From assembly GCA_043819695.1 (NCBI GenBank), contig JBDREM010000360.1, positions 1 through 50,515 of the forward strand: a stretch of 50,515 nt of DNA. Reading direction: 5' to 3'. This stretch comes from Planctomycetota bacterium (lineage in GTDB: Bacteria > Planctomycetota > PUPC01). Within the stretch, counting starts at the first letter, position 1. Each line of letters begins with the position of its first letter. The notes beneath the pieces were generated by a model. The model searched no databases, had not been told where the DNA came from, and saw only the letters and a program-made list of their open reading frames with translations. Below are positions 1-50,515 of this stretch, in pieces. Both the position numbers and the translations under genes were made by a program.

Positions 1-156
1 CGCCTCGCAGACGAGGTAGTGGTACGTGAGCAGTTCGTCGATGCCCCAGAGCGCCAGCTTGCCGAATTCCGGCGCGAAGAGGTGCGTGTGGACGTCGAGG
101 ATCTTCGTGCGGCCGACGGCCGACGCGACGACGCGGGCCAGTTCTGATTTCGTCAC
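1..156 (-). CDS. N-terminal fragment (52 codons, continues off the left edge) of a metal-dependent hydrolase-like protein (amidohydrolase / glucuronate-isomerase-like)
   Basis: My own minus-strand translation gives (V/M)TKSELARVVASAVGRTKILDVHTHLFAPEFGKLALWGIDELLTYHYLVCEA. The GTG at 156-154 is preceded by GGAGAAGG. D-x-H-x-H is a typical first metal motif of amidohydrolase-type TIM barrels. The fragment is too short to appear in the ORF track. Confidence 0.35.
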   Translation of the reverse strand, partial: MTKSELARVVASAVGRTKILDVHTHLFAPEFGKLALWGIDELLTYHYLVCEA

Positions 157-247
157 ACCTTCTCCTCGCATGCGGATGAGCGGCAGCGTCCTGTGGATGG
201 AGATGATATCCGCGAGGCGTGGCGGAGTCAACGGAAGGCGGGGGTGG

Positions 248-1543
<1,296 letters not shown>

Positions 1544-1548
1544 ATCGG

Positions 1549-2169
1549 CTAACCTTTCGAGTACTCGAGTACCTCGTCGATGATGCCGTACTCCTTCGCC
1601 TCTGCGGCGCTCATAATAAAGTCCCTGTCAGTATCCTTTTCGATCTTTTCGAGGGGCTGTCCAGTGTGGAACGCAAGAATTTCGTTGATGCGCTGCTTGG
1701 TCTTGATGATGTCTTCGGCTTGGATGGCGATGTCCGACGCGGCCCCCCCGATGCCCGAGGCCCAGGGCTGATGGAGCAGGATCTTGGCGTTGGGGAGTGC
1801 GAAGCGTTTTCCCTTCTGACCCGCGGCCAGAAGCACGGCGCCCATGCTCGCCGCGAGGCCGACGCAGTAAGTCGCCACTTCGCACCTGATGAATCGCATC
1901 GTGTCGTAGATGGCGAGGCCGGCGTCGACGGACCCGCCGGGCGTGTTGATGTAGATGTCGACCTGCGCCTTCGCCTTGTCGGTCTGCAGGAAGAGAAGCT
2001 GGCCGATGATGAGGTTCGAGACGACGCGGTCGATCGAGTTGCCGAGGAAGACGATCCGGTCCTTGAGCAGCCGCGAGAACACGTCCCAATGCGTCAGGTG
2101 CTCCTGGGACTTCTCGACGACGCTCGGGTTGATGAGCGGCTCCTGGCCGAAGATCTTCTCGGAATGCAT
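1549..2169 (-). CDS. clpP: ATP-dependent Clp protease proteolytic subunit ClpP
   Basis: 206-aa ORF with ClpP-family blocks ([24 protein letters not shown] with the Ser nucleophile, LLHQP). It ends 5 nt upstream of clpX. Confidence 0.97.
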
Positions 2170-2264
2170 TACGACCCCTCCTGGTCTTGGCGGCGATTGC
2201 GCGGCTGGGAACGGACAGTGGTCTGCGGCATTGTTCGGGCCCCCGTGGCTTGAGCGGGCCCCCC

Positions 2265-3602
2265 TTATTCGCCGGATTCGCCGGGCTTCTTGCTCTTGGC
2301 CTTCGATGCAGACTTCTTGGTCTCCTTGATGGCCGCCTTTTCGAGCAGGAAGGCCTTGACTTTTTCCTCGCGCATCGAGGAGCGCAACTCGCCGAGCCGA
2401 TCTTCTCGCTCAAGGTCACGCAGAACCTGGTCGGGCGACCGGCCGTAGTTGGCCGCGAGCAGCTCGACTCGCGCCTCGACCTCCTCCTCGGTCACAAACA
2501 GGCGTTCCTTCTCGGCGATCTTGTCGAGGATGAAGAACATCTTCGCCTCGGCCTGGGCCGACTTCTTCGACTCCTTCTTCAGCTCGTCGAGCTGCTTATC
2601 GATCTCTTCGGGCGCCACGCCCCGCTGCCGCAGGACGAGGCTCCGGCGTATCAGCAACCCTTGCGCCATGTTGCTGACGATGTCCTCGGGCAGCTCGAAA
2701 TCGGCTTTCTTCGCGAGCTGCTCGAGCATCTGCTCTTCAAGCTTGTCCTGTACGTCCCGCTCCTTCTCGCGCTCGACGGCGGCCCTGATCTCGTCGTTGA
2801 ACTCGTCGAGCGAGTCGAACCCGACTTCCTTCGCCCACTCGGCGGTGACCTCGGGCATGGCGGGCCTGCGAACGCCATCGAGCCTCAGGGACAGCGTCAT
2901 CTTCGCGCCGCGCTTGGCCTCGTCGCCGAATGCGTCGGGGATGGTAATCTCCCTCTCGATGGTGTCGCCGACCCCGAGGCTTGTGACGAGCTCGGTCGTC
3001 TCGTCGGCCGTCATGCCGATTAGGACGTGATCGCCGGCGATGAACCGGTGATCGGGGACGTCGCGGTAAACTTCGTCGCCTTCCTTTAGAATGAGGCGGG
3101 TGACGACGATGTCATCGATCTGGGGCGCACCTTCGGAGACGTCCTCGAGCTTGGCGTAGCGCCGGCGGACGTAGTCGATGCGCTTCTTGACCTCGGCCTT
3201 CGTGGGACTGGTCGGCGGCTTTTTCAGCTCGAGGTCGGTGTAGCCGTCAATCTCGAACTCGGGATGGACCTCGATGGTGACACCGAACGTGAGCGGCTTG
3301 CCCGCCTCGAACTTGATCTCCTCGTCGAACGCCGGTGTGCCGAGGGGCCGAAGCTCCTTCTCCTTGACGGCCTTATCGAACGAATCGGTGACGAGCGTCT
3401 GCTTCGTATCATCGTCGACCTGCTTGCCGAACCTGCTCTTCATCAGCCACCGGGGCACGTGCCCCTTGCGAAAACCGGGCATGGCCGTCGCTTCGTTGAG
3501 CTGATCGTAGGTCTTATCGAGCTCTTCGTCGACCCGCTCCGCCGGAACCTCGATCTTGAGAAGCTTCTTGCACGGGCCGATGTCTTCAACCTGAACTTGC
3601 AT
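2265..3602 (-). CDS. tig: Trigger factor
   Basis: The ORF track extends to 3728, but the extra 42 codons run into the tRNA gene. The conserved trigger-factor N-terminus MQVQVEDIGPCKKLLKIEVPAERV starts at the ATG at 3602-3600. The protein has a GFRKGHVP ribosome-binding-type motif and a Lys-rich C-terminal tail. Confidence 0.92.
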   Translation of the reverse strand: MQVQVEDIGPCKKLLKIEVPAERVDEELDKTYDQLNEATAMPGFRKGHVPRWLMKSRFGKQVDDDTKQTLVTDSFDKAVKEKELRPLGTPAFDEEIKFEAGKPLTFGVTIEVHPEFEIDGYTDLELKKPPTSPTKAEVKKRIDYVRRRYAKLEDVSEGAPQIDDIVVTRLILKEGDEVYRDVPDHRFIAGDHVLIGMTADETTELVTSLGVGDTIEREITIPDAFGDEAKRGAKMTLSLRLDGVRRPAMPEVTAEWAKEVGFDSLDEFNDEIRAAVEREKERDVQDKLEEQMLEQLAKKADFELPEDIVSNMAQGLLIRRSLVLRQRGVAPEEIDKQLDELKKESKKSAQAEAKMFFILDKIAEKERLFVTEEEVEARVELLAANYGRSPDQVLRDLEREDRLGELRSSMREEKVKAFLLEKAAIKETKKSASKAKSKKPGESGE

Positions 3603-3683
3603 TGGGTAACAGTCCTCTAGCCTTCGGCGGCCTGCGGCCCCGTCCAGCAGCGGGCAGGACGGAACAACCCGCCCTGAAATGAG

Positions 3684-3758
3684 TGGAGCGGGCGAACGGA
3701 TTCGAACCGTCGACAGCCACGTTGGCAACGTGGTGCTCTACCACTGAGCTACGCCCGC
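3684..3758 (-). tRNA. tRNA-Gly (anticodon GCC), CCA encoded
   Basis: The reverse complement reads GCGGGCGTAGCTCAGTGGTAGAGCACCACGTTGCCAACGTGGCTGTCGACGGTTCGAATCCGTTCGCCCGCTCCA. It has a 7-bp acceptor stem (GCGGGCG/CGCCCGC) and a D loop AGCTCAGTGGTAGAGC. The anticodon stem CCACG/CGTGG carries loop TTGCCAA, and the T arm is GGTTCGAATCC. Confidence 0.93.
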
Positions 3759-3938
3759 ACAAATGCCGCCGCGTTTTCGGAGATTATAGCAGTGCCGTTC
3801 GTACCTGTCAACCGGCGGCGGCGGCGTTTTTTCTTGCTTCCGCTCCCCGATGGCATTAGAATGCATATGGTCTTGACTTCCGGAACGGGGCGGGGCGGGG
3901 GAAGGCCGAACAACGGCTGGTCTTCGACGGGCGTGGAA

Positions 3939-4751
3939 ATGATCGACGCACAGGTCAACGAGAACGCCACCCATTACCAGACGCTATGCGTGCCGCGCAA
4001 CGCGTCCAGGCGCGAGGTACAGGCCTCGTTCCGCCGGCTCGTCAAGGTCTATCATCCGGACAAGAACCCGCAGCGCGTCAAGTGGGCCGAGGGCCAGATG
4101 CGGAAGCTCCTCGACGCATACGAGACCATCTCCGACAACACCCGCCGCGCGATCTACGACCGCCATCTGCTTGCGCGCCGCGCCGGCATGTCTTTCGTCG
4201 AGCGGATGTCGCGCAAGAAGGACGACCCCGCCGCACAATCGAAGCTCGTCCTCCATTACCTCCTCGCCGGTGAGTTCGAAGCCGCCATCGACCTCCACGA
4301 ACGGCTCGCGCAACGCCGCTCGACGTTCAACCTCGGCCATTACCTCGACGAATGCGACTATCTCGACTCACTCTTCCTAATGGGCGAGGCCTACGAGCAG
4401 CGCCGAATGTGGCGTACCGCCGTCCGCTTCTACTGGGAAGCCTACGAGCGCGAGCGCACCGAGCCGAGGAAACGCTACTTCTTCGACGAACTCAGAGATC
4501 GGCTCCGCGTGATCTTCTCGCAGCGCCTCGTGCGCGGTCTGGCGCCCGAGGATGCACTCAAGAGCTGCCGCCGAGCGCTCGGAATGTGCTCCAGCGGCCG
4601 CGACGCCGCGCTCGTCCACAAGAAGATCGCTGTCCTCCAGAACCGGCTCGGCCGGCCCGCCGACGCGGTCGAATCGCTCAATAAGGCCAAGCAACTGTGC
4701 CCCAGCATGAAAACCGTCGATGCGCTGAGGGCCAGCATCGCCGGAGATTGA
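3939..4751 (+). CDS. J-domain (DnaJ-like) protein with helical/TPR-like C-terminal region
   Basis: J-domain signature HYQTLCVPRNASRREVQASFRRLVKVYHPDKNP (HPD motif). The ORF track starts at 3792, but those codons overlap the tRNA flank. The ATG at 3939 (MIDAQVNE) is the more plausible start; start uncertain. Confidence 0.8.
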   Translation: MIDAQVNENATHYQTLCVPRNASRREVQASFRRLVKVYHPDKNPQRVKWAEGQMRKLLDAYETISDNTRRAIYDRHLLARRAGMSFVERMSRKKDDPAAQSKLVLHYLLAGEFEAAIDLHERLAQRRSTFNLGHYLDECDYLDSLFLMGEAYEQRRMWRTAVRFYWEAYERERTEPRKRYFFDELRDRLRVIFSQRLVRGLAPEDALKSCRRALGMCSSGRDAALVHKKIAVLQNRLGRPADAVESLNKAKQLCPSMKTVDALRASIAGD

Positions 4752-4761
4752 GGAAGCGCCA

Positions 4762-5664
4762 ATGACGCTGCCCGACGCCATCACCGAATTCAACCTCGAC
4801 ACGCTCCCGCTACTGCGCCGCGGCAAGGTGCGCGACATCTTCGAACTGGACGGCAACCTGCTCATCGTCGCGTCCGACAGAATCTCGGCGTTCGACTCCG
4901 TCCTCGGCTCCGGCATCCCGCTCAAGGGCAGGGTGCTGACCGCGCTCTCGCTCTTCTGGCTCGAGACGCTCGCGGCCGCGTCGGACAACCACGTCATCAC
5001 GGCCGACGTCGACGCCATGGGCGAAGCCGTCGCGCCCCACGCCGACATCCTCCGCGGCCGGTCGATGCTCGTGAAAAAGGCCGACGTCGTGCCGGTCGAG
5101 TGCGTCGTGCGCGGCTACCTCGCCGGCTCCGGCTGGAAGGAATACCGGAAAAACGGCTCGGTCTGCGGCATCGAGCTGCCCGAGGGACTCGTCGAGAGCA
5201 GCAAGCTGCCCCAGCCCATCTTCACGCCCGCCGTCAAGGCCGAGTCCGGCCACGACGAAAACATCTCGTTCGAAAAGGCATGCGACATGCACGGGGGCGA
5301 ACTGCTCGCCGAACTGCGCGGCCGAAGCGTCGCGCTCTACACGGAAGCGGCCGACTGCGCCGCCGGCCGCGGCATCATCATCTGCGACACCAAGTTCGAG
5401 TGGGGAACGGCCGACGGCTCGCTCGTCCTCATCGACGAGGTCCTCACGCCCGACTCCTCGCGGTTCTGGCCGAGCGACCAGTACCAGCCCGGCAAGCCGC
5501 AACCGTCGTTCGACAAGCAATACGTCCGCGACTGGCTCGAGAGCGAGAGCGGCTGGGACAAGGAGCCGCCCGCGCCCCCGCTGCCCGACCACGTCGTCGA
5601 GCGCACCACGCAGAAATACCTCGACGCGTACCGCAAGCTCACCGGCCGCGACCAACTCCCGTGA
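4762..5664 (+). CDS. purC: Phosphoribosylaminoimidazole-succinocarboxamide (SAICAR) synthase
   Basis: 300-aa ORF with PurC blocks RRGKVRDIF, ASDRISAFD, ICDTKFEWG and DEVLTPDSSRFW. Confidence 0.95.
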   Translation: MTLPDAITEFNLDTLPLLRRGKVRDIFELDGNLLIVASDRISAFDSVLGSGIPLKGRVLTALSLFWLETLAAASDNHVITADVDAMGEAVAPHADILRGRSMLVKKADVVPVECVVRGYLAGSGWKEYRKNGSVCGIELPEGLVESSKLPQPIFTPAVKAESGHDENISFEKACDMHGGELLAELRGRSVALYTEAADCAAGRGIIICDTKFEWGTADGSLVLIDEVLTPDSSRFWPSDQYQPGKPQPSFDKQYVRDWLESESGWDKEPPAPPLPDHVVERTTQKYLDAYRKLTGRDQLP

Positions 5665-5680
5665 ACTCACCGCTCGGGAC

Positions 5681-5813
5681 GAACTGCCTCAGCGACACCA
5701 ACTGCCTCAGCAACACGAACTGCCTCAGCAACACGAACTGCCTCCGCGACACCAACTGCCTCCGCGACACCAACTGCCTCAGCAACACGAACTGCCTCCG
5801 CAACACGAACTGC
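5681..5813. repeat. Tandem repeat, 18-bp unit SAACTGCCTCMGCRACAC, about 7.4 copies
   Basis: Units read directly at 5681, 5699, 5717, 5735, 5753, 5771 and 5789, with a partial unit at 5807. Only three positions vary. The array starts 17 nt after the purC stop. Confidence 0.95.
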
Positions 5814-5890
5814 ATCTTACACCGACCGAGCGCGCCGACCGCGGCGAACTGTCTTGCAGGCACGAGCTACGCCCCCCACGGCAGCAAACC

Positions 5891-5928
5891 ATGCACTCTG
5901 AACGTTCAGCCGAACGCTCAGAGCACAC
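5891..5928. repeat. Copy A of a ~40-bp near-palindromic repeat (ATGYAYTYTGAACGTTCRGCYGAACGCTSAGAGYA)
   Basis: atgcactctgaacgttcagccgaacgctcagagcacac. The core ctctgaacgttcag/ccgaacgctcagag is an imperfect palindrome (4 mismatches in 28). Confidence 0.85.
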
Positions 5929-5944
5929 ACCATCCGGTGCCCAT

Positions 5945-6032
5945 GCATCCGAAGATATGCGTTCCTGCATCCGAAGATATGCGTTCCTGCATCCGAAGAT
6001 ATGCGCTCCTGCATCCGAAGATATGCGCTCCG
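5945..6032. repeat. Tandem repeat, 22-bp unit GCATCCGAAGATATGCGYTCCK, 4 copies
   Basis: Units at 5945, 5967, 5989 and 6011. Copies 1-2 are identical, and copies 3-4 share a T>C change. Confidence 0.95.
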
Positions 6033-6056
6033 GTCTCCCGCGCGTCCCTGAAAGTT

Positions 6057-6101
6057 ATGTATTTTGAACGTTCGGCCGAACGCTGAGAGTACATGCTATT
6101 G
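6057..6101. repeat. Copy B of the near-palindromic repeat, just 3' of the PaaX-like gene
   Basis: atgtattttgaacgttcggccgaacgctgagagtacatgctattg. About 90% identical to copy C, in direct orientation. Confidence 0.85.
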
Positions 6102-6123
6102 GCCATGCATGCTAAGATGCATG

Positions 6124-6912
6124 CTATCCGGCGCCTTCACGAGCGTCGCGGTTCAGTCTCTCGCGAAGCTCCGCGAGGCCGCTCTCCGCCGCTTGTCTTG
6201 GCCAGTCCGCGGGAAGGAGTCTCGGAGGGAGCATCGGGTCCCCTCGAGCGAGGAGCGCCATTTCACGCCGCGCCCAGATGGCGGTCTCGACGCGGCGCTT
6301 TGCCCCCGCGCGCGCGGAAAGGCTCAGTGCCGAGCGGCACTTGGCCGCAATGGCGCGGTAGCCGTTGACGAGGGAGTGTATATCCCAGAGGCTGGCCGGG
6401 TCCGCAGGAGCATCACCGGCGAGCGGGAGTAGTTCGGCACCCCGCAGGAAGGACACGGTGCCGCCGAACGTCCATCCTCGCAGATGTTCGTCGAGGAACG
6501 CTGACCAGTCGTACGGCGAGAGCCAGGAGCTCGCCGACTGCTTTGCATAGCCCATCTGGTGGAGGAGCCTGACGAGTCGCATCCGTACCCGACTGCACGA
6601 CTCGGGAATGTCATAAACCAGCAGGTTCCACGTTCCATTCCACTTACGCTGCGAGAGCTTAATCTTGTGGTCCAGAATGACGTCCGGTGTGGCGAGGGAA
6701 AGAATCGAGATCTGAGTGTTGGCCCCCTGGCCGATGCGACTGATCTCGCCCTTGCGCGCCAAGTAGGAGAGCATTTGCCTTACTTCGATCTCGGAGACAG
6801 CGTAGTCGAGCAGATCGAGCAAGTAGAACAGTGGCTTCAGGCCGGAGTGACGTCGAAGGATCCACAGACAGGACCTGAATTCGAAGTAGTCTCGTGATTC
6901 TCTGTTCGTCAT
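6124..6912 (-). CDS. PaaX-family transcriptional regulator-like protein
   Basis: 262-aa ORF with an N-terminal wHTH-like segment. The PaaX middle-domain signature is KWNGTWNLLVYDIPESCSRVRMRLVRLLHQMGYAKQSASSWLSP (compare W-x-G-x-W-x-L-V-x-x-x-x-P-E). The C-terminal half is helical. GC is visibly lower than in the neighbours. Confidence 0.75.
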   Translation of the reverse strand: MTNRESRDYFEFRSCLWILRRHSGLKPLFYLLDLLDYAVSEIEVRQMLSYLARKGEISRIGQGANTQISILSLATPDVILDHKIKLSQRKWNGTWNLLVYDIPESCSRVRMRLVRLLHQMGYAKQSASSWLSPYDWSAFLDEHLRGWTFGGTVSFLRGAELLPLAGDAPADPASLWDIHSLVNGYRAIAAKCRSALSLSARAGAKRRVETAIWARREMALLARGDPMLPPRLLPADWPRQAAESGLAELRERLNRDAREGAG

Positions 6913-6944
6913 CGGTCACCTCCCTGCCTGCAACGGTCAACGGC

Positions 6945-6988
6945 ATGTACTTTGAACGTTCGGCTGAACGCTCAGAGTATCATGATTG
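6945..6988. repeat. Copy C of the near-palindromic repeat, in the PaaX-like / pdxB divergent promoter region (candidate operator)
   Basis: atgtactttgaacgttcggctgaacgctcagagtatcatgattg. It lies 33 nt upstream of the PaaX-like start codon. Confidence 0.8.
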
Positions 6989-7088
6989 TGGCGCCCGGTC
7001 AAGTGTGTGGTAGGAAGGGAGACGGGTTGCGGGGCGCGATGTGCACCAGACCTTTCCAAGAAAGGGGCAAGGCGGTAGAATCTCTCTT

Positions 7089-8231
7089 ATGAAGATCGTC
7101 GCCGACAGCAATATCCCGTTCGCGGCGGAGGCGTGCGCCGGGCTCGGCGACGTCGAGATCGTCAAGGCCGGCGAGCTCTCGGCCGAGCGGCTCCGCGATT
7201 GCGACGTGCTCCTGTGCCGGTCGACGCGGAAGGTCAACGCCGAACTGCTCGACGGGACAAATGTCCGGTTCGTCGCCACCGCCACCATCGGCGTCGACCA
7301 TGTCGACCTCGATTATCTCGAGGGCCGCGGCATCGGGTTCGCGAGCGCGCCCGGGTCGAACGCGAACTCGGTCTCGGAGTACGTCACGTCGGCGCTCGTC
7401 GTCATGGCGCACGAGATGGGCCGGAGGCTGCGCGACATGGCCATCGGCGTCGTCGGCGTGGGCAACGTCGGCCGCCGGGTCGTCAGGAAGGCCGGGGCGC
7501 TCGGCATGACGGTCCTCCAAAACGATCCGCCGCTCGAAAGGCAGACGGGCGAGAGCCGCTTCCGGCCGCTCGTTGAGCTCATGGATGCCGACGTGATCTC
7601 GCTCCACGTCCCGCTCACCCGCGCGGGTGAAGACGCGACACACCACATGGTCGACCGAGCGTTTCTCGACAGGATGAAGCCGGGCGCGACGCTGATCAAC
7701 TCGGCGCGGGGCGCCGTCGCCGACACCGCCGCCCTCCACGCCGTAATCGACAGCGGCAAGCTGCCAGCCGTCGCCCTCGATGTCTGGGAGAATGAGCCGA
7801 ACATCGACGCGGGCCTGGTCGCCAAGGTCGCAATCGCCACGCCCCACATCGCCGGACACTCGTTCGACGGCAAGGTGAACGGGACGAAGATGGTCTACGA
7901 CGCGGCCTGCGAGTACCTCGGCGTGCCGGCGTCGTGGACGCCTGACAGCGTGATGCCGCCGCCCGCGGTCCCCAGGATCGAGCTCGATGGCCGCGGCCGC
8001 GACGACGAGGACGTCGTTCGCGACGCCGTCCTGGCTCTGTATGACGTTCGCCGCGACGACGCCGGTCTGAGGCGGATGCCGAAAGACGGCACCGGCGGCG
8101 AACACTTCGCCCGGCTGCGGCGGGAATACTGGCGGCGCCGCGCTTTCCACAACACGACCGTCGTCCTTACCGGCGGCTCGGCCGAGTTGCGGGCGACGCT
8201 TTCCGGCCTCGGCTTTCGGCTCGAAGGCTAG
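7089..8231 (+). CDS. pdxB: Erythronate-4-phosphate dehydrogenase (D-2-hydroxyacid dehydrogenase family)
   Basis: The N-terminus MKIVADSNIPFAAEACAGLGDVEIV...VRFVATATIGVDHVDLDYL...GIGFASAPGSNANSVSEYV follows the PdxB pattern. An NAD motif GVVGVGNVGRRV and a PdxB-type extra C-terminal domain are present. The ATG at 7089 is preferred over the ORF-track start at 7041. Confidence 0.87.
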   Translation: MKIVADSNIPFAAEACAGLGDVEIVKAGELSAERLRDCDVLLCRSTRKVNAELLDGTNVRFVATATIGVDHVDLDYLEGRGIGFASAPGSNANSVSEYVTSALVVMAHEMGRRLRDMAIGVVGVGNVGRRVVRKAGALGMTVLQNDPPLERQTGESRFRPLVELMDADVISLHVPLTRAGEDATHHMVDRAFLDRMKPGATLINSARGAVADTAALHAVIDSGKLPAVALDVWENEPNIDAGLVAKVAIATPHIAGHSFDGKVNGTKMVYDAACEYLGVPASWTPDSVMPPPAVPRIELDGRGRDDEDVVRDAVLALYDVRRDDAGLRRMPKDGTGGEHFARLRREYWRRRAFHNTTVVLTGGSAELRATLSGLGFRLEG

Positions 8232-8473
8232 GGAGCGGCCTCGCTGCGGCCGTTCGCACTCCTCTCTGGGGTGCGGTCCGCGAGCCGCCCTTACGAACGG
8301 CCCACCCACGTTCGCATGGTGGAGTTCGCGTAGCGAGCTCAAAGGGGCCGAAGGGCGGCCGTCGCCCGTGGAGCTATTTCAAACTCGCCGCACATGTTGC
8401 TAAAGTTTTCGCCGTAACATGTCGAAATAATCTACAGTGCTGGTTTCATCCGCGGCGGCGCCGTGTCAGTTGG

Positions 8474-9181
8474 GTGCCGCGCCCTGCTGAAACACAGAAA
8501 CCCGTGAGAACGCTCGCGATTGAAACGTCTTCGGCCCGGGGCTCCGTCGCTCTTCTGGACGATGGCGGGCTCGTCGCGGAGAAGGCGTTCGGCGAGGGTT
8601 CGCGGCACGGCCGGGAGTTGCTGCCTTGCGTCGACGAGCTTCTCGGCGGCGAGCCGGCCGGTGTCGGTCTCGTGGCGGTCAGTGCGGGGCCGGGGTCGTA
8701 CACGGGTCTTCGCGTTGGCGTCACGTTCGCGAAGACGTTCGCAATAGAATCAGACGTGCCCGTCGTCGGCGTGTCGTCGCTGGATGCAATCGCGGCGAAC
8801 GTCACGCAGCCGTGCGAGCTTTGCGTGGTGGCCGATGCAAGGCTGGGCAAGGTTTTCGCGGCTCTCTACGACCGGAAAGGGAAGAAGGTCTTGGGAGACA
8901 TCGCCGCTTCGCCGGGCGAAGTGGCGGCCGGATTGAAACCCGGCACTTTGGTCATCGGCGGCGGGCTTAAGCGATATCGCGACATCTTCGCCCGGGCGGC
9001 GGAGGTGTCCGATGACGAGTCGATATGGTGGCCCACAGCGGTGAACGTCGGCCGGCTCGGGCGGGCGAAGTTCGCGGACGCGGGCGGCGAGGACCCGCAC
9101 GCGCTCGTGCCGCGGTACTTGGGGCGGCCTCAAGCGGAAGTTAAATGGGAACAATCGCAGAACGCGTCTGGGCGGAAATAG
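8474..9181 (+). CDS. tsaB: tRNA t6A37 biosynthesis protein TsaB (YeaZ-like)
   Basis: LAIETSSARGSVALL...GRELLPCVDELL...VAVSAGPGSYTGLRVGVTFAKTFA matches the TsaB/YeaZ fold signature. The start is GTG at 8474, with an alternative GTG at 8504. Confidence 0.85.
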   Translation: MPRPAETQKPVRTLAIETSSARGSVALLDDGGLVAEKAFGEGSRHGRELLPCVDELLGGEPAGVGLVAVSAGPGSYTGLRVGVTFAKTFAIESDVPVVGVSSLDAIAANVTQPCELCVVADARLGKVFAALYDRKGKKVLGDIAASPGEVAAGLKPGTLVIGGGLKRYRDIFARAAEVSDDESIWWPTAVNVGRLGRAKFADAGGEDPHALVPRYLGRPQAEVKWEQSQNASGRK

Positions 9182-10365
9182 ACCTCGACGCGATAGCTCA
9201 GAACCTCCGATACGCTCAGGCCCGCGTCGGCGGGTCCGTCGGCGTGATGGCCGTCGTCAAGGCGAACGCCTACGGGCACGGCGCGGTCGACGTCGCCCGC
9301 GAGGCCGTGCGGCAGGGTGCGCGGGCGCTCGGCGTGGCGACGCCGGCCGAGGGGGTCGAGCTCCGCAGCGCCGGCATCGGCCTGCCGATCGTTGTCATCG
9401 GCTCCTGTCTCGAAGACGAGATCGAGCCGGCGGTCGAGCATGGCGTCTCGCTCTCGCTGTCGCCGGGCGAAATCTTCTGGCCGATCGTCGAGGCCGTGAA
9501 GAAGCTTGGGCGATGCGCCCACGTGCACGTGCTCGTCGACACGGGCATGTCGCGTGACGGCTTGCCGCCGGACGCCGCGCTCGAGCTTGCCGAGCACGTC
9601 GCCGACACCGCGCAGCTCCATCTCGAAGGCACATACAGCCATCTGGCGACCTCGGCGGGCCGCGACAAGACGTTTTGCCACGAGCAGCTCGACCGGTTCA
9701 ACCGCGCGATCAGCGAGATGCTCGCCCGCGACATCGACCCCGGCATGATCCATTGTGCGAGCAGCAGCGGGCTCTTCACGCTGCCGAGCGCCCACTTCGA
9801 CATGGTGAGGCAGGGCCTCACGCTCTACGGAGTCGCGCCGTCGCCGCACGTGGCGTCGGCGGCCGACCTCGTGCCGTCGATGTCGGTGAAGACCCGCGTG
9901 ATCGCGGTGAGGGAAATCGGCCCGGGCGAGAGCGTCGGATACATGCGGCACTTCACGGCCGAGCGGCCGACGCGCGTGGCAACCGTCCCGATGGGGTACG
10001 CCGACGGCCTGCGGCTGACCCAGCCGAACCGGGGCGCCGTGCTCATCAACGGCCGGCGGGCGCTCGTCGTCGGACGGATGATGATGGACTGCGTTGCGGT
10101 CGACGTCACGAGCCTGCCGAGCGTCCGGCTGGGCGACGAGGCCGTCGTGATCGGCAAGTCCGGCCGGAACGAGATCTCGGCGGTCGAGGTCGCCGAGTGG
10201 TGCGACTCCAGCCCATACGAGGTCTTCTGCTCGCTCGGCCGGCGCGTCCGCCGCATCTACACCCGCGGCGGCAAGCGCATCATCCCGCGCGAGACGGCCG
10301 CTGAACGCGACAGAGTCGACGACTCGGCCCGCGTGCCCGATCCCTCCCCGCCGCTTACCCCCTAG
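9145..10365 (+). CDS. alr: Alanine racemase
   Basis: PLP-lysine block VMAVVKANAYGHG, then HLATSA and VGYADG-type (PMGYADG) blocks. The gene overlaps the tsaB 3' end by 37 nt, so the start could be slightly downstream. Confidence 0.92.
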   Translation: MGTIAERVWAEIDLDAIAQNLRYAQARVGGSVGVMAVVKANAYGHGAVDVAREAVRQGARALGVATPAEGVELRSAGIGLPIVVIGSCLEDEIEPAVEHGVSLSLSPGEIFWPIVEAVKKLGRCAHVHVLVDTGMSRDGLPPDAALELAEHVADTAQLHLEGTYSHLATSAGRDKTFCHEQLDRFNRAISEMLARDIDPGMIHCASSSGLFTLPSAHFDMVRQGLTLYGVAPSPHVASAADLVPSMSVKTRVIAVREIGPGESVGYMRHFTAERPTRVATVPMGYADGLRLTQPNRGAVLINGRRALVVGRMMMDCVAVDVTSLPSVRLGDEAVVIGKSGRNEISAVEVAEWCDSSPYEVFCSLGRRVRRIYTRGGKRIIPRETAAERDRVDDSARVPDPSPPLTP

Positions 10366-10432
10366 CAGCCCCCGCACTCAAAAGGTATCATAAGGGGCGA
10401 CGGCACCGGGCCGAAGGAGATTCTCTCCGTTC

Positions 10433-13400
10433 ATGGGCAGCAAGAACAAGAAAGAGAAGAAGGACGAGGCGGGCGAGCGGGACAAGCAGAGGCCGCCCGG
10501 GGCCGGGGAGAAGAAGCGTGAAACGCGGCGAAAGGCGAAGAAGAGACGGCGGCGCCTGATCGCGTTCCTTGCCCTTGTCCTCGCCGTCATCGGCCTTCTT
10601 ATTCTTCACGCCCGGCTACCGCGCATCGCCAAGGGGGCGCTGGAGAAGGCGCTGCCGGTCCTGGCCGACGTCGGCAAGGCGTCGTTCTCGTGGCCCGGCA
10701 CAATCACGATCGAGGACGTCACCCTCCGCCGGACGTCCGACAAGAGCCAGCTATGCTCGATCAAGCGGATCGTGGCCCGGTGCCGTTTGCGGGGCCTGCT
10801 GGCCGCGCGGGTCGGGCTTGATTCCCTCGAGATCGAGAACGTGCTCCTTTCGCTCAGGCGAGGCGACGACAGCCTGCTCAGGGGCACGGGCCGCGTGCCC
10901 GACCACACGATCCAGGTGAAGGGGCTGTCGGCGCAGATTTCGCGGGAAGAGGGGGAAGGTCCGGGCCCCTGGCTCGACGTGTCGGGCGTGGCGGCGGTCT
11001 TGCAGCCGCAGGCGTCGGGCTGCATGAGCATCGAGGGCTCGGGCTCGAATTCCGCAATGGGCCGGTTCCGCCTGACCGGCATCTTGGGCGGGAAGGTGCT
11101 CGAAAGCCGGGTCGCCGCGACGTTCCCGCGCGTCCCGATCGGGCCGGACGTCCGCGGCATTCTGCCCAAAGAAGCGGCGGACCTTGTGGCAAAGCTCGAG
11201 CCGGCCGGCGAGGCCGAGCTGACCGCGGAGCTGTTCGTGCCGCGCGAACGGAAGAAGGCTGGCGCGGGTCTCGACGTGAGGTGGCGGCTGTCGCTGAACG
11301 GCGTTTCGCTGAAGCTCCCTCAGCTTTCGGACCGGATAACGGGCATCAAGGCGACCGTCGAGGGTACGGCGAAGGATTTCGTCGTGACCGACGCGACGGG
11401 GAGCTATCAGTCGGCGCTGCTCTCGTGCCGGGCCCACTCCCTGCCGGCCGATGGTTCGGTCGGGCTGATGGTCCGCGCCCAGGGGCGCGATCTGCGGCCG
11501 GCGCCCGACATCTTCAAGCTGCTGCCGCCGAAGGTGCGGAAGGAAGTCGAGCGGCTGCACATCGGCGGCGGCCGGTTCGACCTCGACCTCGAGCTGCGGC
11601 TCCCGTCTCTCGGGAAGCAGGCCGACGGCTCGCCGCCGAAAGCCGATTTCGTCCGGGCCGACCTCAGCCTGCGCGACTGCTCGGCCACGCCGGAGTGGTT
11701 CCCGTACAAGCTCGAGAAGATCACCGGCAAGCTCAGCATCGGGCTCGACGAGTTGGTCGTCACCGGCCCGCTGGTCGGCTGGCACGGCGCCGGCCGCATC
11801 AGAATGACGGGGACGATCGGCGTGAGCGAGGAGCGCGCATACTCCGAGATCGTCGTCGAGGCGAAGAACCTCGACGTCGGCGCCGGCCTCGATAAGGCCA
11901 TCGGCGCCCTGGGGCCGCAGACGCTCAAGACGTGGCGAAGTTACTCGCTGAAGGGCGGCACGGTCGACGCCGAGTTGAACATCCGGGGGTCGCTCGCCAA
12001 GGGCGCCGAGCGTGACTGGGCCGTCCGGCTGTCGTTCGACGGCTGCTCCGGCGCGTTCGGCGGCTTCCCCTACGCGCTGACCGGCCTGACGGGCCAGGTG
12101 GACATTGGGCCGACGCGCGTGTTCGTCAAGAACCTGACCGGCTGGCACGGGGATGCGACCGTCCGCATTTCGGGTTGGGCGGACGCGCGCCGCGACCGCA
12201 ACGAGATGAACATCCACGTCTGCGGCACGAACGTGCTGCTGGATGATGGCCTGGCGGCGGCGCTGCGGCCCGAGAACCGGAAGACGTGGGACCGGTTCCG
12301 CCCGTCGGGCGTCGCCGACATCGACGTGGTCCTGTCGACGCCCACCAGGAAGGACGCCGGCGTCGACGTGCGGTTGAGCGTTCTCCTGAAGGGTTGTTCC
12401 GCGCGGGCGCCCGCGGGCGAGAAATGGGTGCCGCTGGCCGACATCACCGGCCGCCTCGAGGCGTTCGGAGACGTCGTCCGCCTGACCGGCTTCAAGGCGA
12501 AGTGCCTCGACGGCCGAGCCGTCATCGACATGACCGCCATCGAGGCGGACGGCCTGACAAAGCTCCAGGGCGAGCTGGCCGGCGTCGGCCTCTCCGCCGA
12601 GAAGCTGATCGGGCTGCTGCCGGCGGACGCCGCCAGGAAGACCTCGTTCCTTGCGCCCTCGGGCAAGGTCGGGATCGGCAAGCTGAGCTTCGACGTCATC
12701 CAGCGGCCGGGGGAGAAGCCGGACGTGCAGTACCAGTGCGCCGGCGAGCTTCGCGACGCCCGAATCGCCATTCCGATGGCCGATGTGGCCGGCGAGCCGG
12801 ATGATGCGCAGGACGGCCGGCTGGCTCTGTCGGAGATCAGCGGGCGGTTCGATATCGAGAACGAACGCGGGCGCGCGGCGACGGGGACTTTCCGGCTGGA
12901 CCAGGTCCGCCTCCTTCACGGTACGATGCGGAACGTCGCCGGCAGGATCAAGAAGACCGGGCCCGTGTTCGCCCTCGAGGACGTGCGCGGCGAGATGTAC
13001 GGCGGCCGCGTCGAGGCATCGTTCAAGGGAGCGGCCGACTTGCTTTTCTTCACCGGCCACGCTCGCGTGATCGGGATGGACGTAGCGCGGCTGTGCCGCG
13101 AGACCGGCCTGACGAACGAGCGCGTCTGGGGCGACCTGGAGGGGACCGTCCAACTGGGCGGCGAGCGAGTCGTGCGGGAAGGGAAGAAGCCTGTCTGGCG
13201 CCTGGACGGCAGCGGCTCGTTCCAGATCGACCGGGCCAACCTGGGCCGCACGCCGCTCGTCAGGAGCATCTTCAGCTACAAGAGCTTCCTGCTCGGCGCG
13301 GAATCGGTGGTCGAGGGCGCCAAGCTCGATTTCGAGATCGATTCCAGGCAGCTCAAGATCCACAAGATGGAGTTGAGCGGGCCGGCGGTCCGCACCCGCG

Positions 13401-13705
13401 GGGTCGGAACGGTCGATTACGGCAAGGACCCGAAACTCGACCTTTATTTCTACCGGAAGCGCAAGGGCAGCCTGCTGCCCAACCTGCCGGTCGTCGAGCT
13501 CGTCGGCAAGGGCCTGGGCTGGGTCGTGGAGAAGGTCCAGAACCAGATCGTTGTCGTGCGCGTGACCGGTACGCTCAAGGACCCCAAGGTCTCGGGGGTG
13601 GTGCTGAAGGATGCCGGCGAGCAAGTCGGGCGGCTTATCATCTTCAACCTCTGGGAGCAGCAGAAAGCGGAGACGACGAAAGGCGAGGACGAGGCAGGCG
13701 ATTGA
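10433..13705 (+). CDS. Large (1090 aa) membrane-anchored envelope protein, AsmA/TamB-like (function uncertain)
   Basis: AAGGAG RBS. The N-terminus is Lys/Arg-rich and is followed by one TM helix (LIAFLALVLAVIGLLILH). The rest is a long beta-rich repetitive body with a charged C-terminal tail. The family assignment rests on architecture only. Confidence 0.7.
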   Translation: MGSKNKKEKKDEAGERDKQRPPGAGEKKRETRRKAKKRRRRLIAFLALVLAVIGLLILHARLPRIAKGALEKALPVLADVGKASFSWPGTITIEDVTLRRTSDKSQLCSIKRIVARCRLRGLLAARVGLDSLEIENVLLSLRRGDDSLLRGTGRVPDHTIQVKGLSAQISREEGEGPGPWLDVSGVAAVLQPQASGCMSIEGSGSNSAMGRFRLTGILGGKVLESRVAATFPRVPIGPDVRGILPKEAADLVAKLEPAGEAELTAELFVPRERKKAGAGLDVRWRLSLNGVSLKLPQLSDRITGIKATVEGTAKDFVVTDATGSYQSALLSCRAHSLPADGSVGLMVRAQGRDLRPAPDIFKLLPPKVRKEVERLHIGGGRFDLDLELRLPSLGKQADGSPPKADFVRADLSLRDCSATPEWFPYKLEKITGKLSIGLDELVVTGPLVGWHGAGRIRMTGTIGVSEERAYSEIVVEAKNLDVGAGLDKAIGALGPQTLKTWRSYSLKGGTVDAELNIRGSLAKGAERDWAVRLSFDGCSGAFGGFPYALTGLTGQVDIGPTRVFVKNLTGWHGDATVRISGWADARRDRNEMNIHVCGTNVLLDDGLAAALRPENRKTWDRFRPSGVADIDVVLSTPTRKDAGVDVRLSVLLKGCSARAPAGEKWVPLADITGRLEAFGDVVRLTGFKAKCLDGRAVIDMTAIEADGLTKLQGELAGVGLSAEKLIGLLPADAARKTSFLAPSGKVGIGKLSFDVIQRPGEKPDVQYQCAGELRDARIAIPMADVAGEPDDAQDGRLALSEISGRFDIENERGRAATGTFRLDQVRLLHGTMRNVAGRIKKTGPVFALEDVRGEMYGGRVEASFKGAADLLFFTGHARVIGMDVARLCRETGLTNERVWGDLEGTVQLGGERVVREGKKPVWRLDGSGSFQIDRANLGRTPLVRSIFSYKSFLLGAESVVEGAKLDFEIDSRQLKIHKMELSGPAVRTRGVGTVDYGKDPKLDLYFYRKRKGSLLPNLPVVELVGKGLGWVVEKVQNQIVVVRVTGTLKDPKVSGVVLKDAGEQVGRLIIFNLWEQQKAETTKGEDEAGD

Positions 13706-13732
13706 GCAGGTCCGCGCAGCGGGACTGTACGG

Positions 13733-16700
13733 ATGCGGAAAAGCATCATCTACGCACTCTTGGGCTCCGTGGTCGTTCTGACGATCGCCGCCGTGGTCCG
13801 CCTGTATCTTTCAGACGGGCATCCCCCGGCCTCGTCCTTGCTTTGGCAGAGCGAATCTGAGCTGCCTGTCGACCTGAGCGGGCTGTTCAACAACGACGGC
13901 GTCGCGTCTGCCGTCGATCCGTCCGACACGAACTTCGACTGCCCGGATCACCCCCCGGAGATCCCGGGCTCCGGCTACCCGGCGGAACATCTGCCCGCGA
14001 GCGGCATTGCCTTTAATGTGCCCGAGGCCGGCAGAACGTTCCTGTTCCCCGTCGTGACGTCGAGAGAGAGGAACAACGTCGAGTGCCAGGGCCAGCGGAT
14101 CGCGGTTGCGCCGCAGGTTCCCCCGGCCGATGGGAGGGTGTGCCGCGAAATTGCTGTGCTTGGCGCCGCGGAGAACGGCGCGGCTTCGGCGGACGTCGAA
14201 CTCGAATATGAGGACGGCTCGACGGAATCCGTCGAGTTGTCCTTTCCCGACTGGTGCGCCGAGCCGGCCGCCGGCGAGATCGTCGCGGCCGCCGCGCCGT
14301 GCCGCTACACGTGGGACATGGCCGAGCAGAAGAACGTCGAGCAGAAGATCGCTTGCCGCCTGTATGTGCGGCGGCTGCCCGTGGATACCCGGCGGATCCT
14401 CGCGGCCGTCGTGCTGCCCGAACGGCCGAACCTCCACATCTTTGCGATGACGCTCGCGGTCAGCGTTCCCGGCGGCGACGTGGCGCGTCGCGGCAACGCG
14501 GTCGCGATGCAATATCGCGAGAGCGCACGGATCGCCAAGGCGCCGGCGGCGGACCTGAAGGGGCCGGTCGAGGCGCTTGCCGACCGGCTGAGAATCGCAG
14601 AGCAACGTGTGGCCCCCGAGTACAAGCGGCAGTTGGTGTGGCTGAGAACCCAGTACGAGCACCTGGTTTACAAGCTCCGCGGGCGCGTTGTGCGCAGCGG
14701 CTCGACGGCCGAAGGCTGGGCGCTCGAGACCGTGGCCGGCATCCGGTCGGACATCGATGCGCTGCTCCGACGAACCGACCCGTTCCGGCGGCGGCGCGGC
14801 CACATCCTGAAGGGCTACGTCTCCGAGATCGACGGACAGGTCCAGCCGTATGCGGTCTATGTCCCGGGCCAATACGCGGAGGGCACCCCCTCGCCACTCG
14901 TCGTCCACATGCACGGCCACGGCTGGTACAAGCCGTTCCAGTGCGTCCCGACGTATCCGTTCCGGGACGCCGTGGTCGTCAGCCCCCACGGCCGGGGGAG
15001 CATCGACTACATGTTCGTCGCCGAGGAAGACGTGCTGGCGTGCATCGACGAAGCGAAGAAGGACTACACGATCGATGCTGACCGGGTGTACCTGCTCGGC
15101 AGTTCGATGGGCGGGACGGGGTGCTGGAGCCTGGCGACGAAGTACCCGAGCCGGTTTGCGGCGATCGGCCCGGTCGCGGGGAACGCCGACAGCAAGGCGT
15201 GGGAAGCAGTTGCCGGCGCGGGTGGGGCCGGCGGCCTCGCGTACGACGGGCTCCGCTCGTTCCTCAGAGAGTCGCTCGACCCCGTGACCTACGCCGGGAA
15301 CCTGCTACACGTGTCCGCGTACTTCCTGCACGGCGATGACGACGAGGTCGTGCCCGTCGGCAACAGCCGGTCGATGGCAAGGGCTCTCGCCGCGGCCGGC
15401 TGCCGGCACGCGTATCGCGAAGGCAGGGGCGGCGGGCACGGCTGGCGGCCGGACAAGGTGATCGCCGCGCAGCACGACTTCATCTTCGGTTCGCGCCGGA
15501 GCCGGCGGCCCGAGCGCGTGCGCCTGAAGGCTGCGTATCTCAAGTATGGCCGCGCCGATTGGATTCGCATCGTGCGGCTGGCACGGCGCGACCGCTTCGG
15601 CGAGGTTGCGGCCGACGTGCGGGACGGCCAGCTCATCGACGTCAAACTGAGAAACGTCAGCGCGGTCGAGATCGACCTGAATCGGTGCCCGGTCGATGTC
15701 CGCGAGGCCGTCGTCATCACGATCGACGGAGAACGCGTGTTCAGCGCCGTGCCGCTGCGCACGCGCCTGGCGCGGCTCGAGCGCAGCGGCTCGCGCTGGC
15801 AACTGGTGAGCGCCTGGCGCGGCCCGCGCAAGAAACCGTACCTCGAAGGCCCCGTCAGCGACGCTTACACGCGAAGCTTTCTGGTCGTCATCGGGACGAG
15901 GAGCGCAGACGCAGCGGACCGGCGCATCGTGCGCGAGGAGGCCGAGCGCTTCGCCGCCGACTGGAAGCTGCTGTACACCAGGCCGCCGCGGGTGAAAGCG
16001 GACCAGGACGTGAACGGCGACGACATCGCCCGGCACAACCTTATTCTCTACGGCGGGCCGCAGGACAACTCGGTCACCGCGCGCATTGCCGGCCGTCTTC
16101 CGATCGAGGTGGCGAACGGCGCGGTGCGCGTCGGCGGCCGCTCGTACGCGGGGCCGGGCGTCGCCGTCAAGTTCTGTTACCCCAATCCGCTCAACCCCGA
16201 GCGCCTCGTCGTGATCGTTGCCGGCGCGAGCCGGGGGCGCGATGTGTTTCAGTCCAATAATCTCTTCGGCAACTGGTTCCAGTGGGGGCCATACGACAAC
16301 CGCGCGTGGTTCGACTACGCGGTGTTCGACGACAAGACGAGGTCCGCCGAGACTTGCATCGAGTTCGGGTTCTTCGATGACAACTGGCAGCTCTGCTCTG
16401 AGACGACCTGGTTCGGGGACCCGGCGGCGCGGCGCGCGGCGCTCGGCCGCCGGATCCCCACGCTGCTCCGGCCGCCGGACAGGGACGTCGTGCACCTGAG
16501 CGACCTGGCCGCGGTCTCCATCGAGCAGCACAAGCTGCCCGTCGGCTTCGACACGAGCGCGAAGGGACGGGCTCTGAGCATCGGCGTTCCACGGCGTGTT
16601 TTCCGGCGCGGGCTGGGCGTGCGGCCACCGTCGAAGATGGTCTTTGCCGTCAGCCGCGCCGGCTCGACGGAGTCCGGGCGCTTCACAAGCTTCCGGGCGA

Positions 16701-16972
16701 CCGTCGGAATCGATCTGGAGGACGCCGACGAGGTCGCCCTGTGGCGCGGCAGGAACGAGTGGGTGAAGTTCCTCGTGTACGGCGACGGGCGCCTGCTTCA
16801 CCAGACCGCCCCGTTAAGATGGCGATCGAAGCCGGTTGACATCGACGTGCCGATTTCGGGCGTCGAGCGGCTCGAACTTGAGACGGCGTGCCCGAACGCC
16901 CGGTGGCTTGTCGGCAGTGCGGCGTGGGCGGACGCGCGGATAATCCGCGCGGGCGCTGCCAATAACAAGTAA
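13733..16972 (+). CDS. Large (1079 aa) secreted or anchored protein: alpha/beta-hydrolase (esterase/peptidase S9-like) core plus C-terminal NPCBM-like carbohydrate-binding module
   Basis: The N-terminus has a signal/anchor segment. A GxSxG nucleophile elbow (LLGSSMGGTGCWSL) and HGDDDEVVP are present. The C-terminal ~165 aa (about 16445-16972) match the NPCBM pattern (HLSDL...RGLGV...FRATVGIDLED...VKFLVYGDGRLL...ERLELE). Confidence 0.75.
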   Translation: MRKSIIYALLGSVVVLTIAAVVRLYLSDGHPPASSLLWQSESELPVDLSGLFNNDGVASAVDPSDTNFDCPDHPPEIPGSGYPAEHLPASGIAFNVPEAGRTFLFPVVTSRERNNVECQGQRIAVAPQVPPADGRVCREIAVLGAAENGAASADVELEYEDGSTESVELSFPDWCAEPAAGEIVAAAAPCRYTWDMAEQKNVEQKIACRLYVRRLPVDTRRILAAVVLPERPNLHIFAMTLAVSVPGGDVARRGNAVAMQYRESARIAKAPAADLKGPVEALADRLRIAEQRVAPEYKRQLVWLRTQYEHLVYKLRGRVVRSGSTAEGWALETVAGIRSDIDALLRRTDPFRRRRGHILKGYVSEIDGQVQPYAVYVPGQYAEGTPSPLVVHMHGHGWYKPFQCVPTYPFRDAVVVSPHGRGSIDYMFVAEEDVLACIDEAKKDYTIDADRVYLLGSSMGGTGCWSLATKYPSRFAAIGPVAGNADSKAWEAVAGAGGAGGLAYDGLRSFLRESLDPVTYAGNLLHVSAYFLHGDDDEVVPVGNSRSMARALAAAGCRHAYREGRGGGHGWRPDKVIAAQHDFIFGSRRSRRPERVRLKAAYLKYGRADWIRIVRLARRDRFGEVAADVRDGQLIDVKLRNVSAVEIDLNRCPVDVREAVVITIDGERVFSAVPLRTRLARLERSGSRWQLVSAWRGPRKKPYLEGPVSDAYTRSFLVVIGTRSADAADRRIVREEAERFAADWKLLYTRPPRVKADQDVNGDDIARHNLILYGGPQDNSVTARIAGRLPIEVANGAVRVGGRSYAGPGVAVKFCYPNPLNPERLVVIVAGASRGRDVFQSNNLFGNWFQWGPYDNRAWFDYAVFDDKTRSAETCIEFGFFDDNWQLCSETTWFGDPAARRAALGRRIPTLLRPPDRDVVHLSDLAAVSIEQHKLPVGFDTSAKGRALSIGVPRRVFRRGLGVRPPSKMVFAVSRAGSTESGRFTSFRATVGIDLEDADEVALWRGRNEWVKFLVYGDGRLLHQTAPLRWRSKPVDIDVPISGVERLELETACPNARWLVGSAAWADARIIRAGAANNK

Positions 16973-16985
16973 GACGGGAGATTCG

Positions 16986-17675
16986 CTACACGGACAGCCC
17001 GGGCGGCCGGTCTGCGCATTCGCGTTCGACGTATTCGTTGACGATGCGGACGATCTCGCCGGGATCTTCGGTGAAGGTGATAAGCTTGCGCTCCTCTTCG
17101 TCGAAGTAACCGTTCTTCACGCCCCGCCCGAGCCAGTCGTAGAGCCCGCCCCAGTATTCCGCCCCGGCCATGATCACGGGAACCTTGTACGACCGCCTGG
17201 TCTGGATCAGTGTGAGCGCGGTGAAGCACTCGTCGAGCGTGCCGTAGCCGCCGGGCATGATGACGAACGCATGGGCGTACTTGACGAACATCACTTTGCG
17301 CGTGAAGAAGTACCGGAAGTCGAGCGAGACGTTGGCGTATGGGTTGGGCGCCTGTTCCATGGGGAGGCCGATGTTGAGCGCGACGGACGTGCCGCCGGCG
17401 TCGTGCGCGCCCTTGTTCGCGGCCTCCATGATGCCCGGGCCGCCGCCCGAGATGACGGCGTACCCCGCCCTGGCAAGGGCCTCGGCGATCCGGACGGTCA
17501 GCTCGTAATACTTGTCGCCGGGCTCGGTCCGGGCCGAGCCGTAGATGCTGACGGCCGGGCCGATCTGGGCCATCGTCTCGAACCCGTCGACCAGCTCGGA
17601 CATGACGCGGAAGATGCGCCAGGTGTCGTCGAGCTCCAACGCGGCCCGCGGGCCGGGTTTCTTTGGTGTGGTCAT
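16986..17675 (-). CDS. LOG-family (TIGR00730) Rossmann-fold nucleotide-binding protein
   Basis: Signature blocks GGGPGIMEA and PGGYGTLDE. The ATG at 17675 (MTTPKKPG) is preferred over the ORF-track start at 17897, which overlaps yebC. This start forms an ATGA overlap with the yebC stop. Confidence 0.88.
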   Translation of the reverse strand: MTTPKKPGPRAALELDDTWRIFRVMSELVDGFETMAQIGPAVSIYGSARTEPGDKYYELTVRIAEALARAGYAVISGGGPGIMEAANKGAHDAGGTSVALNIGLPMEQAPNPYANVSLDFRYFFTRKVMFVKYAHAFVIMPGGYGTLDECFTALTLIQTRRSYKVPVIMAGAEYWGGLYDWLGRGVKNGYFDEEERKLITFTEDPGEIVRIVNEYVERECADRPPGLSV

Positions 17676-18418
17676 GTTATTTCCGCCACAAGTTCTGCCG
17701 GGATTTCGAAGCTGGCCGAAACGTTGGAGACGTCGTCGTGGTCTTCGAGCGCCTCCATCAGCTTGAGTATCTTGCGGGCGTCGTCGAGCGAGGGCTTGAC
17801 GTTCTGCGAGGCGACGTTCGTCATCTCGGCGGTCTCGGGCGTGACGCCGTTGTCGGTGAGCGCCTGCCGCACGTCGCTGAAGGCGGAGGGATCGCACGTG
17901 ATCTCGTAGACGTCTTCGAGCTTTGTGAGGTCCTCGGCGCCGGCCTCGAGGATGATGTCGAGAAGCTTGTCCTCCTCGGCCGCGTCGAGCTTGACCGAGA
18001 TGACGCCCTTCTTCTCGAACATCCAGGCGACGGTTCCGGGCCCGCCGAGCGTGCCGCCGGCCGCTTCGAAGATGTGGCGAATGTCGGCCGCGGTGCGGTT
18101 GCGGTTGTCGGTGAGCGTTTCGACCATCAGGGCGACGCCCGCGGGGCCGTAGCCCTCATACACGACGACGTCGAGGCTGGCGCCGTCGAGTTCGCCGGTG
18201 CCCTTCAGGATGGCGCGGTCGATCTTGTCCTTGGGCATGTTGACAGAGCGCGCGTCATCGATGGCGTAGCGGAGCGAGAGGTTCATGTCGGGGTCGCCGC
18301 CGCCGGTGCGCGCGGCCGACATTATCAGCTTGGCGCACTTCGAGAACACCCTCCCCTTCTTGGCGTCGACTGAGCCCTTCTTCCGCCTGATCGTTGCCCA
18401 GTGTGAGTGTCCGGACAT
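17672..18418 (-). CDS. yebC: YebC/PmpR-family DNA-binding transcriptional regulator
   Basis: The 248-aa product starts MSGHSHWATIRRKKGSVDAKKGRVFSK, the canonical YebC N-terminus. The 486-aa ORF in the track is an upstream read-through extension across the TPR gene. Confidence 0.93.
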   Translation of the reverse strand: MSGHSHWATIRRKKGSVDAKKGRVFSKCAKLIMSAARTGGGDPDMNLSLRYAIDDARSVNMPKDKIDRAILKGTGELDGASLDVVVYEGYGPAGVALMVETLTDNRNRTAADIRHIFEAAGGTLGGPGTVAWMFEKKGVISVKLDAAEEDKLLDIILEAGAEDLTKLEDVYEITCDPSAFSDVRQALTDNGVTPETAEMTNVASQNVKPSLDDARKILKLMEALEDHDDVSNVSASFEIPAELVAEIT

Positions 18419-18438
18419 GTGCGGCTCCGATCCGAGTG

Positions 18439-20193
18439 TTACCTGGCCGGTTCGAGTTTGTCGAGCTTCTCGCGGACGCCCTTGAGCTTGGGGTCGAACT
18501 CGAGCGACCGCAGCCAATGCTCCTTCGCCTTTTCCGGCTGGCCGAGGGCCATGTAGACGTCGCCGAGGTGTTCCCAGATGATGCCTTCGTTGGACAGTTC
18601 CGAGGCGTTCTTGAGCTCGGCCAGGGCGGCCGCCTTGCGGCCCTGCTTGAAGTAGATCCAGCCGAGGCTGTCGAGGTAGTACGGGTTCCTCGGTTCCGAT
18701 TCCAGCGCCTTCCGGACCAGGGCGAGCGCCTCGTCGAGCTTTATGCCACGCTCGGCGTAGTACCAGCCGAGCGCGTTGTTGACCGACGCGTTGTCGGGGA
18801 AGAGCTTCTTTGCTTCGAGCAGGACCTGTTCCGCTTCCTTGTGCCGATCGGCGTCCGCCAAGAGAATGCTCAGGTGGACCCGCCAGCGCGCGGTCTGCGC
18901 AGGCTGGCCGAGCTCGACGGCCTTGCGCAGTTGCTCCACGGCCTCGTCTGTGTTGCCGCGGCGGGCGTGGAAGAAGCCGAGCTCCGCGTGTCCCGCCGCC
19001 TCGAAGCCGGGTACCGCGAGAATCTTCTTCAGGGCGTTTTCTGCCTCGGCGTGTTTTCCTGCGGACTCCAGCACGGCGCTCAGCCTCGCCCGATAAGGCA
19101 CCGAAGCCTTGGGTTCGGCGGCCTTGATGCATTCCTCGAGCTGTGCCGCCGCTTGCTCGAAACGCCCGAGCCTTTCATAGACCGACGCGAGGTGCACCCG
19201 CAAGGCAGACTTCGCGGCCGGATCGTCGATGCCTTCTGCGGCCCGCTTCAGGTAGGGCGCGGCCTGTTTCAGGCGGCCCGCGCTCTCGAGCGCGAGCCCG
19301 ATGTCCCGGCAGCCCTTCGGTGTCGCCTGGTCCGGTGTGTATCGGCCGACGAGCCGGAGCAGCACTTTCTCGCGGAGCTCGCGGGCGATTTCGGCCCGGC
19401 CGGCCTTTTCGGCGAGGGCGGCCGCCTCCTTGAGCAGCGTGGTTTGCTCTCCGGGCCCGTTGCGGTGTCTCATGTATGTCAGCAGCTCGTCGAGCGCCTC
19501 GGGCCACTTGCCGCCGGCCTTGTAGGAGTCGCACAGATCGCGGTGCACCTTGGCATATGTCGGCACGAGCCGCTTCACTTCGAGGAATGTGTCGGCGGCC
19601 TTTGCATGCTGGCCCATCGACCGGCGGAGATAGGCGAGCCGGACGAGTATGTAGACCGGGGCGGGCGACTTCTCGGCGGCCTTGGCGTAGTATTCCGCGG
19701 CCTGTTCGTTCAGCCCGCGGAGCTGCGCGCTGGTCGCAAGGTCAAAGTATGCGCTCGCGATGAGCGCGCGGTTCGCCTCGGCCTCCGGGCTCTTGATGGC
19801 GATGCGAATCTGTTCGGCCGCCTCCTTGTACCGGCCCGCGCGGATGTGCTGCTTGGCGATGCCGTGCCGCGCCCGGAAGTTCTGGGGCGAGAGCTCGAGG
19901 GCCGCGTCGAAGTGCCTCCGGCCGGCGCGCGGGTCGTGCAGCTTCTCGGCGTAGATCGTGCCCAGCCACACGTGGCAGGCGGCTGATTTCGGATCGGCCT
20001 TCAGGGCCTCCTTGAACCATGTGATGGCTTTGACGAAGCGGCCGTGTTGCATCTCGCCCACGCCCATGCAGTACGCGGCATAGGCCTCGGGGGCGACGTC
20101 GCGCAGGCCGTCGGCCGCCGGCGCGCTGCCCCCGGCGAGAAGGACGGCGAAGGCGCAAAGGAGAAGAGCGCACCTCGGACAGGATCGAATCAT
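18439..20193 (-). CDS. Secreted tetratricopeptide-repeat (TPR) protein
   Basis: The signal peptide is MIRSCPRCALLLCAFAVLLAGGSAPA. Many 34-aa TPR-like units follow (A-x3-[FY]-x2-A-[LI]-x-hydrophobic-x-P pattern throughout). Confidence 0.85.
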   Translation of the reverse strand: MIRSCPRCALLLCAFAVLLAGGSAPAADGLRDVAPEAYAAYCMGVGEMQHGRFVKAITWFKEALKADPKSAACHVWLGTIYAEKLHDPRAGRRHFDAALELSPQNFRARHGIAKQHIRAGRYKEAAEQIRIAIKSPEAEANRALIASAYFDLATSAQLRGLNEQAAEYYAKAAEKSPAPVYILVRLAYLRRSMGQHAKAADTFLEVKRLVPTYAKVHRDLCDSYKAGGKWPEALDELLTYMRHRNGPGEQTTLLKEAAALAEKAGRAEIARELREKVLLRLVGRYTPDQATPKGCRDIGLALESAGRLKQAAPYLKRAAEGIDDPAAKSALRVHLASVYERLGRFEQAAAQLEECIKAAEPKASVPYRARLSAVLESAGKHAEAENALKKILAVPGFEAAGHAELGFFHARRGNTDEAVEQLRKAVELGQPAQTARWRVHLSILLADADRHKEAEQVLLEAKKLFPDNASVNNALGWYYAERGIKLDEALALVRKALESEPRNPYYLDSLGWIYFKQGRKAAALAELKNASELSNEGIIWEHLGDVYMALGQPEKAKEHWLRSLEFDPKLKGVREKLDKLEPAR

Positions 20194-20218
20194 CAGGCGG
20201 CGTCCCGCTGTGGAGGAG

Positions 20219-21085
20219 TCAAGGGATCACTTTGTTCAGACTGTACTCTATTATGCCCTGTGCACCGGCCCTTTTCAATTCCGGTATCAGCTCACGCGCG
20301 GCGGGTTCGTCGAGAACCGTCTCGACCGCGAACCAGTTTTCGTCGGCAAGGGGCGATACGGTCGGCGTGTGCAGGGCGGGCAGGAGCTTGACGATCCGGC
20401 CGAGCGACTCCCTCGGAGCGTTCAGCTTGAGGCCGACCTTCGTCCGCGCGACCATCGCGCCCTGAAGCAGAAGCACGATGTTCTCGATCTTCTGCCGCTT
20501 CCACTTGTCGTCCCACGCGGCCTTGTTGGCGATGAACCGCGGGGTCGAGCTGAGGATTTCGGCGACGATCCGCAGCCGGTTGCTCTTCAGGCTGCCGCCG
20601 GTCTCGGTGAGCTCGACGATCGCGTCGACGAGGCCCGCCTTGGCCTCCGTAGATCCCCAGGAGAACTCGACCTTCGCCGAAACGCCCTGCTCGGCCAGGA
20701 ACTTCGTCGTCAGGTTCACGGCTTCGGTCGCGACGACCTTGCCGTCGAGGTCCTTGATATCGCGGACCGGCGACGCCTCCGGCACGGCAACGACCCAGCG
20801 GGCCGGGCGCGAGGTCCGCTTCGAGTATGTGAGCTCGGCGACCTCGACCACGTCGGACCCGTTCTCCATGATCCAGTCGATGCCCGTCAGGCCGGCGTCC
20901 ATCACCCCGTCTGCGACGTACCTCGAGACCTCCTGTGCGCGGAACAGGACAACCTCGATCTCGGGATCGTCGATCGCCGGGTAGTAGGACCGGCCGCTCC
21001 CCCTCAGGTCGAACCCGGCCATTCGCATCAACTGGAACGTTGATTCCTGAAGACTGCCCGAGGGCAGGGCGAGCTTGAGGACCAT
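20219..21085 (-). CDS. hisG: ATP phosphoribosyltransferase, long form
   Basis: [20 protein letters not shown]...[23 protein letters not shown], plus a C-terminal regulatory domain. The 288-aa length fits long-form HisG. Confidence 0.93.
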
Positions 21086-21121
21086 TGCGTCGGCCTCCTT
21101 GAAAGGGCGCGAGCCGGCCGC

Positions 21122-22099
21122 TCAGGCCTTCTTGGTGGTCCGGTGCCTGGGCTTCGCGGCGCGTCGCTTCTTCTTCCGCGACGGCTTCACCACGGCCGAC
21201 GACGTCTGCACCATCTTGGCGTCGGCCGGCGGCGCGGCGCGAGACGAGCGCCTCGTCTTCTTACGGGTGGATATCTTCAGCTTCTTGCTGCGAACCTCGA
21301 TCGTCTTCTTCAGCTTCTTCGTCGCCGCCCGTTTGCGCGCCCTGGCCCTGCGGTCACGGTCGCGCTGCTTCTTGACGTGCTTCTCTTCCGCTTCCCTCGC
21401 CGCCCGCTCCTTTTCTTCCTGAATCTGAAGCTGCTTCAGCTTCTCGGCGCCGGTGGGGCAATGCTCGTTTATCGGACAGGCCCGGCAATCGAAATCGTTC
21501 TCGGTGCATATTCGCTCGGCCAGCATCTCGAATGCGTGGAACACCCGCGGGACGGCCGCCTTCGGCACTATACGGCGGAGCGTCTTCATCTGCGAGTCAG
21601 CCGGCCCCGGCTTGATCATCTTCGTCCGCTTCGCAACCCTCAGCAGGCCGGCCCCCTCGGGGAGCTTCTCGCAGCCAAGGTTGGCGAGCAGGAACTCGCC
21701 GGCCACGCGGCTGGGCAGCGGCCTCAGCTTCAGCAGCTTCTTCTTCGCCTTCTCGATGTCCAACTCCAGGATGCTGTCCAGGTTCATCGCCTGCGCGTGG
21801 TTGAAGATCGCCGTAAGCGTATCCGTTACGAGCTTGCCGACGCTCGGGGGGTAGTCCCGGCCCAGCACCTCATCAAGCTCCTCGGGCACACAGACCCGGA
21901 CCTCGTTCAGGTCGACGAACTCACGCTCCAGTCGCTTGATAACACGTTTTCCCTGATCCTCCTTGCCGTCCCTGAGGAGCAGCGTAAGGAGAACCTGCTC
22001 GACCGGCGAATGAGCCCGGTACCGCTCCCGGCGGCCGAACTCTTTTTCCAGTATGGCGAAGATCGTCTTGAACTGCCGAATGGCTGAGATTCTGGCCAC
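21122..22099 (-). CDS. Endonuclease III-like (HhH / [4Fe-4S] loop) protein with highly basic Lys/Arg-rich C-terminal tail
   Basis: GTG start. The body resembles the HhH-GPD superfamily. The cluster loop CTENDFDCRACPINEHC has C-x6-C-x2-C-x5-C spacing. The last ~110 aa are about half K/R (KKQRDRDRRARARKRAATKKLKK...), resembling a histone H1 tail. Confidence 0.7.
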   Translation of the reverse strand: MARISAIRQFKTIFAILEKEFGRRERYRAHSPVEQVLLTLLLRDGKEDQGKRVIKRLEREFVDLNEVRVCVPEELDEVLGRDYPPSVGKLVTDTLTAIFNHAQAMNLDSILELDIEKAKKKLLKLRPLPSRVAGEFLLANLGCEKLPEGAGLLRVAKRTKMIKPGPADSQMKTLRRIVPKAAVPRVFHAFEMLAERICTENDFDCRACPINEHCPTGAEKLKQLQIQEEKERAAREAEEKHVKKQRDRDRRARARKRAATKKLKKTIEVRSKKLKISTRKKTRRSSRAAPPADAKMVQTSSAVVKPSRKKKRRAAKPRHRTTKKA

Positions 22100-22179
22100 G
22101 AGATCTCCCTTGGGACAGATTGTGACAGCCTATTGCTGTATTATAACAGGAACGGAACCGAAGTCAAATCCAAAGGGCA

Positions 22180-22200
22180 AACGTATCAAGGTGATACGTT
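22180..22200. promoter_or_regulatory. Perfect 9-3-9 palindrome AACGTATCA-AGG-TGATACGTT in the divergent promoter region (candidate operator)
   Basis: Read directly. It lies between the EndoIII-like gene (start 22099, minus strand) and the MIPS-like gene (start ~22436, plus strand). Confidence 0.3.
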
Positions 22201-22435
22201 CCTGGCCGGGTGAAGCGGGGCGCCGCTATCTGATACGCTGGTCGCATGTTATGTCCGGCCCACATTCGGCCCGCGCGGCGAACCACCCGGCGCCCTCGAA
22301 CGTTACATATACCCGCATGTGTATGTAGGACAAGAGCGTTTTCGCTTGACCACTGGGAGCGACGTGACTATAGTACGCGCCGCGCTGCCGAACGCGGCGC
22401 GTCCGGTCACGATTATGGCAGCTCGTTCAACAGGG

Positions 22436-23629
22436 ATGGACATGGCGAAGGTCGGCGTTTGGATTCTTGGCGCCTCGGGCTCTGTCGCGACGACGGCAAT
22501 GGCCGGCGCCGTCGCATTGGCCGGGCGCAAGGCCATGCCTACGGGCCTGGTCACCGCTCTGCCGCAGTTCCGTACCGTTAAGTTCTGCACGTTCGAGTCG
22601 ATGGTCTTCGGCGGACACGAGGTCCGCGAGCCCGACCTGCTCGGCGAACTGAAAGCCCTCCACGCCAACTCCGGCCTGCTCTCGCCGGAGATCATCAAGC
22701 TCGCAGCCCCCGCGTTCCGGCGGATCAAGAAGCGCATCCGGCCCGGCACGGCCATTGCCTGCGGCAAACCGGTCGAGAAAATGGTGGCGTTGAACCTCAT
22801 CAGCAGCAAGACCCCGGCCGGCGTCGTCCGGAAGATTCGCCGCGACCTTGAAGATTTCAAGAAGACGACCCGCTGCGACCGGCTCGTTGTGCTGAACCTG
22901 TCGAGCACCGAGCCGCCCTTCAAGCGCCAGGCCTGCCACAGGTCGCTCGGCGCGCTGAAAAAAGCGCTCGCCAAAGCCGGCCCGTCGCCGCTCCCCGCAA
23001 GCTCGCTCTACTGTATGGCCGCGCTCGAACTCGGCGCAGCCTATCTCAACTTCGCGCCCAGCCTCGGCCCCGACGTCCCCGCGTTCGCCGAACTCGCCGA
23101 GCAGACCGGCGGCCTCATGGCCGGGTCCGACGGCAAGACGGGCGAGACGCTCTGCAAGTCCGTCATCGCGCCGCTCTTTGCGATGCGCAATCTCCACATC
23201 CTCAGTTGGGTCGGCCATAACATCTTCGGCAACCGCGACGCCGACGTGCTCGACGACCCCGTCAACAAGGCGAGCAAGCTCAAGAGCAAGGACCACCTCG
23301 TCCGGTCGATCGTCGGCTACTCGCCAGAGACGCTCGTCACCATCGAGAAGATCTCGTCGATGGGCGACTGGAAGACCGCGTGGGACCACGTCCATTACGA
23401 GGGATTCCTCGGCACGAAGATGATCATGCAGTTCATCTGGCAGGGGTGCGACTCGATCCTGGCCGCGCCGCTCGCGCTCGACCTCGTCCGCCTGGCCGCG
23501 CTCGCGCTCGAACGCGGCGAGCGCGGCCTGATGACCCAGACCGCCTGCTTCTTCAAGAGCCCGATCGGCGTCGACGAGCAGGACATGTTCAAGCAGTTCC
23601 AGGCGCTGGAGACGTACCTCGATGCCTAG
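22436..23629 (+). CDS. myo-Inositol-1-phosphate synthase (MIPS)-family NAD-dependent enzyme
   Basis: N-terminal Rossmann block VGVWILGASGSVATT. MIPS-family blocks GSDGKTGETLCKSVIAPLF, SWVGHNIFGNRDADVL, NKASKLKSK and DSILAAPLALDLVRLA are present. The start is ATG at 22436 or 22442; the ORF track begins at 22319. Confidence 0.85.
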   Translation: MDMAKVGVWILGASGSVATTAMAGAVALAGRKAMPTGLVTALPQFRTVKFCTFESMVFGGHEVREPDLLGELKALHANSGLLSPEIIKLAAPAFRRIKKRIRPGTAIACGKPVEKMVALNLISSKTPAGVVRKIRRDLEDFKKTTRCDRLVVLNLSSTEPPFKRQACHRSLGALKKALAKAGPSPLPASSLYCMAALELGAAYLNFAPSLGPDVPAFAELAEQTGGLMAGSDGKTGETLCKSVIAPLFAMRNLHILSWVGHNIFGNRDADVLDDPVNKASKLKSKDHLVRSIVGYSPETLVTIEKISSMGDWKTAWDHVHYEGFLGTKMIMQFIWQGCDSILAAPLALDLVRLAALALERGERGLMTQTACFFKSPIGVDEQDMFKQFQALETYLDA

Positions 23630-24470
23630 CCCGGAAATCATCATCGAGCCGCACATCCACATGCTCTCCCGCACGACCGACGACTATCAGGCCATGTACC
23701 AGGCCGGCATCCGATGCTGCGTCGAGCCCGCATTCTGGCTAGGCACCCCGCGTCACTATCCCGGCACCTTCTACGACTACTTCGACCTGATCCTCGACTA
23801 CGAGACACTGCGCGGCGAACGATTCGGCATCGACCACTACGCCACCATCTCGGTCAATCCCAAGGAGGCCGACGACGCAGGGCTCGCGAGCGACACGCTC
23901 GACGGAATCGCGAGATACTTCGACCACCCCCGCTGCATCGGCGTCGGCGAGATCGGCTTCAACGAGATCACGAAGAACGAAGAGACCGCGTTCGTGCGGC
24001 AGCTCCACATGGCCGAGGAGCGGAAGCTCCCCGTGATGATCCACTCGCCGCACCGCAACAAGCGGAAGGGCGTCGAGCGCACCATCGAGATCCTCAAGGC
24101 CGAAGGTCTAACGATGAAGCGGATCGACATCGACCACAACACCGAGGACACCATCGACCTCGTCGCGCCGCTCGACTGCTGGGCCGGAATGACGGTCTAC
24201 CCCTACAGCAAGCTCGACCCGAAGCGGGTCGTCAATATACTCAAGCACTACGGCGTCGAGCGGATGATGGTCAACTCGTCCGCCGACTGGGGCGTGTCCG
24301 ATCCCACCGCACTCCGCAAGACCGCCGACCACATGGCCGACGCCGGCTTCTCCGACGATGACATCAAGAAGACACTCTTCGACAATCCGCTCGCGTTCTT
24401 CGGCCAGTGCGGCCGCTTCCAGCCGCGCCTCGACCTCGAGCCGCTGCCGATCGAATCATTTCAGCGGTGA
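23622..24470 (+). CDS. TatD-family metal-dependent hydrolase (EboB-like)
   Basis: EPHIHMLSRT (H-x-H), GEIGFNE, MIHSP and DHNTED blocks of the TatD/amidohydrolase fold. The ATG overlaps the upstream gene's stop by 8 nt. Confidence 0.85.
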   Translation: MPSPEIIIEPHIHMLSRTTDDYQAMYQAGIRCCVEPAFWLGTPRHYPGTFYDYFDLILDYETLRGERFGIDHYATISVNPKEADDAGLASDTLDGIARYFDHPRCIGVGEIGFNEITKNEETAFVRQLHMAEERKLPVMIHSPHRNKRKGVERTIEILKAEGLTMKRIDIDHNTEDTIDLVAPLDCWAGMTVYPYSKLDPKRVVNILKHYGVERMMVNSSADWGVSDPTALRKTADHMADAGFSDDDIKKTLFDNPLAFFGQCGRFQPRLDLEPLPIESFQR

Positions 24471-24590
24471 AGCGCGTTCAACGTTCAAAGTCTAATGTCT
24501 AACGTTAGATACTGAACGTCGGGCACGAAACGTTGGGCACCAGATAACGGATGTTGACCACGAAACGTTGAACATTAGACATTAGACGTT
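24471..24590. repeat. Low-GC structured spacer rich in AACGTT words
   Basis: A 13-bp perfect inverted repeat has arms GTCTAATGTCTAA (24490-24502) and TTAGACATTAGAC (24575-24587). A direct repeat CACGAAACGTTG occurs at 24524 and 24559. AACGTT occurs four times. Confidence 0.8.
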
Positions 24591-25466
24591 ATGAGAGTTG
24601 CATTCAGCACCAACGCGTTCACGAAATGCAGCGCCGAGGAGGCGATTGCCTCGATCGCAAAGGCGGGCTACGAGGGCGTCGAACTCATGCTCGATGCGCC
24701 TCATCTGTTCCCAGCCGATGCCACGCCCGAGAAGGTGGCGAGCATACGTAATGCCGCGGCGAGCGCCGGGCTCGCGTTCTCGAATGCGAACGCGTTCCCG
24801 ATGGCCGCCGTCGGCGACACCTGGAACCCTTCGTGGATCGACCCCGATCCCGAAGTGCGCCGGCAGCGCATCCGGCACACGGCCGACGCACTCCGGATCG
24901 CCAGCGACCTCGGCATCCCGAACATCAGCACCGAGCCCGGCGGACAATTGCCCGAAGGAGTGACGCGCGACGACGCGATGAAGCTCTTCGCAGCCGGCGT
25001 CGACGAAGTCCTGCCCGTTGCCGAGGAGACCGGAGTCACGCTCCTCGTCGAGCCCGAGCCGCATCTGCTCATCGAGCGAACGAGCGAGTATCTCGACTTC
25101 GCCGGCCGCATCTCGCACCCGAACCTCGCTCTCAACTTCGACATCGGCCACTTCTACTGCGTCGGCGAGGACCCCGCCGAACAGTTCCGCGTGCTCAGGC
25201 AATATGCGCGGCACGTGCACTTCGAAGACATCGCCGCGTCGCGCGAGCACCGCCACCTCCGGCCCGGCGACGGCGCCATAGACCTGCCCGGCATCGTGCT
25301 GACGATGATCGGCGAGGGCTACAGCGGCTGGATCACCGTCGAGCTCTATCCCTACGAAGACACCCCCTACGAGACCGCCTGCGCCGCGCTCCAATACATC
25401 CGCGAGAACGTAGAGCCTGAATGCCAAGTAACAAAGCCCAAATGCCAAAGCTCAAATAACAAATGA
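24591..25466 (+). CDS. Xylose-isomerase-like TIM-barrel protein (sugar phosphate isomerase/epimerase family)
   Basis: AP_endonuc_2-type pattern: STNAF...AGYEGVEL...LLVEPEP...NFDIGHF...HVHFED...ITVELYP. Confidence 0.85.
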   Translation: MRVAFSTNAFTKCSAEEAIASIAKAGYEGVELMLDAPHLFPADATPEKVASIRNAAASAGLAFSNANAFPMAAVGDTWNPSWIDPDPEVRRQRIRHTADALRIASDLGIPNISTEPGGQLPEGVTRDDAMKLFAAGVDEVLPVAEETGVTLLVEPEPHLLIERTSEYLDFAGRISHPNLALNFDIGHFYCVGEDPAEQFRVLRQYARHVHFEDIAASREHRHLRPGDGAIDLPGIVLTMIGEGYSGWITVELYPYEDTPYETACAALQYIRENVEPECQVTKPKCQSSNNK

Positions 25467-25572
25467 ATGTCAAATCGCCAAATCCCAATGGGAAACCAGG
25501 TCCTGGAGCCGGCTCTCAGGGGCATTCCTTTGGTCCTTCCAGCTTCGGGCTTCATTTGATATTTGAGCTTTG
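25446..25572. repeat. Long-range inverted repeat (21-bp arms, 1 mismatch) spanning the TIM-barrel stop and the UbiA gene leader
   Basis: CAAAGCTCAAATAACAAATGA (25446-25466) pairs with TCATTTGATATTTGAGCTTTG (25552-25572). The loop contains the palindrome CCAGGTCCTGG. Confidence 0.75.
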
Positions 25573-25597
25573 ACATTTGTCATTCCCCGGAGGGGAC

Positions 25598-26287
25598 ATG
25601 GGCAAGTTCGGTTCATGGCTCCGTCTTATCCGCATCGCCGCGCTGCCGACCGCGCTCGCCGACGTCTGGCTCGGCGCGGCGGCCGCCGATCAGTTCAGGA
25701 CGTGGAACGTTCTGTGGCTCAGCCTCATCTCGCTCGCGCTCTACACGGCCGGGATGATCCTCAACGATGTCTGCGACGTCGAGACCGACCGAGCGGAGAA
25801 TCCCGCTCGCCCGCTGCCGAGCGGCCGAATCCCCGTCGGCCTCGCCCGCACAGTCGGCCTGGTGCTGCTGGCCGGCGCCATTGGCGGGGCGCTTGCAGTT
25901 GGCCCGCGGACCGGTGCCACCGCAGCCGTGCTCGCGCTGCTCATCGTCAGCTATGATTTCTTCCTGAAGGCGACCCCCGCCGGCCCGGTGAACATGGGCC
26001 TGTGCCGCGCCTGCAACGTCGCTCTCGGCGCGTCCGTCGCATCGAGTTCTGCGATCATCCCCTTGTATGCGTTGCCCGTTCTTGTCTACGTCATCGCCGT
26101 GACATATCTGTCGCGGCACGAGGCCGGGCGGCCGCTCGTCCGTCGCATCGTGACGCTCGCCCTCGTCGGCATCATTCCGCTCCAGGCGCTCCTTGCAATC
26201 TTGTGTTCCCGTCCCGCGGCGGCGGGGTGTATACTGTTGCTCCTGGTCCCGGTGTTCGTGCTGAAGAAGCTCTCGCACATCACGTAA
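25598..26287 (+). CDS. UbiA-superfamily prenyltransferase (EboC-like)
   Basis: A polytopic membrane protein. The first Asp-rich motif is LNDVCDVETDRAENPARPLPSG (NDxxDxxxD). The ATG at 25598 has a GGAGGGG RBS; the ORF track starts at 25577. Confidence 0.85.
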   Translation: MGKFGSWLRLIRIAALPTALADVWLGAAAADQFRTWNVLWLSLISLALYTAGMILNDVCDVETDRAENPARPLPSGRIPVGLARTVGLVLLAGAIGGALAVGPRTGATAAVLALLIVSYDFFLKATPAGPVNMGLCRACNVALGASVASSSAIIPLYALPVLVYVIAVTYLSRHEAGRPLVRRIVTLALVGIIPLQALLAILCSRPAAAGCILLLLVPVFVLKKLSHIT

Positions 26288-26299
26288 CGGGAGGCGAAG

Positions 26300-27124
26300 G
26301 TGCTGATCGGATACAACACGAACGGCTTCGCGTTTCATCGGCTCGATGATGCGATCCAGATCATCGCCGACCTCGGCTACCAGTGCGTGGCGATCACGGT
26401 CGACCAGCACGCGCTCAATCCGTACGACGACATCGCCGCGCATGTCGAGAAGGCGCGGGCGCGGTTGAACGCGCTCGGCCTCTCGTCCGTCATCGAGACC
26501 GGCGCGCGGTTCCTGCTCGATCCGAGGCGGAAGCACCATCCGACATTGCTCGACCGCCGCGGCGCGGGCCGCGAACGGCGAATGGACTTCCTCAAGCGCT
26601 GCGTCGACATCGCCGAAGGGCTCGGATCGCTCGCCGTCAGCTTCTGGTCCGGTGCACTCGCTCCCGGACAGAGGGAGCGTGCGGCTTTCGATCTGCTGAG
26701 CAAGGCGTGCGCTGAACTGAGCGACTACGCCGCCGGGCGGGGCGTCGTGCTCGCGTTCGAGCCGGAGCCCGGGATGTTCGTCGACACGCTTGCGAAATAC
26801 GATCGCCTCGCCGAGGCCGTCGGCCGCGACAACTTTCGGCTCACCATCGACGTCGGGCATCTGCAATGCAACGAGGCCGACGCGCCCGGCGATTTGATCC
26901 GCCGATACGCGCCGCGGCTCGCGAACGCGCACCTCGACGACATGTGCCGCGGCGCCCACGATCACCTATTCTTCGGTGAGGGCGAAGTCGATTTCGGGCC
27001 GGTCTTTGCAGCGCTCAAGGCGGCGGAGTATGACGGCCCGGCGTGTGTCGAGCTCTCGCGCCACAGTCACAACGCCGTCGACATTGCCGAAAGAGCGAAG
27101 CAGTTCCTCGACCGCTTCGGCTGA
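26300..27124 (+). CDS. Xylose-isomerase-like TIM-barrel protein (EboE-like)
   Basis: GTG start after GGGAGG. GYNTNGF...LAFEPEPG...TIDVGHL...HLDD...CVELS pattern. Confidence 0.85.
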   Translation: MLIGYNTNGFAFHRLDDAIQIIADLGYQCVAITVDQHALNPYDDIAAHVEKARARLNALGLSSVIETGARFLLDPRRKHHPTLLDRRGAGRERRMDFLKRCVDIAEGLGSLAVSFWSGALAPGQRERAAFDLLSKACAELSDYAAGRGVVLAFEPEPGMFVDTLAKYDRLAEAVGRDNFRLTIDVGHLQCNEADAPGDLIRRYAPRLANAHLDDMCRGAHDHLFFGEGEVDFGPVFAALKAAEYDGPACVELSRHSHNAVDIAERAKQFLDRFG

Positions 27125-27137
27125 GCAGGCCAAACCC

Positions 27138-27185
27138 GAACATGTCACTTTTCAGTAACACCTGTTACTGAAAAGTGACATGTTC
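27138..27185. terminator. Perfect 23-bp stem / 2-nt loop hairpin (possible terminator or processing signal; no U-tract)
   Basis: GAACATGTCACTTTTCAGTAACA-CC-TGTTACTGAAAAGTGACATGTTC, 14 nt after the stop at 27124. Confidence 0.5.
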
Positions 27186-27270
27186 GCGGAGCAAGGCCGA
27201 GCCGTGATCTTGCACTTGTGGGTAACAGGTGGGGCTGCTAAAGGGCTCGCCCGCTCACAGAGCGGGCCTA

Positions 27271-27340
27271 CAAAAAGCCCCAGAACGCCGCGAAACGGTT
27301 GTTCCTGTAGGCCGACTTTGTAAGTCGGCGGTTCCCTGCG
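27271..27340. repeat. Copy 1 of a ~70-bp dispersed intergenic repeat with an internal hairpin (GCCGACTT-TGT-AAGTCGGC)
   Basis: The reverse complement aligns at roughly 85-90% identity with 37537-37595. Confidence 0.8.
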
Positions 27341-27401
27341 CGCTTTTCAACAGCCCCAGGTGCTATCCAAGGGCGCCAAATTCGCTGGGAGAGGTGAAGG
27401 G

Positions 27402-28736
27402 ATGCCAGGCCACATCGTCGTCATCGATCTCGTCGGTGCGGTGCCGAAGCACTTCGACCGGCCGGCGCTGTTCCCGGAGCTTGCGGCGATCTTCCGCACG
27501 GGCGGCGTCCGCGCGCTCGAACCGGTCTTCCCCGCGCTCACCTGCCCGGTCCAGGTGAGCATGACGACCGGCACGCTGCCGTCGCAGCACGGGATCATCG
27601 CGAACGGCCTTTTCGACCGGGCCGAGCGCAAGCCGACGCTCTGGACCTGGCCGGGCTCGAAGATCGAGCGGCCGCCGGTCTGGGAGATGCTCCGCAAACG
27701 CATGCCGCGCGCGAGGTCGGCCGTGATGTTCTTCCAGGGCCTGAAGGCGACGACGGCCGACATCTACCTGAACCCGCATCCGAAGCACACGTCCGACGGC
27801 AAGACGATCCCGTGGTGCGACTCGGGCCCCGCCGGCCTCTACGAGCGGCTCGCCGAGAAGCACGGCCACTTCCCGCTTCACAAGTACTGGGGGCCGATGG
27901 CCGGCATCGAGTCGAGCGAGTGGATTCTTAACGCGTCACTTCGCGCGCTCGCGGAGTTCCGGCCGGAGCTCTCGCTGGTCTATGTGCCGCACCTCGATTA
28001 CGCCGGCCAGCGCTGCGGTCCGGACAGTGCCGAGTTCGCCGCCGAGGCGAGGCGTATCGACAGCCTGGTCGCTCAGTTCATTCGCGACCTGGGCAAGGCG
28101 TTCGCGCCTTCGAAGCCGGCGGTCGTGCTCGTGTCGGAGTACGCGATGGTGCCGGTGTCGCGGGCGGCGCTGCCGAACGTCGCTCTGCGCGACGCCGGGC
28201 TGCTGTCGGTTACGGAAGAGGAGAGCGGCGAGCTGCTCGACCTCGACGCGAGCAAGGCGTTCGCGATGGTCGATCACCAGGTGGCGCACGTCTACGCTGA
28301 TGATGACGCGGCCGACGATGCGGCGGCCGCGCTCGGCGAGCTGCCCGGCGTCGCCGAGGTCTGCCGCGGCGAGCGGCGGACCAGCCTGGGCGTCGCGCAC
28401 CCGAACTCGGGCGAACTGGTCCTGCTGGCCGAGCCGGACGCGTGGTTCGCCTACTACTGGTGGCACGATTCGGCGAAGGCGCCGGCGTTCGCGCGCACGG
28501 TCGACATTCACCGGAAGCCGGGCTATGATCCGGTCGAGCTGTTCATCGATCCGGCGACGAAATCTATCCCGCTCGACCCGGGCCTCGTCCGCGGGAGCCA
28601 CGGCCTGCCGCCGAAGGGTCCCGGCGACTGCGGCGTGCTGGCCGTCAGCGGCCCGCCCATCCCGGCCACCGGGCCGCTCAACGCCGCCGCACTCGCACCC
28701 ATCCTCCTCGATCTCGTTGTGCGCACAGGGGATTAG
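27402..28736 (+). CDS. Alkaline-phosphatase-superfamily nucleotide pyrophosphatase/phosphodiesterase (EboF-like)
   Basis: VIDLVG...FPALTCPVQVSMTTGTLPSQHGIIANG (metal/nucleophile Thr block of type I phosphodiesterases), then YVPHLDYAGQ and GSHG. The ATG at 27402 follows GAGAGGTGAAGG. Confidence 0.85.
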   Translation: MPGHIVVIDLVGAVPKHFDRPALFPELAAIFRTGGVRALEPVFPALTCPVQVSMTTGTLPSQHGIIANGLFDRAERKPTLWTWPGSKIERPPVWEMLRKRMPRARSAVMFFQGLKATTADIYLNPHPKHTSDGKTIPWCDSGPAGLYERLAEKHGHFPLHKYWGPMAGIESSEWILNASLRALAEFRPELSLVYVPHLDYAGQRCGPDSAEFAAEARRIDSLVAQFIRDLGKAFAPSKPAVVLVSEYAMVPVSRAALPNVALRDAGLLSVTEEESGELLDLDASKAFAMVDHQVAHVYADDDAADDAAAALGELPGVAEVCRGERRTSLGVAHPNSGELVLLAEPDAWFAYYWWHDSAKAPAFARTVDIHRKPGYDPVELFIDPATKSIPLDPGLVRGSHGLPPKGPGDCGVLAVSGPPIPATGPLNAAALAPILLDLVVRTGD

Positions 28737-28748
28737 CGACACTACCTT

Positions 28749-28829
28749 CCTAATCTTACTCTTAATCCTAATCCTAATCGTGCTCTCAGACAGAAAGGGA
28801 TCAGGATTAAGATCAGGATTAAGATTAGG
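28749..28829. terminator. Inverted repeat built from CCTAAT/TTAATC words between convergent genes (candidate bidirectional terminator)
   Basis: CCTAATCTTACTCTTAATCCTAATCCTAATC (28749-28779) pairs with GATCAGGATTAAGATCAGGATTAAGATTAGG (28799-28829). The arms are imperfect, with an indel. Confidence 0.45.
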
Positions 28830-28855
28830 ACAGAAGGCTCATCAGGGGCTTGCGC

Positions 28856-30289
28856 CTAGTCTGCGAGTTTGTCGATGAGGTCGCCGACGATTTTGGGGTT
28901 GGCTTTGCCTTTGGAGGCCCGCATCACCTGGCCGATGAGGAAGCCTTTGGCCTGCTTCTTGCCGGCCTTCAGGTCGTCGATGGCCTGCGGGTTGTCCTCG
29001 AGGACCATCTTGACCGCGGCCTCGAGCTCGCCGGTGTCGCTGATCTGCGTGAGTCCCTTCTCCTCGACGACGGCCCCGGCCTTCTTGCCGGTCGCGGCCA
29101 TCTGGGCGAAGACCTCCTTCGCGATGTTGTTGCTGACCTGACCGTTCTTCACCATCGCGATCAGCTCGGCGAGCATCTGCGGCGTGACGGCGAGCCCGCC
29201 GATCTCGCACTTCCGCTCGTTCAGCTCGCGCATCACCTCGCCCATCACCCAGTTCGACGCCGGCTTCGGCTCGGCGCCCGCGCCGATGCATTCCTCGAAG
29301 TATTCGGCGACCGCTTTGTTCTCGACGAGCACCGCCGCGTCGTACTTCGGCAGGCCGTAGTCCGAGACGAACCGGCGCCGCCGGCCGGCCGGCAGCTCGG
29401 GCATTGCGGCGCGAATCTCGTCGAGCCATTCCTGCGTGATCTCGATCGGCACGAGGTCCGGCTCGGGGAAGTAGCGGTAGTCCTTCGCCTCCTCCTTGCT
29501 CCGCATCGGCTCGGTCACGCCGCGGCCGACGTCCCACAGCATCGTCTGCGACGGGACCGTCTCGCCCGACTCGCACATCGCAACCTGCCGCTCGAACTCG
29601 TATTCGATCGCGTTGACGACCGAGCTCATCGAGTTGAGGTTCTTGACCTCGACGCGGTTGCCCAGCTTTTCGCTCCCGGCCGGCCGCACGCTGATGCCGG
29701 CCTCGAACCGCAGCGAGCCCTCCTGCATCTTGCAGTCGGAGATTTCGAGGTGCCGGAGGAGCGCGGCCAGCTCGGACATGTACACGTTCGCCTCCTCGGC
29801 CGAGCGCATGTCGGGCGCGGAGACGATCTCGAGGAGCGGCGTGCCCGTGCGGTTGAGGTCGATGGCGGTGTAGTTCGCGCCGGTATCCTCGGGATGTTCG
29901 AGCTTGCCGGCGTCCTCCTCGAGATGGACGTTCCAGATGCGGACGCGGCGCGTGTGGTCCTCGAGCTCCAGGTCGAGCCGCCCGTTCACGCCGAGGTTGT
30001 TGTAGTTCTGCGAAATCTGGTAGTTCTTCGGCAGGTCGGGGTAGTAGTAGTTCTTGCGGTCGAACTGGGTGACGGGCGCGATCTCGCAGTCGAGGGCGAG
30101 CGCGATCTTGAGCCCGAGCCCGAACGCCGTGCGGTTGACGACCGGCAGCACGCCGGGCAATCCCTGGCAGACGGGGCAGGTCTGCGTGTTCGGGGGCGAG
30201 CCGAATTTCGTGCTGCAGCCGCAGAACATCTTGCTGTCGGTCAGCAGATGTGCGTGCGTCTCGAGCCCTATGACCACTTCGTATTCCAT
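28856..30289 (-). CDS. gatB: Asp-tRNA(Asn)/Glu-tRNA(Gln) amidotransferase subunit B
   Basis: MEYEVVIGLETHAHLLTDSKMFCGCS...CPVCQGLPGVLPV is the canonical GatB N-terminus. A C-terminal YqeY-like tail is present. Confidence 0.96.
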   Translation of the reverse strand: MEYEVVIGLETHAHLLTDSKMFCGCSTKFGSPPNTQTCPVCQGLPGVLPVVNRTAFGLGLKIALALDCEIAPVTQFDRKNYYYPDLPKNYQISQNYNNLGVNGRLDLELEDHTRRVRIWNVHLEEDAGKLEHPEDTGANYTAIDLNRTGTPLLEIVSAPDMRSAEEANVYMSELAALLRHLEISDCKMQEGSLRFEAGISVRPAGSEKLGNRVEVKNLNSMSSVVNAIEYEFERQVAMCESGETVPSQTMLWDVGRGVTEPMRSKEEAKDYRYFPEPDLVPIEITQEWLDEIRAAMPELPAGRRRRFVSDYGLPKYDAAVLVENKAVAEYFEECIGAGAEPKPASNWVMGEVMRELNERKCEIGGLAVTPQMLAELIAMVKNGQVSNNIAKEVFAQMAATGKKAGAVVEEKGLTQISDTGELEAAVKMVLEDNPQAIDDLKAGKKQAKGFLIGQVMRASKGKANPKIVGDLIDKLAD

Positions 30290-30295
30290 CGTTCG

Positions 30296-31057
30296 CTATT
30301 TCTTCTTCGGGACAAGCTGCTTCATCATCATGATCACTTGCTGCGTGTGGTCCATCACGGCGGCGCCTTCCGGCGGCGTGTAGTCGAACAGGGCCGGCTT
30401 GACGTCCGGGTTCACCTCGACGTTCTTGTACGTGAGTAACATTCGTGACTCGCCCGCGTCATCGGTGAATGAGATGCGGCGGGCGAGCCCGTCCGATTTT
30501 GCGACGCAGACCTCGAGTGTTTTCAGGTTGCGCGTCGCCGCGGGCGCGTTAGCGCCAACATTCAGCGCTCCCTCGAACACCCAACATTCCGTTTGTCCGA
30601 GCTTCTCGTCGCCGACCAGTCTTGCCGAGCCGTCCTTCATCGCGTCGAACGGCCGTGCGATGTTGTGCTGCTGTTGCTGCGCCGGCAGGCCCAGTTCTTT
30701 GAGCGCCTTTTTGAGCTCGGCCATGTCGATCTTCGTGATCACCTTCATAGCGGGGATCAGCGCCCACAGGGTCTTTCCGTCGGAGATGGTGGTCTGGTTC
30801 ATCCCGAAGGGGTTGGTCATTGTCATGTGAATCTTGTCGGGCAGCAGAAACGTGAACCGGCCGCCGAGCTCGGCCTCGAGGGCGGCCGCGGCCATGCTGA
30901 AATCCGCGGCGAAGGATTTCACGCCGGCCGTCTTCGCGGCGATCTGATCGATGGCGGCCTGTGTCTTCGCGTCGGGCTTGGCCTGGTCGGCGCCGAGGAC
31001 CGGCGCGGCTGCGAGTGCGGCGGACAGGAGAACGAGAACGGCAACGCAGGTTTTCAT
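30296..31057 (-). CDS. LolA-like / outer-membrane-lipoprotein-sorting-fold periplasmic protein
   Basis: The 253-aa product has the signal peptide [23 protein letters not shown]. The body is LolA-like (SFAADF...[11 protein letters not shown]...ISDGKTLW...). The ATG at 31057 forms an ATGA overlap with the gatA stop. The 712-aa ORF in the track is an artefactual extension. Confidence 0.72.
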
Positions 31058-32543
31058 TGTGTCCCTTTCCATTTGTCTGTTGCGACGAACGGCCGCGCAA
31101 GATGGTGGTCGGTTTCTGCCTCGAACGCGCGGGCGATCCGGAGCAGCTTCGCTTCCTCGAACGGCCGGCCGAGAAGCTGGAGCCCGACGGGCAGGCCGCC
31201 GGCTCCTTTGCCGCAGTTGATCGAAATGCCGGGCAGGCCGGCGAGGTTGCACGAGATCGTGTAGATGTCGGCGAGATACATCGAGAGCGGGTCCTGCGTG
31301 TGCTCGCCGAACTTGAACGCGACGGTCGGCGCCGTCGGGGAGAGGACGCAGTCCGCTTCCGCCCACGCGTCGTCGAAGTCTTTCTTGATCATCGCGCGGA
31401 CCTTGAGCGCTTTCAGGTAGTAGGCGTCGTAGAAGCCGGAGCTGAGCGCGAACGTGCCGAGCATGATGCGGCGCTTGACCTCGGCCCCGAAGCCTTCGGC
31501 CCGCGAGCGGGAGTAGAGCTCGACGATGTCGGTCTCGCCGGCGGTGCGGTGGCCGTAGTGGACGCCGTCGTAGCGCGCAAGGTTGCTGCTGGCCTCGGCG
31601 GTCGCGACGATGTAGTAGGCGGCGATGGCGTATTCGGTGTGCGGGAGCGAGATGTCGACGACTTCGGCGCCGAGGGCGCGGTAGACGTCGAGCGCCGCGT
31701 TGATGGGCGCGGCGACATCGGGCGCGAGGCCCCGGCGAAGTACTCGCGCGGTACGCCGATCCGCACGCCCTTGATGCTTCCTTCGAGCCCGGCGACGTAG
31801 TCGGGCAGCGGCTCGTCGGCGGAGGTCGAGTCGCGCGGGTCGTGCCCGGCGATGGCGGCGAGCAGCATGGCGGCGTCGCGGACGTCGCGTCCGAATGCTC
31901 CGATCTGGTCGAGCGAGGAGCCGTACGCCACGAGCCCATACCGCGAGACGCGGCCGTAGGTGGGCTTGATGCCGGCGACGCCGCAGAACGCTGCGGGCTG
32001 CCGGATGGAGCCGCCGGTGTCGGACCCGAGCGCGATGGCGGTCTCGCAGGCGGCGACGGCCGCGGCCGACCCGCCGCTCGACCCGCCCGGCACGCGGGAG
32101 AAATCCCACGGGTTCTTCGTCGGCTCGAACCCGGAGTTCTCGGTCGACGAGCCCATCGCGAACTCGTCCATGTTCGTCTTGCCGATCGGGATCGCGTCGG
32201 CGCGGTCGACCATCTCGACGACGGTTGCGTCGTAGGGCGGGACGAAGTTCTCGAGTATCTTCGACGAGCACGTCGTGCGGACGCCGCGCGTGCACATGTT
32301 GTCCTTGATGGCGACGGGTGCGCCGGCGAGCGGGCCGACTGGTTCGCCGGCGTCGAGCCGCTTGTCGATGTCCTTCGCCTTGGCGAGCGCGGCCTCGGGC
32401 ATGAGCGTGTTGAACGCGCCGAGGCGGCCGTCAACGGCCTGCGCGCGTTCGAGCGCCGCTTCGGCTATCTCTGTGGCCGAGATTTCGCGCCCGATGAGCT
32501 TGGCGTGAAGGTCGTGGGCGGAGAGTTGAGTCAGGTCGGACAT
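31054..32543 (-). pseudogene. gatA: Glutamyl-tRNA(Gln) amidotransferase subunit A, interrupted by an apparent 1-nt frameshift near 31730-31733
   Basis: The N-terminal two-thirds lies in the frame of ORF 31413..32543 and is clean up to [13 protein letters not shown]. It includes the amidase signature [12 protein letters not shown] and [12 protein letters not shown]. The C-terminal third lies in the frame of ORF 31054..32295 from [14 protein letters not shown]...[28 protein letters not shown]. The junction is a CCCC run on the plus strand. Confidence 0.9.
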
Positions 32544-32603
32544 CAGCGGGTCATCATCCTTGTTACAGATCCTATAGGACTTATGGGTCCTATGGGTGTA
32601 GTG

Positions 32604-32900
32604 CTACGACTGGTCGACGACCACCGGGACCTTGTAGGCGTCATCGGTCCTGGCGGGCGCGTTCGACAGGGCTTCTTCTCTCGGCATCGACGGCTTGACG
32701 TCGTCGTTGCGGAAGACGTTCTTGAGGCCGAGTGGATGCGAGAGCGGCTCGACGCCGCTCGTGTCGAGCTTGTCGAGCTTGTCGAAGTACGCGATGATAT
32801 TGCTGAGTTGCGTTTCGAAGAGGGCAAGTTCTTCGCCGGAGAGCGCGAGCCGGGAGAGCTTCGCGGCGTGCTCCACGGTGGCCCTGTCGATGTCCGCCAT
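32604..32900 (-). CDS. gatC: Asp-tRNA(Asn)/Glu-tRNA(Gln) amidotransferase subunit C
   Basis: 98 aa; VEHAAKLSRLALSGEELALFETQLSNIIAYFDKLDKLDTSGVEP is the GatC pattern. Confidence 0.93.
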   Translation of the reverse strand: MADIDRATVEHAAKLSRLALSGEELALFETQLSNIIAYFDKLDKLDTSGVEPLSHPLGLKNVFRNDDVKPSMPREEALSNAPARTDDAYKVPVVVDQS

Positions 32901-32929
32901 CGGTTGTTCTCGCGGTGTTGTAGGGCCGC

Positions 32930-33646
32930 CTACTCCCCGGCCTCTTCCTCCAGGTAGAGGATTCTGGCGCAGGAGTGGCAGAAGACGAGGTCGGTGCCTT
33001 TTCTGAGCTGTGCCATCGTCTCGGGCCTGAGTTTCATGAAGCAGCCCTGGCAGGTGCCGTCGACGACGGCGACCATCGCGGTGTGGCCGCGCCGTTGGAT
33101 GAGTCTCTGGTACTTGGCGAGGATGTCGCGCGGGACGTCCCTGGTCACGGCCTCGCGTTTTTTTCGGAGCTTCTGCACCGTGTTGCCGATCTCGCTGAGG
33201 TCCTTCTGCAGAGCGGCGTCCTCGTCGGCGAACCCCTTTTCGGTTTTCTTGATCTCGGCGGCGATGGCGTCGCGCTCCCCCCTCTTCTTGTCGCTCTTTT
33301 GCATCTCGATCAGAACGGCGTCTTCGAGCCGGGTGTTGTCGGCTTCTTTGGAGAGGATCTCGTGCTGGAGCGCCTGGAATTCCTTGTTGGATTTCGCCTG
33401 TGCGATCTGCTCCCGGAACTTGATGACCGCCTGTTCGGCGGCCTTGAGTTCGTTTTCTTTCAGGGCGTTTTTTGCGAGCAGATCCTTGAGTTCGGTGTCC
33501 TTCTTTTTGAGCTCCCCGCGGGCTGCTTCGAGGCTCTTTTGCTTTTCTTCTATTACTTTCGGAATGTTTTTTTGTTGTGCTTCGAGTTCGAGAATTTTCG
33601 CATCGAGCGCTGCGACCTGTTTCAGCGCCTTCAAGTCTCCTGACAT
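32930..33646 (-). CDS. Coiled-coil protein with C-terminal C4 zinc ribbon (COG1579-like)
   Basis: The 238-aa product starts MSGDLKALKQ. A long heptad-rich region is followed by CQGCFMKL...CHSCARILY. The 543-aa ORF in the track is an upstream extension across rpoD in another frame. Confidence 0.8.
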   Translation of the reverse strand: MSGDLKALKQVAALDAKILELEAQQKNIPKVIEEKQKSLEAARGELKKKDTELKDLLAKNALKENELKAAEQAVIKFREQIAQAKSNKEFQALQHEILSKEADNTRLEDAVLIEMQKSDKKRGERDAIAAEIKKTEKGFADEDAALQKDLSEIGNTVQKLRKKREAVTRDVPRDILAKYQRLIQRRGHTAMVAVVDGTCQGCFMKLRPETMAQLRKGTDLVFCHSCARILYLEEEAGE

Positions 33647-33669
33647 CAACGCCTCCTGGAAAGGGCCCG

Positions 33670-35339
<1,670 letters not shown>

Positions 35340-35340
<1 letters not shown>

Positions 35341-37229
35341 CAGAGGGCAAGTACCTCCCTTTGCAGTCTCATATGTTCGCTGATGAGTTCAGACACGGAG
35401 CCCTCATCACCCGATGCCTTTGCCGCTTCGAGTTCTCTTGTGACCGCGCGGATTTTTGTTTGAATGCGTCTTCTCATGAGCGTTCGCACGCAGTCCAGCC
35501 CCGCCTGGGCGCCGTCGGCCCGCGGCTCCGCGCTCACGACACCCGAGACGAGCGACGCCGCCTCAGTGCTCTGGAGCGCCCCGAGCAACTGCTCGCCATG
35601 TACTGTACCGTCGGAATCGTGCGCATCTTTCATCATTTGAAAGAGCGAGCGGAGAGTCTCGTTCGTGAAGTCGCTCGCGGCCACTTCGTCAAAGATGCGG
35701 CCGGCCAGGTCGGGCACGGTCAGGACCGCCTCGATGACGCCAAGCTCGGCGGGGTCGTAGCTGATTGCGGGCCGTGCCGGCTCTTCCGGGGCGCCCGGCC
35801 GGCGGCGGCTTCGCCGCTCGATCTGTGCCAGGCGCGCCCGTACGACGCGATCCTCCAGGTCGAAGGCGTCCGAAAGCTTTCGGACGGCGGCGTCGACGGC
35901 CAATTGCCGCCCGACGGCGTTCGGGATCACGGCGACCAGCCCGAGCACGTCGTCCACCGCCTTGGTCTTGCCGTCGACGGTCGACGCGTCGTGCCGCTGC
36001 GACACGATCTTGATCTTCCGCGTGACCACGTCGTCGCCCGCGTCGAGCGCCTTCACGAACGCATCCGCGCCCTGGGCGGCGATGAGGTCGCAGGGGTCGT
36101 TCCCGTCTTCGAGCGTGACCAGCCGAACGTCGAAGCCTGCGGCGAGGAACTCGCCCGCGCCTTCGTTCAGAAAGAGCTCCATGCTCCGCTCCGCCGCCTG
36201 CTGTCCGGCCGCGTCGGAATCGAACACGACGTCGATCCGTTCGGCGAACCGCCGAAGGACGTGGATGTGCTCGCGCGTGAGCGCCGTGCCGAGCGTCGCG
36301 ACGACGGCCATGCAGCCGTGCTGGTGCGCCATGATCACGTCGGTGTACCCTTCGACGACGGCGGCCTGTTTGTGGTCGACGATGGCCTTGCGCGCCCAGT
36401 TGAGCCCGTAGAGGTTGCGCCCCTTGCTGAAGATCGGCGTCTCCGGCGTGTTGATGTACTTCACCTCGCTGTCGCCCATCGTGCGGGCGCCGAGACCGAT
36501 CACGCGCTCCTGCGTGTCGAAGATCGGGAATATCAGGCGGTCGCGGAACCGGTCGTAGCACGAGCCGTCGTCTCGCCGGATCGCAAGCCCGGCCTTGCAG
36601 AGCACGTCGGCCGGGATGTCGGCGGACTCGGCCGCGCGGATCAGCGCGTTCCAAGAGTCGGGCGAGTAGCCCAGGCCGCACCGCTCCGTCATCTCGTCCG
36701 ATATCCCGCGGGCCTCGATGTATTCCCGCGCTGCCTGGCCCGCGGCGCTCGCCAGTGTCTTCGCGTAGAAGTCGGCGGCTCGGCGGTTCGCGTCGTACAG
36801 GAGCTCGCGTTCGGTCCGCGCCGTCTCCTGGGCCGGGGTGGGCTTGCGCGCCTCCGGGATTTCAATCCCGGCCTCCTTGGCGAGGGTCCGCACGGCCTCG
36901 GGAAACGACACGCGGTCCATTTCCATCACAAAGTGGAACACGTTGCCGCCCTTGCCGCAGCCGAAGCACTTGAACGTTTGCCGCGAGGGCGTCACGATGA
37001 ACGAGGGCGTCTTCTCCTTGTGGAACGGGCAAAGGGCCTTGAAGCTCGCGCCGGTCTTCTTCAGCGAGAGGTACCTGGAAACCAGCCCAACGATGTCGAC
37101 GGAATCGCGTACGCGGCTGATAATGTCTTCAGGTATGAAGCCGCTCAAATCCTGTGCTCTGAGGTAAGCCAAAGGATGGGGGCAGCGACTGCGCCGTGGT
37201 CTCCGACCGCCGGGAAGGCCGAAGGGCAC
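35340..37229 (-). CDS. dnaG: DNA primase
   Basis: Zinc-binding block [37 protein letters not shown], then a TOPRIM block VVEGYTDVI...[10 protein letters not shown]. The stop overlaps the rpoD ATG by 1 nt. The true start may be downstream (TTG at 37148, LSGFIPEDI), because the first ~27 codons are unlike primase. Confidence 0.92.
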
Positions 37230-37348
37230 GCCATGCCAACCGCGCCATTTCCCGGGTCGCCTCCCAAACCCTCTAAAATGTATGACCGGCCAGCCGCGAA
37301 TCTCGCCTGGACTATCCCGCAGGCCAGATAAAGCCCGAGAATTGAAAA

Positions 37349-37377
37349 AGTATAGCGCCGTATTTGGCCCATGTCAA
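37349..37377 (-). promoter_or_regulatory. Sigma-70-type promoter candidate for dnaG-rpoD
   Basis: The minus strand reads TTGACA (37377-37372), a 17-nt spacer, then TATACT (37354-37349). Confidence 0.5.
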
Positions 37378-37536
37378 GAAAACGCGGCGCTTTTCAGGTT
37401 TTCTTGCCCGTTGAACCGCTGGGGTCGGCGGCCTTGCCCCGTGTCCGCGGGCGGCGTCGATCTCGCTCGGAGCGCACATAACGCGCTGCTATACAAGGTG
37501 TTATGCAAACGGGTCTTGCAGGCTGGTGAAAAAGGT

Positions 37537-37595
37537 GCAGGAAGCCGCCGACTTACAAAGCCGGCCTACGGGAACGGCCGTTTCGCGGCGTACTG
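37537..37595. repeat. Copy 2 (inverted orientation) of the dispersed intergenic repeat seen at 27271-27340
   Basis: gcaggaagccgccgacttacaaagccggcctacgggaacggccgtttcgcggcgtactggggctccttg aligns with the reverse complement of copy 1. Confidence 0.8.
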
Positions 37596-37683
37596 GGGCT
37601 CCTTGCACGCCCGCGGTCACCGTTTCTCGCGCCCCTCCTTCCGGCTCGGCCGGCCGAATTTCAAGGCGCCCGCCGGCCGGTCG

Positions 37684-37692
37684 TGCTATAAT
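37684..37692 (+). promoter_or_regulatory. Extended -10 element TGcTATAAT upstream of the lipoprotein gene
   Basis: Read directly, 76 nt upstream of the ATG at 37768. No good -35 is present. Confidence 0.3.
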
Positions 37693-37767
37693 CAGCAGGT
37701 GGCGGATCTGTCCGCCGGACGGATACGGGCGTCGTCAGAGCCCGGGAAGAAACCACAGGAGGAAACA

Positions 37768-38376
37768 ATGGAGCGAGAAGAAAAGTCGGCCTTGTTCTTG
37801 GTGCTTCTTGCTGCGCTCGTGGCGGCCGGTGCGGGCTGCCGCGGCGGCCAGGTTCCGGCGGCTGCCTCCGACAAAGCGCTGGCGGGCGCGCAAATCACGA
37901 TGCTCGATGATTTCGACGGCGCGTTCTCCTGGACGCTCGAGAAGGACTGGGGCGATCCTGCGGCCGTGGAAGCGGCGGCGGGCGCGATGGTCGTCCGGCT
38001 CGAGCCGGGCTCAAACACGAAGAGCACGGTCAGCCGCGCGCTGGCGCCGCCGCGTGACCTCTCGAAGCACAACGCCGTCGTCGTCGACATCACCAGCGAG
38101 CTGAATACCGATTGCCTCGTGGGCCTCGCCCTGATCACCACGGCCGAAGGGACGTTCATTGAGACGCCGTCGGCCGTCGTGCATCCCGGTGCGAACAGGA
38201 ACATCGTTTTCCGGCTCGACGGACGGGCCTTCAAGAGCGCCGTGAGCAACTGGGAGCACAATCAGCCGGCCGGCGACCTTTCGGCCGTGCATAAGGTCAT
38301 ACTGCTCGTCTCGCCGAAGTCGTCCGGTGTGGTCCGAATCGACAACGTGCGGCTGGCCATCCTGCCAAAGCGGTGA
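37768..38376 (+). CDS. Lipoprotein with carbohydrate-binding-module-like beta-sandwich (function unknown)
   Basis: AGGAGG RBS 6 nt upstream. The lipobox is LVAAGAGC. The body ends ...SGVVRIDNVRL, as in CBM-type domains. The ORF-track start at 37282 is an upstream extension through non-coding repeats. Confidence 0.7.
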   Translation: MEREEKSALFLVLLAALVAAGAGCRGGQVPAAASDKALAGAQITMLDDFDGAFSWTLEKDWGDPAAVEAAAGAMVVRLEPGSNTKSTVSRALAPPRDLSKHNAVVVDITSELNTDCLVGLALITTAEGTFIETPSAVVHPGANRNIVFRLDGRAFKSAVSNWEHNQPAGDLSAVHKVILLVSPKSSGVVRIDNVRLAILPKR

Positions 38377-38461
38377 GAACTGTCAGGACGTCGACGACCT
38401 TGACGTTCGTGAGTTCCTTCCGGGATATTCACGGACCCATTGCAGGCGGGGCGTCGCCGGC

Positions 38462-39727
38462 TCAATCTCCCGGCGGCTGTTGGCCGACCACGCAGACGGC
38501 GCCGCACGCCGGGCACTTGGCGCATTTACCCGCATGGGCGGCGGCGGCGCGGAGCTTGGTCCCGCAGGAGGGGCACTCGACGAGGAGCCACTGAGCGGAG
38601 TCCGGCGGCCGGCCCGGCCCGGCGCATTTGGTGCACCGTTCGGTGGCGTCATCGAAGTGATCGGCGCAGAAGGCCTTCCCGCACTGCGGGCAAAGCCGGG
38701 CGTGCGCTGTGCACAGGACCTGCTTGCACGCCGCGCACTGCGAGACGTGGTTGACGCAGACGCGGGCGCCGCACTGGGAGCACTCGAAAGCGCAGTCGGC
38801 ACAGGCGGCGGAGCCGCAGATCGAGCACCGCTGCACGTGCTCTTCGCACAGGGCCTTGTTGCAGCTTGCGCACGTGGCGGCGTGTTCGACGCAGACCGCC
38901 TGGCGGCAGACGGCGCACTGCCGGACGTGGTCGAGGCACACCTGCCGGCCGCACTTCGAGCATTTGATGATGCAGTCGGGACAGCCGGAGTTGTCACAGA
39001 GCGAACAGGTTCCGATGTGGGTCTTGCAGGTAACCTGAGCGCACTGGGGGCACGTGCCGCTGCACGCCTTGCACACGACATGTTCGCACACGGGGCACGT
39101 CCGGGGCTTGCAGAGCAGGCACAGGGATCGCTGGCAGCTTTCGCAGACCACGACGCAGTCGGCGCAGACGGAGTGGCCGTTGACGCAGCGCGTGATGGTT
39201 CCCCTGCGGCCGCGGCAGTTCTGGCACTCTCCCTCTTTCGCGGCGCTCCGTTGGATGTCCGACCAGGCGGAGGGCGAGAAGTCCCTCGGGTCGGTCGGCA
39301 CGAGGCCGGTGTTCTCGTCGACCCATCGCGCGGCCGCGCCGTTCAACGGGCTCTTTGTGTTGTAGCTCTGATAAGCCAGCATCTCGCCGATGCGGATGAT
39401 GAGGTTGAGGAGGGATTCGCCGGCGGCCCAGTGGTCGCCGATGCAGATGGCATGCGGCGCGATGTTCGGATGGAAGACGGGGGTGAGCATTCGGCACTGT
39501 GGCGCCTGGCGGGGGTAACCGAGTGTAAGGTAAATCTCGGCCAGGTGCTCGAGCCGTTCGGTGACGTCGCCTTCGGCGGTCTCGTGGAGGCTTCGGACCT
39601 TGAACTCGATCTGGTACCGGTCGGGCGGGCTGCCGGAGACCCCTCGGACGCGGAAGGCCGGGTGGTCCCGGAGCCCCTCCTTGATCTCTTCGTAGTCGGC
39701 TTGTATCCGTCGGAGTCGAACGCTCAC
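38462..39727 (-). CDS. Ubiquitin-conjugating enzyme (E2/UBC-fold)-like protein fused to a ~245-aa Cys-rich zinc-binding tandem array
   Basis: Residues 1-135 read RLRRIQADYEEI...YQIEF...YPRQAPQCRMLTPVFHPNIAPHAICIGDHW...LLNLIIRIGEML, giving the HPN motif plus a candidate catalytic Cys94. Residues 168-413 hold about 11 tandem 15-aa modules C-x2-C-x4-C-x2-[HC]-x3, followed by a terminal zinc ribbon. The GTG start forms a GTGA overlap with the upstream gene. Confidence 0.8.
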   Translation of the reverse strand: MSVRLRRIQADYEEIKEGLRDHPAFRVRGVSGSPPDRYQIEFKVRSLHETAEGDVTERLEHLAEIYLTLGYPRQAPQCRMLTPVFHPNIAPHAICIGDHWAAGESLLNLIIRIGEMLAYQSYNTKSPLNGAAARWVDENTGLVPTDPRDFSPSAWSDIQRSAAKEGECQNCRGRRGTITRCVNGHSVCADCVVVCESCQRSLCLLCKPRTCPVCEHVVCKACSGTCPQCAQVTCKTHIGTCSLCDNSGCPDCIIKCSKCGRQVCLDHVRQCAVCRQAVCVEHAATCASCNKALCEEHVQRCSICGSAACADCAFECSQCGARVCVNHVSQCAACKQVLCTAHARLCPQCGKAFCADHFDDATERCTKCAGPGRPPDSAQWLLVECPSCGTKLRAAAAHAGKCAKCPACGAVCVVGQQPPGD

Positions 39728-41001
39728 TGCTGCTCGTCCCGGGTTTCTTCCTTCGGCGTCGAAGGGGTCATCTGGAGCTTCAGCGCTCCGTGTTCTTCAA
39801 TGAGCGGGATGAGGTCGGAGACCACGATCGAGAAGCTTATGCCGGCGGCGGTGCCGCGGCCTGCCGTGAAGGTGTTGATCCCGATCAGGCCGCCGTCCTG
39901 CCTGTACAGCCCGCCCCCGCTGTTCCCGGGATTGAGCGGCAGCTGCATCTGGATGATCCGCAGTATCTTCTCGCCCAGGTCGTTGCGCCGTATCGCCGAG
40001 ATGACTCCCTTGCCGTACGACCAGCCCAGGCCGAGCGGATTGCCGACGGCGAAGACGGATTCGCCGATGTTGAGCGTCGGGCTCGAGGCGACTTGGGCGG
40101 TGTCGAACGAGCTCTTGCCCGCCGGGCACGTGAGCAACGCGATGTCGATGCCGGTGGGCGCCCGCCACTCCACCTTCGCCTCCTTCTGCGTGCCGTCCGC
40201 GAAGGTGACCGTTATCGCCGGCGGCCCGCCGGAGAACAGCCCATCGGCCCCGTTGATGACGTGGCGATTGGTGATGATGACCACACGGCCCTGCTGGTTC
40301 GCGAGGATTACGCCGGACCCCGCGGACATCGAGCCGCGCCCGCCGGCAACAATCATCACGTTCGCCCGGATCGCCTTCCGGATAGACTCCGGGATGGTGG
40401 AGGCGTCGTCTATGCCGTAGACCTGGTCGGGCCGGATGAGGCCGGGCGGCTCGAGCGGCATGGTCGTGTCGCGCTGGCTCAGGTAAAAGAGACAGAAGCC
40501 CGCGGCCCATGCCACGATCTCGACCACGCCCACGATGACCGCGGCCGCCGCGAACCCCATCCCCTTCAGGTCGCGGCGCGAGTTGATGAAGCCGACCGCA
40601 ATGGACCCGAGCACGATCGCCAGAAAGCCCGGCACACCGAACGCGAACAGGCCGACGATTGCGCACACGAACGCCACCACCGCCAGAACGCTCAGGCGCC
40701 TCCGGCCCGGCGAGACGACCGGCGACCAGCCGGGCGGCACGACCCGCGGCGGCTGCGGCGGAGCCGGCGTCCGGGCAACGTCCTCCGCAGTGACGACGAG
40801 GTCCGGCTGGGCCCGTCCGGCGGGCGACGCACATTCGTATGCGTGGCAGCGGCCGCTCTCGATCCAGCAATGCTCGTGCTGGATGTGGCCGCAGATCGGG
40901 CAGGACCCAACCGTCTGCCCGGACCGGATGGCCTGCTGGCAGCAAGGACACAACTGGCCCTGCTGCAATTTGCCGGCGACGAACATCTCAGGATTCGACA
41001 T
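39724..41001 (-). CDS. C4HC3 RING/PHD-like finger - TM segments - trypsin-like (S1/HtrA-like) serine protease fusion
   Basis: The N-terminal finger is CPCC-x12-CPIC-x4-H-x2-CW-x5-C-x4-C. Hydrophobic segments follow (LSVLAVVAFVCAIVGLFAFGVPGFLAIVLGSIAV, AAAAVIVGVVEIVAWAAGFCLF). The protease triad context is TNRHV / DIALL / GNSGGG. Confidence 0.8.
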   Translation of the reverse strand: MSNPEMFVAGKLQQGQLCPCCQQAIRSGQTVGSCPICGHIQHEHCWIESGRCHAYECASPAGRAQPDLVVTAEDVARTPAPPQPPRVVPPGWSPVVSPGRRRLSVLAVVAFVCAIVGLFAFGVPGFLAIVLGSIAVGFINSRRDLKGMGFAAAAVIVGVVEIVAWAAGFCLFYLSQRDTTMPLEPPGLIRPDQVYGIDDASTIPESIRKAIRANVMIVAGGRGSMSAGSGVILANQQGRVVIITNRHVINGADGLFSGGPPAITVTFADGTQKEAKVEWRAPTGIDIALLTCPAGKSSFDTAQVASSPTLNIGESVFAVGNPLGLGWSYGKGVISAIRRNDLGEKILRIIQMQLPLNPGNSGGGLYRQDGGLIGINTFTAGRGTAAGISFSIVVSDLIPLIEEHGALKLQMTPSTPKEETRDEQQ

Positions 41002-41046
41002 GTCTGCCCCGATCGGCTGTCCCTGTGAAAAACGTGCCCCCTGCTG

Positions 41047-41775
41047 CTACATGACCACTGTAAACAGGATTATACTGTAAAACAAGCTCAATATCACCGA
41101 GCCATACGCAAGAACTTCGTGCGGCCCCCCGGCCCTCCGCAGCGCCTTGCGGGATCGCCAGAGCCAGATCGGGGCGACGAACACAAGGATGGGGGCCGGG
41201 ACCCCGAGGACGCTGAGCGCGAACAGAACGATTGCCTGGGTGCGGACCCGGCCGAGTTGCGACTCCGACGTGCCCCACGCGCGGTACTCGGCGCTCGTCA
41301 TCGGAACGGGCGACGGGAACCGGGCCTTGCAGAAGCGGCACTTGACGGCCACCGAACGAATGGGTTTCCCGCATCGCGGGCAGGCTTTCTCGTCGCCCCA
41401 TCCGCCCTGCCCGTCGGCCGCCTCGTCCTCCGGCTTCGGCGCCTTGGGCATGAGCTCGCAGCCGTAGGTCGCGCAGCCGCCGATCTCGTCCCAGCACTCA
41501 CGATGATAAGCAGCGCGGCACTCGGAGCAGGAGCAGGCCGTGTCGCCGTGCGCGATTGGCGTGCGGCACACCACGCAGACCTGTCCGGCCAGTTCGCCGG
41601 ACCCGGCCGAGAGCGGCCCCCTTGCCGCCGCGGGCGCTGCATCGGCTGCGGCGCCGTCGGCCGCGGGGACCGTCGCGACCCGGCCGCACTTGGGACATTT
41701 CGCGCGCTTCCCCGCGGCCGACGCCGGCGCCGAAATCCGCTGCCCGCATTTGCAGTTGTAGATGATCTGCATCAC
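41047..41775 (-). CDS. Zinc ribbon - C4HC3 RING/PHD-like finger - zinc ribbon - TM protein (E3-like paralog 1)
   Basis: The finger is CVVC-x12-CSEC-x4-H-x2-CW-x5-C-x4-C. The flanking ribbons are CKCG...CPKCG and CPRCG...CRFC. The C-terminus has hydrophobic helices. The start is GTG at 41775 or ATG at 41772. Confidence 0.75.
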   Translation of the reverse strand: MMQIIYNCKCGQRISAPASAAGKRAKCPKCGRVATVPAADGAAADAAPAAARGPLSAGSGELAGQVCVVCRTPIAHGDTACSCSECRAAYHRECWDEIGGCATYGCELMPKAPKPEDEAADGQGGWGDEKACPRCGKPIRSVAVKCRFCKARFPSPVPMTSAEYRAWGTSESQLGRVRTQAIVLFALSVLGVPAPILVFVAPIWLWRSRKALRRAGGPHEVLAYGSVILSLFYSIILFTVVM

Positions 41776-41799
41776 ACATGTCCCGCGCGCCGCGGCCCG

Positions 41800-42594
41800 C
41801 TACATCGAGCTCGCCGCGATCAGGTTAATAATGATGTACAGAAGGCACACGACAAAGCCAATGATGCCTAGGATTATCCCGGCCGTCGCCATCCCTTTGC
41901 CGGCTATCCTGCCGCGGCTCGCCCTGATCTCCGTTTGCGCGCTCAGGCCCAAGCCGATAGCAATGATGCCGGTGATGACGCCGCAACAGATGAAGGAGGC
42001 GATGCCGAGAATGAGCGAGGCGATCGCCTTGCCGCTCGTGCTCGCCGGCGCCGCACGGGCGCGTCCCGGGCCGGCGGCGAGGAACTCGCCGCAGTGGCGG
42101 CACTTGACGGCGGAGGCGGCGATCTGCTCGCCGCAGAACGGGCAGGGCTTCGTGCCCGCGCCCGCGGCGACGGGCGCCGGCGCCTGAGCAGCGGCCGGCT
42201 TCGGCGCAATCTTCGGCAGCGGCGCGTTCGCGCACGAGGCCGTGCCGCAGCCGCCGTTCGACTGCCAGCACGAATCGTGGAAAGACCGGCCGCACTGTTG
42301 GCAGTTCCGCACCGCCTCGCCGAGACTGATGGCGTTGCCGCATATCGTGCACGTCCTGCCGGCGACCGCGCGGTTGGCCGCCATCTGCTCCGGCAGCCCG
42401 TCGGCGCCCGGCCCGGCGGACAGCGGCTCGGCGGCGGCCGGCTGATGCTCGGGCTCCGGCGAGACGGGCGCGGCGGCCGCATCCGGCACGCGGATCGTGG
42501 CCCCGCAGTCCCGACACTTGCCCGACCGGCCGGCTGCGTCTTCCGGAACGGTGTATTGCTTGCCGCACTTGGGACACTCGACGATGATGCTCAT
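41800..42594 (-). CDS. Zinc ribbon - C4HC3 RING/PHD-like finger - zinc ribbon - TM (DUF4190-like) protein (E3-like paralog 2)
   Basis: The finger is CTIC-x12-CQQC-x4-H-x2-CW-x5-C-x4-C. The flanking ribbons are CPKCG...CRDCG and CPFCG...CRHCG. The C-terminus has two Gly/Ile-rich TM helices. Confidence 0.75.
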   Translation of the reverse strand: MSIIVECPKCGKQYTVPEDAAGRSGKCRDCGATIRVPDAAAAPVSPEPEHQPAAAEPLSAGPGADGLPEQMAANRAVAGRTCTICGNAISLGEAVRNCQQCGRSFHDSCWQSNGGCGTASCANAPLPKIAPKPAAAQAPAPVAAGAGTKPCPFCGEQIAASAVKCRHCGEFLAAGPGRARAAPASTSGKAIASLILGIASFICCGVITGIIAIGLGLSAQTEIRASRGRIAGKGMATAGIILGIIGFVVCLLYIIINLIAASSM

Positions 42595-42733
42595 TAACCT
42601 TCTCCGTTTCCGGCGGACAAAATCGCACTCCGGTGTTGTGTGACCCGGCCCCTACATTGCCGTCGCAGTCTGCGCAAGGATCACCATCTCTTACCCTCCT
42701 AATCCTTGTTTGCGCCCGCGGACGCGCGCCGGG

Positions 42734-44110
42734 CTACGACGCGCCGCGCGAACGCTCCGCATACTCGAGGACCGTCTGCCCGAGCACGATCTGATCGCCG
42801 TCCTTCAGCGGCTGGCGCCGCGCTTTCTTGCCGTTGACGATCGTGCCCGCGGGCGTGCTGAGGTCCTCGATCTCATGCCGGTTGCCCACCTTGCGGATCA
42901 GCGCGTGGCGCGGCTCGACGGCGGGGTCCTTGAACAGATAGACCTCGCACTTGGGCGAGCTGCCGAGCGCCGTCGGGCTCTTGTAGATCACGAACTGCTT
43001 GCCGGCGAGCGGGCCGGCCCGCATGAGCAGCCAGGCGTCCTTCGACAAGTGCTCGACGAGGCCGATCATGAAGCCGGCGGCCACGCCGATGATGCCGAAG
43101 CCGAACGCGCGGCTCATCAGGGCCTGCCCGCCGAGGTCGGTATTGGCGAACAGCTTGATGATCGGCTCGAAGCACATGCCGCCGAGCAGCGCGCCGAGCA
43201 GCCCGCCGAGCAGCCCGTTGATCACGAGCTTCTTGCTGCGGAGTGCGACGCCGTGGCCGAGGCCGACCGAGAGGCCGAACACGCCCCACGCCAGCGAACG
43301 GCCTATGACGAGCGCCATAAACGGCCAGCCGGTCAGCGTCGCGCTGGTCCACATGCCGTCGCCGGCCAACCCCTGCACGATCACCTGGGCGAGGCCGAAG
43401 ACCAGGCCGGCCGGGATGAGCCCGACGAGCCCGCCGGCCGCGGCGATCCCGATGCCCGTGATGCAGCACAGGAAGCCGCGGCGCAGGTTGCGCGACATGA
43501 CGCCGTCGGCCGCGGCGACGCAGCCCGCGATACACGCGCCCACGATGGCGAACGCGAGCAGCCGGGACACTAGCTGCAACGCCGAGGCATCGTCCAAATT
43601 CGGCAACGGTTCCTGGTCGCGGCCCGGCGGAATAGCCCGGACCGACACGCGTTCTGCGAAGAGAATGCGGTTGTCCGCATCCGCCACAAACGCCTGCACC
43701 CGGACAGGCTGGCCGGTCTTCAGCTTCCCGACGCCGTTGACCTCGGCGTACTCGCCGCGGCCTTCGATACGGGTGGCTTGGCTGTCGAGATGAAGCTGAA
43801 CGCCGCGGACGGCGATCACGGTCTGTGCAGTCGGCCGCAGCCCCGGCCACTCGGCTTCCTTGACATACTCGATCTTGCCCCAGACGACGATCGACTCGTT
43901 GAAGAGCGGCTCGAGTACGGCCCACCCGGCGATCCCGCCGATGAGGCCGGCGACGGACAGGAAGAACAAGCTGTTGAAGACGATTCGCCGCCAGAGGCTC
44001 GTCGGCCCGAATTCGCCCATCGGGCGCAGCAGGGCTTGCTGCTCGGCGACAATGTCGTCGATCCTCGGCGAGAACAGCTCGTCGCGGGTGATCCGGATCT
44101 TGTCAGGCAT
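42734..44110 (-). CDS. Polytopic membrane protein with C-terminal FHA (phosphopeptide-binding) domain
   Basis: Several Gly-zipper-like TM helices are present. The C-terminal ~95 aa read ...GSSPKCEVYLFKDPAVEPRHALIRKVGNRHEIEDLSTPAGTIVNGKKA...LKDGDQIVLGQTVLEY, the FHA pattern (G-R/S...S-x-x-H...N-G). Confidence 0.8.
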   Translation of the reverse strand: MPDKIRITRDELFSPRIDDIVAEQQALLRPMGEFGPTSLWRRIVFNSLFFLSVAGLIGGIAGWAVLEPLFNESIVVWGKIEYVKEAEWPGLRPTAQTVIAVRGVQLHLDSQATRIEGRGEYAEVNGVGKLKTGQPVRVQAFVADADNRILFAERVSVRAIPPGRDQEPLPNLDDASALQLVSRLLAFAIVGACIAGCVAAADGVMSRNLRRGFLCCITGIGIAAAGGLVGLIPAGLVFGLAQVIVQGLAGDGMWTSATLTGWPFMALVIGRSLAWGVFGLSVGLGHGVALRSKKLVINGLLGGLLGALLGGMCFEPIIKLFANTDLGGQALMSRAFGFGIIGVAAGFMIGLVEHLSKDAWLLMRAGPLAGKQFVIYKSPTALGSSPKCEVYLFKDPAVEPRHALIRKVGNRHEIEDLSTPAGTIVNGKKARRQPLKDGDQIVLGQTVLEYAERSRGAS

Positions 44111-44212
44111 TGCCTGATCTCCTGTCTACTCTTGCCGGCTGCCCGCGCCGGCCGGCGGGGATGTCGGCTCGGGCGGGCGCTTCGGCGCGACCTCCGGCAG
44201 CACTTGGTTGAT

Positions 44213-45517
44213 TCAGGGCTCGAGGCGTGGAGCGAACTCGACGGCCATGTCCCGGAGGCGCCTGGCCAGTTCGAAGCGCGCCGCGGCCCCGTCATCCTTC
44301 GGCTGCGAGAGCAGGTACTGGGCCTCGTTCACGCACACTTGGGCCAGCCGCGTCTTCAGCAGGTCCAGCTCCTCCGGTAACGTAGCGACGAGGTCCATCT
44401 GCCTGGCGATACGCTCGGCGGACAGGTACCGCTCGGCCATCTTGCCCACGTGGCCCTCCGCCTGTCGGAGCGTCAAGGCGGCGCTGTCCAGCCGCTGCAG
44501 CGCCTCGGCCTTGAACCCTGCGGCCGCTTCGCCCTGATCGCCGGAGAATTCTTGCTGCGAGAGGTCCGTCCGCACGAGCTCGATCCGCTGGGAAGCGCGG
44601 TTCAGCGCGAGCAGCACGGTCGCCAGCTCGCGGTCCAGCCCGTCGCGGAACAGCCCGGCCCGGATGAGGTCCTCGACCTGCTTGCGCTGATCGTTGAGCG
44701 ACCGCCGGAACACGCTGCCGGGCACGAACCCGCCCAGCCAGAACACGACCAAGACGGCGATGGCCCCGAAGATCGCCCACATGGCCAGAGACTTCGCGTC
44801 GGCTCTCGATTCGTCGGGCTCGACCCGCGCCGGCGAGTACAGACGTTCGCGTTCCGGCTCTTCGCGCTCGTCTTCGGCCGCCGCGGCGGCGTCCTGTCCG
44901 CCGGGCGCGGCAGTCTCGAGGTCGTAGCAGAGCTCGCCGCCGATCCAGTAGCGCCGCAGCCGTTCGGAGCGGCCCTCGCGCCAGTAAAAAATCCCCTTCG
45001 CCTCGGAACAGGGGTCGTACACGAGCGCGACGCTGTGCGGGGCGTTGAAGAAGTTGTCCTGTATGAACTGGTCCATGTCGGAGAGGAACACGCCCAGCCC
45101 GGGGTGCGAGTGATACCAGCCGACAATGCGGAGCTCGGGGAAGCGGTCTTCCATCACCTGATGCACGTGCTGCCAGGTCTCGTGGGTGAAGGTGACCTGC
45201 GAGCCGCTGCGGCGTGTCGCCGCGCCCTCGATGACCTCTTCGACCAGCAAGTATGGGCCGCCGGAATCGGTCAGGATTCGCCCGGCCAGCACGCCGCACT
45301 GCTCGACCGACGTGTCGCTGTCCGCGTGGTCCTTGACGGCCTCGAAAGCCTTCTCGGCAACGGCGACGCGATAATCGGCCGGCAGCGAAGGGAAGTCGCG
45401 CGATTCCAGCTCGGCCGCGTCGATCTGGCTCACGTCCGTCTCTGGGGCGTCGGGGGCGTCGTCCGTCTCCGGCGCTTGCTCGTCGCGAGCTTCCTTCTTT
45501 CTCTTCTTCCTTGTCAT
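44213..45517 (-). CDS. JAB/MPN+ (JAMM) metalloprotease with TM helix and long C-terminal coiled coil
   Basis: The JAMM motif is intact: E72 (VEQCGVLAG) ... GWYH136SH138PGLGVFLS146DMD149. A TM helix LAMWAIFGAIAVLVVFWLGGFV follows, and then a helical region of about 170 aa. Confidence 0.85.
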   Translation of the reverse strand: MTRKKRKKEARDEQAPETDDAPDAPETDVSQIDAAELESRDFPSLPADYRVAVAEKAFEAVKDHADSDTSVEQCGVLAGRILTDSGGPYLLVEEVIEGAATRRSGSQVTFTHETWQHVHQVMEDRFPELRIVGWYHSHPGLGVFLSDMDQFIQDNFFNAPHSVALVYDPCSEAKGIFYWREGRSERLRRYWIGGELCYDLETAAPGGQDAAAAAEDEREEPERERLYSPARVEPDESRADAKSLAMWAIFGAIAVLVVFWLGGFVPGSVFRRSLNDQRKQVEDLIRAGLFRDGLDRELATVLLALNRASQRIELVRTDLSQQEFSGDQGEAAAGFKAEALQRLDSAALTLRQAEGHVGKMAERYLSAERIARQMDLVATLPEELDLLKTRLAQVCVNEAQYLLSQPKDDGAAARFELARRLRDMAVEFAPRLEP

Positions 45518-45526
45518 GGGACCTCC

Positions 45527-46741
45527 TCACTCCTCGCCCGTCTCGCCGGCGAGTTCGCCGAGCGCGGCTCGCTCGTCGCCGGCCATAAGGTACCCCACGG
45601 CGCGCAGGCCGCTTCGGCCGACGAGGATGTCGAACGGCGGCAGGCCGATCTCAGCGGGCGTAAGGTCCAGGAAATCGTCCTGGCCGCCGACACTATGGAG
45701 CAGTTGGGGAAAGCGCATCTCGCCGCACGCGGGGCACCGCCCCTGCTCTTCGCTCACCTTCCCCAGCGAAACGAAAACGGTCTCGGCCTCGCCGCACTTC
45801 GGGCATTCGAGTTGGCGGATCACCTCGCGGCTCAGCTCGATGACCGCGTCGGGGCCGAGGTCCGCGCGGGCGCGCGCCAGGAGGCCGCCGAGCGTGATGT
45901 CGCTCGACCGGTCGGGCAGTTCGATCATCTCTCCGAGCGTCTCGTGCGCGAGGCAGTCCTCCTTGCGGGGGTACGACACGCCGTAGACCTCGCCGCTCTG
46001 CCCGTTGATGGTGAGCCCCGCGCCGCCGCGGACCTCGAGGCGGTGCAGGTACTTGAGCATCTCCTGGCACTGGAACCCGGCGACGATGGACGAGATTGTC
46101 GCGGTCGTCGGCGTGTGGCCCTCGAGCATCTCCTCGCGGCTCAACAGGGCGCACGAGCGCCGGGCGTCGAGCATCTGCCAGTCGATCTCGTTCATTGTGC
46201 ACTCGTAGCACGCGCCCAGGCCCGGCCGGAACATCCGCACGACGCCGTCGAGGCGCTCGATGGCGCCGTCGATCCAGGCGCGGCCGACCTTCAGGCAGGC
46301 CCGGTTCACCGCGACGCGCGCCTCGCGGTTGTCCAGGCCGCAGATGACCACGTCGGCCCAGCGAAAGACACCGAGGCCGAGGTCGTGGACCACGTTGCCG
46401 TCGAATGCCCGCGCCCGGGTGCCGGGGTGCATCGCTCTCACCCGCGCCGCGGCGACCTCGGCCTTGGGCTTGCCGATGTCGTCCTCGCGGAACAGCACGC
46501 TGCGCGCCAGGTTCGAGTTCTCGATGCGGTCGAAGTCGGCAATGAACACAGAGCCGATTCCGACGAGCGCGAGGTTCTTGAGGATCTCGTTCCCGAGCGC
46601 TCCGGCGCCGATGACGAGCGCCCTCGAGCGTTCGAGCCGGGCCTGGTCCCACCATTCGATGAGCTCCTGGCGGCTGAAGCGCCCCTCCCCGCAGGCCGCC
46701 TTTCCGAGCTTTATGACGTCGTTCATGCGCCTCCCCGTCAA
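45527..46741 (-). CDS. ThiF/MoeB/E1-like ubiquitin-like-protein activating enzyme
   Basis: ALVIGAGALGNEILKNLALVGIGSVFIADFDRIENSNLARSVLF (nucleotide-binding and Arg-finger-type blocks), then CGLDNREAR and GACYEC. The C-terminus carries a ribbon CPKCG...CPACG. Confidence 0.88.
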   Translation of the reverse strand: MTGRRMNDVIKLGKAACGEGRFSRQELIEWWDQARLERSRALVIGAGALGNEILKNLALVGIGSVFIADFDRIENSNLARSVLFREDDIGKPKAEVAAARVRAMHPGTRARAFDGNVVHDLGLGVFRWADVVICGLDNREARVAVNRACLKVGRAWIDGAIERLDGVVRMFRPGLGACYECTMNEIDWQMLDARRSCALLSREEMLEGHTPTTATISSIVAGFQCQEMLKYLHRLEVRGGAGLTINGQSGEVYGVSYPRKEDCLAHETLGEMIELPDRSSDITLGGLLARARADLGPDAVIELSREVIRQLECPKCGEAETVFVSLGKVSEEQGRCPACGEMRFPQLLHSVGGQDDFLDLTPAEIGLPPFDILVGRSGLRAVGYLMAGDERAALGELAGETGEE

Positions 46742-46765
46742 TGCGACCGGTGGGCGGCTTGGCCC

Positions 46766-47044
46766 CTAGCAACGCTGGCCCGCTGTGATTTCGGCCTGCA
46801 ACCGCACGACGTCCATGTCCTTGACGCCAGCCTGGGCCAGCGTCTGATCGTCGAGCAGTTGGCGGCCCGTCGACTTGTGATGGAACTTGTAGCTCATCAA
46901 CTGTCCGTCGGGGCTGTTTCGCGGCAAGTTCATGCGGTTGACCAGCACGGCGATTATGCGGTTGACCGGAGCGTCGTCCGGCACCTCCGCCGTCTGGCGC
47001 TTGTTACCCGTAGCGTCCCATACCTCGAGCGTTATCATACCCAT
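46766..47044 (-). CDS. Small ubiquitin-like (beta-grasp-sized) protein ending ...EITAG-QRC
   Basis: 92 aa with a GGGAGGAG RBS. It is the first gene of the E1/JAB/E2 operon. Gly89 is followed by a 3-residue tail. The fold itself is inferred from size, pattern and context only. Confidence 0.7.
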   Translation of the reverse strand: MGMITLEVWDATGNKRQTAEVPDDAPVNRIIAVLVNRMNLPRNSPDGQLMSYKFHHKSTGRQLLDDQTLAQAGVKDMDVVRLQAEITAGQRC

Positions 47045-47114
47045 GTGTGGCCTGGCTCCTCCCGCACGGGGCTTGATGCATGGCCCGGAACAGTGTTAGC
47101 GGCAAGTTTTGGCT

Positions 47115-47142
47115 ATTCTAGTTGACCCGTATCTTGTGTCAA
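47115..47142 (-). promoter_or_regulatory. Sigma-70-type promoter candidate for the Ubl-E1-JAB...E2 operon
   Basis: The minus strand reads TTGACA (47142-47137), a 16-nt spacer, then TAGAAT (47120-47115). It lies about 70 nt upstream of the Ubl ATG. Confidence 0.45.
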
Positions 47143-47424
47143 CAGCAAAATGCCGGTCTGTGTAACGGCCGGTTACAGGGGGTCTCGACGACGCGGGCCA
47201 TGGCCCGCCCCGCGAGCGGAGGCCCGTTCCCGCCGATCACGTCGATGCCGTCGGTCTCGACGGAGCGCGCGACGTTGAACGTGAGGGCGATATTGTTACG
47301 CATCCAGAACTTGAGGGGGCTCAGGGTGTCGCAGGCAGGCCGAAAAGGATCGCGGCTAACGACGAGCTAACCGCTTGGCAAAGGCGCGCACCGCGCGGAT
47401 TCGACAATACGGTCGAGCTCGATG

Positions 47425-47907
47425 TTATGCCTTTCGTTTCCTGTTCTTTTTCCCGCGCGAAGATGCCGGTGACTCGCCGTCAATTCGGGCACGGAAAAGT
47501 CGGTAGTGTCGCTTGACTCGTTCAACATAGGCCTCGTCGCCCAACAGAACGTCGTGCGCAAGATCGAGAAGGCTGTCGGCCAACTCGGTTTGGGGGCTCC
47601 CAAGATTAAGGCTTGGCCCGATGAGTTCCGCAATCATCTCCGGATCGTCATCATGCAACCAGTTGGCGTAGAATTCGGGGGACTCCCAGCCCCAAGCAAT
47701 GACGGCCTCCGGCCCCTTGCGAGAGGATGCCACGACATAAAAGAAAACACGTCTGCAGTCACATGCACGTTCATTACAGAACATCTCGCAGAACGCGTAC
47801 TGACCTGGAGGCAGTCCGGTCTTGGATCTATTTCCAAACACGGTGAGGGTTCGCGTTTCCGGCTCTGCAATCTCGGGAAAGAGGTCATGAAAAAGCTGGT
47901 ATGGCAT
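47425..47907 (-). CDS. Hypothetical protein (160 aa), Cys-motif FCEMFCNERACDCRRV, basic C-terminal tail
   Basis: It is the only long ORF here with coherent composition. GC is visibly lower than in the neighbours. I recognise no family. Confidence 0.55.
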   Translation of the reverse strand: MPYQLFHDLFPEIAEPETRTLTVFGNRSKTGLPPGQYAFCEMFCNERACDCRRVFFYVVASSRKGPEAVIAWGWESPEFYANWLHDDDPEMIAELIGPSLNLGSPQTELADSLLDLAHDVLLGDEAYVERVKRHYRLFRARIDGESPASSRGKKNRKRKA

Positions 47908-48101
47908 TCCATTCCTCTGGCATAACCATGTTTATGCTGGTCGGCATAATGCCGCAAGCAACGCTGTTTGCGTCAGATTAGACGGCGGCGAATAATGACC
48001 GAAATGGCCCTCAGGCCATTGGTGGCTAATGACGAGCATGAGATACCGTCCAACGTCCGGTTCAAAGTTGGCGAACAAGATAACCCTCCGGACGGCCGAC
48101 G

Positions 48102-48464
48102 TCAGGTGGGCGAACTGCCGGGCGCCGGCGGGACCAATGGCTCCAGTCGCTCAATCAGTTCCGGGATATGGCGCGTCACAACGGCCCAGATTCGTTCCTG
48201 GCGGATGTCACCGTATTCGTGGGCGAGCACGTTGCGCTGTGCGATGATGGGGCGCCAGGGGATTTCGGGATGCGCTTCGCAGAGGGGCTCGGACACGCGG
48301 CGGGCGGCTTCGCCGATGATCTCCAACGCTCGCTCGACCGCGAGTTGAAGGGTGCGGTTCTTCAAGTAGGCGTCAAGGGCCTGGTGCTTGGTGATTTCGC
48401 GGATCGTCTGCGCGGTGTCGAGCATGTCCCAAAGATGAGCGGCGTCGCGTTCGTCAGGCCGCAT
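48102..48464 (-). CDS. hepT: HepT-like (DUF86) RNase toxin of a type VII/II TA pair
   Basis: The R-x4-H-x-Y motif appears as IIAQRNVLAHEYGDI. The protein is 120 aa and overlaps the upstream nucleotidyltransferase gene by 11 nt. Confidence 0.85.
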   Translation of the reverse strand: MRPDERDAAHLWDMLDTAQTIREITKHQALDAYLKNRTLQLAVERALEIIGEAARRVSEPLCEAHPEIPWRPIIAQRNVLAHEYGDIRQERIWAVVTRHIPELIERLEPLVPPAPGSSPT

Positions 48465-48756
48465 AGAGGATCTTCCGACTGCTCAGGATGGCGTGGCGGC
48501 GAAACGGATTGCGAAGCCCATCTCTTTCAACAAGGTCAACTTCGCGCCCGAAGATCTCACTGAGTTCGTCCATCATCGCAGCGAAGTCAAACAGACTCCA
48601 CTGGGCGTTCTCGGTGAAGCTGACCAGCACATCGACGTCGCTGTCGGGCCGGAAATCGTCGCGAAGCGCAGAGCCAAACAGCGCGAGTTCGACGATCTTC
48701 CACCGCTCACAAAACGCGGCGATGCGGGCCCTGTCCACGTGAATGTCCGGGCTCAT
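48454..48756 (-). CDS. mntA: MntA-like minimal nucleotidyltransferase antitoxin
   Basis: The G-S-x10-12-D-x-D motif appears as LFGSALRDDFRPDSDVDVLV. The ATG at 48756 (MSPDIHVD) is preferred over the ORF-track start at 48792. Confidence 0.85.
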   Translation of the reverse strand: MSPDIHVDRARIAAFCERWKIVELALFGSALRDDFRPDSDVDVLVSFTENAQWSLFDFAAMMDELSEIFGREVDLVERDGLRNPFRRHAILSSRKILYAA

Positions 48757-48848
48757 CGGTCGATCCTCCGGCTTGCCAGGCGAACGCGGCACGCGCCGCC
48801 GACACGATCAATGATAGCCCCCGTACTCGGTCAAATCAAGGCGGGAAC

Positions 48849-50411
48849 TCAATTCTCAGGGCCGTCGCGCTTGCATTCTTCGGCCTTTGGCTTGACGTTG
48901 CGCTTCTCGACGGCGAAAAGGCGGAAGACGATGTCGTCCTTGCGGTCCTCGGCTGTGTAGCTCTTGTCTTCCACGCCGCCGTCGTCGCGCTGGTTCATCC
49001 CGATGCTATAGACGATGCAGTCGCCGTCCATCTGTCTGTATTTCAGCGGCTTGCCCGAGAACGGGTCCAGCAACTTCTCGTCTTGAAGCTCGCTCAGCGC
49101 ATTGGGCCATTTGCCGTTTTCGATGCGACAGACTTCCGCGCTTAGCGCCGTCGCGGCAGCGACAAGGCGCGCCTGGTACTGAATACACTCCAGATCCCAT
49201 CTCGCCCAGCTTGCTGCAATCTTCGCGGTGTCGTCCGATTCTGCCGTCACTCCACGCAGCCTTTGCGTTGCCCTTGCTGCCCGGTCGTGGGAAGGCGCCG
49301 GGAGAGCGTCGTACTCCCTTAGAAAGAACTTTGCTTCATCCATCATGTCGAGGCGGTATGCTCCAGGGCATACGGATACCCACGCCGAGAGCAACCGCAG
49401 GGGCCACATGCGGTCAGGTGAAACCATCATCCGGGCATCGGGCCTGTCCATGAACGCCTGCCACCTGCACCGCCCCGGGAAGTCCTGAGCGACGACAGCC
49501 ATCTGCTCGTTACGATGAACGGCCGATGCCATGCTGAAATGGGGGTGCTTCAGTTGCATCGCAACGTACGCTATCTCAGCCTTTATCATTTCTGTGATGC
49601 TCGTGCTCTCGGACTCCAGCAAGAGCTTGGAACGCAGGGCCCGGAGACTCTCGATACTTGGCGTTGTCCGGCTGAGAGTTTGCTCGATACTCTTGCACAG
49701 GTAACGTCCATTCGATGCCTGAAAAAGCTTCACCGCACACCACGGCTGATTGCGGAGCGACAAGTTGATGTCCACGATGGCTTCGCACGCGTCGAGCGCC
49801 CCTTCCGGCCGGCCCAAGGCCTGCTCGTGCAGGCTCTTCACGCAGAGCGTTCTCGCCGCTTGGCGGGCATCTCCAAGAAAGGCGCTCGCCTGAGACTCGC
49901 GGGTGTTGAAATCGAGGTTGTAGAAACAGCGTCGGTGTTTTCGCGCCGTCGCCAGAAGTGAGAAGAAGGCTCGTTGCTCGTCCAGGAACGTTGCCATCTT
50001 TACTTGCCGTTCCCTGTCGATCGGCTCACCCAGTTCGGGCATGTCGGCCGAGCCGACACAAGGCACGCTCATCTCGTACGCCTCGTCCTCGCCCAGCGCC
50101 GCGAAGGCCGCTTCGTAGAATCGAGCTGCGTTCTTGCCATTGACGGAGGCGCCGAATTCTTTCTTGAGGTAGTATGTGTCGGTGGGCAGGCCGCGCCGGT
50201 CAAGTTCCGCGAGGATCTCTTCGAGGGCGGCCTCGCCACGACGATTGGTGTTCCAGACCCAGCCGGCAAAGAGCAGGACGCAGAGCGCGAACACTACCGA
50301 CAGCGCGCACAGCGTCCGAAGCGGCCACTTGAGCCATCTCAGCCACCGCCATCTCGATTTCCTGTGTCCCTCCGATGGGCTCGTCGAATTCGCGTCCGCG
50401 TTCATTGGCAT
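48849..50411 (-). CDS. Hypothetical membrane-anchored protein (520 aa) with pseudopilin-G-like C-terminal motif
   Basis: The N-terminal TM helix is LRTLCALSVVFALCVLLFAGWVW, followed by a helical body. The C-terminus DPFSGKPLKYRQMDGDCIVYSIGMNQRDDGG resembles the DPWG-x-PY...Y-x-L-x-S-x-G-x-D-G end of GspG-type proteins. GC is lower than in the core. Confidence 0.6.
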   Translation of the reverse strand: MPMNADANSTSPSEGHRKSRWRWLRWLKWPLRTLCALSVVFALCVLLFAGWVWNTNRRGEAALEEILAELDRRGLPTDTYYLKKEFGASVNGKNAARFYEAAFAALGEDEAYEMSVPCVGSADMPELGEPIDRERQVKMATFLDEQRAFFSLLATARKHRRCFYNLDFNTRESQASAFLGDARQAARTLCVKSLHEQALGRPEGALDACEAIVDINLSLRNQPWCAVKLFQASNGRYLCKSIEQTLSRTTPSIESLRALRSKLLLESESTSITEMIKAEIAYVAMQLKHPHFSMASAVHRNEQMAVVAQDFPGRCRWQAFMDRPDARMMVSPDRMWPLRLLSAWVSVCPGAYRLDMMDEAKFFLREYDALPAPSHDRAARATQRLRGVTAESDDTAKIAASWARWDLECIQYQARLVAAATALSAEVCRIENGKWPNALSELQDEKLLDPFSGKPLKYRQMDGDCIVYSIGMNQRDDGGVEDKSYTAEDRKDDIVFRLFAVEKRNVKPKAEECKRDGPEN

Positions 50412-50515
50412 TCCCCGTTACCCCCGCGTCGCGCCGAAACGGGATTCACAGCAGTGAAACGAGAAAGGGCCTTGCTCGCAAGACCCTTCCCCGTTGAGTA
50501 CGCTGCTCACTGACC

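Follow-up and report, generated by a model that had tools for sequence, protein, structure and literature searches.

The six co-directional genes at positions 22436–28736 of the window (the whole 50,515-nucleotide stretch of DNA analyzed here) probably constitute the ebo biosynthetic cluster of an uncultured planctomycete, with a cyclitol that would be supplied by a MIPS-type cyclase and not by EboD. The cluster is a trimmed variant of the known ebo system and is not new in kind: the kinship with ebo originally proposed is borne out by the orthology of two of its proteins with EboB and EboF, and by the fact that EboC is the top NCBIfam match of its UbiA protein. Judging from the sequences, its most likely function is the production of a prenylated metabolite which derives from a cyclitol and is of the thallusin/saccharoquinoline type.

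Organization of the Gene Cluster

The six genes given in the preliminary description were confirmed by the ORF listing, the third-position GC (0.82–0.89) and Pfam, and all the domains it had named were found by Pfam well above the gathering scores. The features of the locus are the following:

22346..22374, + strand: sigma-70-like promoter match TTGACC-17-TATAGT, 10/12 consensus matches, some 60 nt ahead of the MIPS gene
22436 or 22442 to 23629, + strand: MIPS-family NAD-dependent sugar-phosphate cyclase (Ino1-like), 395–397 aa
23622–24470, + strand: EboB ortholog, TatD-like / COG1099 metal-dependent hydrolase, 282 aa
24480..24590: AT-rich inverted repeat that takes up the interval between EboB and TIM1, arms of 20–27 nt, dG -34.5 kcal/mol, z -2.45
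24591–25466, + strand: TIM1, xylose-isomerase-like TIM barrel, 291 aa
25439..25579: long inverted repeat over the TIM1 stop and the UbiA upstream region, 29-nt arms, 93% complementary, dG -55.5 kcal/mol, z -4.35
25598–26287, + strand: EboC-like UbiA-superfamily protein, short form, 229 aa
26300–27124, + strand: TIM2, xylose-isomerase-like TIM barrel, 274 aa
27137..27186: perfect hairpin with 24-nt arms in the TIM2/EboF gap, 100% complementary, region about -53 kcal/mol, z -6.75
27402–28736, + strand: EboF ortholog, alkaline-phosphatase-superfamily phosphodiesterase / nucleotide pyrophosphatase, about 444 aa
28748..28830: inverted repeat behind EboF, made up of CCTAAT-like units and facing the convergent gatB, 32-nt arms, 84% complementary, dG -36.4 kcal/mol, z -5.4

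The GTG at 22319 was rejected as the start of the MIPS gene, since the related proteins are 395 aa long; the promoter match lies downstream of this GTG, in agreement with a start at either 22436 or 22442. The UbiA ORF might alternatively start at 25577, the length of 229 aa being that of the closest relatives, and the EboF ORF opens at 27360, upstream of the called start. The start codon of TatD and the stop codon of MIPS are both carried by ATGCCTAG, where the 8-nt overlap noticed earlier between the two genes is indeed present. The upstream flank consists of a 325-aa gene of unknown type and hisG, and the downstream flank of the convergent gatB; since the flanking genes on both sides are on the opposite strand, the six genes form a discrete block, which is surrounded by housekeeping genes without any compositional break. 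They are probably co-expressed from the promoter upstream of the MIPS gene, which was called as a consensus match only, and the strong intergenic hairpins may subdivide or stabilize the transcript. No U-tract was found at the inverted repeat at 28748..28830.

EboB, EboF, and the MIPS-Family Enzyme

The reference clusters used were those of Aureibacter tunicatorum pAT1 (L008, annotated eboABCDEF), Acidobacteria bacterium SCN 69-37 (L091, eboC-D-x-B-E-F), and the ino/ebo locus of Embleya sp. NBC_00888 (L009), which served as a sequence proxy for the cluster of Saccharomonospora sp. CNQ-490. The TatD protein (TatD_DNase, 50 bits in Pfam) shows 42–45% identity (E 1e-75 to 1e-84) with the EboB of annotated ebo clusters: 42% with that of Aureibacter (E 1e-83) and 45% with that of Embleya, the value for the acidobacterial EboB being 37%. 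It carries an HxH motif (HIH) at its N-terminus, and its top PDB match is 3guw (AF_1765; 89 bits); the structure 3GUW is cited for COG1099, and eboB carries this annotation in the supplementary table of a recent preprint (bioRxiv 10.64898/2026.05.21.724671). The phosphodiesterase matches Phosphodiest (PF01663) over its full length with 172 bits and is 35–42% identical to the EboF references (E 1e-86 to 1e-96), namely 35% to that of Aureibacter (E 9e-96), 41–42% to that of Embleya and 40% to the acidobacterial one, and 43% to a copy in Adhaeretor. The two proteins are clear orthologs of EboB and EboF.

The MIPS protein carries the NAD_binding_5 (PF07994, 149 bits) and Inos-1-P_synth (PF01658, 99.5 bits) domains, and matches the archaeal-type myo-inositol-1-phosphate synthase of Archaeoglobus fulgidus (1u1i) over its full length (259 bits, 38% identity). 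The two enzymes are alike in their NAD-binding N-terminus and their catalytic Lys/Asp set: residues D232, K281, K285, K313, D339, and K374, which are unchanged in 24 relatives, align with D225, K274, K278, K306, D332, and K367 of the A. fulgidus enzyme, respectively. In contrast with the latter, the MIPS gene in the window is embedded in an operon of the secondary-metabolite type and is translationally coupled to it. The enzyme also shows 40% identity with the MIPS linked to the Embleya cluster, and scored only 28 bits with the actinobacterial mycothiol Ino1 model (cut-off 638). The conservation of the active site and of the overlap with eboB, which was also found in two related contigs (L001 and L094), suggests that MIPS functions within the operon.

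The UbiA Protein and the TIM Barrels

The UbiA protein (Pfam UbiA, 64 bits) contains the first Asp-rich motif as previously described, N56-D57-x-x-D60-x-x-x-D64, in the form NDVCDVETD, along with the conserved residues R173 and E175. Its assignment to EboC is only partly upheld: EboC is the best NCBIfam match of this protein and of all its relatives, always above the SCO3242 family, but the scores (149 bits for EboC, with an equivalog cut-off of 250, and 136 bits for SCO3242, cut-off 260) are below both curated cut-offs, which argues against the ebo reading. So does the loss, through an internal deletion, of some 75 residues (predicted to form two helices) that the experimentally tested EboC proteins would have; the deletion is common to the relatives of 229–234 aa, which are 56–88% identical. 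The protein shows 35% identity with the EboC of Aureibacter. In a neighbor-joining tree with SCO3242 as the outgroup, it falls with the canonical EboC and the other planctomycete UbiA proteins, and the latter, whether MIPS-linked, TIM-linked or solitary, form a single group with canonical EboC. The closest folds to its AlphaFold model (pLDDT 93, pTM 0.89) are those of DGGGP synthase and AfUbiA.

Both TIM barrels match AP_endonuc_2 (PF01261), with 149 bits in the case of TIM1 and 136 bits in that of TIM2. The assignment of a TIM barrel to EboE was not borne out: with the EboE model (cut-off 250) TIM1 scored 26.7 bits and TIM2 gave no match, and with three EboE references neither exceeded 31 BLAST bits, so that both were rejected as EboE. 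Placement outside EboE had been named beforehand as evidence against the ebo reading, and it does count against this part. TIM2 is 49% identical (E 2e-77) to a TIM barrel of Embleya (L009 10968–11810) and 47% identical to TIM2 of Adhaeretor, its best PDB matches being UlaE and ketose 3-epimerases. On this sequence evidence, TIM2 is the ortholog of the small UbiA-adjacent TIM barrel of the Actinomycetota-type cluster, and is likely to be the counterpart of Ino2 or Ino3. TIM1 has no clear counterpart in Embleya (40 bits with the second barrel). Its orthologs adjoin MIPS and UbiA across Planctomycetota (45–52% identity), and its best PDB match is the 3-dehydroshikimate dehydratase AsbF (43 bits), followed by weak matches to IolE and QuiC.

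Comparison with Known ebo Systems

The cluster product, described as still unknown in the preliminary description, has since been tied to thallusin, a seaweed growth signal, in a single preprint dated May 2026, where thallusin production tracks ebo genes in 27/35 strains, is lost in eboB, eboC, eboE, and eboF knockouts, and hydroxyquinaldic acid is farnesylated by EboC from three phyla (bioRxiv 10.64898/2026.05.21.724671). The MIPS-containing ebo variants mentioned in the preliminary description do exist: in the Actinomycetota-type cluster, eboD is replaced by ino1 (MIPS), ino2, and ino3, i.e., by MIPS and two isomerase/dehydratase genes, and an actinomycete of this type makes both saccharoquinoline and thallusin. 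In Planctomycetota, scattered ebo genes are reported, with eboD in the thallusin producers and no eboA; several planctomycetes yield thallusin, the EboC of Stieleria neptunia is active, and EboE, named as a core gene, is essential in Stieleria maiorica (bioRxiv 10.64898/2026.05.21.724671).

The cluster in the window resembles canonical eboABCDEF (Yurchenko et al., 2016; PMC5133447) in its homologous EboB, EboC-like and EboF proteins, encoded co-directionally in one block, but has neither EboA nor the DHQS-like EboD nor the EboE of about 400 aa, in place of which it has MIPS and a pair of barrels, each about 280 aa long; its UbiA is also shortened. None of EboA, EboD (both already reported missing) and EboE is encoded anywhere in the 50-kb window. 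With the Actinomycetota-type cluster (Embleya proxy), it shares the MIPS paralog replacing EboD, the small xylose-isomerase-like barrels, EboB, the UbiA protein, and EboF. Apart from the host phylum and the order of the genes, the differences are that the Embleya locus encodes a bona fide EboE (413 bits), along with a UbiA that passes the SCO3242 model (340 bits), whereas the UbiA in the window scores higher with EboC than with SCO3242.

Distribution in Planctomycetota

The same gene order and the same hisG/gatB neighbors occur in at least six related contigs, four from metagenomes (L001, L004, L005, and L094) and two from MAGs (L088 and L010), with MIPS identities of 67% to 94%; the block is therefore not a chance assembly. 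All six proteins are 59–78% identical between the window and L005, which indicates that none of the genes is decaying.

No fewer than 589 species-level planctomycete genomes carry a member of the MIPS family, and MIPS lies next to TIM1 and UbiA in many planctomycete families. The MIPS-TIM1-UbiA(-TIM2-EboF) adjacency was found at 20 of the 49 informative loci (41%), and no UbiA or TIM gene at the other 29 within 6 kb downstream of MIPS. Cultured Adhaeretor mobilis (CP036263, L090) has a TIM1-UbiA-TIM2-EboF plus EboB cluster. The same orthologs in the same order as in the window make up a TIM1-UbiA-TIM2 module, for which no name was found in the literature, in this strain, in a Planctomycetaceae MAG (L093), and at MIPS-linked loci (L007, L015, and L086), with EboF, EboB or MIPS variably attached. 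Among the lineages seen, that of the window alone combines the six genes in a single block and couples eboB to MIPS, and the short form of UbiA occurs in some of its members, including the window.

Proposed Pathway and Alternatives

Glucose-6-phosphate would first be converted by MIPS into myo-inositol-3-phosphate, a cyclization we infer from the 38% identity with a solved MIPS and the retention of all the catalytic residues. The ring would then be reworked by TIM1, an AsbF/IolE-like protein which is probably a dehydratase, and by the ketose-3-epimerase-like TIM2, the phosphate being removed by EboF and/or EboB, to give a deoxy-inosose or polyhydroxy-aromatic intermediate. IolE-type dehydratases use an inosose as substrate, yet no inositol dehydrogenase was found in the cluster, which counts against the pathway. 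This second step would amount to the "bypass" to the EboD product proposed for Actinomycetota, after which the intermediate and L-aspartate would form a hydroxylated quinaldic acid, as in the model of the preprint (bioRxiv 10.64898/2026.05.21.724671). Prenylation by the membrane-bound EboC-like UbiA, the donor in EboC assays being farnesyl diphosphate (same preprint), would yield a meroterpenoid of the saccharoquinoline/thallusin type, either secreted or associated with the membrane.

A less probable alternative is that MIPS-TIM1-UbiA-TIM2(-EboF-EboB) is a separate pathway sharing ebo parts, which makes from myo-inositol phosphate a product other than thallusin, such as an O- or C-prenylated inositol or inosose (phosphate) serving as a membrane/envelope lipid or quinone-like cofactor common to many Planctomycetota. 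The breadth of MIPS in the phylum, with TIM1 and/or UbiA often directly downstream, is more in keeping with a core metabolite than with a niche signal, and the housekeeping surroundings, the absence of EboE and EboD, a TIM1 seen in neither canonical nor Embleya clusters, and a UbiA which misses both curated models point the same way. The best structural matches of UbiA are lipid prenyltransferases (DGGGP synthases), but these do not discriminate the acceptor substrate. Against this alternative, EboB, EboF, and TIM2 are specific ebo or ino/ebo orthologs and not generic family members, the planctomycete UbiA proteins group with canonical EboC, and planctomycetes are reported as sources of thallusin and of an active EboC.

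It is improbable that MIPS is a housekeeping ino1, as the preliminary description had allowed, lying by chance beside an incomplete, functionally unlinked ebo remnant. The protein does look like a fully competent MIPS among housekeeping neighbors, and most of the informative loci show neither a UbiA nor a TIM gene nearby, but the translational coupling to eboB is conserved in relatives, the association with TIM1 and UbiA spans many families, an actinomycete ebo cluster has its own independent MIPS paralog, and the six genes are all maintained. Least likely of all is an iol-like inositol or sugar catabolic locus, as the weak matches of both barrels to IolE, IolO, hydroxypyruvate isomerase, and ketose epimerases (44–56 bits) are far below the cut-offs (290–350), MIPS is a biosynthetic enzyme, the block contains no IolG, IolD, IolC, IolB, transporter or regulator, and a membrane UbiA protein would be out of place in catabolism.

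In the ebo cluster which we favor, EboE may be encoded elsewhere in the genome, replaced by TIM1, or unnecessary, in which last case the product may differ. The MIPS variant of ebo has already been described (bioRxiv 10.64898/2026.05.21.724671); what the present locus adds is a planctomycete host whose operon, compact and conserved, lies between hisG and gatB, the lack of EboE together with the presence of TIM1 as a second small barrel, a conserved loss of about 75 internal residues from UbiA, and a MIPS-TIM1-UbiA(-TIM2) module recurring across Planctomycetota.

Organization of the Cluster and Its Genomic Setting

The window is chromosomal and GC-rich (about 65% GC), shows no compositional break and carries housekeeping genes throughout (clpX, clpP, tig, purC, alr, hisG, gatB, rpoD, and dnaG). 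The six plus-strand genes, the third-position GC of which is of the coding type, lie between a minus-strand pair formed by hisG and an unknown gene and the minus-strand gatB gene. They are listed below with their Pfam domains and, in the case of the first, fourth, and sixth, with the likely starts deduced from the lengths of homologues.

Genes of the cluster (22436-28736, + strand)
start at 22436 or 22442, + strand: MIPS-family enzyme, 395-397 aa (MIPS, two domains)
second gene, + strand: TatD-like hydrolase (TatD_DNase)
24591-25466, + strand: first xylose-isomerase-like TIM barrel, TIM1 (AP_endonuc_2)
start at 25598, + strand: UbiA prenyltransferase, 229 aa (UbiA)
26300-27124, + strand: second TIM barrel, TIM2 (AP_endonuc_2)
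start at 27402, + strand: phosphodiesterase, about 444 aa (Phosphodiest)

The co-directional block proposed in the preliminary description therefore agrees with Pfam gene by gene. The 8-nt overlap noticed there between the first two genes was found again, since the stop of the MIPS gene and the start of the TatD gene both lie within the octamer ATGCCTAG, and the Asp-rich motif of UbiA is present as NDVCDVETD. Some 60 nt ahead of the MIPS gene lies a sigma-70-like match, from which the six genes may be co-transcribed. No plus-strand terminators were found in a consensus terminator scan of the cluster, and no known RNA was detected there with Rfam.

Each sizeable intergenic gap, as well as the region past the last gene, contains a long AT-rich inverted repeat:

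24480-24590: inverted repeat
25439-25579: inverted repeat
27137-27186: inverted repeat
28748-28830: inverted repeat, past the last gene

These repeats have arms of 20-32 nt and RNA fold z-scores of -2.5 to -6.8, lack U-tracts, and are of a kind rarely met with in the rest of the 50-kb window. Their conservation in the related contig L088 is improbable, the gap between the TatD and TIM1 genes there amounting to only about 36 nt; in other relatives, inserted genes occupy the same gaps, and contig L094 stops there. Candidate roles include transcript processing or stability, termination without a U-tract, and scars left by mobile elements.

The MIPS Protein

The window MIPS carries both Pfam domains and aligns from end to end with the solved enzyme of Archaeoglobus fulgidus (259 bits, 38% identity). 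In an alignment of 24 sequences, residues D232, K281, K285, K313, D339, and K374 are invariant and correspond to D225, K274, K278, K306, D332, and K367 of the A. fulgidus enzyme, which we take from mutant studies to be the catalytic residues. The protein is 40% identical to the MIPS of the ino/ebo cluster of Embleya sp. NBC_00888, a distance similar to that separating it from the archaeal enzyme. It bears very little resemblance to the mycothiol Ino1 model of actinobacteria (28 bits against 638) and scores only 43 bits with the five-membered-cyclitol-phosphate synthase of the same family (PDB 6k96). We read the window MIPS, on these alignments, as a probably active MIPS-type cyclase, the predicted product of which would be inositol-3-phosphate formed from glucose-6-phosphate.

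EboB and EboF Orthologues and Absent ebo Genes

A 2016 study defined the ebo operon and assigned its proteins to new families (PMC5133447). Three reference clusters were used here: the RefSeq-annotated eboA-B-C-D-E-F cluster on plasmid pAT1 of Aureibacter tunicatorum; an acidobacterial cluster (Acidobacteria bacterium SCN 69-37) in the order eboC-D-x-B-E-F, the UbiA of which passes the NCBI EboC model at 315 bits; and the Embleya cluster, which comprises a barrel on the minus strand, MIPS, a UbiA of the SCO3242 family (340 bits), a small barrel, EboB, EboE (413 bits), and EboF, and serves as a proxy for that of Saccharomonospora.

The window TatD protein is 42, 45, and 37% identical to the EboB proteins of Aureibacter, Embleya, and the acidobacterium, respectively (E 1e-58 to 1e-84), and scores only 33 bits with the generic TatD model. 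Its top PDB match is 3guw, a structure cited with COG1099, which is also the annotation of eboB in a supplementary table of a May 2026 preprint on ebo genes and thallusin (10.64898/2026.05.21.724671). The phosphodiesterase (PF01663, 172 bits) shows 35-42% identity with the three EboF references over about 430 aa (E 1e-86 to 1e-96). Judging from these similarities, the two proteins are the specific EboB and EboF orthologues, as the preliminary description had supposed on the basis of their domains.

The absence of EboD and EboA noted in that description also held: the window contains no PF01761 protein, tblastn with two EboD references gave no match at E <= 0.01, and tblastn with EboA gave none. 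No match was obtained in the window with EboE references either, whereas the Embleya cluster has kept EboE.

A 325-aa protein encoded divergently from the cluster (21122-22099, - strand) is conserved and has no Pfam match. Its first 225 or so residues are 52-65% identical in the related contigs L001, L004, L005, and L010. The N-terminal part is rich in helices and carries a cluster of Cys residues (C-x-x-C...C), and the protein has a long Lys/Arg-rich tail. It was considered as an EboA-like partner and is treated as a neighbour; it was found in no lineage but that of the window, where its gene invariably lies between hisG and MIPS.

The UbiA Protein

The best-scoring family for the window UbiA is EboC (NF035940, 149 bits), followed by the SCO3242 family (NF045897, 136 bits), both below the cut-offs of 250 and 260 bits. 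Full-length UbiA proteins from the same lineage behave alike (EboC first, at 147-155 bits, SCO3242 next, both under the cut-offs), while other planctomycete UbiA proteins reach 191-212 bits with NF035940 and the acidobacterial EboC 315. The Embleya UbiA, by contrast, passes the SCO3242 model. The view of UbiA as an ebo component thus stands as regards its best family, but not at the level of the EboC cut-off. In a rough neighbour-joining tree with no support values, built from few references that do not include the experimentally tested EboC sequences, the window UbiA is placed among canonical EboC and UbiA proteins of planctomycetes and apart from the SCO3242 outgroup. A homologue search for the EboC of Stieleria, seeded with a Pirellulaceae UbiA, yielded metagenomic relatives and Anatilimnocola only.

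The closest 17 or so relatives of the window UbiA are 229-234 aa long, and the next ones about 300 aa. In the alignment, the short proteins lack about 75 internal residues immediately after the conserved R173-x-E175, a deletion that takes out two hydrophobic segments and leaves the C-terminal helices in place. The predicted model is confident (pLDDT 93, pTM 0.89), and structural matches with TM scores of about 0.62-0.68 were obtained to DGGGP synthase, AfUbiA, and ApUbiA. A C-terminal truncation or a pseudogene was rejected: the missing stretch is internal, its boundaries are identical in all the relatives of 229-234 aa, the C-terminal helices persist, and confidence in the model is high. As proteins with 56-88% identity share this deletion, the short UbiA is probably functional.

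The Two TIM Barrels

EboE proteins were recognized as TIM barrels of about 380-400 aa passing the NF035939 model (cut-off 250 bits). TIM1 scores 26.7 bits with this model, TIM2 gives no match, and neither exceeds 31 bits in BLAST comparisons with three EboE references, so that the equation of a TIM barrel of the cluster with EboE has to be abandoned. When all the barrels were compared with each other, three clean groups emerged, namely TIM1, TIM2, and EboE. The TIM1 group includes the proteins of the window, L005, L007, and Adhaeretor (259-401 bits to the window TIM1), and the TIM2 group those of the window, L005, Adhaeretor, and the Embleya barrel adjoining UbiA (235-390 bits).

TIM2 scores 248 bits with this Embleya barrel and, being common to the actinomycete cluster, is likely the counterpart of either Ino2 or Ino3 of the preprint, the Embleya barrels standing in this comparison for the Saccharomonospora proteins. 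TIM1 is, as far as its sequence tells, a planctomycete member with no close Embleya match (only 40 bits with the second Embleya barrel). TIM-EboA fusions have been reported (PMC5133447), and no EboA signal was found in this second barrel. The nearest proteins by sequence are AsbF, a 3-dehydroshikimate dehydratase, and more weakly IolE and QuiC in the case of TIM1, and UlaE and ketose 3-epimerases in that of TIM2; since all the scores are low, these assignments are hints only.

Conservation in Relatives and Distribution Among Planctomycetota

In the contigs of close relatives, the gene order is unchanged, as are the flanks, with hisG plus the unknown gene at one end and gatB at the other. The preliminary description would have been undermined by a loss of this order, which has been kept.

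Organization of the cluster in related contigs
L001, L002: MIPS-TatD, an inserted small gene, then TIM-UbiA-TIM
L004: six genes complete, one inserted ORF
L005: six genes complete, three genes inserted after TatD, UbiA full-length (304 aa)
L088: six genes complete
L094, L010: MIPS-TatD, then end of contig

The six proteins of the window are, in cluster order, 75, 78, 69, 59, 70, and 72% identical to those of L005, and the retention of 59-78% identity indicates that all of them are under constraint. The MIPS gene of L088 (10001-11190) matches in two pieces, 10001-10504 and 10558-11190, which suggests a frameshift or an assembly error.

A MIPS alignment scan of species-representative genomes gave at least 589 loci. 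The best 80 of these are nearly all labelled as Planctomycetota, spread over many families, three bearing other labels. Among the 49 informative loci, which have at least 4 kb downstream of MIPS, TIM1 and/or UbiA lie directly downstream in 20.

Genes downstream of MIPS in the 49 informative loci
TIM1-UbiA: 6
UbiA: 5
TIM1-UbiA-TIM2: 4
TIM1: 3
TIM1-UbiA-TIM2-EboF: 1
full set of five: 1 (the window's lineage)
none within 6 kb: 29

The cultured Adhaeretor mobilis shows TIM1-UbiA-TIM2-EboF with EboB nearby, a Planctomycetaceae MAG (L093) shows TIM1-UbiA-TIM2, and the UbiA gene of a Pirellulaceae MAG is solitary. In the rough neighbour-joining tree, all of these UbiA proteins and canonical EboC form a single group, with the SCO3242 proteins as outgroup. 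On the strength of the survey and this tree, the window can be regarded as the most consolidated form of a module widespread in the phylum. In none of the best 80 loci is MIPS accompanied within 10 kb by EboE or a real EboD: the apparent EboD of Gemmataceae (L034, L058, L060, L069, and L087) is the housekeeping aroB, with scores of 365-378 bits, above its cut-off.

In several Gemmataceae and related strains, aroB (3-dehydroquinate synthase) is located 0.2-2 kb upstream of MIPS, so that two sugar-phosphate cyclases are recurrently paired. An inositol monophosphatase family gene (PF00459; L093, 3726-4529) occurs about 5 kb upstream of TIM1-UbiA-TIM2 in the Planctomycetaceae MAG.

Other Features of the Window

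Outside the cluster, the window carries a prokaryotic ubiquitin-like conjugation operon (38462-46741, - strand), which could be a Bil/Bub-type system:

45527-46741, - strand: ThiF-type E1 (PADLOC E1-E2 and BilD models, weak to moderate scores)
44213-45517, - strand: JAB peptidase
42734-44110, - strand: FHA protein
41001-42734: unannotated stretch of the operon
39724-41001, - strand: trypsin-like peptidase with a prokaryotic RING finger
38462-39727, - strand: UQ_con E2-like protein

A HepT-like RNase and an MNT-type nucleotidyltransferase (48102-48792, - strand), the latter matching the PADLOC candidate family PDC-S09 at 93 bits, look like a toxin-antitoxin module. A tRNA gene (3687-3758, - strand; Rfam 71.5 bits) is situated just upstream of the trigger-factor gene tig; since the longest tig ORF call overlaps it, tig itself probably begins further downstream.

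Predicted Pathway and Significance

Thallusin production tracks the ebo genes, and in Stieleria maiorica knockouts of eboB, eboC, eboE, and eboF abolish it; hydroxyquinaldic acid is farnesylated by EboC (10.64898/2026.05.21.724671). The same preprint bears out the mention, in the preliminary description, of MIPS-containing ebo variants: it describes an Actinomycetota-type cluster with ino1 and without eboD, in which ino1, ino2, and ino3 are the proposed bypass. Planctomycetes have been reported to carry unclustered ebo genes, with eboD absent in two of three species (PMC5133447); according to the preprint, the ebo genes of Planctomycetota are scattered, eboD is encoded in the thallusin-producing members, and eboA is absent from most (10.64898/2026.05.21.724671). 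Our literature search found no text on a compact, MIPS-led planctomycete cluster without EboE. Such clusters would probably have been counted by the preprint screen, which required at least 4 of 9 query proteins within a cluster (10.64898/2026.05.21.724671).

The reading we favour, and hold to be fairly probable from the analysis as a whole, is that the cluster encodes an ebo-type pathway entered through MIPS, the end product of which would be a prenylated metabolite derived from a cyclitol and akin to thallusin or saccharoquinoline. The main alternative, a planctomycete pathway that is related yet separate and yields another prenylated, inositol-derived product, seems unlikely, though three points speak for it: EboE is missing, TIM1 is additional, and the module extends widely across the phylum. 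MIPS-TIM1-UbiA-TIM2(-EboF-EboB) would then form a phylum-wide route, independent of EboD and EboE, from myo-inositol phosphate to a product distinct from thallusin, either a prenylated cyclitol or a prenylated aromatic lipid, with a UbiA still working here despite the loss of two transmembrane helices, a proposal that we put forward tentatively. The MIPS gene leads the cluster and overlaps eboB, an ino1 thus standing in the place of eboD; a housekeeping ino1 adjacent by chance is highly improbable, and a catabolic locus is slightly more improbable still.

The practical value of the cluster is modest: it is a variant of a system now under characterization and not a new kind of system. The published picture of scattered planctomycete ebo genes has to be qualified, since MIPS is directly linked to the UbiA gene in many of these genomes. 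If EboE is truly missing from them, its place is taken by TIM1 or else the product is a different one. The compact, conserved operon combines MIPS and two small barrels with EboB, EboF, and a shortened EboC, and has neither EboA nor EboD nor EboE. It would provide a naturally minimal gene set with which to probe the ebo/thallusin pathway, and could reveal which genes are truly required and what roles TIM1 and TIM2 play.

Follow-up and report, generated by a model that had tools for sequence, protein, structure and literature searches.

A conserved planctomycetal operon encoding a probable membrane-associated ubiquitin-like protein conjugation cassette

Operons combining genes for RING, E1, E2, JAB and ubiquitin-like (Ubl) proteins were reportedly predicted by comparative genomics by Burroughs, Iyer and Aravind (Mol Biosyst 2011), work that we take to be the source of the Pfam family Prok-RING_1. 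Later papers have noted related operons in Planctomycetes and Acidobacteria, terming them uncharacterised, and a C4HC3 pattern whose last two ligands are spaced further apart has been reported for prokaryotic RINGs. Two antiphage systems have comparable parts. In BilABCD (ISG15-like), Ubl, E1, E2 and a JAB-type DUB are encoded by separate genes, and conjugation has been shown to proceed through thioesters on E1 and E2. Type II CBASS (Cap2/Cap3) relies on E1/E2-type chemistry and undoes conjugation with a JAB peptidase; its E1 and E2 are fused in Cap2, the CD-NTase itself is conjugated, and it has neither a separate Ubl nor a RING. A further relative is the Ub-E1-E2-RING-Rpn11 operon of the archaeal Caldiarchaeum subterraneum/Asgard type, said to have been described by Nunoura (2011), Hennell James (2017) and Fuchs (2018).

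In this study, we analysed a stretch of 50,515 nucleotides from a Planctomycetota bacterium (the window), in which a preliminary description had proposed a complete, membrane-tethered Ubl/E1/E2/RING/JAB operon. Profile, structure and neighbourhood tests upheld that proposal, and we consider it likely that the locus is a conserved bacterial Ubl-conjugation cassette at the cytoplasmic face of the inner membrane. Its features, in reading order, are:

47115..47142, minus strand, sigma-70-type promoter-like site, TTGACA-16-TAGAAT, 11/12 matches
46766..47044, minus strand, Ubl precursor of 92 aa, predicted YukD-type β-grasp (Pfam YukD), tail QRC
45527..46741, minus strand, E1-like Ubl-activating enzyme, 404 aa as ORF (ThiF 1e-51)
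44213..45517, minus strand, Rpn11-like JAB/JAMM metallopeptidase (JAB 3.6e-11, Prok-JAB 2.6e-7)
42734..44110, minus strand, six-TM protein with a C-terminal, putatively cytoplasmic FHA domain (FHA 5.6e-12)
41800..42594, minus strand, membrane RING protein 1 (Prok-RING_1 4.1e-8, DUF4190 1.2e-15, Zn_ribbon_4)
41047..41775, minus strand, membrane RING protein 2 (Prok-RING_1 1.6e-9)
39724..41001, minus strand, RING-protease (Trypsin_2 3.6e-24, Prok-RING_1 3.1e-7, DUF4190 3.2e-8)
38462..39727, minus strand, UBC-type E2 (UQ_con 1.2e-7, 31.9 bits, cut-off 27)

The eight genes are co-directional from 47044 down to 38462, and on re-derivation the ORFs, their coordinates and their intergenic gaps (24, 9, 102, 139, 24 and 45 nt, then a 4-nt overlap) agreed nearly to the base with those first proposed. 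The gap list holds for the ORFs, but the E1 probably starts at ATG 46726, preceded by the Shine-Dalgarno-like motif GGGGAGG, which makes a first gap of 39 nt more likely than 24 nt. The sigma-70-type promoter proposed earlier was recovered as a promoter-like site ~70 nt before the start codon of the Ubl gene; its score ties for best in the region 37000–48500, where eight such sites were observed and 1.1 were expected from shuffles. All eight products match the expected families above the Pfam gathering cut-offs, which served as the threshold for every named family assignment. The suggestion that most accessory components carry TM helices was supported by hydropathy, with one TM-like span in the JAB protein, six in the FHA protein, DUF4190-type hydrophobic spans in the RING proteins and none in the Ubl, E1 or E2; topology was predicted by combining hydropathy and the positive-inside rule with a single AlphaFold2 model.

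The operon type is one already predicted in 2011, widespread and annotated in public genomes. Like the class of Burroughs and colleagues, the locus unites Ubl, E1, UBC-type E2, JAB and TM-bearing C4HC3 RING proteins in one operon, and we can point to no difference from it; the FHA protein, RING-protease fusion, E2 Cys-repeat array and DUF2752 may already belong to that class as described. The preliminary description was right to be cautious about novelty because of the Aravind group's prediction: all three fingers match Prok-RING_1, and we found no biochemical or genetic study of any member of this operon type in the literature. With the Caldiarchaeum/Asgard-type operon it shares the clustering of five functional classes and a tag whose C-terminal extension needs removal. 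It differs in its bacterial hosts, in a YukD-like tag with an AG end, in membrane anchoring of RING and JAB alongside a dedicated FHA protein, in several RING paralogues, and in an HtrA-like protease and a Cys-repeat E2 tail. The RING proteins, FHA protein, protease and membrane anchors also set it apart from Bil.

The tag had been described as a β-grasp Ubl ending in AG-QRC. That ending was seen (...ITAG-QRC), and the fold assignment stood at the level of the Pfam family, YukD (1.5e-8, 35.7 bits, cut-off 27; weaker Rad60-SLD and ubiquitin matches), which predicts a β-grasp; the sequence, however, is YukD-like and not ubiquitin-like, and phmmer gave no match to ubiquitin. The mature C-terminus ...EITAG, here followed by the removable tail QRC, is invariant in 42 Ubl homologues. 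About ten homologous ORFs end right at the Gly, most others have 1–4 further residues, and the Ubl of Isosphaeraceae continues past ITAG into a fused membrane anchor, all of which implies cleavage after ITAG. The tail register agrees with that of ubiquitin 46–69 and, together with the invariant C-terminal Gly and the variable tails, points to C-terminal activation of the Ubl. Two points count against conjugation: the C-terminus is Ala-Gly rather than Gly-Gly and, to our knowledge, the sole YukD protein that has been studied is not conjugated.

The proposed polytopic FHA protein was borne out by an AlphaFold2 model (pLDDT 91, pTM 0.85) with six helices (residues 47–69, 172–205, 209–249, 261–290, 293–320 and 331–355), an FHA fold at 359–452 and, between TM1 and TM2, a β-domain of ~100 aa predicted to lie outside the cytoplasm. 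Foldseek matched the model to FHA domains only (OdhI/GarA, TM-score ~0.9), and no Derlin- or Hrd1-like membrane fold was among the matches shown. Comparison with GarA revealed that the canonical phosphothreonine-binding residues are replaced (R to S384, S to E399, R to P400, N to A421). Conservation in the family reaches 90% or more for both S384 and P400; for E399 and A421 the reading is that of the window protein and the family consensus. Phosphothreonine reading by this domain is unlikely.

The locus could also be read without any conjugation: the YukD-like protein would be an adaptor acting non-covalently, as in type VII secretion, and the RING proteins, the protease and the FHA protein would build a secretion complex or other membrane assembly, with E1 and E2 put to another use. 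The best Ubl family, YukD, belongs to the WXG100 secretion system. A second match of the FHA domain is to Yop-YscD_cpl (6.5e-10), the cytoplasmic part of YscD, a T3SS protein, and in its loss of phosphothreonine-binding residues the domain resembles scaffold-type FHA domains. However, neither an ATPase nor any other component of a secretion system is encoded in the operon, the Ubl C-terminus has the features of activation set out above, and E1, E2 and JAB strictly conserve their catalytic residues. We regard this explanation as improbable.

The identification of an adenylating enzyme of the ThiF/E1 type was confirmed, the closest solved relatives being UBA1/UBA7 (2e-29), followed by ThiF (6e-18) and MoeB (1.6e-14). 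Besides the adenylation domain and Cys196 it has, towards the C-terminus, a CxxC...CxxC zinc ribbon and a domain of unknown fold, and the motifs GxGxxGNE, DNReAR and CYEC are conserved, as are C196 and C312/C315/C335/C338. Cys196, which lies 16 residues after CYEC, is by its position the candidate catalytic Cys. A sulfur-carrier or cofactor-biosynthesis module resembling ThiS/ThiF or MoaD/MoeB, placed by chance beside membrane protein genes, might be considered, as the NCBIfam ThiF and MoeB models match the E1, although all fall far below their cut-offs. Such a module is scarcely credible given that the E1 scores higher against UBA1/UBA7 than against ThiF or MoeB, that a JAMM peptidase, a UBC E2 and RING fingers are conserved alongside it, and that thiamine or molybdopterin genes are absent nearby.

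The JAB protein has a peptidase domain (aa ~50–190), one TM-like span (aa ~244–266) and a poorly conserved 165-aa C-terminal region for which Pfam returned no family. As claimed earlier, every JAMM catalytic residue is present (E72, H136 and H138 of the HxH, S146 and D149), and all are conserved among homologues. Its best PDB match is the Caldiarchaeum Rpn11-like 6fjv (1.6e-9), the enzyme of published work on Rpn11-mediated ubiquitin processing, with Rpn11 and CSN5 next.

The E2 has the expected HPN and catalytic Cys (FHPNIAPHAIC) within a UBC domain at aa 1–160 (HPN 86–88, Cys95, SPLN 126–129). Alignment with UBE2C (3.7e-7) places HPN against HPN and Cys95 opposite the catalytic Cys, and H86, P87, N88 and C95 are invariant in 121 E2 sequences. 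When the AlphaFold2 model (pLDDT 92.7) was put to a structure search, its N-terminal region proved to have the UBC fold, Foldseek returning UbcH5, Ube2K and Ubc13 with probability 1.0 and target-normalised TM-scores of 0.65–0.69. The tail consists of 11 tandem 15-residue C-x2-C-x4-C-x2-[HC] units and ends in an MJ0042-type zinc ribbon; aa 166–421 matched no Pfam family, even at E up to 10.

The three fingers have exactly the same eight-ligand spacing, as first noticed (C-x2-C-x12-C-x2-C-x4-H-x2-C-x6-C-x4-C), and this recurs in 150 of 192 homologous ORFs. RING protein 1 consists of an MJ0042-type zinc ribbon, the finger (aa 82–121), a zinc ribbon and a DUF4190 anchor; RING protein 2 of a zinc ribbon, the finger (aa 67–106), a zinc ribbon and two C-terminal hydrophobic spans. 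In the RING-protease, the finger (aa 18–57) precedes DUF4190 spans (aa ~103–175) and the anticipated S1 serine protease (aa ~228–400), a trypsin/HtrA-like domain with a Do-family match (3.8e-35), no PDZ and a conserved triad of H247, D287 and S361. Its homologues have three well-separated TM spans and an Arg-rich TM2–TM3 loop, which would put the protease on the outer side, so that it probably lies across the membrane from the RING, in the periplasm. The 4-nt overlap of its stop with the E2 start recurs at other loci. Anchored or polytopic RING ligases that pair with a soluble E2 of the UBC type on the cytosolic side of a membrane are also found in ERAD (Hrd1/Doa10) and in MARCH RING-CH proteins, a functional analogy only: the operon has no proteasome or Cdc48 partner, and the likeness was compared for the RING class alone, in which C4HC3 is common to RING-CH and PHD-type fingers whereas the spacing differs, the last pair here being C-x4-C.

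Relatives of the E2 were found in 203 of ~185,000 species genomes, from Planctomycetota, Riflebacteria, Myxococcota, Acidobacteriota and others. Among 43 loci with enough flank, 34 have all seven component types (Ubl, E1, JAB, FHA membrane protein, TM-RING, protease and E2) on the strand of the E2, in the same order where inspected, and span Planctomycetota, Riflebacteria, Myxococcota, Acidobacteriota, Verrucomicrobia and Sumerlaeota; the gene set is thus co-conserved across several phyla. RING copies number 1–9 per locus (0 in a few partial loci). The flanks, which vary by locus, are mostly housekeeping or metabolic (window, L001, L084, L085, L086). In the window, a HepT/MNT toxin-antitoxin pair is located 1 kb upstream of the operon, and the Riflebacteria locus has an integrase and a methylase nearby.

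This distribution bears on a possible role in antiviral defence of the Bil or CBASS-Cap2 type, in which infection would trigger tagging of phage or host proteins at the membrane, with the RING paralogues giving specificity. According to Chambers et al., the uncharacterised Ubl/E1/E2/RING/DUB operon families are predicted to be antiviral. The patchy spread and the toxin-antitoxin, integrase and methylase neighbours are in keeping with this, and the variable RING number and the transfer of the cassette across phyla, of which the E2 tree shows some, would suit defence too. Yet the tree largely tracks family-level taxonomy, the flanks are not defence islands, and the Ubl is 56–96% identical across phyla with a nearly invariant E2 core. 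Such conservation is unusual in arms-race genes. PADLOC, moreover, gave only generic E1 and JAB similarity: a weak BilD match (5.8e-10) and generic E1-E2 matches, both on the adenylation core, and no match to BilA, BilB or BilC or to any CBASS component. We consider defence of this type unlikely, although less so than the secretion and sulfur-carrier explanations.

For the favoured Ubl-conjugation cassette, the analysis shows which domains and catalytic residues are present, the folds of the UBC and FHA domains and the conservation of the operon; the chemical steps, topology, targets and role given next are inferred. The Rpn11-like JAB peptidase would trim the 92-aa pro-Ubl after ...EITAG, and the soluble E1 would adenylate Gly89 and accept the Ubl on a crossover-loop Cys (candidate Cys196) before handing it on to Cys95 of the soluble E2. 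The three membrane-anchored RING proteins would then bind E2~Ubl and steer the tag onto lysines of targets close to the membrane, from which the same JAB peptidase may remove the tag. The FHA protein would most likely be a phosphorylation-independent scaffold or substrate adaptor. Should this cascade be real, the prospect that it serves regulated turnover or quality control of envelope and membrane proteins is evenly balanced, antiviral defence is a lesser possibility, about half as probable, and some other role accounts for the remainder. A periplasmic HtrA-like protease on the third RING protein would couple cytoplasmic tagging to envelope proteolysis.

Pfam searches of the eight consecutive minus-strand genes at 47044–38462 agreed, at scores above the curated cut-offs, with the product assigned to each in a preliminary description of this DNA, which had read them as a complete eukaryote-like ubiquitin conjugation operon. 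We regard the observation of the operon as confirmed and its interpretation as a conjugation operon as supported. The promoter-like site and the eight genes are as follows.

Promoter-like site and genes of the operon, in order of transcription
47142..47115, minus strand: promoter-like site TTGACA-16-TAGAAT, 11/12 matches
46766–47044, minus strand: ubiquitin-like protein (Ubl)
45527–46741, minus strand: E1
44213–45517, minus strand: JAB
42734–44110, minus strand: FHA membrane protein
41800–42594, minus strand: RING 1
41047–41775, minus strand: RING 2
39724–41001, minus strand: RING-protease
38462–39727, minus strand: E2

The matches were those of the 92-aa Ubl to YukD (35.7 bits versus a cut-off of 27), of the E1 to ThiF (1e-51), of the JAB protein to both JAB (3.6e-11) and Prok-JAB, each above its cut-off, of the FHA membrane protein to FHA (5.6e-12) and of the E2 to UQ_con (31.9 bits versus 27). 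All three RING proteins matched Prok-RING_1 (PF14446) with 33.5, 38.0 and 30.7 bits against a cut-off of 29.1, and the third carries in addition a Trypsin_2 domain (3.6e-24), a protease whose NCBIfam similarity is of the Do/HtrA type.

The open reading frames and their spacing were recovered as previously reported, and one small correction concerns the start of the E1. The E1 frame as listed begins with a TTG at 46741, and an alternative ATG at 46726 has GGGGAGG (46737–46731) before it; the ATG is probably the true start, so the gap would be 39 nt. The E2 start is backed by its homologues, whose N-terminus is MSVRLRR. A sigma-70-type promoter had also been proposed ahead of the operon, where the promoter-like site listed here lies; in 37000–48500 eight such sites were counted versus 1.1 expected from shuffles. 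The G+C content is 0.57–0.61 in 47001–50000, just upstream of the operon, versus 0.67–0.70 within it, and this low-G+C stretch, in which two ORFs (47425–47907 and 48849–50411) matched no Pfam family, may be a separately acquired segment. An overlapping, toxin-antitoxin-like gene pair lies ~1 kb upstream of the operon promoter.

Toxin-antitoxin-like pair upstream of the operon
48102–48464, minus strand: HepT-like RNase
48454–48792, minus strand: MNT-type nucleotidyltransferase

An AlphaFold2 model of the E2 had a mean pLDDT of 92.7, and in Foldseek its N-terminal 160 residues matched UbcH5, Ube2K, Ubc13 and other eukaryotic E2s with a probability of 1.0 and target-normalised TM-scores of 0.65–0.69. 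In addition, phmmer aligned its HPN motif and Cys95 with the HPN motif and catalytic Cys of UBE2C. Since both methods align it with E2s, a position of the N-terminus outside the UBC fold is rejected, and the proposed placement among eukaryotic-type E2s stands. The HPN and catalytic Cys arrangement that had been recognized in the sequence is likewise upheld, as H86, P87, N88 and C95, together with an SPLN motif, are invariant in an alignment of 121 E2 family members. A second Cys of the UBC core, Cys78 (...APQCRM...), is also invariant in 121 of 121 members.

The C-terminal half of the E2, which the preliminary description left out, has 50 Cys in the 256 residues 166–421 (window 38462–39231), arranged as 11 tandem 15-residue C-x2-C-x4-C-x2-[HC] units followed by a terminal zinc ribbon. 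Across the family the repeat pattern is conserved and the number of repeats is variable. This half was modeled with a pLDDT of ~98; it matched no Pfam family, even at E values up to 10, and no entry in a PDB sequence search. We infer that it forms a rod with roughly one zinc site per unit.

The Ubl has homologues at 42 loci in several phyla that are 56–96% identical to it, every one of which has the terminus EITAG. About ten of these ORFs stop at the Gly of EITAG, most others, including that in the window, continue for 1–4 residues, and longer tails occur in a few stop-to-stop ORFs. Isosphaeraceae, among them the cultured Aquisphaera giovannonii, encode the Ubl with a zinc-ribbon/DUF4190 membrane anchor attached after ITAG, so that the precursor of the tag would be tethered to the membrane. 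Together, the tail pattern and the fusion are as expected if cleavage after the Gly yields the mature tag.

Ubl-anchor fusions in Isosphaeraceae, joined directly after EITAG
L070 (a relative's locus), 2052–2744: Ubl-anchor fusion
L084 (A. giovannonii, CP042997.1), 6778–7485: Ubl-anchor fusion

Assignment of the Ubl to the β-grasp fold, as had been proposed, follows from the YukD match, and we consider the fold probable on that Pfam basis. The protein by itself had no phmmer match in the PDB. With a family profile, its residues 59–82 aligned with ubiquitin 46–69, a weak local match inflated by polyubiquitin repeats, and this alignment gives the Ubl the same tail length up to the terminal Gly.

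For the E1 adenylation domain, UBA1/UBA7 (2e-29) and the NEDD8 and SUMO E1s outscored ThiF and MoeB. Its conserved features are GxGxxGNE, DNReAR, CYEC, C196 sixteen residues past CYEC, and a CxxC...CxxC ribbon; the conserved C196 lies at the expected crossover-loop position and is by that position the candidate catalytic Cys. In the JAB protein all of the catalytic residues attributed to a JAMM protease (E72, H136xH138, S146 and D149) are present and conserved at the metal site. Among solved structures, a PDB search ranked the Caldiarchaeum Rpn11-like protein first, with Rpn11 and CSN5 next, and its C-terminal part had no Pfam match at E values up to 10.

The fingers of the three RING proteins have the identical spacing C-x2-C-x12-C-x2-C-x4-H-x2-C-x6-C-x4-C, an exact C4HC3 match in each that substantiates the eight-ligand arrangement noted earlier. 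The same spacing was found in 150 of 192 homologous RING-bearing ORFs of other loci. It matches the pattern given for prokaryotic RINGs in a 2024 review, namely C4HC3 with a lengthened last pair. RING proteins 1 and 2 are built as a zinc ribbon, the RING, a second zinc ribbon and a hydrophobic anchor. Hydrophobic-span analysis found no spans in the Ubl, E1 or E2, one in the JAB protein and DUF4190-type spans in the RING proteins; these, together with six in the FHA protein, are consistent with the claim that most accessory components have TM helices.

The FHA protein was modeled (pLDDT 91, pTM 0.85) with six TM helices, a β-domain lying between the first two of them and an FHA domain at the C-terminus, and its positively charged loops fit a location of both termini in the cytoplasm. 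Foldseek returned only FHA-domain matches, with a TM-score of ~0.9 to OdhI/GarA, and gave no support for a Derlin- or rhomboid-like identity of the six-TM part. Comparison with GarA placed S384, E399, P400 and A421 at the four phosphothreonine-binding positions, S384 and P400 being at least 90% conserved in the family; the canonical Arg (β3-β4), Ser-Arg (β4-β5) and Asn (β6-β7) are absent at the aligned positions. Because these four positions differ from those of GarA, the FHA domain is probably a phospho-independent interaction module.

The topology of the RING-protease was approached through its homologues in Myxococcota and Acidobacteriota, which have a simple CxxC...CxxC ribbon in place of the RING, three well-separated TM spans and an Arg-rich TM2-TM3 loop. 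Given these spans and the loop, the protease and zinc domains would face opposite sides of the membrane, with the protease in what we take to be the periplasm. The same topology is assumed by homology for the window protein, in which the separate spans of the hydrophobic region are harder to make out. H247, D287 and S361, which form the catalytic triad of the protease, are conserved.

Clustering at 90% identity gives at least 1399 clusters for the E2 family, and NCBI or JGI already annotate some of them as ubiquitin-conjugating enzyme E2; the exact sequence of the window E2 has no database record. A scan of one genome per species identified relatives in 203 genomes of Planctomycetota, Riflebacteria/Ozemobacteraceae, Victivallales, Verrucomicrobia, Sumerlaeota, Myxococcota and Acidobacteriota, the closest to the window E2 being those of uncultured Planctomycetota. 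When six-frame ORFs of 81 distinct loci were queried with the window domains, all seven component types (Ubl, E1, JAB, FHA membrane protein, TM-RING, protease and E2) were found on one strand in 34 of the 43 loci with enough upstream sequence. The gene set is therefore co-conserved in relatives from several phyla, and the order of components was the same in the loci inspected. TM-RING copies ranged from 1 to 9 per locus, with a mode of 2, and were 0 in four partial loci. Called-gene tables confirmed the layout and the 4-nt protease/E2 overlap at four loci (L001, L084, L085 and L086). In a neighbour-joining tree of UBC domains, loci were mostly grouped by family-level taxon with a few cross-phylum placements.

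A gene for a small DUF2752 membrane protein follows the E2 directly in 22 of 69 loci with downstream sequence, and was absent from the window by tblastn.

DUF2752 small membrane protein genes directly after E2
L001, 11437–11877
L084, 14609–15091
L086, 10903–11394

Two further neighbours were observed in subsets of the loci. In five to seven loci (e.g., L018 2214–3299 and L085 2352–3395) the gene immediately upstream of the Ubl encodes a ~350-aa protein that begins with an MJ0042-type zinc ribbon and also has a double zinc ribbon and TM spans; it has no counterpart in the window. In 7–9 loci, mostly of one family, a gene for a Ser/Thr protein kinase is located downstream of the operon at a distance of a few kb (L068 13978–16437, and related Pyrinomonadaceae loci), a proximity that may reflect shared ancestry, not a functional link.

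Members of this class have been anticipated. Chambers et al., with reference to Burroughs, Iyer and Aravind (2011), mention rare RING-type E3s encoded in bacterial Ubl operons and describe the operon families as uncharacterised, and a 2014 review places related operons in Actinobacteria, Planctomycetes and Acidobacteria. Of the features of the 2011 class, Prok-RING_1 fingers, an HPN E2, a Gly-ended Ubl, an intact JAMM site and co-location are present in the window, and its E1 has a clear adenylation domain with C196 as a candidate active-site Cys. As RING-E3 Ubl operons were predicted and the three fingers match Prok-RING_1, the locus is a member of a predicted and annotated class; our literature search, up to mid-2026, found no experimental study of any member. 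To a specialist the existence of such an operon would be no surprise.

The locus does not belong to the Bil, CBASS or archaeal-type systems. BilABCD lacks an E3, whereas the window operon has RING proteins, and among the Bil components in PADLOC only BilD was matched (5.8e-10), on the E1 core alone, with the Ubl, E2 and RING proteins unmatched; membership in BilABCD was rejected on these grounds. Type II CBASS (Cap2/Cap3) was likewise rejected, since it has an E1-E2 fusion beside a CD-NTase and an effector, whereas E1 and E2 are separate genes here, and no CD-NTase domain was found in the operon or its flanks. Among the bacterial ubiquitin-like systems compared, RING-type E3s occur in this kind only.

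Of the possible readings, the evidence best supports a cascade that conjugates the Ubl reversibly and is assembled on the inner membrane, at its cytoplasmic face. The pro-Ubl would be matured by JAB, activated by the E1 and handed on to Cys95 of the E2, with the anchored RING proteins serving as E3s and JAB also taking the tag off. The FHA protein probably serves as a scaffold or adaptor, and through the RING-protease the cascade in the cytoplasm may be coupled to an HtrA-like protease outside it. The analysis establishes the identity of the domains, their catalytic residues, two of the folds and the co-conservation of the genes, whereas the chemistry, topology and targets of this cascade are all inferred.

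A role in defence is a less likely alternative. PADLOC detected only generic similarity, to the E1 and JAB, the JAB hits being weak, and identified no named defence system in the window. Flanking genes vary by locus and are mostly housekeeping; those in the window are DnaG, RpoD and GatB on one side and the HepT/MNT pair on the other. Because the tag and E2 are highly conserved, the flanks are housekeeping and PADLOC hits are absent for any such system, we favour a role in membrane or envelope proteostasis or regulation.

A more specific proposal, which we consider unlikely but worth stating, is that the cassette is a self-contained, membrane-embedded machine that both tags and degrades proteins, equivalent in bacteria to membrane ubiquitination of the ERAD type. 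Proteins of the inner membrane or envelope would be tagged with the Ubl, which is unusually conserved, by the anchored RING E3s together with the soluble UBC E2. The tagged proteins would pass to the six-TM protein with its non-phospho FHA domain, and the trans-membrane RING-HtrA protein would then degrade them across the membrane or set off their proteolysis. In that case, RING ligases that act at membranes with HPN-type E2s would have arisen in bacteria, and the zinc rod of the E2 would be a new kind of E2 appendage.

The analysis offers usable handles: the predicted processing site after the Gly of EITAG, candidate catalytic residues (E1 C196, E2 C95, the JAMM site and the protease triad) and a likely topology. 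A. giovannonii is a cultured, fully sequenced host of the system (CP042997.1, about 3.662–3.671 Mb). Of the ubiquitin-like machineries known in bacteria that still await experiments, the system is the most complete. If conjugation is demonstrated, full E1-E2-RING E3 tagging would operate at the membrane in free-living bacteria, which would bear on the origin of the eukaryotic ubiquitin system and on the uses that a protein tag could have in bacteria that lack proteasomes.

Follow-up and report, generated by a model that had tools for sequence, protein, structure and literature searches.

The window, by which we mean the whole stretch of 50,515 nucleotides analysed here, comes from a Planctomycetota metagenome-assembled genome and carries on its minus strand an operon of eight genes in the order YukD-like Ubl, E1, JAB peptidase, FHA protein, C, B, A and E2. 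The proteins A, B and C share a zinc finger. The genes and their domains are the following.

47115..47142, minus strand: candidate operon promoter TTGACA-16-TAGAAT, about 70 bases upstream of the Ubl start (consensus scan 11/12, pattern match only)
46766..47044, minus strand: Ubl, 92 aa, YukD/EsaB family (PF08817 YukD 35.7 bits, cut-off 27)
45527..46741, minus strand: E1-like adenylating enzyme, 404 aa, ThiF fold and C-terminal zinc ribbon (Pfam ThiF 175.9 bits)
44213..45517, minus strand: JAB/MPN metallopeptidase, 434 aa (Pfam JAB 43.3 bits, Prok-JAB 31.0 bits)
42734..44110, minus strand: polytopic membrane protein with C-terminal FHA domain, 458 aa (Pfam FHA 46.3 bits, residues 382-444)
41800..42594, minus strand: finger protein C, 264 aa, with zinc ribbon (42505-42576), C4HC3 finger (42232-42351, residues 82-121, CTIC..CQQC..), second zinc ribbon (42091-42144) and DUF4190 membrane domain (41803-42039), from Pfam
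41047..41775, minus strand: finger protein B, 242 aa, with zinc ribbon (41686-41754), C4HC3 finger (41458-41577, residues 67-106, CVVC..CSEC..), second zinc ribbon (41329-41382) and two hydrophobic segments (41050-41241), from Pfam and hydropathy
39724..41001, minus strand: finger protein A, 425 aa, with C4HC3 finger (40831-40950, residues 18-57, CPCC..CPIC..H..CW..C..C), DUF4190-type membrane region (40468-40704) and HtrA/DegS-type serine protease (39787-40389), from Pfam and structure
38462..39727, minus strand: E2, 421 aa (Pfam UQ_con 31.9 bits, cut-off 27), with UBC core holding HPN...Cys95 (39308-39727), Cys-rich array (38624-39226) and terminal zinc ribbon (38504-38575)

The catalytic motifs are intact in the E2 (HPN..Cys), the JAB peptidase (JAMM) and the protease of A (His/Asp/Ser). 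The Ubl, named EsaB/YukD family protein by NCBI, ends in ...LQAEITAG-QRC. The C-terminal EITAG motif is kept in the Ubl of 25 related loci with a tail of 0 to about 160 residues behind it, and Ubl fusions occur that would need processing. The window Ubl is predicted to be a modifier from which a three-residue tail has to be removed. The E1 has its nucleotide loop GAGALG at residue 45. The JAB peptidase, with the JAMM motif HSHPGLGVFLSDMD at residue 136 and one membrane helix at residues about 239-271 (hydropathy peak), is the predicted processing and deconjugating enzyme for the Ubl. The FHA protein has several hydrophobic segments between residues 42 and 356 and is found at the same position in every complete related locus. 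The E2, which NCBI names ubiquitin-conjugating enzyme E2, starts four bases before the stop of A ends. Its active-site stretch HPNIAPHAIC lies at residue 86, and its Cys-rich array consists of roughly a dozen 15-residue units, with 50 Cys in the last 256 residues.

Three adjacent paralogues with a conserved eight-ligand finger

A search of all six frames of the window with the regular expression C..C.{12}C..C.{4}H..C.{6}C.{4}C gives exactly three matches, all on the minus strand. The full pattern C-x2-C-x12-C-x2-C-x4-H-x2-C-W-x5-C-x4-C is found once in each of the three adjacent genes, with Trp directly behind ligand 6 in all three fingers. The window has a G+C content of 62-70% and numerous long spurious ORFs on either strand, which could suggest that the shared pattern arose by accident, either because ORFs were mis-called or because the sequence is rich in G+C and in Cys. 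With the residue frequencies of the six-frame translation (Cys 2.7%, His 2.4%), however, the chance expectation is about 2e-8 matches. In 54 loci the eight ligands and the Trp are invariant in 109/109 finger ORFs, and the 12/6/4 ligand spacing is kept in 105 of them; the ligands and Trp are also invariant across 58 aligned finger sequences. Homologues of the finger ORFs are furthermore found in hundreds of contigs. An origin by chance or mis-calling, which we rejected on the match count, the chance estimate and this invariance, has a practically negligible probability. Our analysis confirms that the zinc finger with its eight ligands is real and conserved, and that three adjacent genes for membrane proteins carry it.

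By blastp, A, B and C are true paralogues: B and C are 38% identical across 170 residues (E 5e-32), A and C 27% across 202 residues that take in both the finger and the membrane domain (E 2e-15), and A and B 42% across the finger (E 2e-8). The earlier note had described three neighbouring paralogues with an identically spaced finger that all enter the membrane after it, and both points hold. Hydrophobic segments lie C-terminal to the finger in A, B and C, and A and C have matches to DUF4190 in Pfam.

Protein B has 54 homologous clusters, every one with PF14446. An alignment of 29 sequences shows no change in any of its eight ligands, and 131 clusters (50% identity clusters, E <= 1e-30) match the B family profile. 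The RING-bearing homologues of protein C make up only about 11 clusters; C itself matches DUF4190 at 57.5 bits, and also DZR and Zn_ribbon_3. Protein A matches Trypsin_2 at 86.6 bits and has no PDZ domain. In 37 sequences of A, the finger ligands, the Trp and the triad H247/D286/S361 are all invariant. The AlphaFold2 model of A (mean pLDDT 85) has helices at residues 105-117, 123-141 and 148-178, and its best Foldseek matches are M. tuberculosis Rv0983, DegP, DegQ and DegS (E about 1e-16 to 4e-17).

The ribbons that bracket the finger in B and C had been described as MJ0042-type, with a similar ribbon at the end of the E2. The likeness to the E2 stands: the N-terminal ribbons of B and C are alike, and they match the E2 ribbon in blastp with 56% identity for B (residues 10-36 against 388-414, E 4e-6) and 43% for C (residues 3-32 against 381-410, E 2e-5). 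The type needs correction, as only the N-terminal ribbons are weakly MJ0042-like. That of C reaches 24.4 bits, under the cut-off of 30.3, against PF13717 (Zn_ribbon_4), which we take to be the Pfam model of the MJ0042 type, and no MJ0042 model of NCBIfam is matched at E <= 0.01. The ribbons behind the finger instead match Zn_ribbon_3, DZR and UPF0547.

Family assignment of the fingers

PF14446 (Prok-RING_1) is the top Pfam family for all three proteins, with 30.7 bits for A, 38.0 for B and 33.5 for C against a gathering score of 29.1. The isolated finger of B scores 42.6 bits, all 38 isolated fingers of the family match the model, and precomputed PF14446 annotation exists on the 54 B homologues and most A homologues. 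With their C4HC3 order the window fingers show no defining difference from the family. These matches support placing the fingers in a family that has been catalogued before, one of predicted bacterial RING ligases of the ubiquitin type. The suggestion of a prokaryotic RING-type finger, membrane-anchored and next to an E2 as a candidate E3, is borne out by this Pfam check and by the surrounding Ubl/E1/E2/JAB operon. Bacterial members of PF14446 reportedly possess transmembrane helices, according to the Pfam text. Prokaryotic RING finger family 1 was reportedly defined by Burroughs, Iyer and Aravind (Mol Biosyst 2011), whose abstract is said to propose YukD-like Ubls as the modifier.

The earlier note had also read the fingers as a PHD/RING-CH signature. 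PHD fingers have C4HC3 order with C-x2-C-x4-H-x2-C for ligands 3-6, which the window fingers share. RING-CH domains, which are likewise C4HC3, have one residue between ligands 3 and 4, seven before the His and two in the last pair; the corresponding gaps are two, four and four in the window fingers, with Trp right after ligand 6. RINGv is absent among the Pfam matches listed (E <= 1, best 25 families) for the window proteins and the isolated fingers, which places them outside RING-CH as Pfam defines it. The longer gap in the last ligand pair is one they share with other prokaryotic RINGs (PMC11354881).

The PHD-like spacing raises the question whether the fingers are PHD- or C1-like modules that bind a peptide, a lipid head group or the Ubl and that tether or regulate membrane components, with the E2 transferring without an E3. 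The position of the Trp would agree with this, since in RING-H2 domains it lies four residues behind ligand 6. Pfam gives weak matches to PHD, C1_1 and FYVE, but these are all far under their curated cut-offs (PHD about 14-17 bits against 24), whereas PF14446 is above its own. The finger is modelled with a pLDDT of 85 as a beta-hairpin plus helix, and nearly all Foldseek matches listed are binuclear zinc fingers of RING-H2, PHD or C1 type, weak at E 0.06-0.5 with none <= 0.001. Among the top matches are the PHD fingers of TAF3 and Pygopus as well as an atypical C1 domain, but the RING-H2 domains of EL5, RNF38, RNF165, RNF13 and RNF126 match equally well, and a fold search with this model cannot separate RING, PHD and C1. 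By sequence, the nearest solved relatives are the EL5 RING-H2 (E 1.3e-5), RNF126 and PHD fingers. PHF1 and MLL3 are also among the best fold or sequence matches. Unlike in PHD fingers (PF00628), the loop between ligands 6 and 7 has six residues only, the Trp is not two residues before ligand 7, and the genes lie in a conjugation operon and not in a chromatin context. The fingers are strictly linked to E1, E2, Ubl and JAB in more than 50 loci where other E3 candidates are absent, and for this reason we favour an E3 role and regard a non-ligase function as unlikely.

Copy number and division of labour

The same operon is found in 51 representative genomes, mostly of Planctomycetota but also of Acidobacteria and Myxococcota, and the gene order is the same in the 51 genome loci and in three metagenome loci. 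Planctomycetes and Acidobacteria have been named before as carriers of such Ubl operons (PMC4197634). Three finger genes per operon are not the norm: of the 27 complete loci, 25 have two such genes, and the other two have four and five. Three ligase candidates per E2 are therefore not conserved across the related loci. B-type and A-type genes lie next to each other in a constant order in nearly all Planctomycetota loci, and on these comparisons B and A are conserved orthologue classes and C is a lineage-limited extra copy. RING-less ribbon paralogues and Ubl-ribbon-membrane fusions are also seen among the related loci.

The classes differ at the residue preceding ligand 2, which we take to be an E2 contact in canonical RINGs (c-Cbl Ile383). 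This residue is I, V or L in 66/71 B fingers and hydrophobic in 11/11 C fingers, whereas in A fingers it is H, C, R, A or E and aliphatic in 1/60. The window itself has CVVC in B, CTIC in C and CPCC in A. A-type fingers may therefore not bind E2 canonically, and the pattern hints at a division of labour. None of the three window proteins has a basic 'linchpin' residue after ligand 8.

Instead of three independent ligases, the fingers might form a heteromeric ligase in which recruitment of the E2 is left to the B-type finger and, in loci that have it, to C. In that case the A-type finger would be a non-canonical partner which dimerises with B, as in eukaryotic pairs of an active and an inactive RING, or which regulates or positions the protease. 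This is compatible with a general E3 function, and it would suit the adjacent co-occurrence of A and B and the two-gene norm. Contacts between RING and E2 differ among families, however, and in Acidobacteria and Myxococcota the protease protein has a plain zinc ribbon in place of the A finger while two RING proteins are still kept, so that the pair need not be A plus B. We consider this arrangement a real possibility, if somewhat short of an even chance.

Probable function and related systems

We think it probable that A, B and C are membrane-bound E3 adaptors for E2~Ubl. The JAB peptidase would trim the Ubl to expose the Gly of its ...EITAG end, and the E1 would adenylate the Ubl, which would then be handed to Cys95 of the E2. 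The cytoplasmic fingers of B and C, and perhaps A, would dock E2~Ubl at the inner face of the cytoplasmic membrane and act as RING-type E3 adaptors for membrane or membrane-proximal targets, and the extra copy C most likely broadens the target range. We infer from homology and gene context that each finger binds two zinc ions in a cross-brace, docks the E2 and stimulates Ubl transfer; the topology, any hetero-oligomer and the nature of the targets are likewise predictions. In a literature search we found no experiment on any bacterial member of Prok-RING_1, so that ligase activity rests on these two lines of argument.

In A, a cytoplasmic finger would be followed by a helical hairpin, one transmembrane helix and an HtrA/DegS-like protease that is most likely periplasmic, and the machine would then span the membrane. 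An N-terminal hydrophobic segment is absent, basic residues precede segment 1 and sit in the short loop behind it, and the structural relatives of the protease found by Foldseek are all extracytoplasmic HtrA proteases. Segment 1 has 36-41 residues, or 51-65 in eight orthologues, which have extra residues inserted where the AlphaFold2 model of A shows a break. In B, segment 1 has 27-35 residues only, which is short for two membrane passes and leaves room for an alternative topology with a cytoplasmic protease. The protease resembles DegS and HtrA in its Trypsin_2 fold (against the DegS protease domain, Foldseek E about 1e-16 and TM-score up to 0.8), its invariant His/Asp/Ser and the membrane helices N-terminal to it. 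Unlike these proteins, A lies inside a Ubl operon, lacks a PDZ domain and has a predicted cytoplasmic RING finger and a DUF4190-type hairpin instead of a simple anchor.

Other bacterial E1/E2/Ubl/DUB operons are anti-phage systems, and the same has been predicted for uncharacterised RING-containing ones (PMC10557695). The operon might accordingly be a defence system of the Bil or CBASS-Cap2 kind whose fingers, at the membrane, direct the Ubl to phage proteins. In favour of this, close relatives differ in how many C-type and RING-less paralogues they have, and a toxin-antitoxin pair, HepT/MNT, is found about 1 kb upstream. Against this, the operon adjoins dnaG and rpoD within the window and its gene order is constant across entire orders of Planctomycetota, with chromosomes of 2-8 Mb among the carriers, so that it looks like a vertically kept cellular system and not a mobile island. 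The core parts are all membrane-embedded and include a periplasmic-type protease, which suits control of the envelope or of membrane proteins. PADLOC models match generic E1 and JAB domains only (at the domain level, E1-E2 and BilD for the E1), and none matches the fingers, E2, Ubl or FHA protein. Bil, Bub and CBASS Cap2/Cap3, for which an anti-phage role is either shown or proposed, also conjugate a Ubl with E1, E2 and a JAB-type peptidase, but they are soluble and without a RING E3. A defence role seems improbable to us.

Systems of this kind have been on record in comparative genomics since 2011 and are experimentally uncharacterised. The B, A and C classes, the two-copy norm, the loss of the aliphatic residue in A, the RING-less ribbon paralogues and the Ubl fusions may already be found in the 2011 paper. 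The one experimentally tested prokaryotic model of a RING-containing Ubl operon found in our literature search is that of Caldiarchaeum subterraneum, where a Ub/E1/E2/small RING finger protein/Rpn11 operon was reconstituted in vitro and the RING stimulates the cascade (PMC5654768, Hennell James et al. 2017). Both operons are compact and have a single Ubl, a single E1 and a single E2 together with a RING-type finger and a JAB/MPN peptidase. The Caldiarchaeum RING is soluble, single-copy and of the RING-H2 (C3H2C3) type (PMC5654768), whereas the operons described here carry between two and five C4HC3 fingers with a membrane anchor, use a YukD-like modifier instead of a ubiquitin-like one, and also encode an FHA membrane protein and a finger-protease fusion. 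The combination of a predicted cytoplasmic binuclear finger with a transmembrane anchor is shared with eukaryotic membrane RING ligases such as MARCH/RING-CH, the PA-TM-RING proteins RNF13 and RMR1, and ERAD Hrd1. The RINGs of RNF13 and RMR1 are among the structural matches, and the likeness is one of logic, not of membership.

The finger and its family

We find the three finger proteins, here called A, B and C, as genes 7, 6 and 5 of an eight-gene operon on the minus strand.

Genes of the operon
Gene 1: 46766-47044, minus; ubiquitin-like protein (Ubl) of the YukD/EsaB family, 92 aa; PF08817 35.7 bits, cut-off 27
Gene 2: 45527-46741, minus; ThiF-type E1
Gene 3: 44213-45517, minus; JAB/MPN peptidase (JAB) with one membrane helix and an intact JAMM motif
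Gene 4: 42734-44110, minus; polytopic membrane protein with an FHA domain at its end (FHA protein)
Gene 5: 41800-42594, minus; C, 264 aa, finger at residues 82-121
Gene 6: 41047-41775, minus; B, 242 aa, finger at residues 67-106
Gene 7: 39724-41001, minus; A, 425 aa, finger at residues 18-57
Gene 8: 38462-39727, minus; UBC-fold E2 with HPN...Cys95; UQ_con 31.9 bits

The E2 start overlaps the stop of A, and some 70 bases before the Ubl gene there is a promoter-like site.

A regular expression for C-x2-C-x12-C-x2-C-x4-H-x2-C-x6-C-x4-C, run over all six frames of the 50.5-kb window, has exactly three matches, one per protein. In each of them Trp immediately follows the sixth ligand, and the ligand strings and the spacing x2/x12/x2/x4/x2/x6/x4 are exactly those reported in the earlier note. 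With Cys at 2.7% and His at 2.4% in the six-frame translation, chance would yield about 2e-8 matches, and this number together with the conservation of the finger across loci rules out a chance origin of the shared pattern. The eight ligands are unchanged, in C4HC3 order, in 58 aligned sequences and also in 109 of 109 finger ORFs from 54 loci; the Trp is likewise present in all 109, and the 12/6/4 spacing is kept in 105. The A-type finger of one related locus (L013, 10608-11879) is shorter between ligands 6 and 7, with C-W-x3-C against the usual C-W-x5-C, so the x6 spacing is nearly but not absolutely fixed.

For every finger the best Pfam family is PF14446 (Prok-RING_1). Its curated gathering score, 29.1 bits, is exceeded by all three whole proteins (30.7 bits for A, 38.0 for B and 33.5 for C) and by the isolated B finger (42.6 bits), and 38 of 38 sampled family fingers match the profile. 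The main reading of the earlier note, that these are prokaryotic RING-type fingers, thus passes the profile search proposed there. The surroundings agree with this family, with Ubl, E1, E2 and JAB peptidase all found within one minus-strand operon. Bacterial members of the family carry transmembrane helices, and a membrane location, which had also been claimed for all three proteins, is borne out by hydropathy segments in A, B and C, by DUF4190 matches and by helices in the model of A.

The same note had named RING-CH and PHD fingers as possible matches, and here the profile search went against it. RINGv is absent at E <= 1 among the best 25 Pfam families for the proteins and the isolated fingers. 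The RING-CH consensus is C-x2-C-x(10-45)-C-x-C-x7-H-x2-C-x(11-25)-C-x2-C, which has nothing but the ligand order in common with our fingers, and profile and spacing together rule out membership of this eukaryotic and viral MARCH-type family. In PHD fingers a conserved Trp lies two positions ahead of ligand 7. The residues just ahead of this ligand in A, B and C are Gly-Gly or Gly-Arg, and the invariant Trp instead stands behind ligand 6; with PF00628 scores of 14.3 bits (C) and 16.5 bits (B finger) against a cut-off of 24, PHD membership is ruled out as well. In the Pfam search of proteins and isolated fingers the matches to PHD, C1, FYVE and zf-RING_2 were all far below their cut-offs. Prokaryotic RING domains have been reviewed as C4HC3 with a longer insertion within the last ligand pair (PMC11354881), which the C-x4-C of the three fingers matches.

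An AlphaFold2 model of the B finger (61 residues, 58-sequence alignment; mean pLDDT 84.8) consists of a beta-hairpin and then a helix that starts at the His/Cys ligand pair. Nearly all of its listed Foldseek matches in the PDB are binuclear RING-H2 (RNF38, RNF165, RNF24, RNF13, EL5, RMR1, RNF12, ZNRF1), PHD (TAF3, Pygopus, PHF1, BPTF, MLL3) or C1 zinc fingers, among them the Slx1 RING and an atypical C1 domain; the E-values of 0.06-0.5 and TM-scores of 0.4-0.57 are usual at such a small size and do not discriminate. Profile searches of PDB sequences were made with a finger-only alignment, because the full-length profile was swamped by the protease domain. The nearest solved structures are the EL5 RING-H2 (E 1.3e-5), a PHD finger, RNF126 and Pygopus, and no solved member of Prok-RING_1 was found among the PDB sequences. 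We disregarded the top matches of this search, C2H2 zinc-finger arrays, as sums of many weak partial matches. Model and matches give only indirect support to a predicted cross-braced fold in which ligands 1,2,5,6 and 3,4,7,8 would hold two zinc ions.

Differences between the three paralogues

By sequence comparison A, B and C are paralogues well past the finger. B and C share 38% identity over 170 residues (E 5e-32), A and C 27% over 202 residues that include the membrane domain (E 2e-15), and A and B 42% across the finger (E 2e-8). B and C have a common plan of N-terminal zinc ribbon, linker, finger, second ribbon (C132/C135/C146/C149 in B) and two hydrophobic segments reaching the C-terminus. 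A begins with the finger, continues with a DUF4190-type membrane region and ends with a trypsin-fold protease (Trypsin_2, 86.6 bits).

The earlier note had described MJ0042-type ribbons on both sides of the finger in two of the proteins and a similar ribbon at the end of the E2, and this can be kept in part. At their N-termini B and C have ribbons that are similar to one another and to the one that ends the E2; the latter has 56% (E 4e-6) and 43% (E 2e-5) identity to them over 27-30 residues. PF13717/PF13719 and TIGR02098 are the models of the MJ0042 type. Against PF13717 the N-terminal ribbon of C scores 24.4 bits, under the cut-off of 30.3, and that of B has no match to this model; NCBIfam has no MJ0042 (TIGR02098) match at E <= 0.01. 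PF13717/PF13719 do occur on some homologues of C and of the E2. The N-terminal ribbons are at most weakly MJ0042-like, and the ribbons behind the finger match Zn_ribbon_3, DZR and UPF0547 instead.

One position separates A from the other two. In canonical RINGs the residue before ligand 2 contacts the E2, as Ile383 does in c-Cbl. It is I, V or L in 66 of 71 B fingers and hydrophobic in 11 of 11 C fingers, whereas the A fingers have H, C, R, A, E or others and an aliphatic residue in just 1 of 60; the window itself has CVVC (B), CTIC (C) and CPCC (A) at ligands 1-2. This difference suggests recruitment of the E2 by B and C and another role for the A finger, possibly as partner in a heteromer. 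The aliphatic residue lends only indirect support to the prediction that B- and C-type fingers bind the E2 and stimulate transfer of the modifier.

The operon and its relatives

B has 54 homologue clusters, the A architecture of finger, DUF4190 and protease about 45 and the RING-bearing C about 11, and a B-family profile finds 131 clusters at 50% identity (E <= 1e-30, 1.84 billion representatives). A scan of one genome per species gave 51 operon loci. Most are in Planctomycetota (Isosphaerales, Planctomycetales, Gemmataceae, Schlesneria, Fuerstiella), among them locus L022 of the cultured Aeoliella straminimaris ICT_H6.2, with a few in Acidobacteria and Myxococcota. The genes follow the conserved order Ubl-E1-JAB-FHA-[finger]n-finger/protease-E2, including in 27 complete related loci.

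These 27 loci, which have a complete FHA-to-E2 interval, were used to count finger genes. There are two in 25 of them, four in one and five in one, and three in the window. Several substrate classes or a hetero-oligomeric ligase had been proposed earlier from the ratio of three ligase candidates to one E2; that inference needs revision, as two is the conserved number. The B and A orthologue classes are present nearly everywhere and C-type copies only in the nearest relatives (loci L001, L004 and L005), with C-like copies also found in loci outside the Planctomycetota; by this comparison C is an extra copy. Between the FHA gene and B most related loci have one or two paralogues that lack a RING and are composed of an MJ0042-like ribbon, an acidic linker, a second ribbon, a Lys-rich stretch and a membrane domain. 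The window has none, and the RING-bearing C gene occupies their slot.

Examples of RING-less paralogues in related loci
Locus L003: 9371-9940
Locus L006: 9219-9905
Locus L009: 8327-9091 and 9221-9982
Locus L011: 9367-9897

In the protease protein of Acidobacteria and Myxococcota (L038 10532-11833, L041 5977-7290, L048 9343-11790) a plain four-Cys ribbon replaces the RING and there are more membrane segments; two separate RING proteins are retained in these loci. Most relatives, at least 30 loci, have a gene for a small DUF2752 membrane protein with CxxC 3' of the E2 (e.g. L001 13570-14010, L003 12847-13302), which was found neither in the whole window nor in its closest relative, L004.

The C-terminal Ubl motif ...LQ(P/A)EITAG is kept in 25 related loci. 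Nothing follows EITAG in L034 and L041, and QRC follows in the window. In L016, L020, L023 and L050 the Ubl is fused in frame to the ribbon and DUF4190 membrane module that the finger paralogues also have, which implies a membrane-tethered precursor requiring cleavage. A Gly end that stays fixed while the tails vary marks a modifier that has to be processed before it is activated, and for this step the JAB peptidase of the operon is the obvious candidate.

The E2 contains a Cys-rich array between UBC core and terminal ribbon (residues 168-368; window 38624-39226, minus). It is made of about a dozen tandem 15-residue units, C-x2-C-x4-C-x2-[H/C]-x3, has no match to a Pfam family, and contributes to a total of 50 Cys among the last 256 residues. 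The array is a variable insertion, given that orthologous E2 proteins have between 276 aa (L003) and 476 aa (L001). In the JAB protein about 160 residues behind the single membrane helix (residues ~272-434) are without a Pfam match; they would be periplasmic if the helix crosses the membrane once.

The contig is from a public Planctomycetota MAG, in whose record the E2 is a 'ubiquitin-conjugating enzyme E2' and the Ubl an 'EsaB/YukD family protein'; A is just a 'trypsin-like peptidase domain-containing protein' and C a 'DUF4190 domain-containing protein'. In PADLOC and NCBIfam the catalytic domains of E1 and JAB match known anti-phage Ubl systems, at the domain level only, and no relevant match came up for the fingers, E2, Ubl or FHA protein; neither resource has a system-level or family-level model for fingers, E2 or Ubl. 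By the system-specific models of these two resources the operon is not a member of Bil, CBASS Cap2/Cap3 or 6A-MBL.

Complete cascades of E1, E2, RING E3 and deubiquitinase were long regarded as eukaryotic, and bacterial RING-containing operons have reportedly been predicted since 2011. The abstract of Burroughs, Iyer and Aravind from that year is said to describe prokaryotic RING E3s that act with E1, E2, JAB and Ubls, and to allow that YukD-like Ubls may be conjugated; both points fit the present locus. PMC4197634 cites the same 2011 paper on operons of a related kind, uncharacterised, from Actinobacteria, Planctomycetes and Acidobacteria, and RING-containing operons of bacteria were still listed as uncharacterised in 2023 (PMC10557695). 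We found no experimental work on bacterial Prok-RING_1 proteins in the searchable literature. The earlier observation is accurate, and the finger belongs to a catalogued family in a catalogued operon type; the finding is therefore ordinary as a discovery. The window is a clean, intact example of a RING-containing Ubl operon, and the 51-genome comparison gives testable specifics in the asymmetry between B and A, the fusion of finger and protease through the membrane and the processed EITAG Ubl. If the fingers are active ligases, membrane-bound RING ligation would become visible in a minimal bacterial setting.

Probable membrane topology and a possible role

The C-terminal half of A is a chymotrypsin-fold protease of the HtrA/DegP/DegS type (S1C) in which H247, D286 and S361 are invariant. 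Foldseek matches full-length A to HtrA proteases only, among them Rv0983, DegP and DegS (E about 1e-16 to 4e-17). Classical HtrA proteases carry one or more PDZ domains; the protease of A has none and is a PDZ-less relative.

A, B and C have no N-terminal hydrophobic segment, the first such segment starting past residue 100 in A and past about residue 180 in B and C. Basic residues precede it and occur in the short loop behind it, two to three of them in the loop of most A orthologues. In A this first segment has 36-41 residues and is split in the model at G-V-P-G into helices 105-117 and 123-141; eight A orthologues have 51-65 residues through an insertion exactly at the helix break. We place the fingers on the cytoplasmic side because they are Cys-rich and need to meet a cytoplasmic E2. 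The simplest reading with the same sidedness across all orthologues would be a helical hairpin (in-out-in), a cytoplasmic basic loop and one helix out. This topology would put the protease of A in the periplasm, along with the C-termini of B and C, in agreement with the structural relatives of the protease, which are all extracytoplasmic (HtrA, DegP, DegQ, DegS). We consider it probable that the protease is periplasmic. The first segment of B has just 27-35 residues, and an alternative topology is thus possible.

A sequence of events can be pictured for the whole operon. The Ubl would be trimmed by JAB, activated by the E1 and carried on Cys95 of the E2; the cytoplasmic fingers of B and C may then dock the charged E2 (E2~Ubl) at the membrane as RING-type adaptors, and A may couple this docking to its periplasmic protease. 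The FHA protein could serve in phospho-dependent recognition or as a scaffold. In its most specific form this would be a trans-envelope Ubl machine, in which B recruits the E2 and A is a non-canonical partner, giving a heteromeric ligase coupled to a periplasmic HtrA-type protease, together with the FHA protein and a membrane-anchored JAB. We regard this specific arrangement as tentative and rather unlikely to hold in full, and no earlier proposal or test of it in its present form was found in the searchable literature. If it were true, tagging with the YukD-like Ubl in the cytoplasm would be coupled with proteolysis or sensing across the membrane, as a bacterial counterpart of ERAD-like control of membrane proteins or of DegS-type signalling in the envelope. 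The biological role may lie in quality control of membrane proteins, in envelope signalling or in defence; PADLOC has no defence-system match beyond the generic E1 and JAB domains.

Immediately downstream of the operon (32930-37229, minus) are dnaG primase, rpoD (sigma-70) and a CT398-like coiled-coil protein with a C4 zinc ribbon, which makes this a housekeeping neighbourhood and not an obvious mobile island. Three nearby ORFs have no Pfam match at E <= 0.001: 37774-38376 (plus, 200 aa) with a lipoprotein-like signal (LLAALVAAGAGC), 47425-47907 (minus, 160 aa) and 48849-50411 (minus, 520 aa), whose N-terminus has a hydrophobic segment. A toxin-antitoxin pair of the HepT/MNT type lies some 1 kb upstream of the operon (48102-48792, minus) and consists of a HepT-like ribonuclease (PF01934, 86.5 bits) and a minimal nucleotidyltransferase (PF01909, 68 bits) whose genes overlap by 11 bases.

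Follow-up and report, generated by a model that had tools for sequence, protein, structure and literature searches.

The gene at 39724..41001 (minus strand) encodes a protein in which a RING-type finger, a hydrophobic anchor, and an HtrA-like serine protease domain are joined in one polypeptide. On balance, the gene product is probably a conserved inner-membrane RING-protease subunit of a membrane-embedded conjugation system for a ubiquitin-like protein (Ubl), typical of the Planctomycetota. The window (the whole stretch of DNA analyzed, 50,515 nucleotides) contains the gene within the following operon:

47115..47142, minus strand: candidate sigma-70-like promoter upstream of the Ubl gene, TTGACA-16-TAGAAT (11/12, consensus match only)
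46766..47044, minus strand: YukD-type Ubl with the conserved end ...EITAG, followed here by QRC
45527..46741, minus strand: E1-like ThiF-family adenylating enzyme (domain match)
44213..45517, minus strand: JAB/MPN peptidase with one transmembrane (TM) segment and a C-terminal part of ~160 aa
42734..44110, minus strand: polytopic membrane protein with ~6 hydrophobic segments and a C-terminal FHA domain
41800..42594, minus strand: RINGa, comprised of a zinc ribbon, Prok-RING_1, a zinc ribbon, and DUF4190
41047..41775, minus strand: RINGb, comprised of a zinc ribbon, Prok-RING_1, a zinc ribbon, and two hydrophobic segments
39724..41001, minus strand: RING-DUF4190 anchor-HtrA-like protease gene, 425 aa, ATG start
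39724..39727, minus strand: GTGA stop/start overlap (protease TGA at 39724-39726, E2 GTG at 39725-39727)
38462..39727, minus strand: E2 (UQ_con), with HPN at 39464-39472 and the catalytic Cys95 at 39443-39445

Within the RING-protease gene, these parts can be distinguished:

40825..40962, minus strand: Prok-RING_1 finger, residues 14-59 (Pfam, invariance, AF2, Foldseek)
40579..40695, minus strand: first hydrophobic block, residues 103-141, a predicted membrane hairpin (segment analysis, AF2, DUF4190 match)
40561..40578, minus strand: basic loop RRDLKG, residues 142-147, with invariant G147, predicted to be cytoplasmic (alignment, charge analysis)
40468..40560, minus strand: long transmembrane helix, residues 148-178 (segment analysis, AF2)
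39787..40419, minus strand: PDZ-less HtrA/S1C-type serine protease domain, residues ~195-405 (Pfam, invariance, Foldseek, NCBIfam)
40261-40263, 40144-40146, and 39919-39921, minus strand: codons of the catalytic triad His247, Asp286, and Ser361

Domain composition and recurrence of the fusion

Domain calls on the 425-aa protein were made by a Pfam scan against the gathering cutoffs, and residue invariance was judged in 27 homologues with 31 to 66% identity to it. The high-GC DNA leads to long chance ORFs at this locus, among them two overlapping ones of 384 and 412 aa, and family matches are found only in the 425-aa frame. The initial annotation of this DNA described a finger joined through hydrophobic segments to an intact S1/HtrA-type protease in a single polypeptide, in agreement with the Pfam matches to Prok-RING_1, DUF4190, and Trypsin_2 and the invariant triad. 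The motifs quoted there, TNRHV, DIALL, and GNSGGG, correspond to His247, Asp286, and Ser361, respectively, and the protein is one of three finger proteins as stated, with Prok-RING_1 also found in RINGa and RINGb.

The Prok-RING_1 (PF14446) match of the finger scores 30.7 bits and thus exceeds the cutoff of 29.1 by a narrow margin. The zinc ligands Cys18, Cys21, Cys34, Cys37, His42, Cys45, Cys52, and Cys57 (C4HC3) show cross-brace spacing and are, as is Trp46, invariant in the 27 homologues. All eight ligands and the invariant tryptophan are also present in both paralogous RINGs. In the AF2 model (pLDDT of 88), the finger adopts a RING fold, and the top 20 Foldseek matches of this model are almost all RING-H2 domains. 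The best of them are the E2-binding RING-H2 domains of RNF12, RNF38, and RNF13, with an rmsd of 1.4 Å over 47 columns and a TM score of 0.60 for RNF12/Ube2e2; the best E value is only 9e-3 for this small domain. The finger sequence shows weak matches to RNF126 and RCHY1. Where canonical RINGs carry an Arg/Lys "linchpin" after the last ligand, Cys57 of this protein is followed by Ala-Ser, and no residue at this position is conserved in the consensus of the 27 homologues.

The protease domain matches Trypsin_2 at residues 228 to 375 (86.6 bits; E value of 3.6e-24), and His247, Asp286, and Ser361 are invariant in the 27 homologues. It contains the triad in the order His-Asp-Ser and the oxyanion motif GNSGG and shows a chymotrypsin fold by Foldseek, with DegP, DegQ, and DegS as the closest structures (E value of ~1e-16; 30 to 34% identity). 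Scores are below the cutoffs for both the protease part of TIGR02037 (121.7 versus 416.2 bits) and the DegS family model (76 versus 423 bits), and the match to the MarP-type model NF033740 is weak (E value of 4.8e-7, far under the cutoff). Pfam gives no PDZ match in the 425-aa protein, in which only ~20 residues follow the protease domain.

The initial annotation proposed a survey of whether the fusion recurs in homologous operons, and it does. Among the 150 best representatives, at least 66 clusters (50% identity) show the full RING-anchor-protease architecture. Recurrence in operons was counted in an E2-anchored survey of 65 informative loci. The long-read metagenome-assembled genome (MAG) loci L008 and L009, with split ORFs typical of long-read MAG errors, were left out of the analysis. 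The protease gene lies immediately upstream of the E2 gene in 52 of the 65 loci, and the RING is fused in 29 of 31 complete protease genes; 11 of the 65 related operons contain no protease. Apparently larger proteins at L004, L006, and L009 were rejected, the long tblastn spans being a neighboring RING gene joined to the match. An assembly error or frameshift fusing two genes, a prior possibility to which the split ORFs of the two MAG loci might be added, is refuted by this recurrence across the operon family: the homologues are collinear, full length, and drawn from many independent assemblies, and the 66 or more clusters and 29 complete fused genes leave practically no room for an artifact or a one-off.

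RING-less TM-proteases occupy the same operon position in 35 of the 150 best representative clusters as well as in L083, L142, and L149, and a separate RINGb-type gene is located just upstream of them. Gene fission was rejected as an explanation, as the upstream gene encodes a complete RINGb-type protein; these lineages are therefore simply without the protease's own RING. The same protease clade is also found outside Ubl operons with two zinc ribbons instead of the RING. In this sister family, the first hydrophobic block is only ~21 aa long, and the ribbons are of the same kind as those in RINGa, RINGb, and the E2 tail. The short contigs carrying this family showed no Ubl genes. The replacement of the RING by zinc ribbons raises the possibility that the finger serves as a general cytoplasmic handle and not as a ligase.

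Operon organization

The gene order Ubl-E1-JAB-FHA-RING(s)-RING-protease-E2 is kept in L001, L003-L007, L083, and L085, and a RINGb orthologue is always immediately upstream of the protease gene. Of these loci, L006 is assigned to Planctomyces sp. SH-PL62. All operon components except Ubl, E1, and E2 contain TM segments. The ITAG end of the Ubl is conserved with variable extensions beyond it, and the protein ends exactly at ITAG in four loci. The HPN motif and Cys95 of the E2 are invariant in homologues, and its C-terminal tail comprises 261 aa with 50 cysteines. The GTG overlapping the protease stop codon, as noted in the initial annotation, is the true E2 start, since the N terminus MSVRLRR is conserved in E2 homologues. 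A 4-nt overlap is found in 30 of the 52 junctions. This overlap indicates translational coupling, but the stoichiometric coexpression with the E2 claimed from it is overstated, with 22 of 52 junctions showing no overlap.

Burroughs, Iyer and Aravind (2011, Mol Biosyst 7:2261) reportedly defined Prok-RING family 1 (PF14446) in Ubl/E1/E2/JAB operons and predicted this operon class. The locus belongs to this known but uncharacterized class. No paper describing the RING-TM-trypsin architecture was found in full-text literature searches, which did not include the 2011 paper itself.

Membrane topology and proposed function

The anchor matches DUF4190 (PF13828) at residues 106 to 166 with 33.6 bits in the whole protein, below the cutoff of 35, and with 37.7 bits, above it, when the anchor region is scanned by itself. 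AF2 predicts helices at residues 105-119, 123-141, and 148-178 with a break at the conserved G-V-P-G. The first hydrophobic block spans 39 to 41 aa in homologues with a central G-[VL]-P-G. In the divergent homologues P0041 and P0044, polar loops divide this block into two full spans, resulting in three clear spans overall. The homologues contain on average 2.96 Lys and Arg residues in the N-terminal flank, 2.56 in the loop of ~9 aa, and 1.22 in the C-terminal flank, which also carries a mean of 2.26 Asp and Glu residues. The positive-inside charge pattern, the three-span homologues, the AF2 hairpin, and the HtrA affinity favor, as a prediction, the orientation of the initial annotation: the finger and the basic loop are probably cytoplasmic, and the protease is probably periplasmic.

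With an anchor of two spans, the protease would instead lie on the cytoplasmic side. The DUF4190 domain of a paralogue shows a weak full-length CD225 match (E value of 0.085). In IFITM3, an intramembrane segment precedes the single transmembrane helix at the C terminus (PMC4820770). A literature search on DUF4190 topology gave nothing relevant.

Gene order and what is known of the family suggest that the RING would dock the E2 in its thioester-charged form, this E2 being the product of the overlapping gene downstream. Ubl transfer would then take place at the membrane with the E1, Cys95 of the E2, and the Ubl ending in ITAG, with the JAB peptidase for processing and removal, and the transfer site would adjoin the other membrane-anchored RING, FHA, and JAB proteins. 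The protease domain is probably held ~17 residues from the membrane on the periplasmic side, as in DegS. The most speculative step makes the periplasmic protease the trans-membrane partner of Ubl transfer. While a membrane-spanning client or system subunit is Ubl tagged on its cytoplasmic part, the protease would bind or cleave the part exposed to the periplasm, in a manner likened to PA-TM-RING ligases or DegS-type signaling. Alternatively, Ubl modification on the inside would set the protease activity. Tagging on one face of the membrane may thus be coupled to proteolysis on the other, as the initial annotation suggested. This claim is weakened by the RING-less proteases at the same operon position and by the occurrence of the protease clade with zinc ribbons outside any Ubl operon. 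A trans-membrane E3-protease, in which a periplasmic HtrA-type domain recognizes or cuts clients or senses envelope damage like DegS and is mechanically coupled to cytoplasmic RING-directed Ubl conjugation, is put forward as a tentative possibility.

The same RING-less and zinc ribbon relatives speak for a finger that is no ligase but a cytoplasmic docking or regulatory zinc module gating a periplasmic membrane protease. The binding partner of such a module would be the Ubl, the E2 tail, or the FHA protein; alternatively, the module would itself be Ubl modified. The real E3 would then be RINGb, directly upstream of the RING-less proteases, or RINGa. Other treble-clef fingers (B-box, AN1, and LIM) are said by Burroughs et al. 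(2011) to partner membrane peptidases in prokaryotes. This explanation is unlikely: the finger has lost neither any of the eight ligands nor the Trp that is invariant in the two paralogous RINGs, the best superpositions of its model are with E2-bound RING-H2 domains, and most loci show translational coupling of the gene to the E2. Still less probable is a two-span anchor with both RING and protease in the cytoplasm, where the protease would degrade Ubl-tagged substrates as a membrane-tethered proteasome substitute or trim the Ubl precursor after ITAG. The first hydrophobic block can be read as one long helix and is only ~21 aa long in the sister zinc ribbon family, the Ubl requires C-terminal processing in most loci, and cytoplasmic Trypsin_2 domains occur in defense systems, as a match to a PADLOC RT-protease domain shows. 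Likewise, the plant HtrA-family members Deg2 and Deg7 are located on the stromal side. This arrangement, however, leaves the most basic loop (~2.6 Lys and Arg residues in 9 aa) on the outer side and the acidic flank on the inner side, violating the positive-inside rule in all 27 homologues. It is also at odds with the three separate spans of P0041 and P0044, the AF2 break at G-V-P-G, and the periplasmic DegP, DegQ, and DegS as the nearest structures. In addition, Ubl processing is usually carried out by JAB peptidases, and the operon already encodes one.

It is very improbable that the operon serves in phage defense or conflict in the way of Bil or type II CBASS, with the protease as the effector. 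Other bacterial E1/E2/JAB/Ubl operons are defense systems (PMC11601596, PMC10557695), and the operon E1 matches the PADLOC E1-E2 and BilD models at the domain level. PADLOC, however, assigns no defense system, giving only generic E1 and JAB domain matches and no system-specific match for the E2, RINGs, FHA protein, or Ubl. The operon is flanked here by DnaG, RpoD, GatB, and a LolA-like gene and in homologues by unrelated housekeeping, flagellar, or sugar genes, and no signs of mobile elements were seen around it.

To our knowledge, bacterial Ubl conjugation has been shown experimentally only in soluble anti-phage systems (Bil, CBASS, and Bub), in addition to one archaeal cascade. The operon family described here retains RING fingers and an E2 that is eukaryote-like and Cys dependent, and all its accessory components are embedded in the membrane. 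If tagging and proteolysis are coupled, the family would offer a simple bacterial model of membrane E3 ligases reading information across the bilayer and would show a role of ubiquitin-type tagging before proteasomes. A trans-membrane E3-protease would be a prokaryotic counterpart of the membrane protein surveillance by ERAD or PA-TM-RING ligases and would represent the first case of a ubiquitin-type system acting across a bacterial membrane. Even without coupling of tagging to proteolysis, the gene remains a well-defined marker of the operon family.

Comparison with known systems

The protease domain has its best structural and sequence neighbors in DegS and other HtrA proteases, which are trimers and with which it shares the intact triad and GNSGG. 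As in DegS, inner-membrane anchoring by N-terminal hydrophobic segments and a short linker is predicted. In contrast to these enzymes, the protease is without a PDZ domain and scores far below the TIGR02037 and DegS cutoffs, and its anchor comprises three segments preceded by a predicted cytoplasmic RING. MarP (Rv3671c) combines a polytopic N-terminal anchor with a PDZ-less chymotrypsin-fold protease outside the membrane; its anchor is different, it has no RING, and the NF033740 match is weak.

The PA-TM-RING ligases RNF13 and plant RMR1, whose RINGs are among the best Foldseek matches of the finger, share the predicted design of a cytoplasmic RING linked across the membrane to a domain on the opposite side. 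They are built from a luminal PA domain, one TM segment, and a C-terminal RING-H2 domain, compared to a catalytic S1 protease, an N-terminal RING, and a three-segment anchor here. MARCH-type ligases show a C4HC3 pattern and an N-terminal RING followed by a TM hairpin. The likeness to PA-TM-RING and RING-CH ligases (MARCH, viral K3/K5) is an analogy of design and not membership, as the RING fold alone is common.

The E1/E2/small-RING cascade of Caldiarchaeum subterraneum (Hennell James et al. 2017, PMC5654768) shares the prokaryotic operon, the eukaryote-like E1, the Cys-dependent E2, a RING, and a deubiquitinase. Its RING protein is reportedly small and soluble, and its ubiquitin is said to end in Gly-Gly. 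The Ubl described here is, in contrast, YukD type and ends in Ala-Gly, and all RINGs are membrane anchored.

With the Prok-RING_1 family, the locus shares the C4HC3 pattern, the Pfam match, the YukD-type Ubl/E1/E2/JAB operon, and membrane anchoring; the Prok-RING family shows a C4HC3 pattern with a longer last spacer (PMC11354881). Bil, type II CBASS, and Bub share the Ubl, E1, E2, and JAB components and a C-terminal Ubl extension to be removed. The operon compositions of Bil and Bub contain no RING (PMC11601603), and Bub forms oxyesters without a catalytic Cys (PMC11601596), whereas the E2 of this operon keeps HPN and Cys95 and Pfam gives no DUF6527 match in the operon. These systems are found in the context of defense islands, compared to a housekeeping region here.

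The fused reading frame and its recurrence

The RING-protease is encoded by an ORF of 425 aa at 39724..41001 (-) with an ATG start codon. Its length alone is no proof of a gene because long ORFs are common in this stretch at a GC content of 66-70%, and ORFs of 384 and 412 aa overlap it in other frames. Three protein families match the frame in a Pfam scan, and every Prok-RING_1/RING membership test run on the gene was positive.

Pfam matches of the RING-protease
Prok-RING_1 finger: residues 14-59, 30.7 bits against a cut-off of 29.1
DUF4190 anchor: residues 106-166, 33.6 bits in the full protein and 37.7 bits for the region alone, cut-off 35
Trypsin_2 protease: residues 228-375, 86.6 bits, E 3.6e-24

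The protease motifs described as intact in the initial annotation are real and correspond to His247, Asp286, and Ser361 (codons verified). The overlap with the E2 gene was also read correctly: the TGA stop (39724-39726, -) overlaps the GTG start of the E2 (39725-39727, -), whose N-terminus MSVRLRR is conserved among homologues. A sigma-70-like match (GTGATA-17-TATAAT, 10/12, consensus match only) lies at 41069-41097 (-) within the 3' end of the gene for the finger protein RINGb, shortly before the RING-protease start, and could serve the protease-E2 pair as an internal promoter.

Sequence comparison indicates that the fusion of RING, transmembrane (TM) segments, and protease is a family trait. 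A search of 5.8 billion proteins yielded about 50 that align over most of its length with 31-62% identity and show the same three Pfam domains. These collinear relatives come from many independent assemblies, which rules out a one-off fusion and leaves an artefact with a negligible probability. In an alignment of 27 of these relatives, the zinc ligands C18, C21, C34, C37, H42, C45, C52, and C57, Trp46, the triad H247/D286/S361, and Gly147 of the inter-helix loop are invariant. The fusion recurs in homologous operons, a point for which the initial annotation had called for a survey, with 66 clusters in an exhaustive profile search (1.84 billion representatives of clusters at 50% identity; best 150 classified) and 29 complete fused genes in a second survey, anchored on the E2 (alignment A2) against protease bias and covering 80 metagenome loci, 65 of them informative.

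Architectures among the best 150 clusters
Full-length RING-TM-protease: 66
TM-protease without RING: 35
Fragments: 33
Same protease clade, other architecture: 16

Gene directly upstream of the E2 in the 65 informative loci
Complete RING-TM-protease: 29
Protease, 5' part lost at the contig end: 21
TM-protease without RING: 2
RING-TM protein, no protease: 11
Neither protease nor RING-TM protein: 2

The protease gene thus adjoins the E2 on its upstream side in 52 of the 65 informative loci, with the 4-nt stop/start overlap at 30 of these 52 junctions, and the RING is present in 29 of 31 complete protease genes. Among the matches listed from species-representative genomes, all full-length relatives come from seven MAGs, six of Planctomycetota and one of Candidatus Sumerlaeota.

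The putative conjugation operon

The operon lies on the minus strand, with intergenic gaps of -4 to 139 nt and a strong sigma-70-like match (consensus match only) just upstream of the gene for the ubiquitin-like protein (Ubl). As stated in the initial annotation, the RING-protease is one of three finger proteins.

Genes of the operon
46766-47044 (-): YukD-type Ubl
45527-46741 (-): E1
44213-45517 (-): JAB peptidase with one TM segment
42734-44110 (-): polytopic FHA protein
41800-42594 (-): RINGa, Prok-RING_1 protein
41047-41775 (-): RINGb, Prok-RING_1 protein
39724-41001 (-): RING-protease
38462-39727 (-): E2

This gene order recurs in eight related loci (L001, L003-L007, L083, L085), with a varying number of additional mid-operon genes for RING, zinc-ribbon, DUF4190, or Yip1 membrane proteins. 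In a Planctomycetota MAG (L001, 5433-7225), two Yip1-domain membrane proteins lie between the FHA and RING genes; in a MAG assigned to Planctomyces sp. SH-PL62 (L006, 5200-6471), the RING-protease closes the cluster with no E2 after it.

Signs of working conjugation are the invariant HPN and Cys95 of the E2, the JAB peptidase in the operon, and the conserved Ubl end ...EITAG (46766-46780, -), which carries Ala-Gly, not Gly-Gly. The ITAG is followed by 0 to 22 variable residues or a fused E1; the Ubl of the window continues with QRC after EITAG, and in four loci the protein terminates exactly at ITAG. Variants of the Ubl end were recorded from L083, L088, L112, L113, L117, L118, and L122. Homologous E2 proteins are 155 to 476 aa long. 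Its tail here (residues 161-421; 38462-39244, -) comprises 261 aa with 50 cysteines and ∼20 CxxC in short repeats, shows no Pfam match, and terminates in a zinc ribbon resembling the N-terminal ribbons of RINGa and RINGb.

Every operon protein except the Ubl, E1, and E2 contains membrane segments. The JAB peptidase shows one TM segment followed by ∼160 residues predicted outside the membrane, and the FHA protein shows ∼6 hydrophobic segments, the first two separated by a loop of ∼110 aa. Portions of several subunits of the system are therefore probably periplasmic.

Finger, protease, and predicted membrane topology

The finger follows the pattern C-x2-C-x12-C-x2-C-x4-H-x2-C-W-x5-C-x4-C and thereby shows the C4HC3 order and the lengthened last spacer known from prokaryotic RINGs (PMC11354881). 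The AF2 model of residues 1-69 (pLDDT 88) matches best RNF12 bound to Ube2e2 in the PDB (rmsd 1.4 Å over 47 columns, TM 0.60), alongside the E2-binding RING-H2 domains of RNF38, RNF13, RMR1, RNF165, and ZNRF1; C1 and PARP fingers rank below these domains. Matches from the sequence alone agree weakly (RNF126, E 0.007; RCHY1, E 0.009).

The nearest structures of the protease are DegP, DegQ, and DegS (E ∼1e-16, 30-34% identity, ∼210 columns). Among the Do/HtrA models, the domain matches the protease half (TIGR02037, 121.7 bits), with a score far under the cut-offs because the protein lacks a PDZ domain, for which the Pfam scan gives no match; on both counts, the enzyme is not a canonical HtrA. 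The conserved helix IRRAIRANV at residues ∼203-211 corresponds to the element that HtrA protease domains usually carry at their N-terminus, so that the protease domain begins only ∼17 residues past the last membrane helix.

The predicted topology, with the RING inside and the protease outside as proposed in the initial annotation, is well supported by several agreeing indirect lines, and a periplasmic position of the protease is likely. The first hydrophobic block spans 39-41 aa in most homologues, with a conserved central G-[VL]-P-G, and is too long for a single span. In the divergent homologues P0041 and P0044, a polar loop interrupts the block precisely at the turn and leaves two full spans, of 25 and 34 aa and of 28 and 27 aa, respectively, so that these proteins have three clear spans. 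The whole-protein AF2 model (pLDDT 84) shows helices 105-119 and 123-141 parted at G-V-P-G and, after this hairpin, a 31-residue helix 148-178. K+R averages 2.96 over the 15 residues preceding the first block and 2.56 over the ∼9-residue loop preceding the last helix, compared to 1.22 (D+E 2.26) over the 15 residues past that helix; by the positive-inside rule, this places the N-terminus and loop inside and the C-terminus outside. RING zinc-binding cysteines need the reducing cytoplasm, and the closest relatives of the protease domain are periplasmic. A protease on the cytoplasmic side, together with the RING, is improbable in view of these lines. The DUF4190 of RINGa matches CD225 weakly over its full length (E 0.085), which is a lead only; in IFITM3, a member of CD225, an intramembrane segment on the N-terminal side precedes the only transmembrane helix, which lies C-terminally (PMC4820770).

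Proposed mechanism and relation to known systems

Given the observed domains, conservation, and operon, a mechanism combining RING/E2 docking at the membrane with a periplasmic protease partner is, as a whole, slightly favoured. Family knowledge and gene order suggest that the RING docks the charged E2 encoded by the overlapping gene and brings Ubl transfer to a membrane complex. The periplasmic protease might be the trans-membrane partner of tagging, selecting or cutting clients tagged on their cytoplasmic part, similarly to PA-TM-RING ligases or DegS signalling; alternatively, Ubl modification from inside could switch the protease. A bacterial trans-membrane E3-protease coupling periplasmic proteolysis with cytoplasmic tagging is a tentative idea of rather low probability.

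Variants limit this mechanism. RING-less proteins (P0040 in L083/L084; L142; L149) begin in the linker and keep the anchor, the protease, and the place before the E2, with the 4-nt overlap retained in L083/L084 and L149; directly upstream lies a complete RINGb-type gene. The membrane protease is therefore part of the system whether or not it has its own RING. In a lower-GC sublineage (11 of 65 loci), the protease is missing; in examples such as L113, L117, L118, L120, L125, L148, and L152, a RINGb-like protein adjoins the E2 upstream, and L113 and L118 additionally show a Ubl-E1 fusion. The 16 representatives of other architecture carry the same protease clade behind two hydrophobic segments and two zinc ribbons of types that also occur in RINGa, RINGb, and the E2 tail. 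Sisters of this kind (P0228, P0234, P0241-P0245, P0254; 430-470 aa) lie outside Ubl operons in all three contigs examined (L166-L168), so a cytoplasmic zinc module, anchor, and protease form a broader design, of which the RING version was recruited to the Ubl operon.

A finger serving as a docking or regulatory module and not as a ligase is rather unlikely; the RING-less variants speak for it, the structural matches to E2-binding RING-H2 domains against it. An operon acting in defence is very unlikely: PADLOC returns only generic E1, JAB, and protease domain matches, and no sign of a defence island or mobile element was seen. Within the window, the flanks of the operon encode DnaG, RpoD, GatB, a LolA-like protein, and, directly downstream of rpoD and dnaG, a CT398-like coiled-coil protein with a C4 zinc-ribbon (32930-33670, -); operon flanks differ among homologues. 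The ORFs flanking the operon, of 520 aa (48849-50411, -) and 208 aa (37750-38376, +; lipoprotein-like N-terminus), show no Pfam match.

Burroughs et al. reportedly predicted this operon class in 2011, together with the conjugation of YukD-like Ubls, and the Pfam families matched here derive from their work. A literature search found no paper with the RING-TM-protease architecture or a tested member, and Burroughs et al. may already list the architecture. The operon class is known by prediction, and the RING-protease locus is a further, uncharacterised member. By analogy and not by family membership, the protease part may be likened to a DegS-style anchored protease and the finger part to a membrane ligase of the MARCH or PA-TM-RING style.

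Follow-up and report, generated by a model that had tools for sequence, protein, structure and literature searches.

Eukaryotic ubiquitin and ubiquitin-like (Ubl) precursors, such as the ubiquitin-ribosomal protein fusions, carry a tail or a partner protein that is cut off after the reactive glycine. A Gly-Gly end is typical of ubiquitin, SUMO, and NEDD8 but is not universal among Ubls; UFM1 has a single glycine, its sequence ending in Val-Gly followed by a short Ser-Cys tail. In bacteria, JAMM enzymes trim the tails of sulfur carriers, as in the QbsE/QbsD and CysO/Mec+ pairs. Operons that combine Prok-RING_1 fingers with an E1, an E2, a JAB protein, and a YukD-like Ubl were reportedly predicted by comparative genomics by Burroughs, Iyer, and Aravind (Mol Biosyst 2011), in a study that is said to be the source of Prok-RING_1 and whose abstract reportedly holds that YukD-like Ubls might be conjugated. 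A passage of a 2014 review cites Burroughs et al. 2011 for uncharacterized "related operons" in Planctomycetes (PMC4197634).

Among the systems studied experimentally, the nearest to the present one is that of Candidatus Caldiarchaeum subterraneum, in which the CsUb precursor (87 aa) loses the nine residues that follow its Gly-Gly through the Rpn11-type JAMM protein of its operon (PMC6043591; PMC5654768). The P1' rules of this enzyme, CsRpn11, have been measured: a C79G substrate was cut faster and a C79E substrate was blocked, and alanine at the penultimate position of the Ubl slowed cleavage (PMC6043591). BilC pre-processes BilA (PMC10557695), and BubCD cuts the BubAB fusion after a single conserved glycine (PMC11601596), such that in both Bil and type I Bub the JAB/JAMM protein of the operon exposes the C-terminal glycine of the Ubl, as we propose here.

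The present analysis concerns a 50,515-nucleotide stretch of Planctomycetota DNA (the window, by which we mean the whole stretch), which carries an operon on its minus strand with the same parts as the class predicted in 2011, that is, Prok-RING_1 fingers with an E1, an E2, a JAB protein, and a YukD-like Ubl. Its features, in the direction of transcription, are as follows.

47115..47142, minus strand: near-consensus sigma-70-type promoter (TTGACA, 16 nt, TAGAAT; 11 of 12 matches) upstream of the Ubl gene
46766..47044, minus strand: pre-Ubl ORF, 92 aa plus TAG stop; YukD-family protein with a predicted ubiquitin-like beta-grasp fold
46778..47044, minus strand: predicted mature Ubl, residues 1 to 89, ending E85-I-T-A-G89 (motif conserved in homologs)
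46769..46777, minus strand: pro-peptide tail Gln90-Arg91-Cys92, removal predicted (pLDDT < 50; not conserved in homologs)
45527..46726, minus strand: E1, ThiF-fold adenylating enzyme, 399 aa (PF00899, 1e-51)
44213..45517, minus strand: membrane-anchored JAMM/MPN+ peptidase (JAB), predicted maturase and deconjugase (PF01398 and PF14464, both above cut-off)
42734..44110, minus strand: multispanning membrane protein, FHA domain at its C terminus (PF00498, 5.6e-12)
39724..42594, minus strand: three Prok-RING_1 membrane proteins, candidate E3s (42594-41800, 41775-41047, and 41001-39724; PF14446 above cut-off in each)
38462..39727, minus strand: E2, UQ_con core with H86-P-N and Cys95 and a long Cys-rich tail (PF00179, 31.9 bits versus a cut-off of 27)

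The Caldiarchaeum operon likewise comprises a Ubl, an E1, an E2, a RING protein, and a JAMM enzyme. Its Ubl has a tail of nine residues and that of the window a tail of three, but both tails are short, are not conserved, and follow the reactive glycine; CsUb ends in Gly-Gly, whereas the Ubl of the window ends in Ala-Gly and falls in Pfam YukD, not ubiquitin. The operon of the window also differs in the membrane anchoring of its JAB, RING, and FHA proteins, in having three RING proteins, in the Cys-rich tail of its E2, and in its bacterial host. Bil lacks an E3, and Bub has Cys-less E1 and E2 enzymes and a DUF6527 protease, in contrast to the single-domain UBA-like E1 and candidate RING E3s found here. 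Eukaryotes mostly use cysteine-protease DUBs or UfSPs, whereas the enzyme here is likely to be a JAMM metalloprotease, and the cysteine of the tail is not conserved. The operon class was already predicted in 2011 and, since CsUb, BilA, and BubA have each been proven to undergo pre-processing by a JAMM enzyme, the same step here would involve no new principle. What the analysis adds is modest, namely, labile tails, fusion precursors, a bias at P1', and the finding that the "EsaB/YukD" annotation of the Ubl is misleading. A search of the literature found no experimental paper on this Ubl family.

The pre-Ubl ORF starts at ATG 47044, which is preceded by a GGAGGAG-type Shine-Dalgarno sequence, and stops at TAG 46768-46766; the product ends ...RLQAEITAG-QRC, with the Gly89 codon at 46780-46778 (minus strand). 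The initial annotation had given this same C-terminus, and the coordinates and translation agree with it exactly. A promoter site of the quality listed above is expected 0.1 times in shuffled sequence, and its presence, together with a terminator-like hairpin (47374..47352) that closes off the gene lying upstream, indicates that the Ubl gene is the first of the operon. It is single copy in the source genome. No terminator-like site was found between the Ubl and E1 genes, and the RNA at the Ubl-E1 junction folds no better than shuffled sequences (z = 0.49), giving no sign of structure or an attenuator there. There is no need to invoke readthrough or recoding of the TAG stop, since the tails of relatives end at ordinary stops in many different positions.

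The Ubl matches Pfam YukD (PF08817) over residues 12 to 78 with 35.7 bits against a cut-off of 27 and gives weaker matches to Rad60-SLD and ubiquitin. The PF08817 annotation is common to all 120 close homologs, and NCBI names the relatives "EsaB/YukD family protein." A direct sequence search of the PDB with the Ubl gave no match even at an E value of 10, which made a comparison of folds necessary. An AlphaFold2 model built on 36 sequences (mean pLDDT, 90.8; pTM, 0.78) has the order beta-beta-alpha-beta-beta, with its last strand at residues 79 to 86 and with the tail residues 90 to 92 disordered (pLDDT < 50). With this model, Foldseek found 475 matches in the PDB at an E value of ≤0.001, headed by ubiquitin variants, CsUb (6fno; alone and bound to the Rpn11 homolog), SUMO, NEDD8, and BilA (8tyx), with TM scores of about 0.7 to 0.8. 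The Ubl is thus, by its predicted structure, a ubiquitin-type beta-grasp protein, which bears out the fold that had been assumed when the ORF was called a Ubl precursor. Canonical YukD/EsaB (PF08817; PDB 2BPS) shares both the Pfam family and the beta-grasp fold with it; however, canonical YukD sits in ESX/T7SS clusters, whereas this Ubl sits with an E1, an E2, RING proteins, and a JAB protein and has an invariant Ala-Gly end. None of the PADLOC models for Bil, Bub/6E, or type II CBASS matched the Ubl; the E1 of the window matched the E1-E2 (Cap2) and BilD models only partially, through the adenylation domain, and the PADLOC matches of its JAB protein were weak (1e-4).

The C terminus was then compared in more than 200 homologs. 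A word-indexed search returned 1,885 relatives of the Ubl, the best 120 of which are 72 to 90% identical to it, and an exhaustive search of representatives at 50% identity returned 694 matches, of which 150 were examined for the motif. E-I-T-A-G is present in all 120 of the closest homologs and is missing from very few of the 150 representatives, almost every full-length member having it; nearly all homologs carry [AP]EITAG. In an alignment of 36 sequences from many genera, no variation is seen at E85, T87, A88, or G89 or at W9, D10, T12-G13-N14-K15, S44-P-D-G-Q48, Y52, K53, H55, or H56, and the conserved region stops exactly at Gly89. A distant subfamily (32 to 45% identity; loci L024 to L030) has PEIVAG at the same place, so that both subfamilies end in Ala-Gly and not in Gly-Gly. 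Because the motif is near universal in close and distant homologs alike, the Ala-Gly end can be regarded as a hallmark of the whole family, and by its conservation the single glycine preceded by alanine is a real feature, far beyond what chance would give. The conservation of the body of the protein is itself reminiscent of ubiquitin and, judged by the alignment, is seldom so high in small proteins of bacteria. Two of the invariant lysines, K15 and K53, are candidates for chain formation.

What follows the glycine is a different matter. Past Gly89 the homologs share neither sequence nor length, their tails ranging from 0 to 64 aa or being replaced by a whole fused protein. In the 120 close homologs, the median tail is 4 aa (absent in 9, 3 aa in 33), and the tails are rich in R, G, A, S, and P, like GC-rich noncoding sequence. 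We also compiled 94 nonredundant genome loci, with one genome per species, and found the tail to be absent in 14 (15%) and to have at most 5 aa in 47, with a median of 5.5. In the two alternative frames at this position, a median of 24 codons precedes the first stop (Mann-Whitney P = 8e-12, a value that is only indicative, since the 94 loci are kin and such statistics overstate their independence). The tails thus appear to be kept short, not kept the same. The nearest relative, a sister species of the same genus whose Ubl is 94% identical, illustrates how such tails can arise: the last 14 codons of the two Ubls differ by four synonymous changes, and directly past the glycine codon the sequences diverge, with indels and loss of the stop, so that the tail of the sister species is 28 aa long and extends through the intergenic spacer into the beginning of E1. 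A tail of this kind is what a drifting stop codon would give.

The residue directly after the glycine (+1) is an exception to this freedom. We counted it in the 80 tail-bearing genome loci and in the 111 tails from close metagenome homologs. Sixty-seven of the 80 loci have A (21), G (19), R (10), S (9), or V (8) at +1, and none has Pro, Asp, Glu, or an aromatic residue there, even though 7% of all residues in the tails are Pro, which occurs at +2 to +5; the 111 metagenome tails have no Pro and one Asp at +1. Small or basic residues without Pro or Glu fit the P1' rules measured for CsRpn11, and the pattern is the one that a JAMM cleavage site would be expected to impose. Taken together, the short tails, the tail-less species, and the +1 bias point to cleavage after Gly89. 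Cysteine, by comparison, is terminal in 4 of the 111 metagenome tails and present anywhere in 18, which rules out a meaningful terminal cysteine of the UFM1 or lipidation-signal type. Both the Ala-Gly end and the final cysteine had been flagged as unusual in the initial annotation; the former proves to be a genuine hallmark of the family and the latter a product of chance. The glycine is kept and the tail is variable in the homologs, as that annotation had anticipated, and a single C-terminal glycine with a clipped tail is not unprecedented, since BubA and BilA (and UFM1) provide examples.

In several lineages the Ubl is fused directly after the glycine to another protein. A 511-aa ORF (locus L081, 3001-4536, plus strand) consists of the Ubl, a 34-aa linker, and an E1 (Pfam YukD plus ThiF), a fusion seen in one long-read Planctomycetota metagenome-assembled genome (MAG) only, such that an indel error may account for it. 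Fusions of the Ubl to a Zn-ribbon/DUF4190 membrane protein, 233 to 237 aa long in total, are found at L058 (2989-3702, plus strand), at L060 (3001-3702, plus strand), and in protein P0129, which is encoded on three independent contigs (L033 to L035) and has the same junction sequence as P0133; this type of fusion thus recurs in several independent assemblies. A low-GC lineage contributes three more (P0202, P0214, and P0224), with Zn-ribbon, TM/TPR, or lipoprotein-like partners of 112 to 318 aa (286 to 318 aa for the TM/TPR or lipoprotein-like ones). The contigs that encode P0214 carry a Prok-RING_1 protein, the Ubl fusion, a ThiF protein, a UQ_con-plus-FHA protein, a trypsin-like protein, a JAB protein, and a second Prok-RING_1 protein, which is the parts list of the operon of the window, and the operon around P0224 is similar. 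Such fusions make sense only if they are cut after the glycine, since a glycine carboxylate held in a peptide bond cannot be adenylated.

Several observations can be set beside these fusions. The DUF4190 partner resembles the C-terminal half of the 264-aa RING protein of the window (41800-42594). P0202 and P0214 have identical Ubl parts and different partners. Loci L031, L032, L037, and L038 of the low-GC lineage share one parts list, LysM included; a phage-type integrase adjoins the operon in L032, and a Peptidase_M78 (ImmA-like) gene adjoins it in L031 and L032, paired with an HTH gene in L032. YukD-like domains also occur inside two larger proteins (P0266/P0246), one of which (1,052 aa) combines two YukD-like domains with CHAT protease and HINT domains, while the other (480 aa) has a ubiquitin-like domain at both ends.

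The enzymes encoded next to the Ubl have intact motifs. The E1 has the nucleotide-binding glycines (G40xGxxG), CxxC at 173, 308, and 331, and a candidate catalytic Cys192. It most likely starts at ATG 46726 and not at the TTG 46741 of the ORF list, as GGGGAGG lies five bases upstream of that ATG and its relatives align from residue 6 on. Its best PDB matches are UBA1, UBA7, NAE, and SAE2 (1e-29 to 1e-22), ahead of ThiF and MoeB; ThiF and MoeB are its best NCBIfam models, with all scores far below the cut-offs. The active site of the JAB protein is intact (E72, H136xH138, S146, and D149) and is followed by a transmembrane helix at about residues 244 to 262 and then by a long C-terminal helical/coiled-coil region. 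In the PDB it is matched best by the Rpn11-like protein of Caldiarchaeum (6fjv/6fno; 4.6e-9), so that CsRpn11 is its closest solved relative, just as CsUb is among the best fold matches of the Ubl, and the P1' preferences agree. It is also the only JAB-family match found in the source genome, which is 88% complete. The RING protein at 41001-39724 has in addition a trypsin-like domain (PF13365, Trypsin_2), and there is a DUF4190 match (PF13828) among the three Prok-RING_1 proteins.

The linkage of these genes extends well beyond the window, the Ubl gene being accompanied in every case by genes for a UBA1-like E1, which adjoins it, and a JAMM protease. The order Ubl-E1-JAB is found in at least 66 of 80 related loci, the remainder being mostly cut by contig ends, and the FHA membrane protein follows the JAB protein in 39 of the 80. 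The distant subfamily (L024 to L030) has its genes arranged as E1-Ubl-E2-JAB, and the E2 and JAB genes there are short, with products that look soluble. JAB is retained also in genomes in which the Ubl has no tail, implying that it must have a further role, presumably deconjugation. No T7SS/ESX component (EssC/EccC ATPase or WXG100 protein) was found among the operon products scanned or nearby, and no rhodanese, cysteine desulfurase, or cofactor biosynthesis gene was found among the operon products scanned.

The reading that we favor, with a probability of about 0.75, is that the pre-Ubl is matured by the JAB protein at Gly89-Gln90, activated by the E1, conjugated through the E2 and the RING proteins, and deconjugated by the JAB protein. 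We infer each chemical step of this scheme from the ORF, the fold prediction, the conservation of the Ala-Gly end, the lability of the tail, the fusions, the gene linkage, and the intact motifs. In the folded 92-aa pre-Ubl, a beta-grasp, the final strand would stop at I86, and T87-A88-G89 would stay free together with the tail. The membrane-anchored JAB protein, through its cytoplasmic JAMM domain, would then hydrolyze the Gly89-Gln90 bond and release Gln-Arg-Cys. The adjacent UBA1-like E1 would adenylate the carboxylate of Gly89 and load a cysteine, probably Cys192, from which the Ubl would pass to Cys95 of the HPN-type E2 and on to lysines of target proteins, aided by the membrane-anchored RING proteins; the same JAB protein may reverse the conjugation. 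The tail itself would be functionless, a piece of intergenic sequence that happens to be translated and can be tolerated, as the maturase takes off anything past the glycine, even a whole fused protein. As penultimate alanine slowed CsRpn11, the JAB protein here must have adapted to Ala88. The earlier suggestion that a co-encoded JAMM protease acts as the maturase is supported by its intact site, by its being the only JAB protein of the genome, and by CsRpn11 as its nearest solved relative, with cleavage itself inferred.

It is unlikely, in our view, that the tail is instead trimmed by some other enzyme, be it a general carboxypeptidase or a protease such as the trypsin-like domain of the operon, with the JAB protein acting in deconjugation only. 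Such a domain is indeed present in the operon here and in its low-GC relatives, and the retention of JAB beside tail-less Ubls means that maturation is not its sole role. However, the trypsin-like domain follows three TM segments after the cytoplasmic RING and so probably lies on the opposite side of the membrane, and an exact stop at Gly89, together with the removal of fused proteins, calls for an endopeptidase that recognizes the Ubl, as the JAMM enzymes do in CsUb, Bil, and Bub; the pattern at P1' also agrees with the JAMM rules. We consider it quite improbable that the Ubl is never cleaved or conjugated and serves as a noncovalent, YukD/EsaB-like adaptor of the membrane proteins of the operon, with the tail being an irrelevant disordered end. 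That idea draws on the Pfam YukD placement and the NCBI names, on the many operon partners that are membrane proteins, and on canonical YukD/EsaB, which has been reported not to be conjugated in the case of B. subtilis YukD (PMC1779556). Yet it would not account for the invariant T-A-G end, for the forms that lack a tail, for selection toward short tails, for the bias against Pro and acidic residues at P1', or for the strict linkage to E1, E2, and JAB, and there are no T7SS genes nearby.

A sulfur carrier of the ThiS/MoaD/CysO/QbsE type, on which the E1 would make a thiocarboxylate and from which the JAB protein would remove the tail or a cysteine adduct in the manner of QbsD and Mec+, appears to us highly improbable. 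The precedents for tail trimming by such JAMM enzymes, and the ThiF and MoeB models that lead the NCBIfam matches of the E1, albeit far below threshold, are what can be said for it. Against this, the operon has an HPN-Cys E2 and three RING proteins and, among the products scanned, lacks the rhodanese, cysteine desulfurase, and cofactor biosynthesis genes; furthermore, in the PDB its E1 is matched more closely by UBA1, NAE, and SAE than by ThiF or MoeB, and the Ubl has no ThiS/MoaD Pfam match and ends in AG, not GG. The labile tails, the fusion precursors, and the P1' bias provide sequence-level support for JAMM maturation in this Ubl family.

On this reading, the operon would be a complete, compact, eukaryote-like Ubl/E1/E2/RING/JAMM system in bacteria, and the label "EsaB/YukD family protein," with its suggestion of type VII secretion, hides the most likely identity of the protein as a modifier. 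Gly89 as the mature end defines the construct to be made (residues 1 to 89), the JAB substrate, and the lysine remnant to be sought. More tentatively, and with doubts that outweigh our confidence, the tail and the fusions could be a bacterial counterpart of the eukaryotic ubiquitin fusion genes, in which an inactive modifier is switched on at the membrane by a single tethered JAMM enzyme and, in some lineages, is made 1:1 with an E1, with a Zn-ribbon/DUF4190 membrane protein, or with a lipoprotein-like partner that has its signal peptide masked until the Ubl is cut off. If that were true, maturation would be a localized, regulated activation step of a membrane-bound ubiquitination system.

The distribution of the Ubl gene is patchy. 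Of 401 genomes sampled across the phylum, 46 were found to have it, as was 1 of the 9 relatives sampled in the window's own family, which rules out a phylum-wide housekeeping gene. A pattern scan of species genomes found at least 541 carriers, nearly all of them Planctomycetota; cultured carriers include Lacipirellula limnantheis I41 and Aeoliella straminimaris. The combination of a patchy spread with very high conservation suggests an accessory, horizontally moving module. A phage origin of the Ubl is unsupported, as the viral contigs of IMG/VR yielded no relative. Two copies that are 70 to 72% identical to the Ubl of the window, in an Anaeromyxobacter MAG and a Candidatus Riflebacteria MAG (L080 and L114), suggest horizontal transfer out of Planctomycetota or misbinning. 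In one Planctomycetota family (f24), 10 of the 11 genomes sampled carry members of another distant set (32 to 35% identity).
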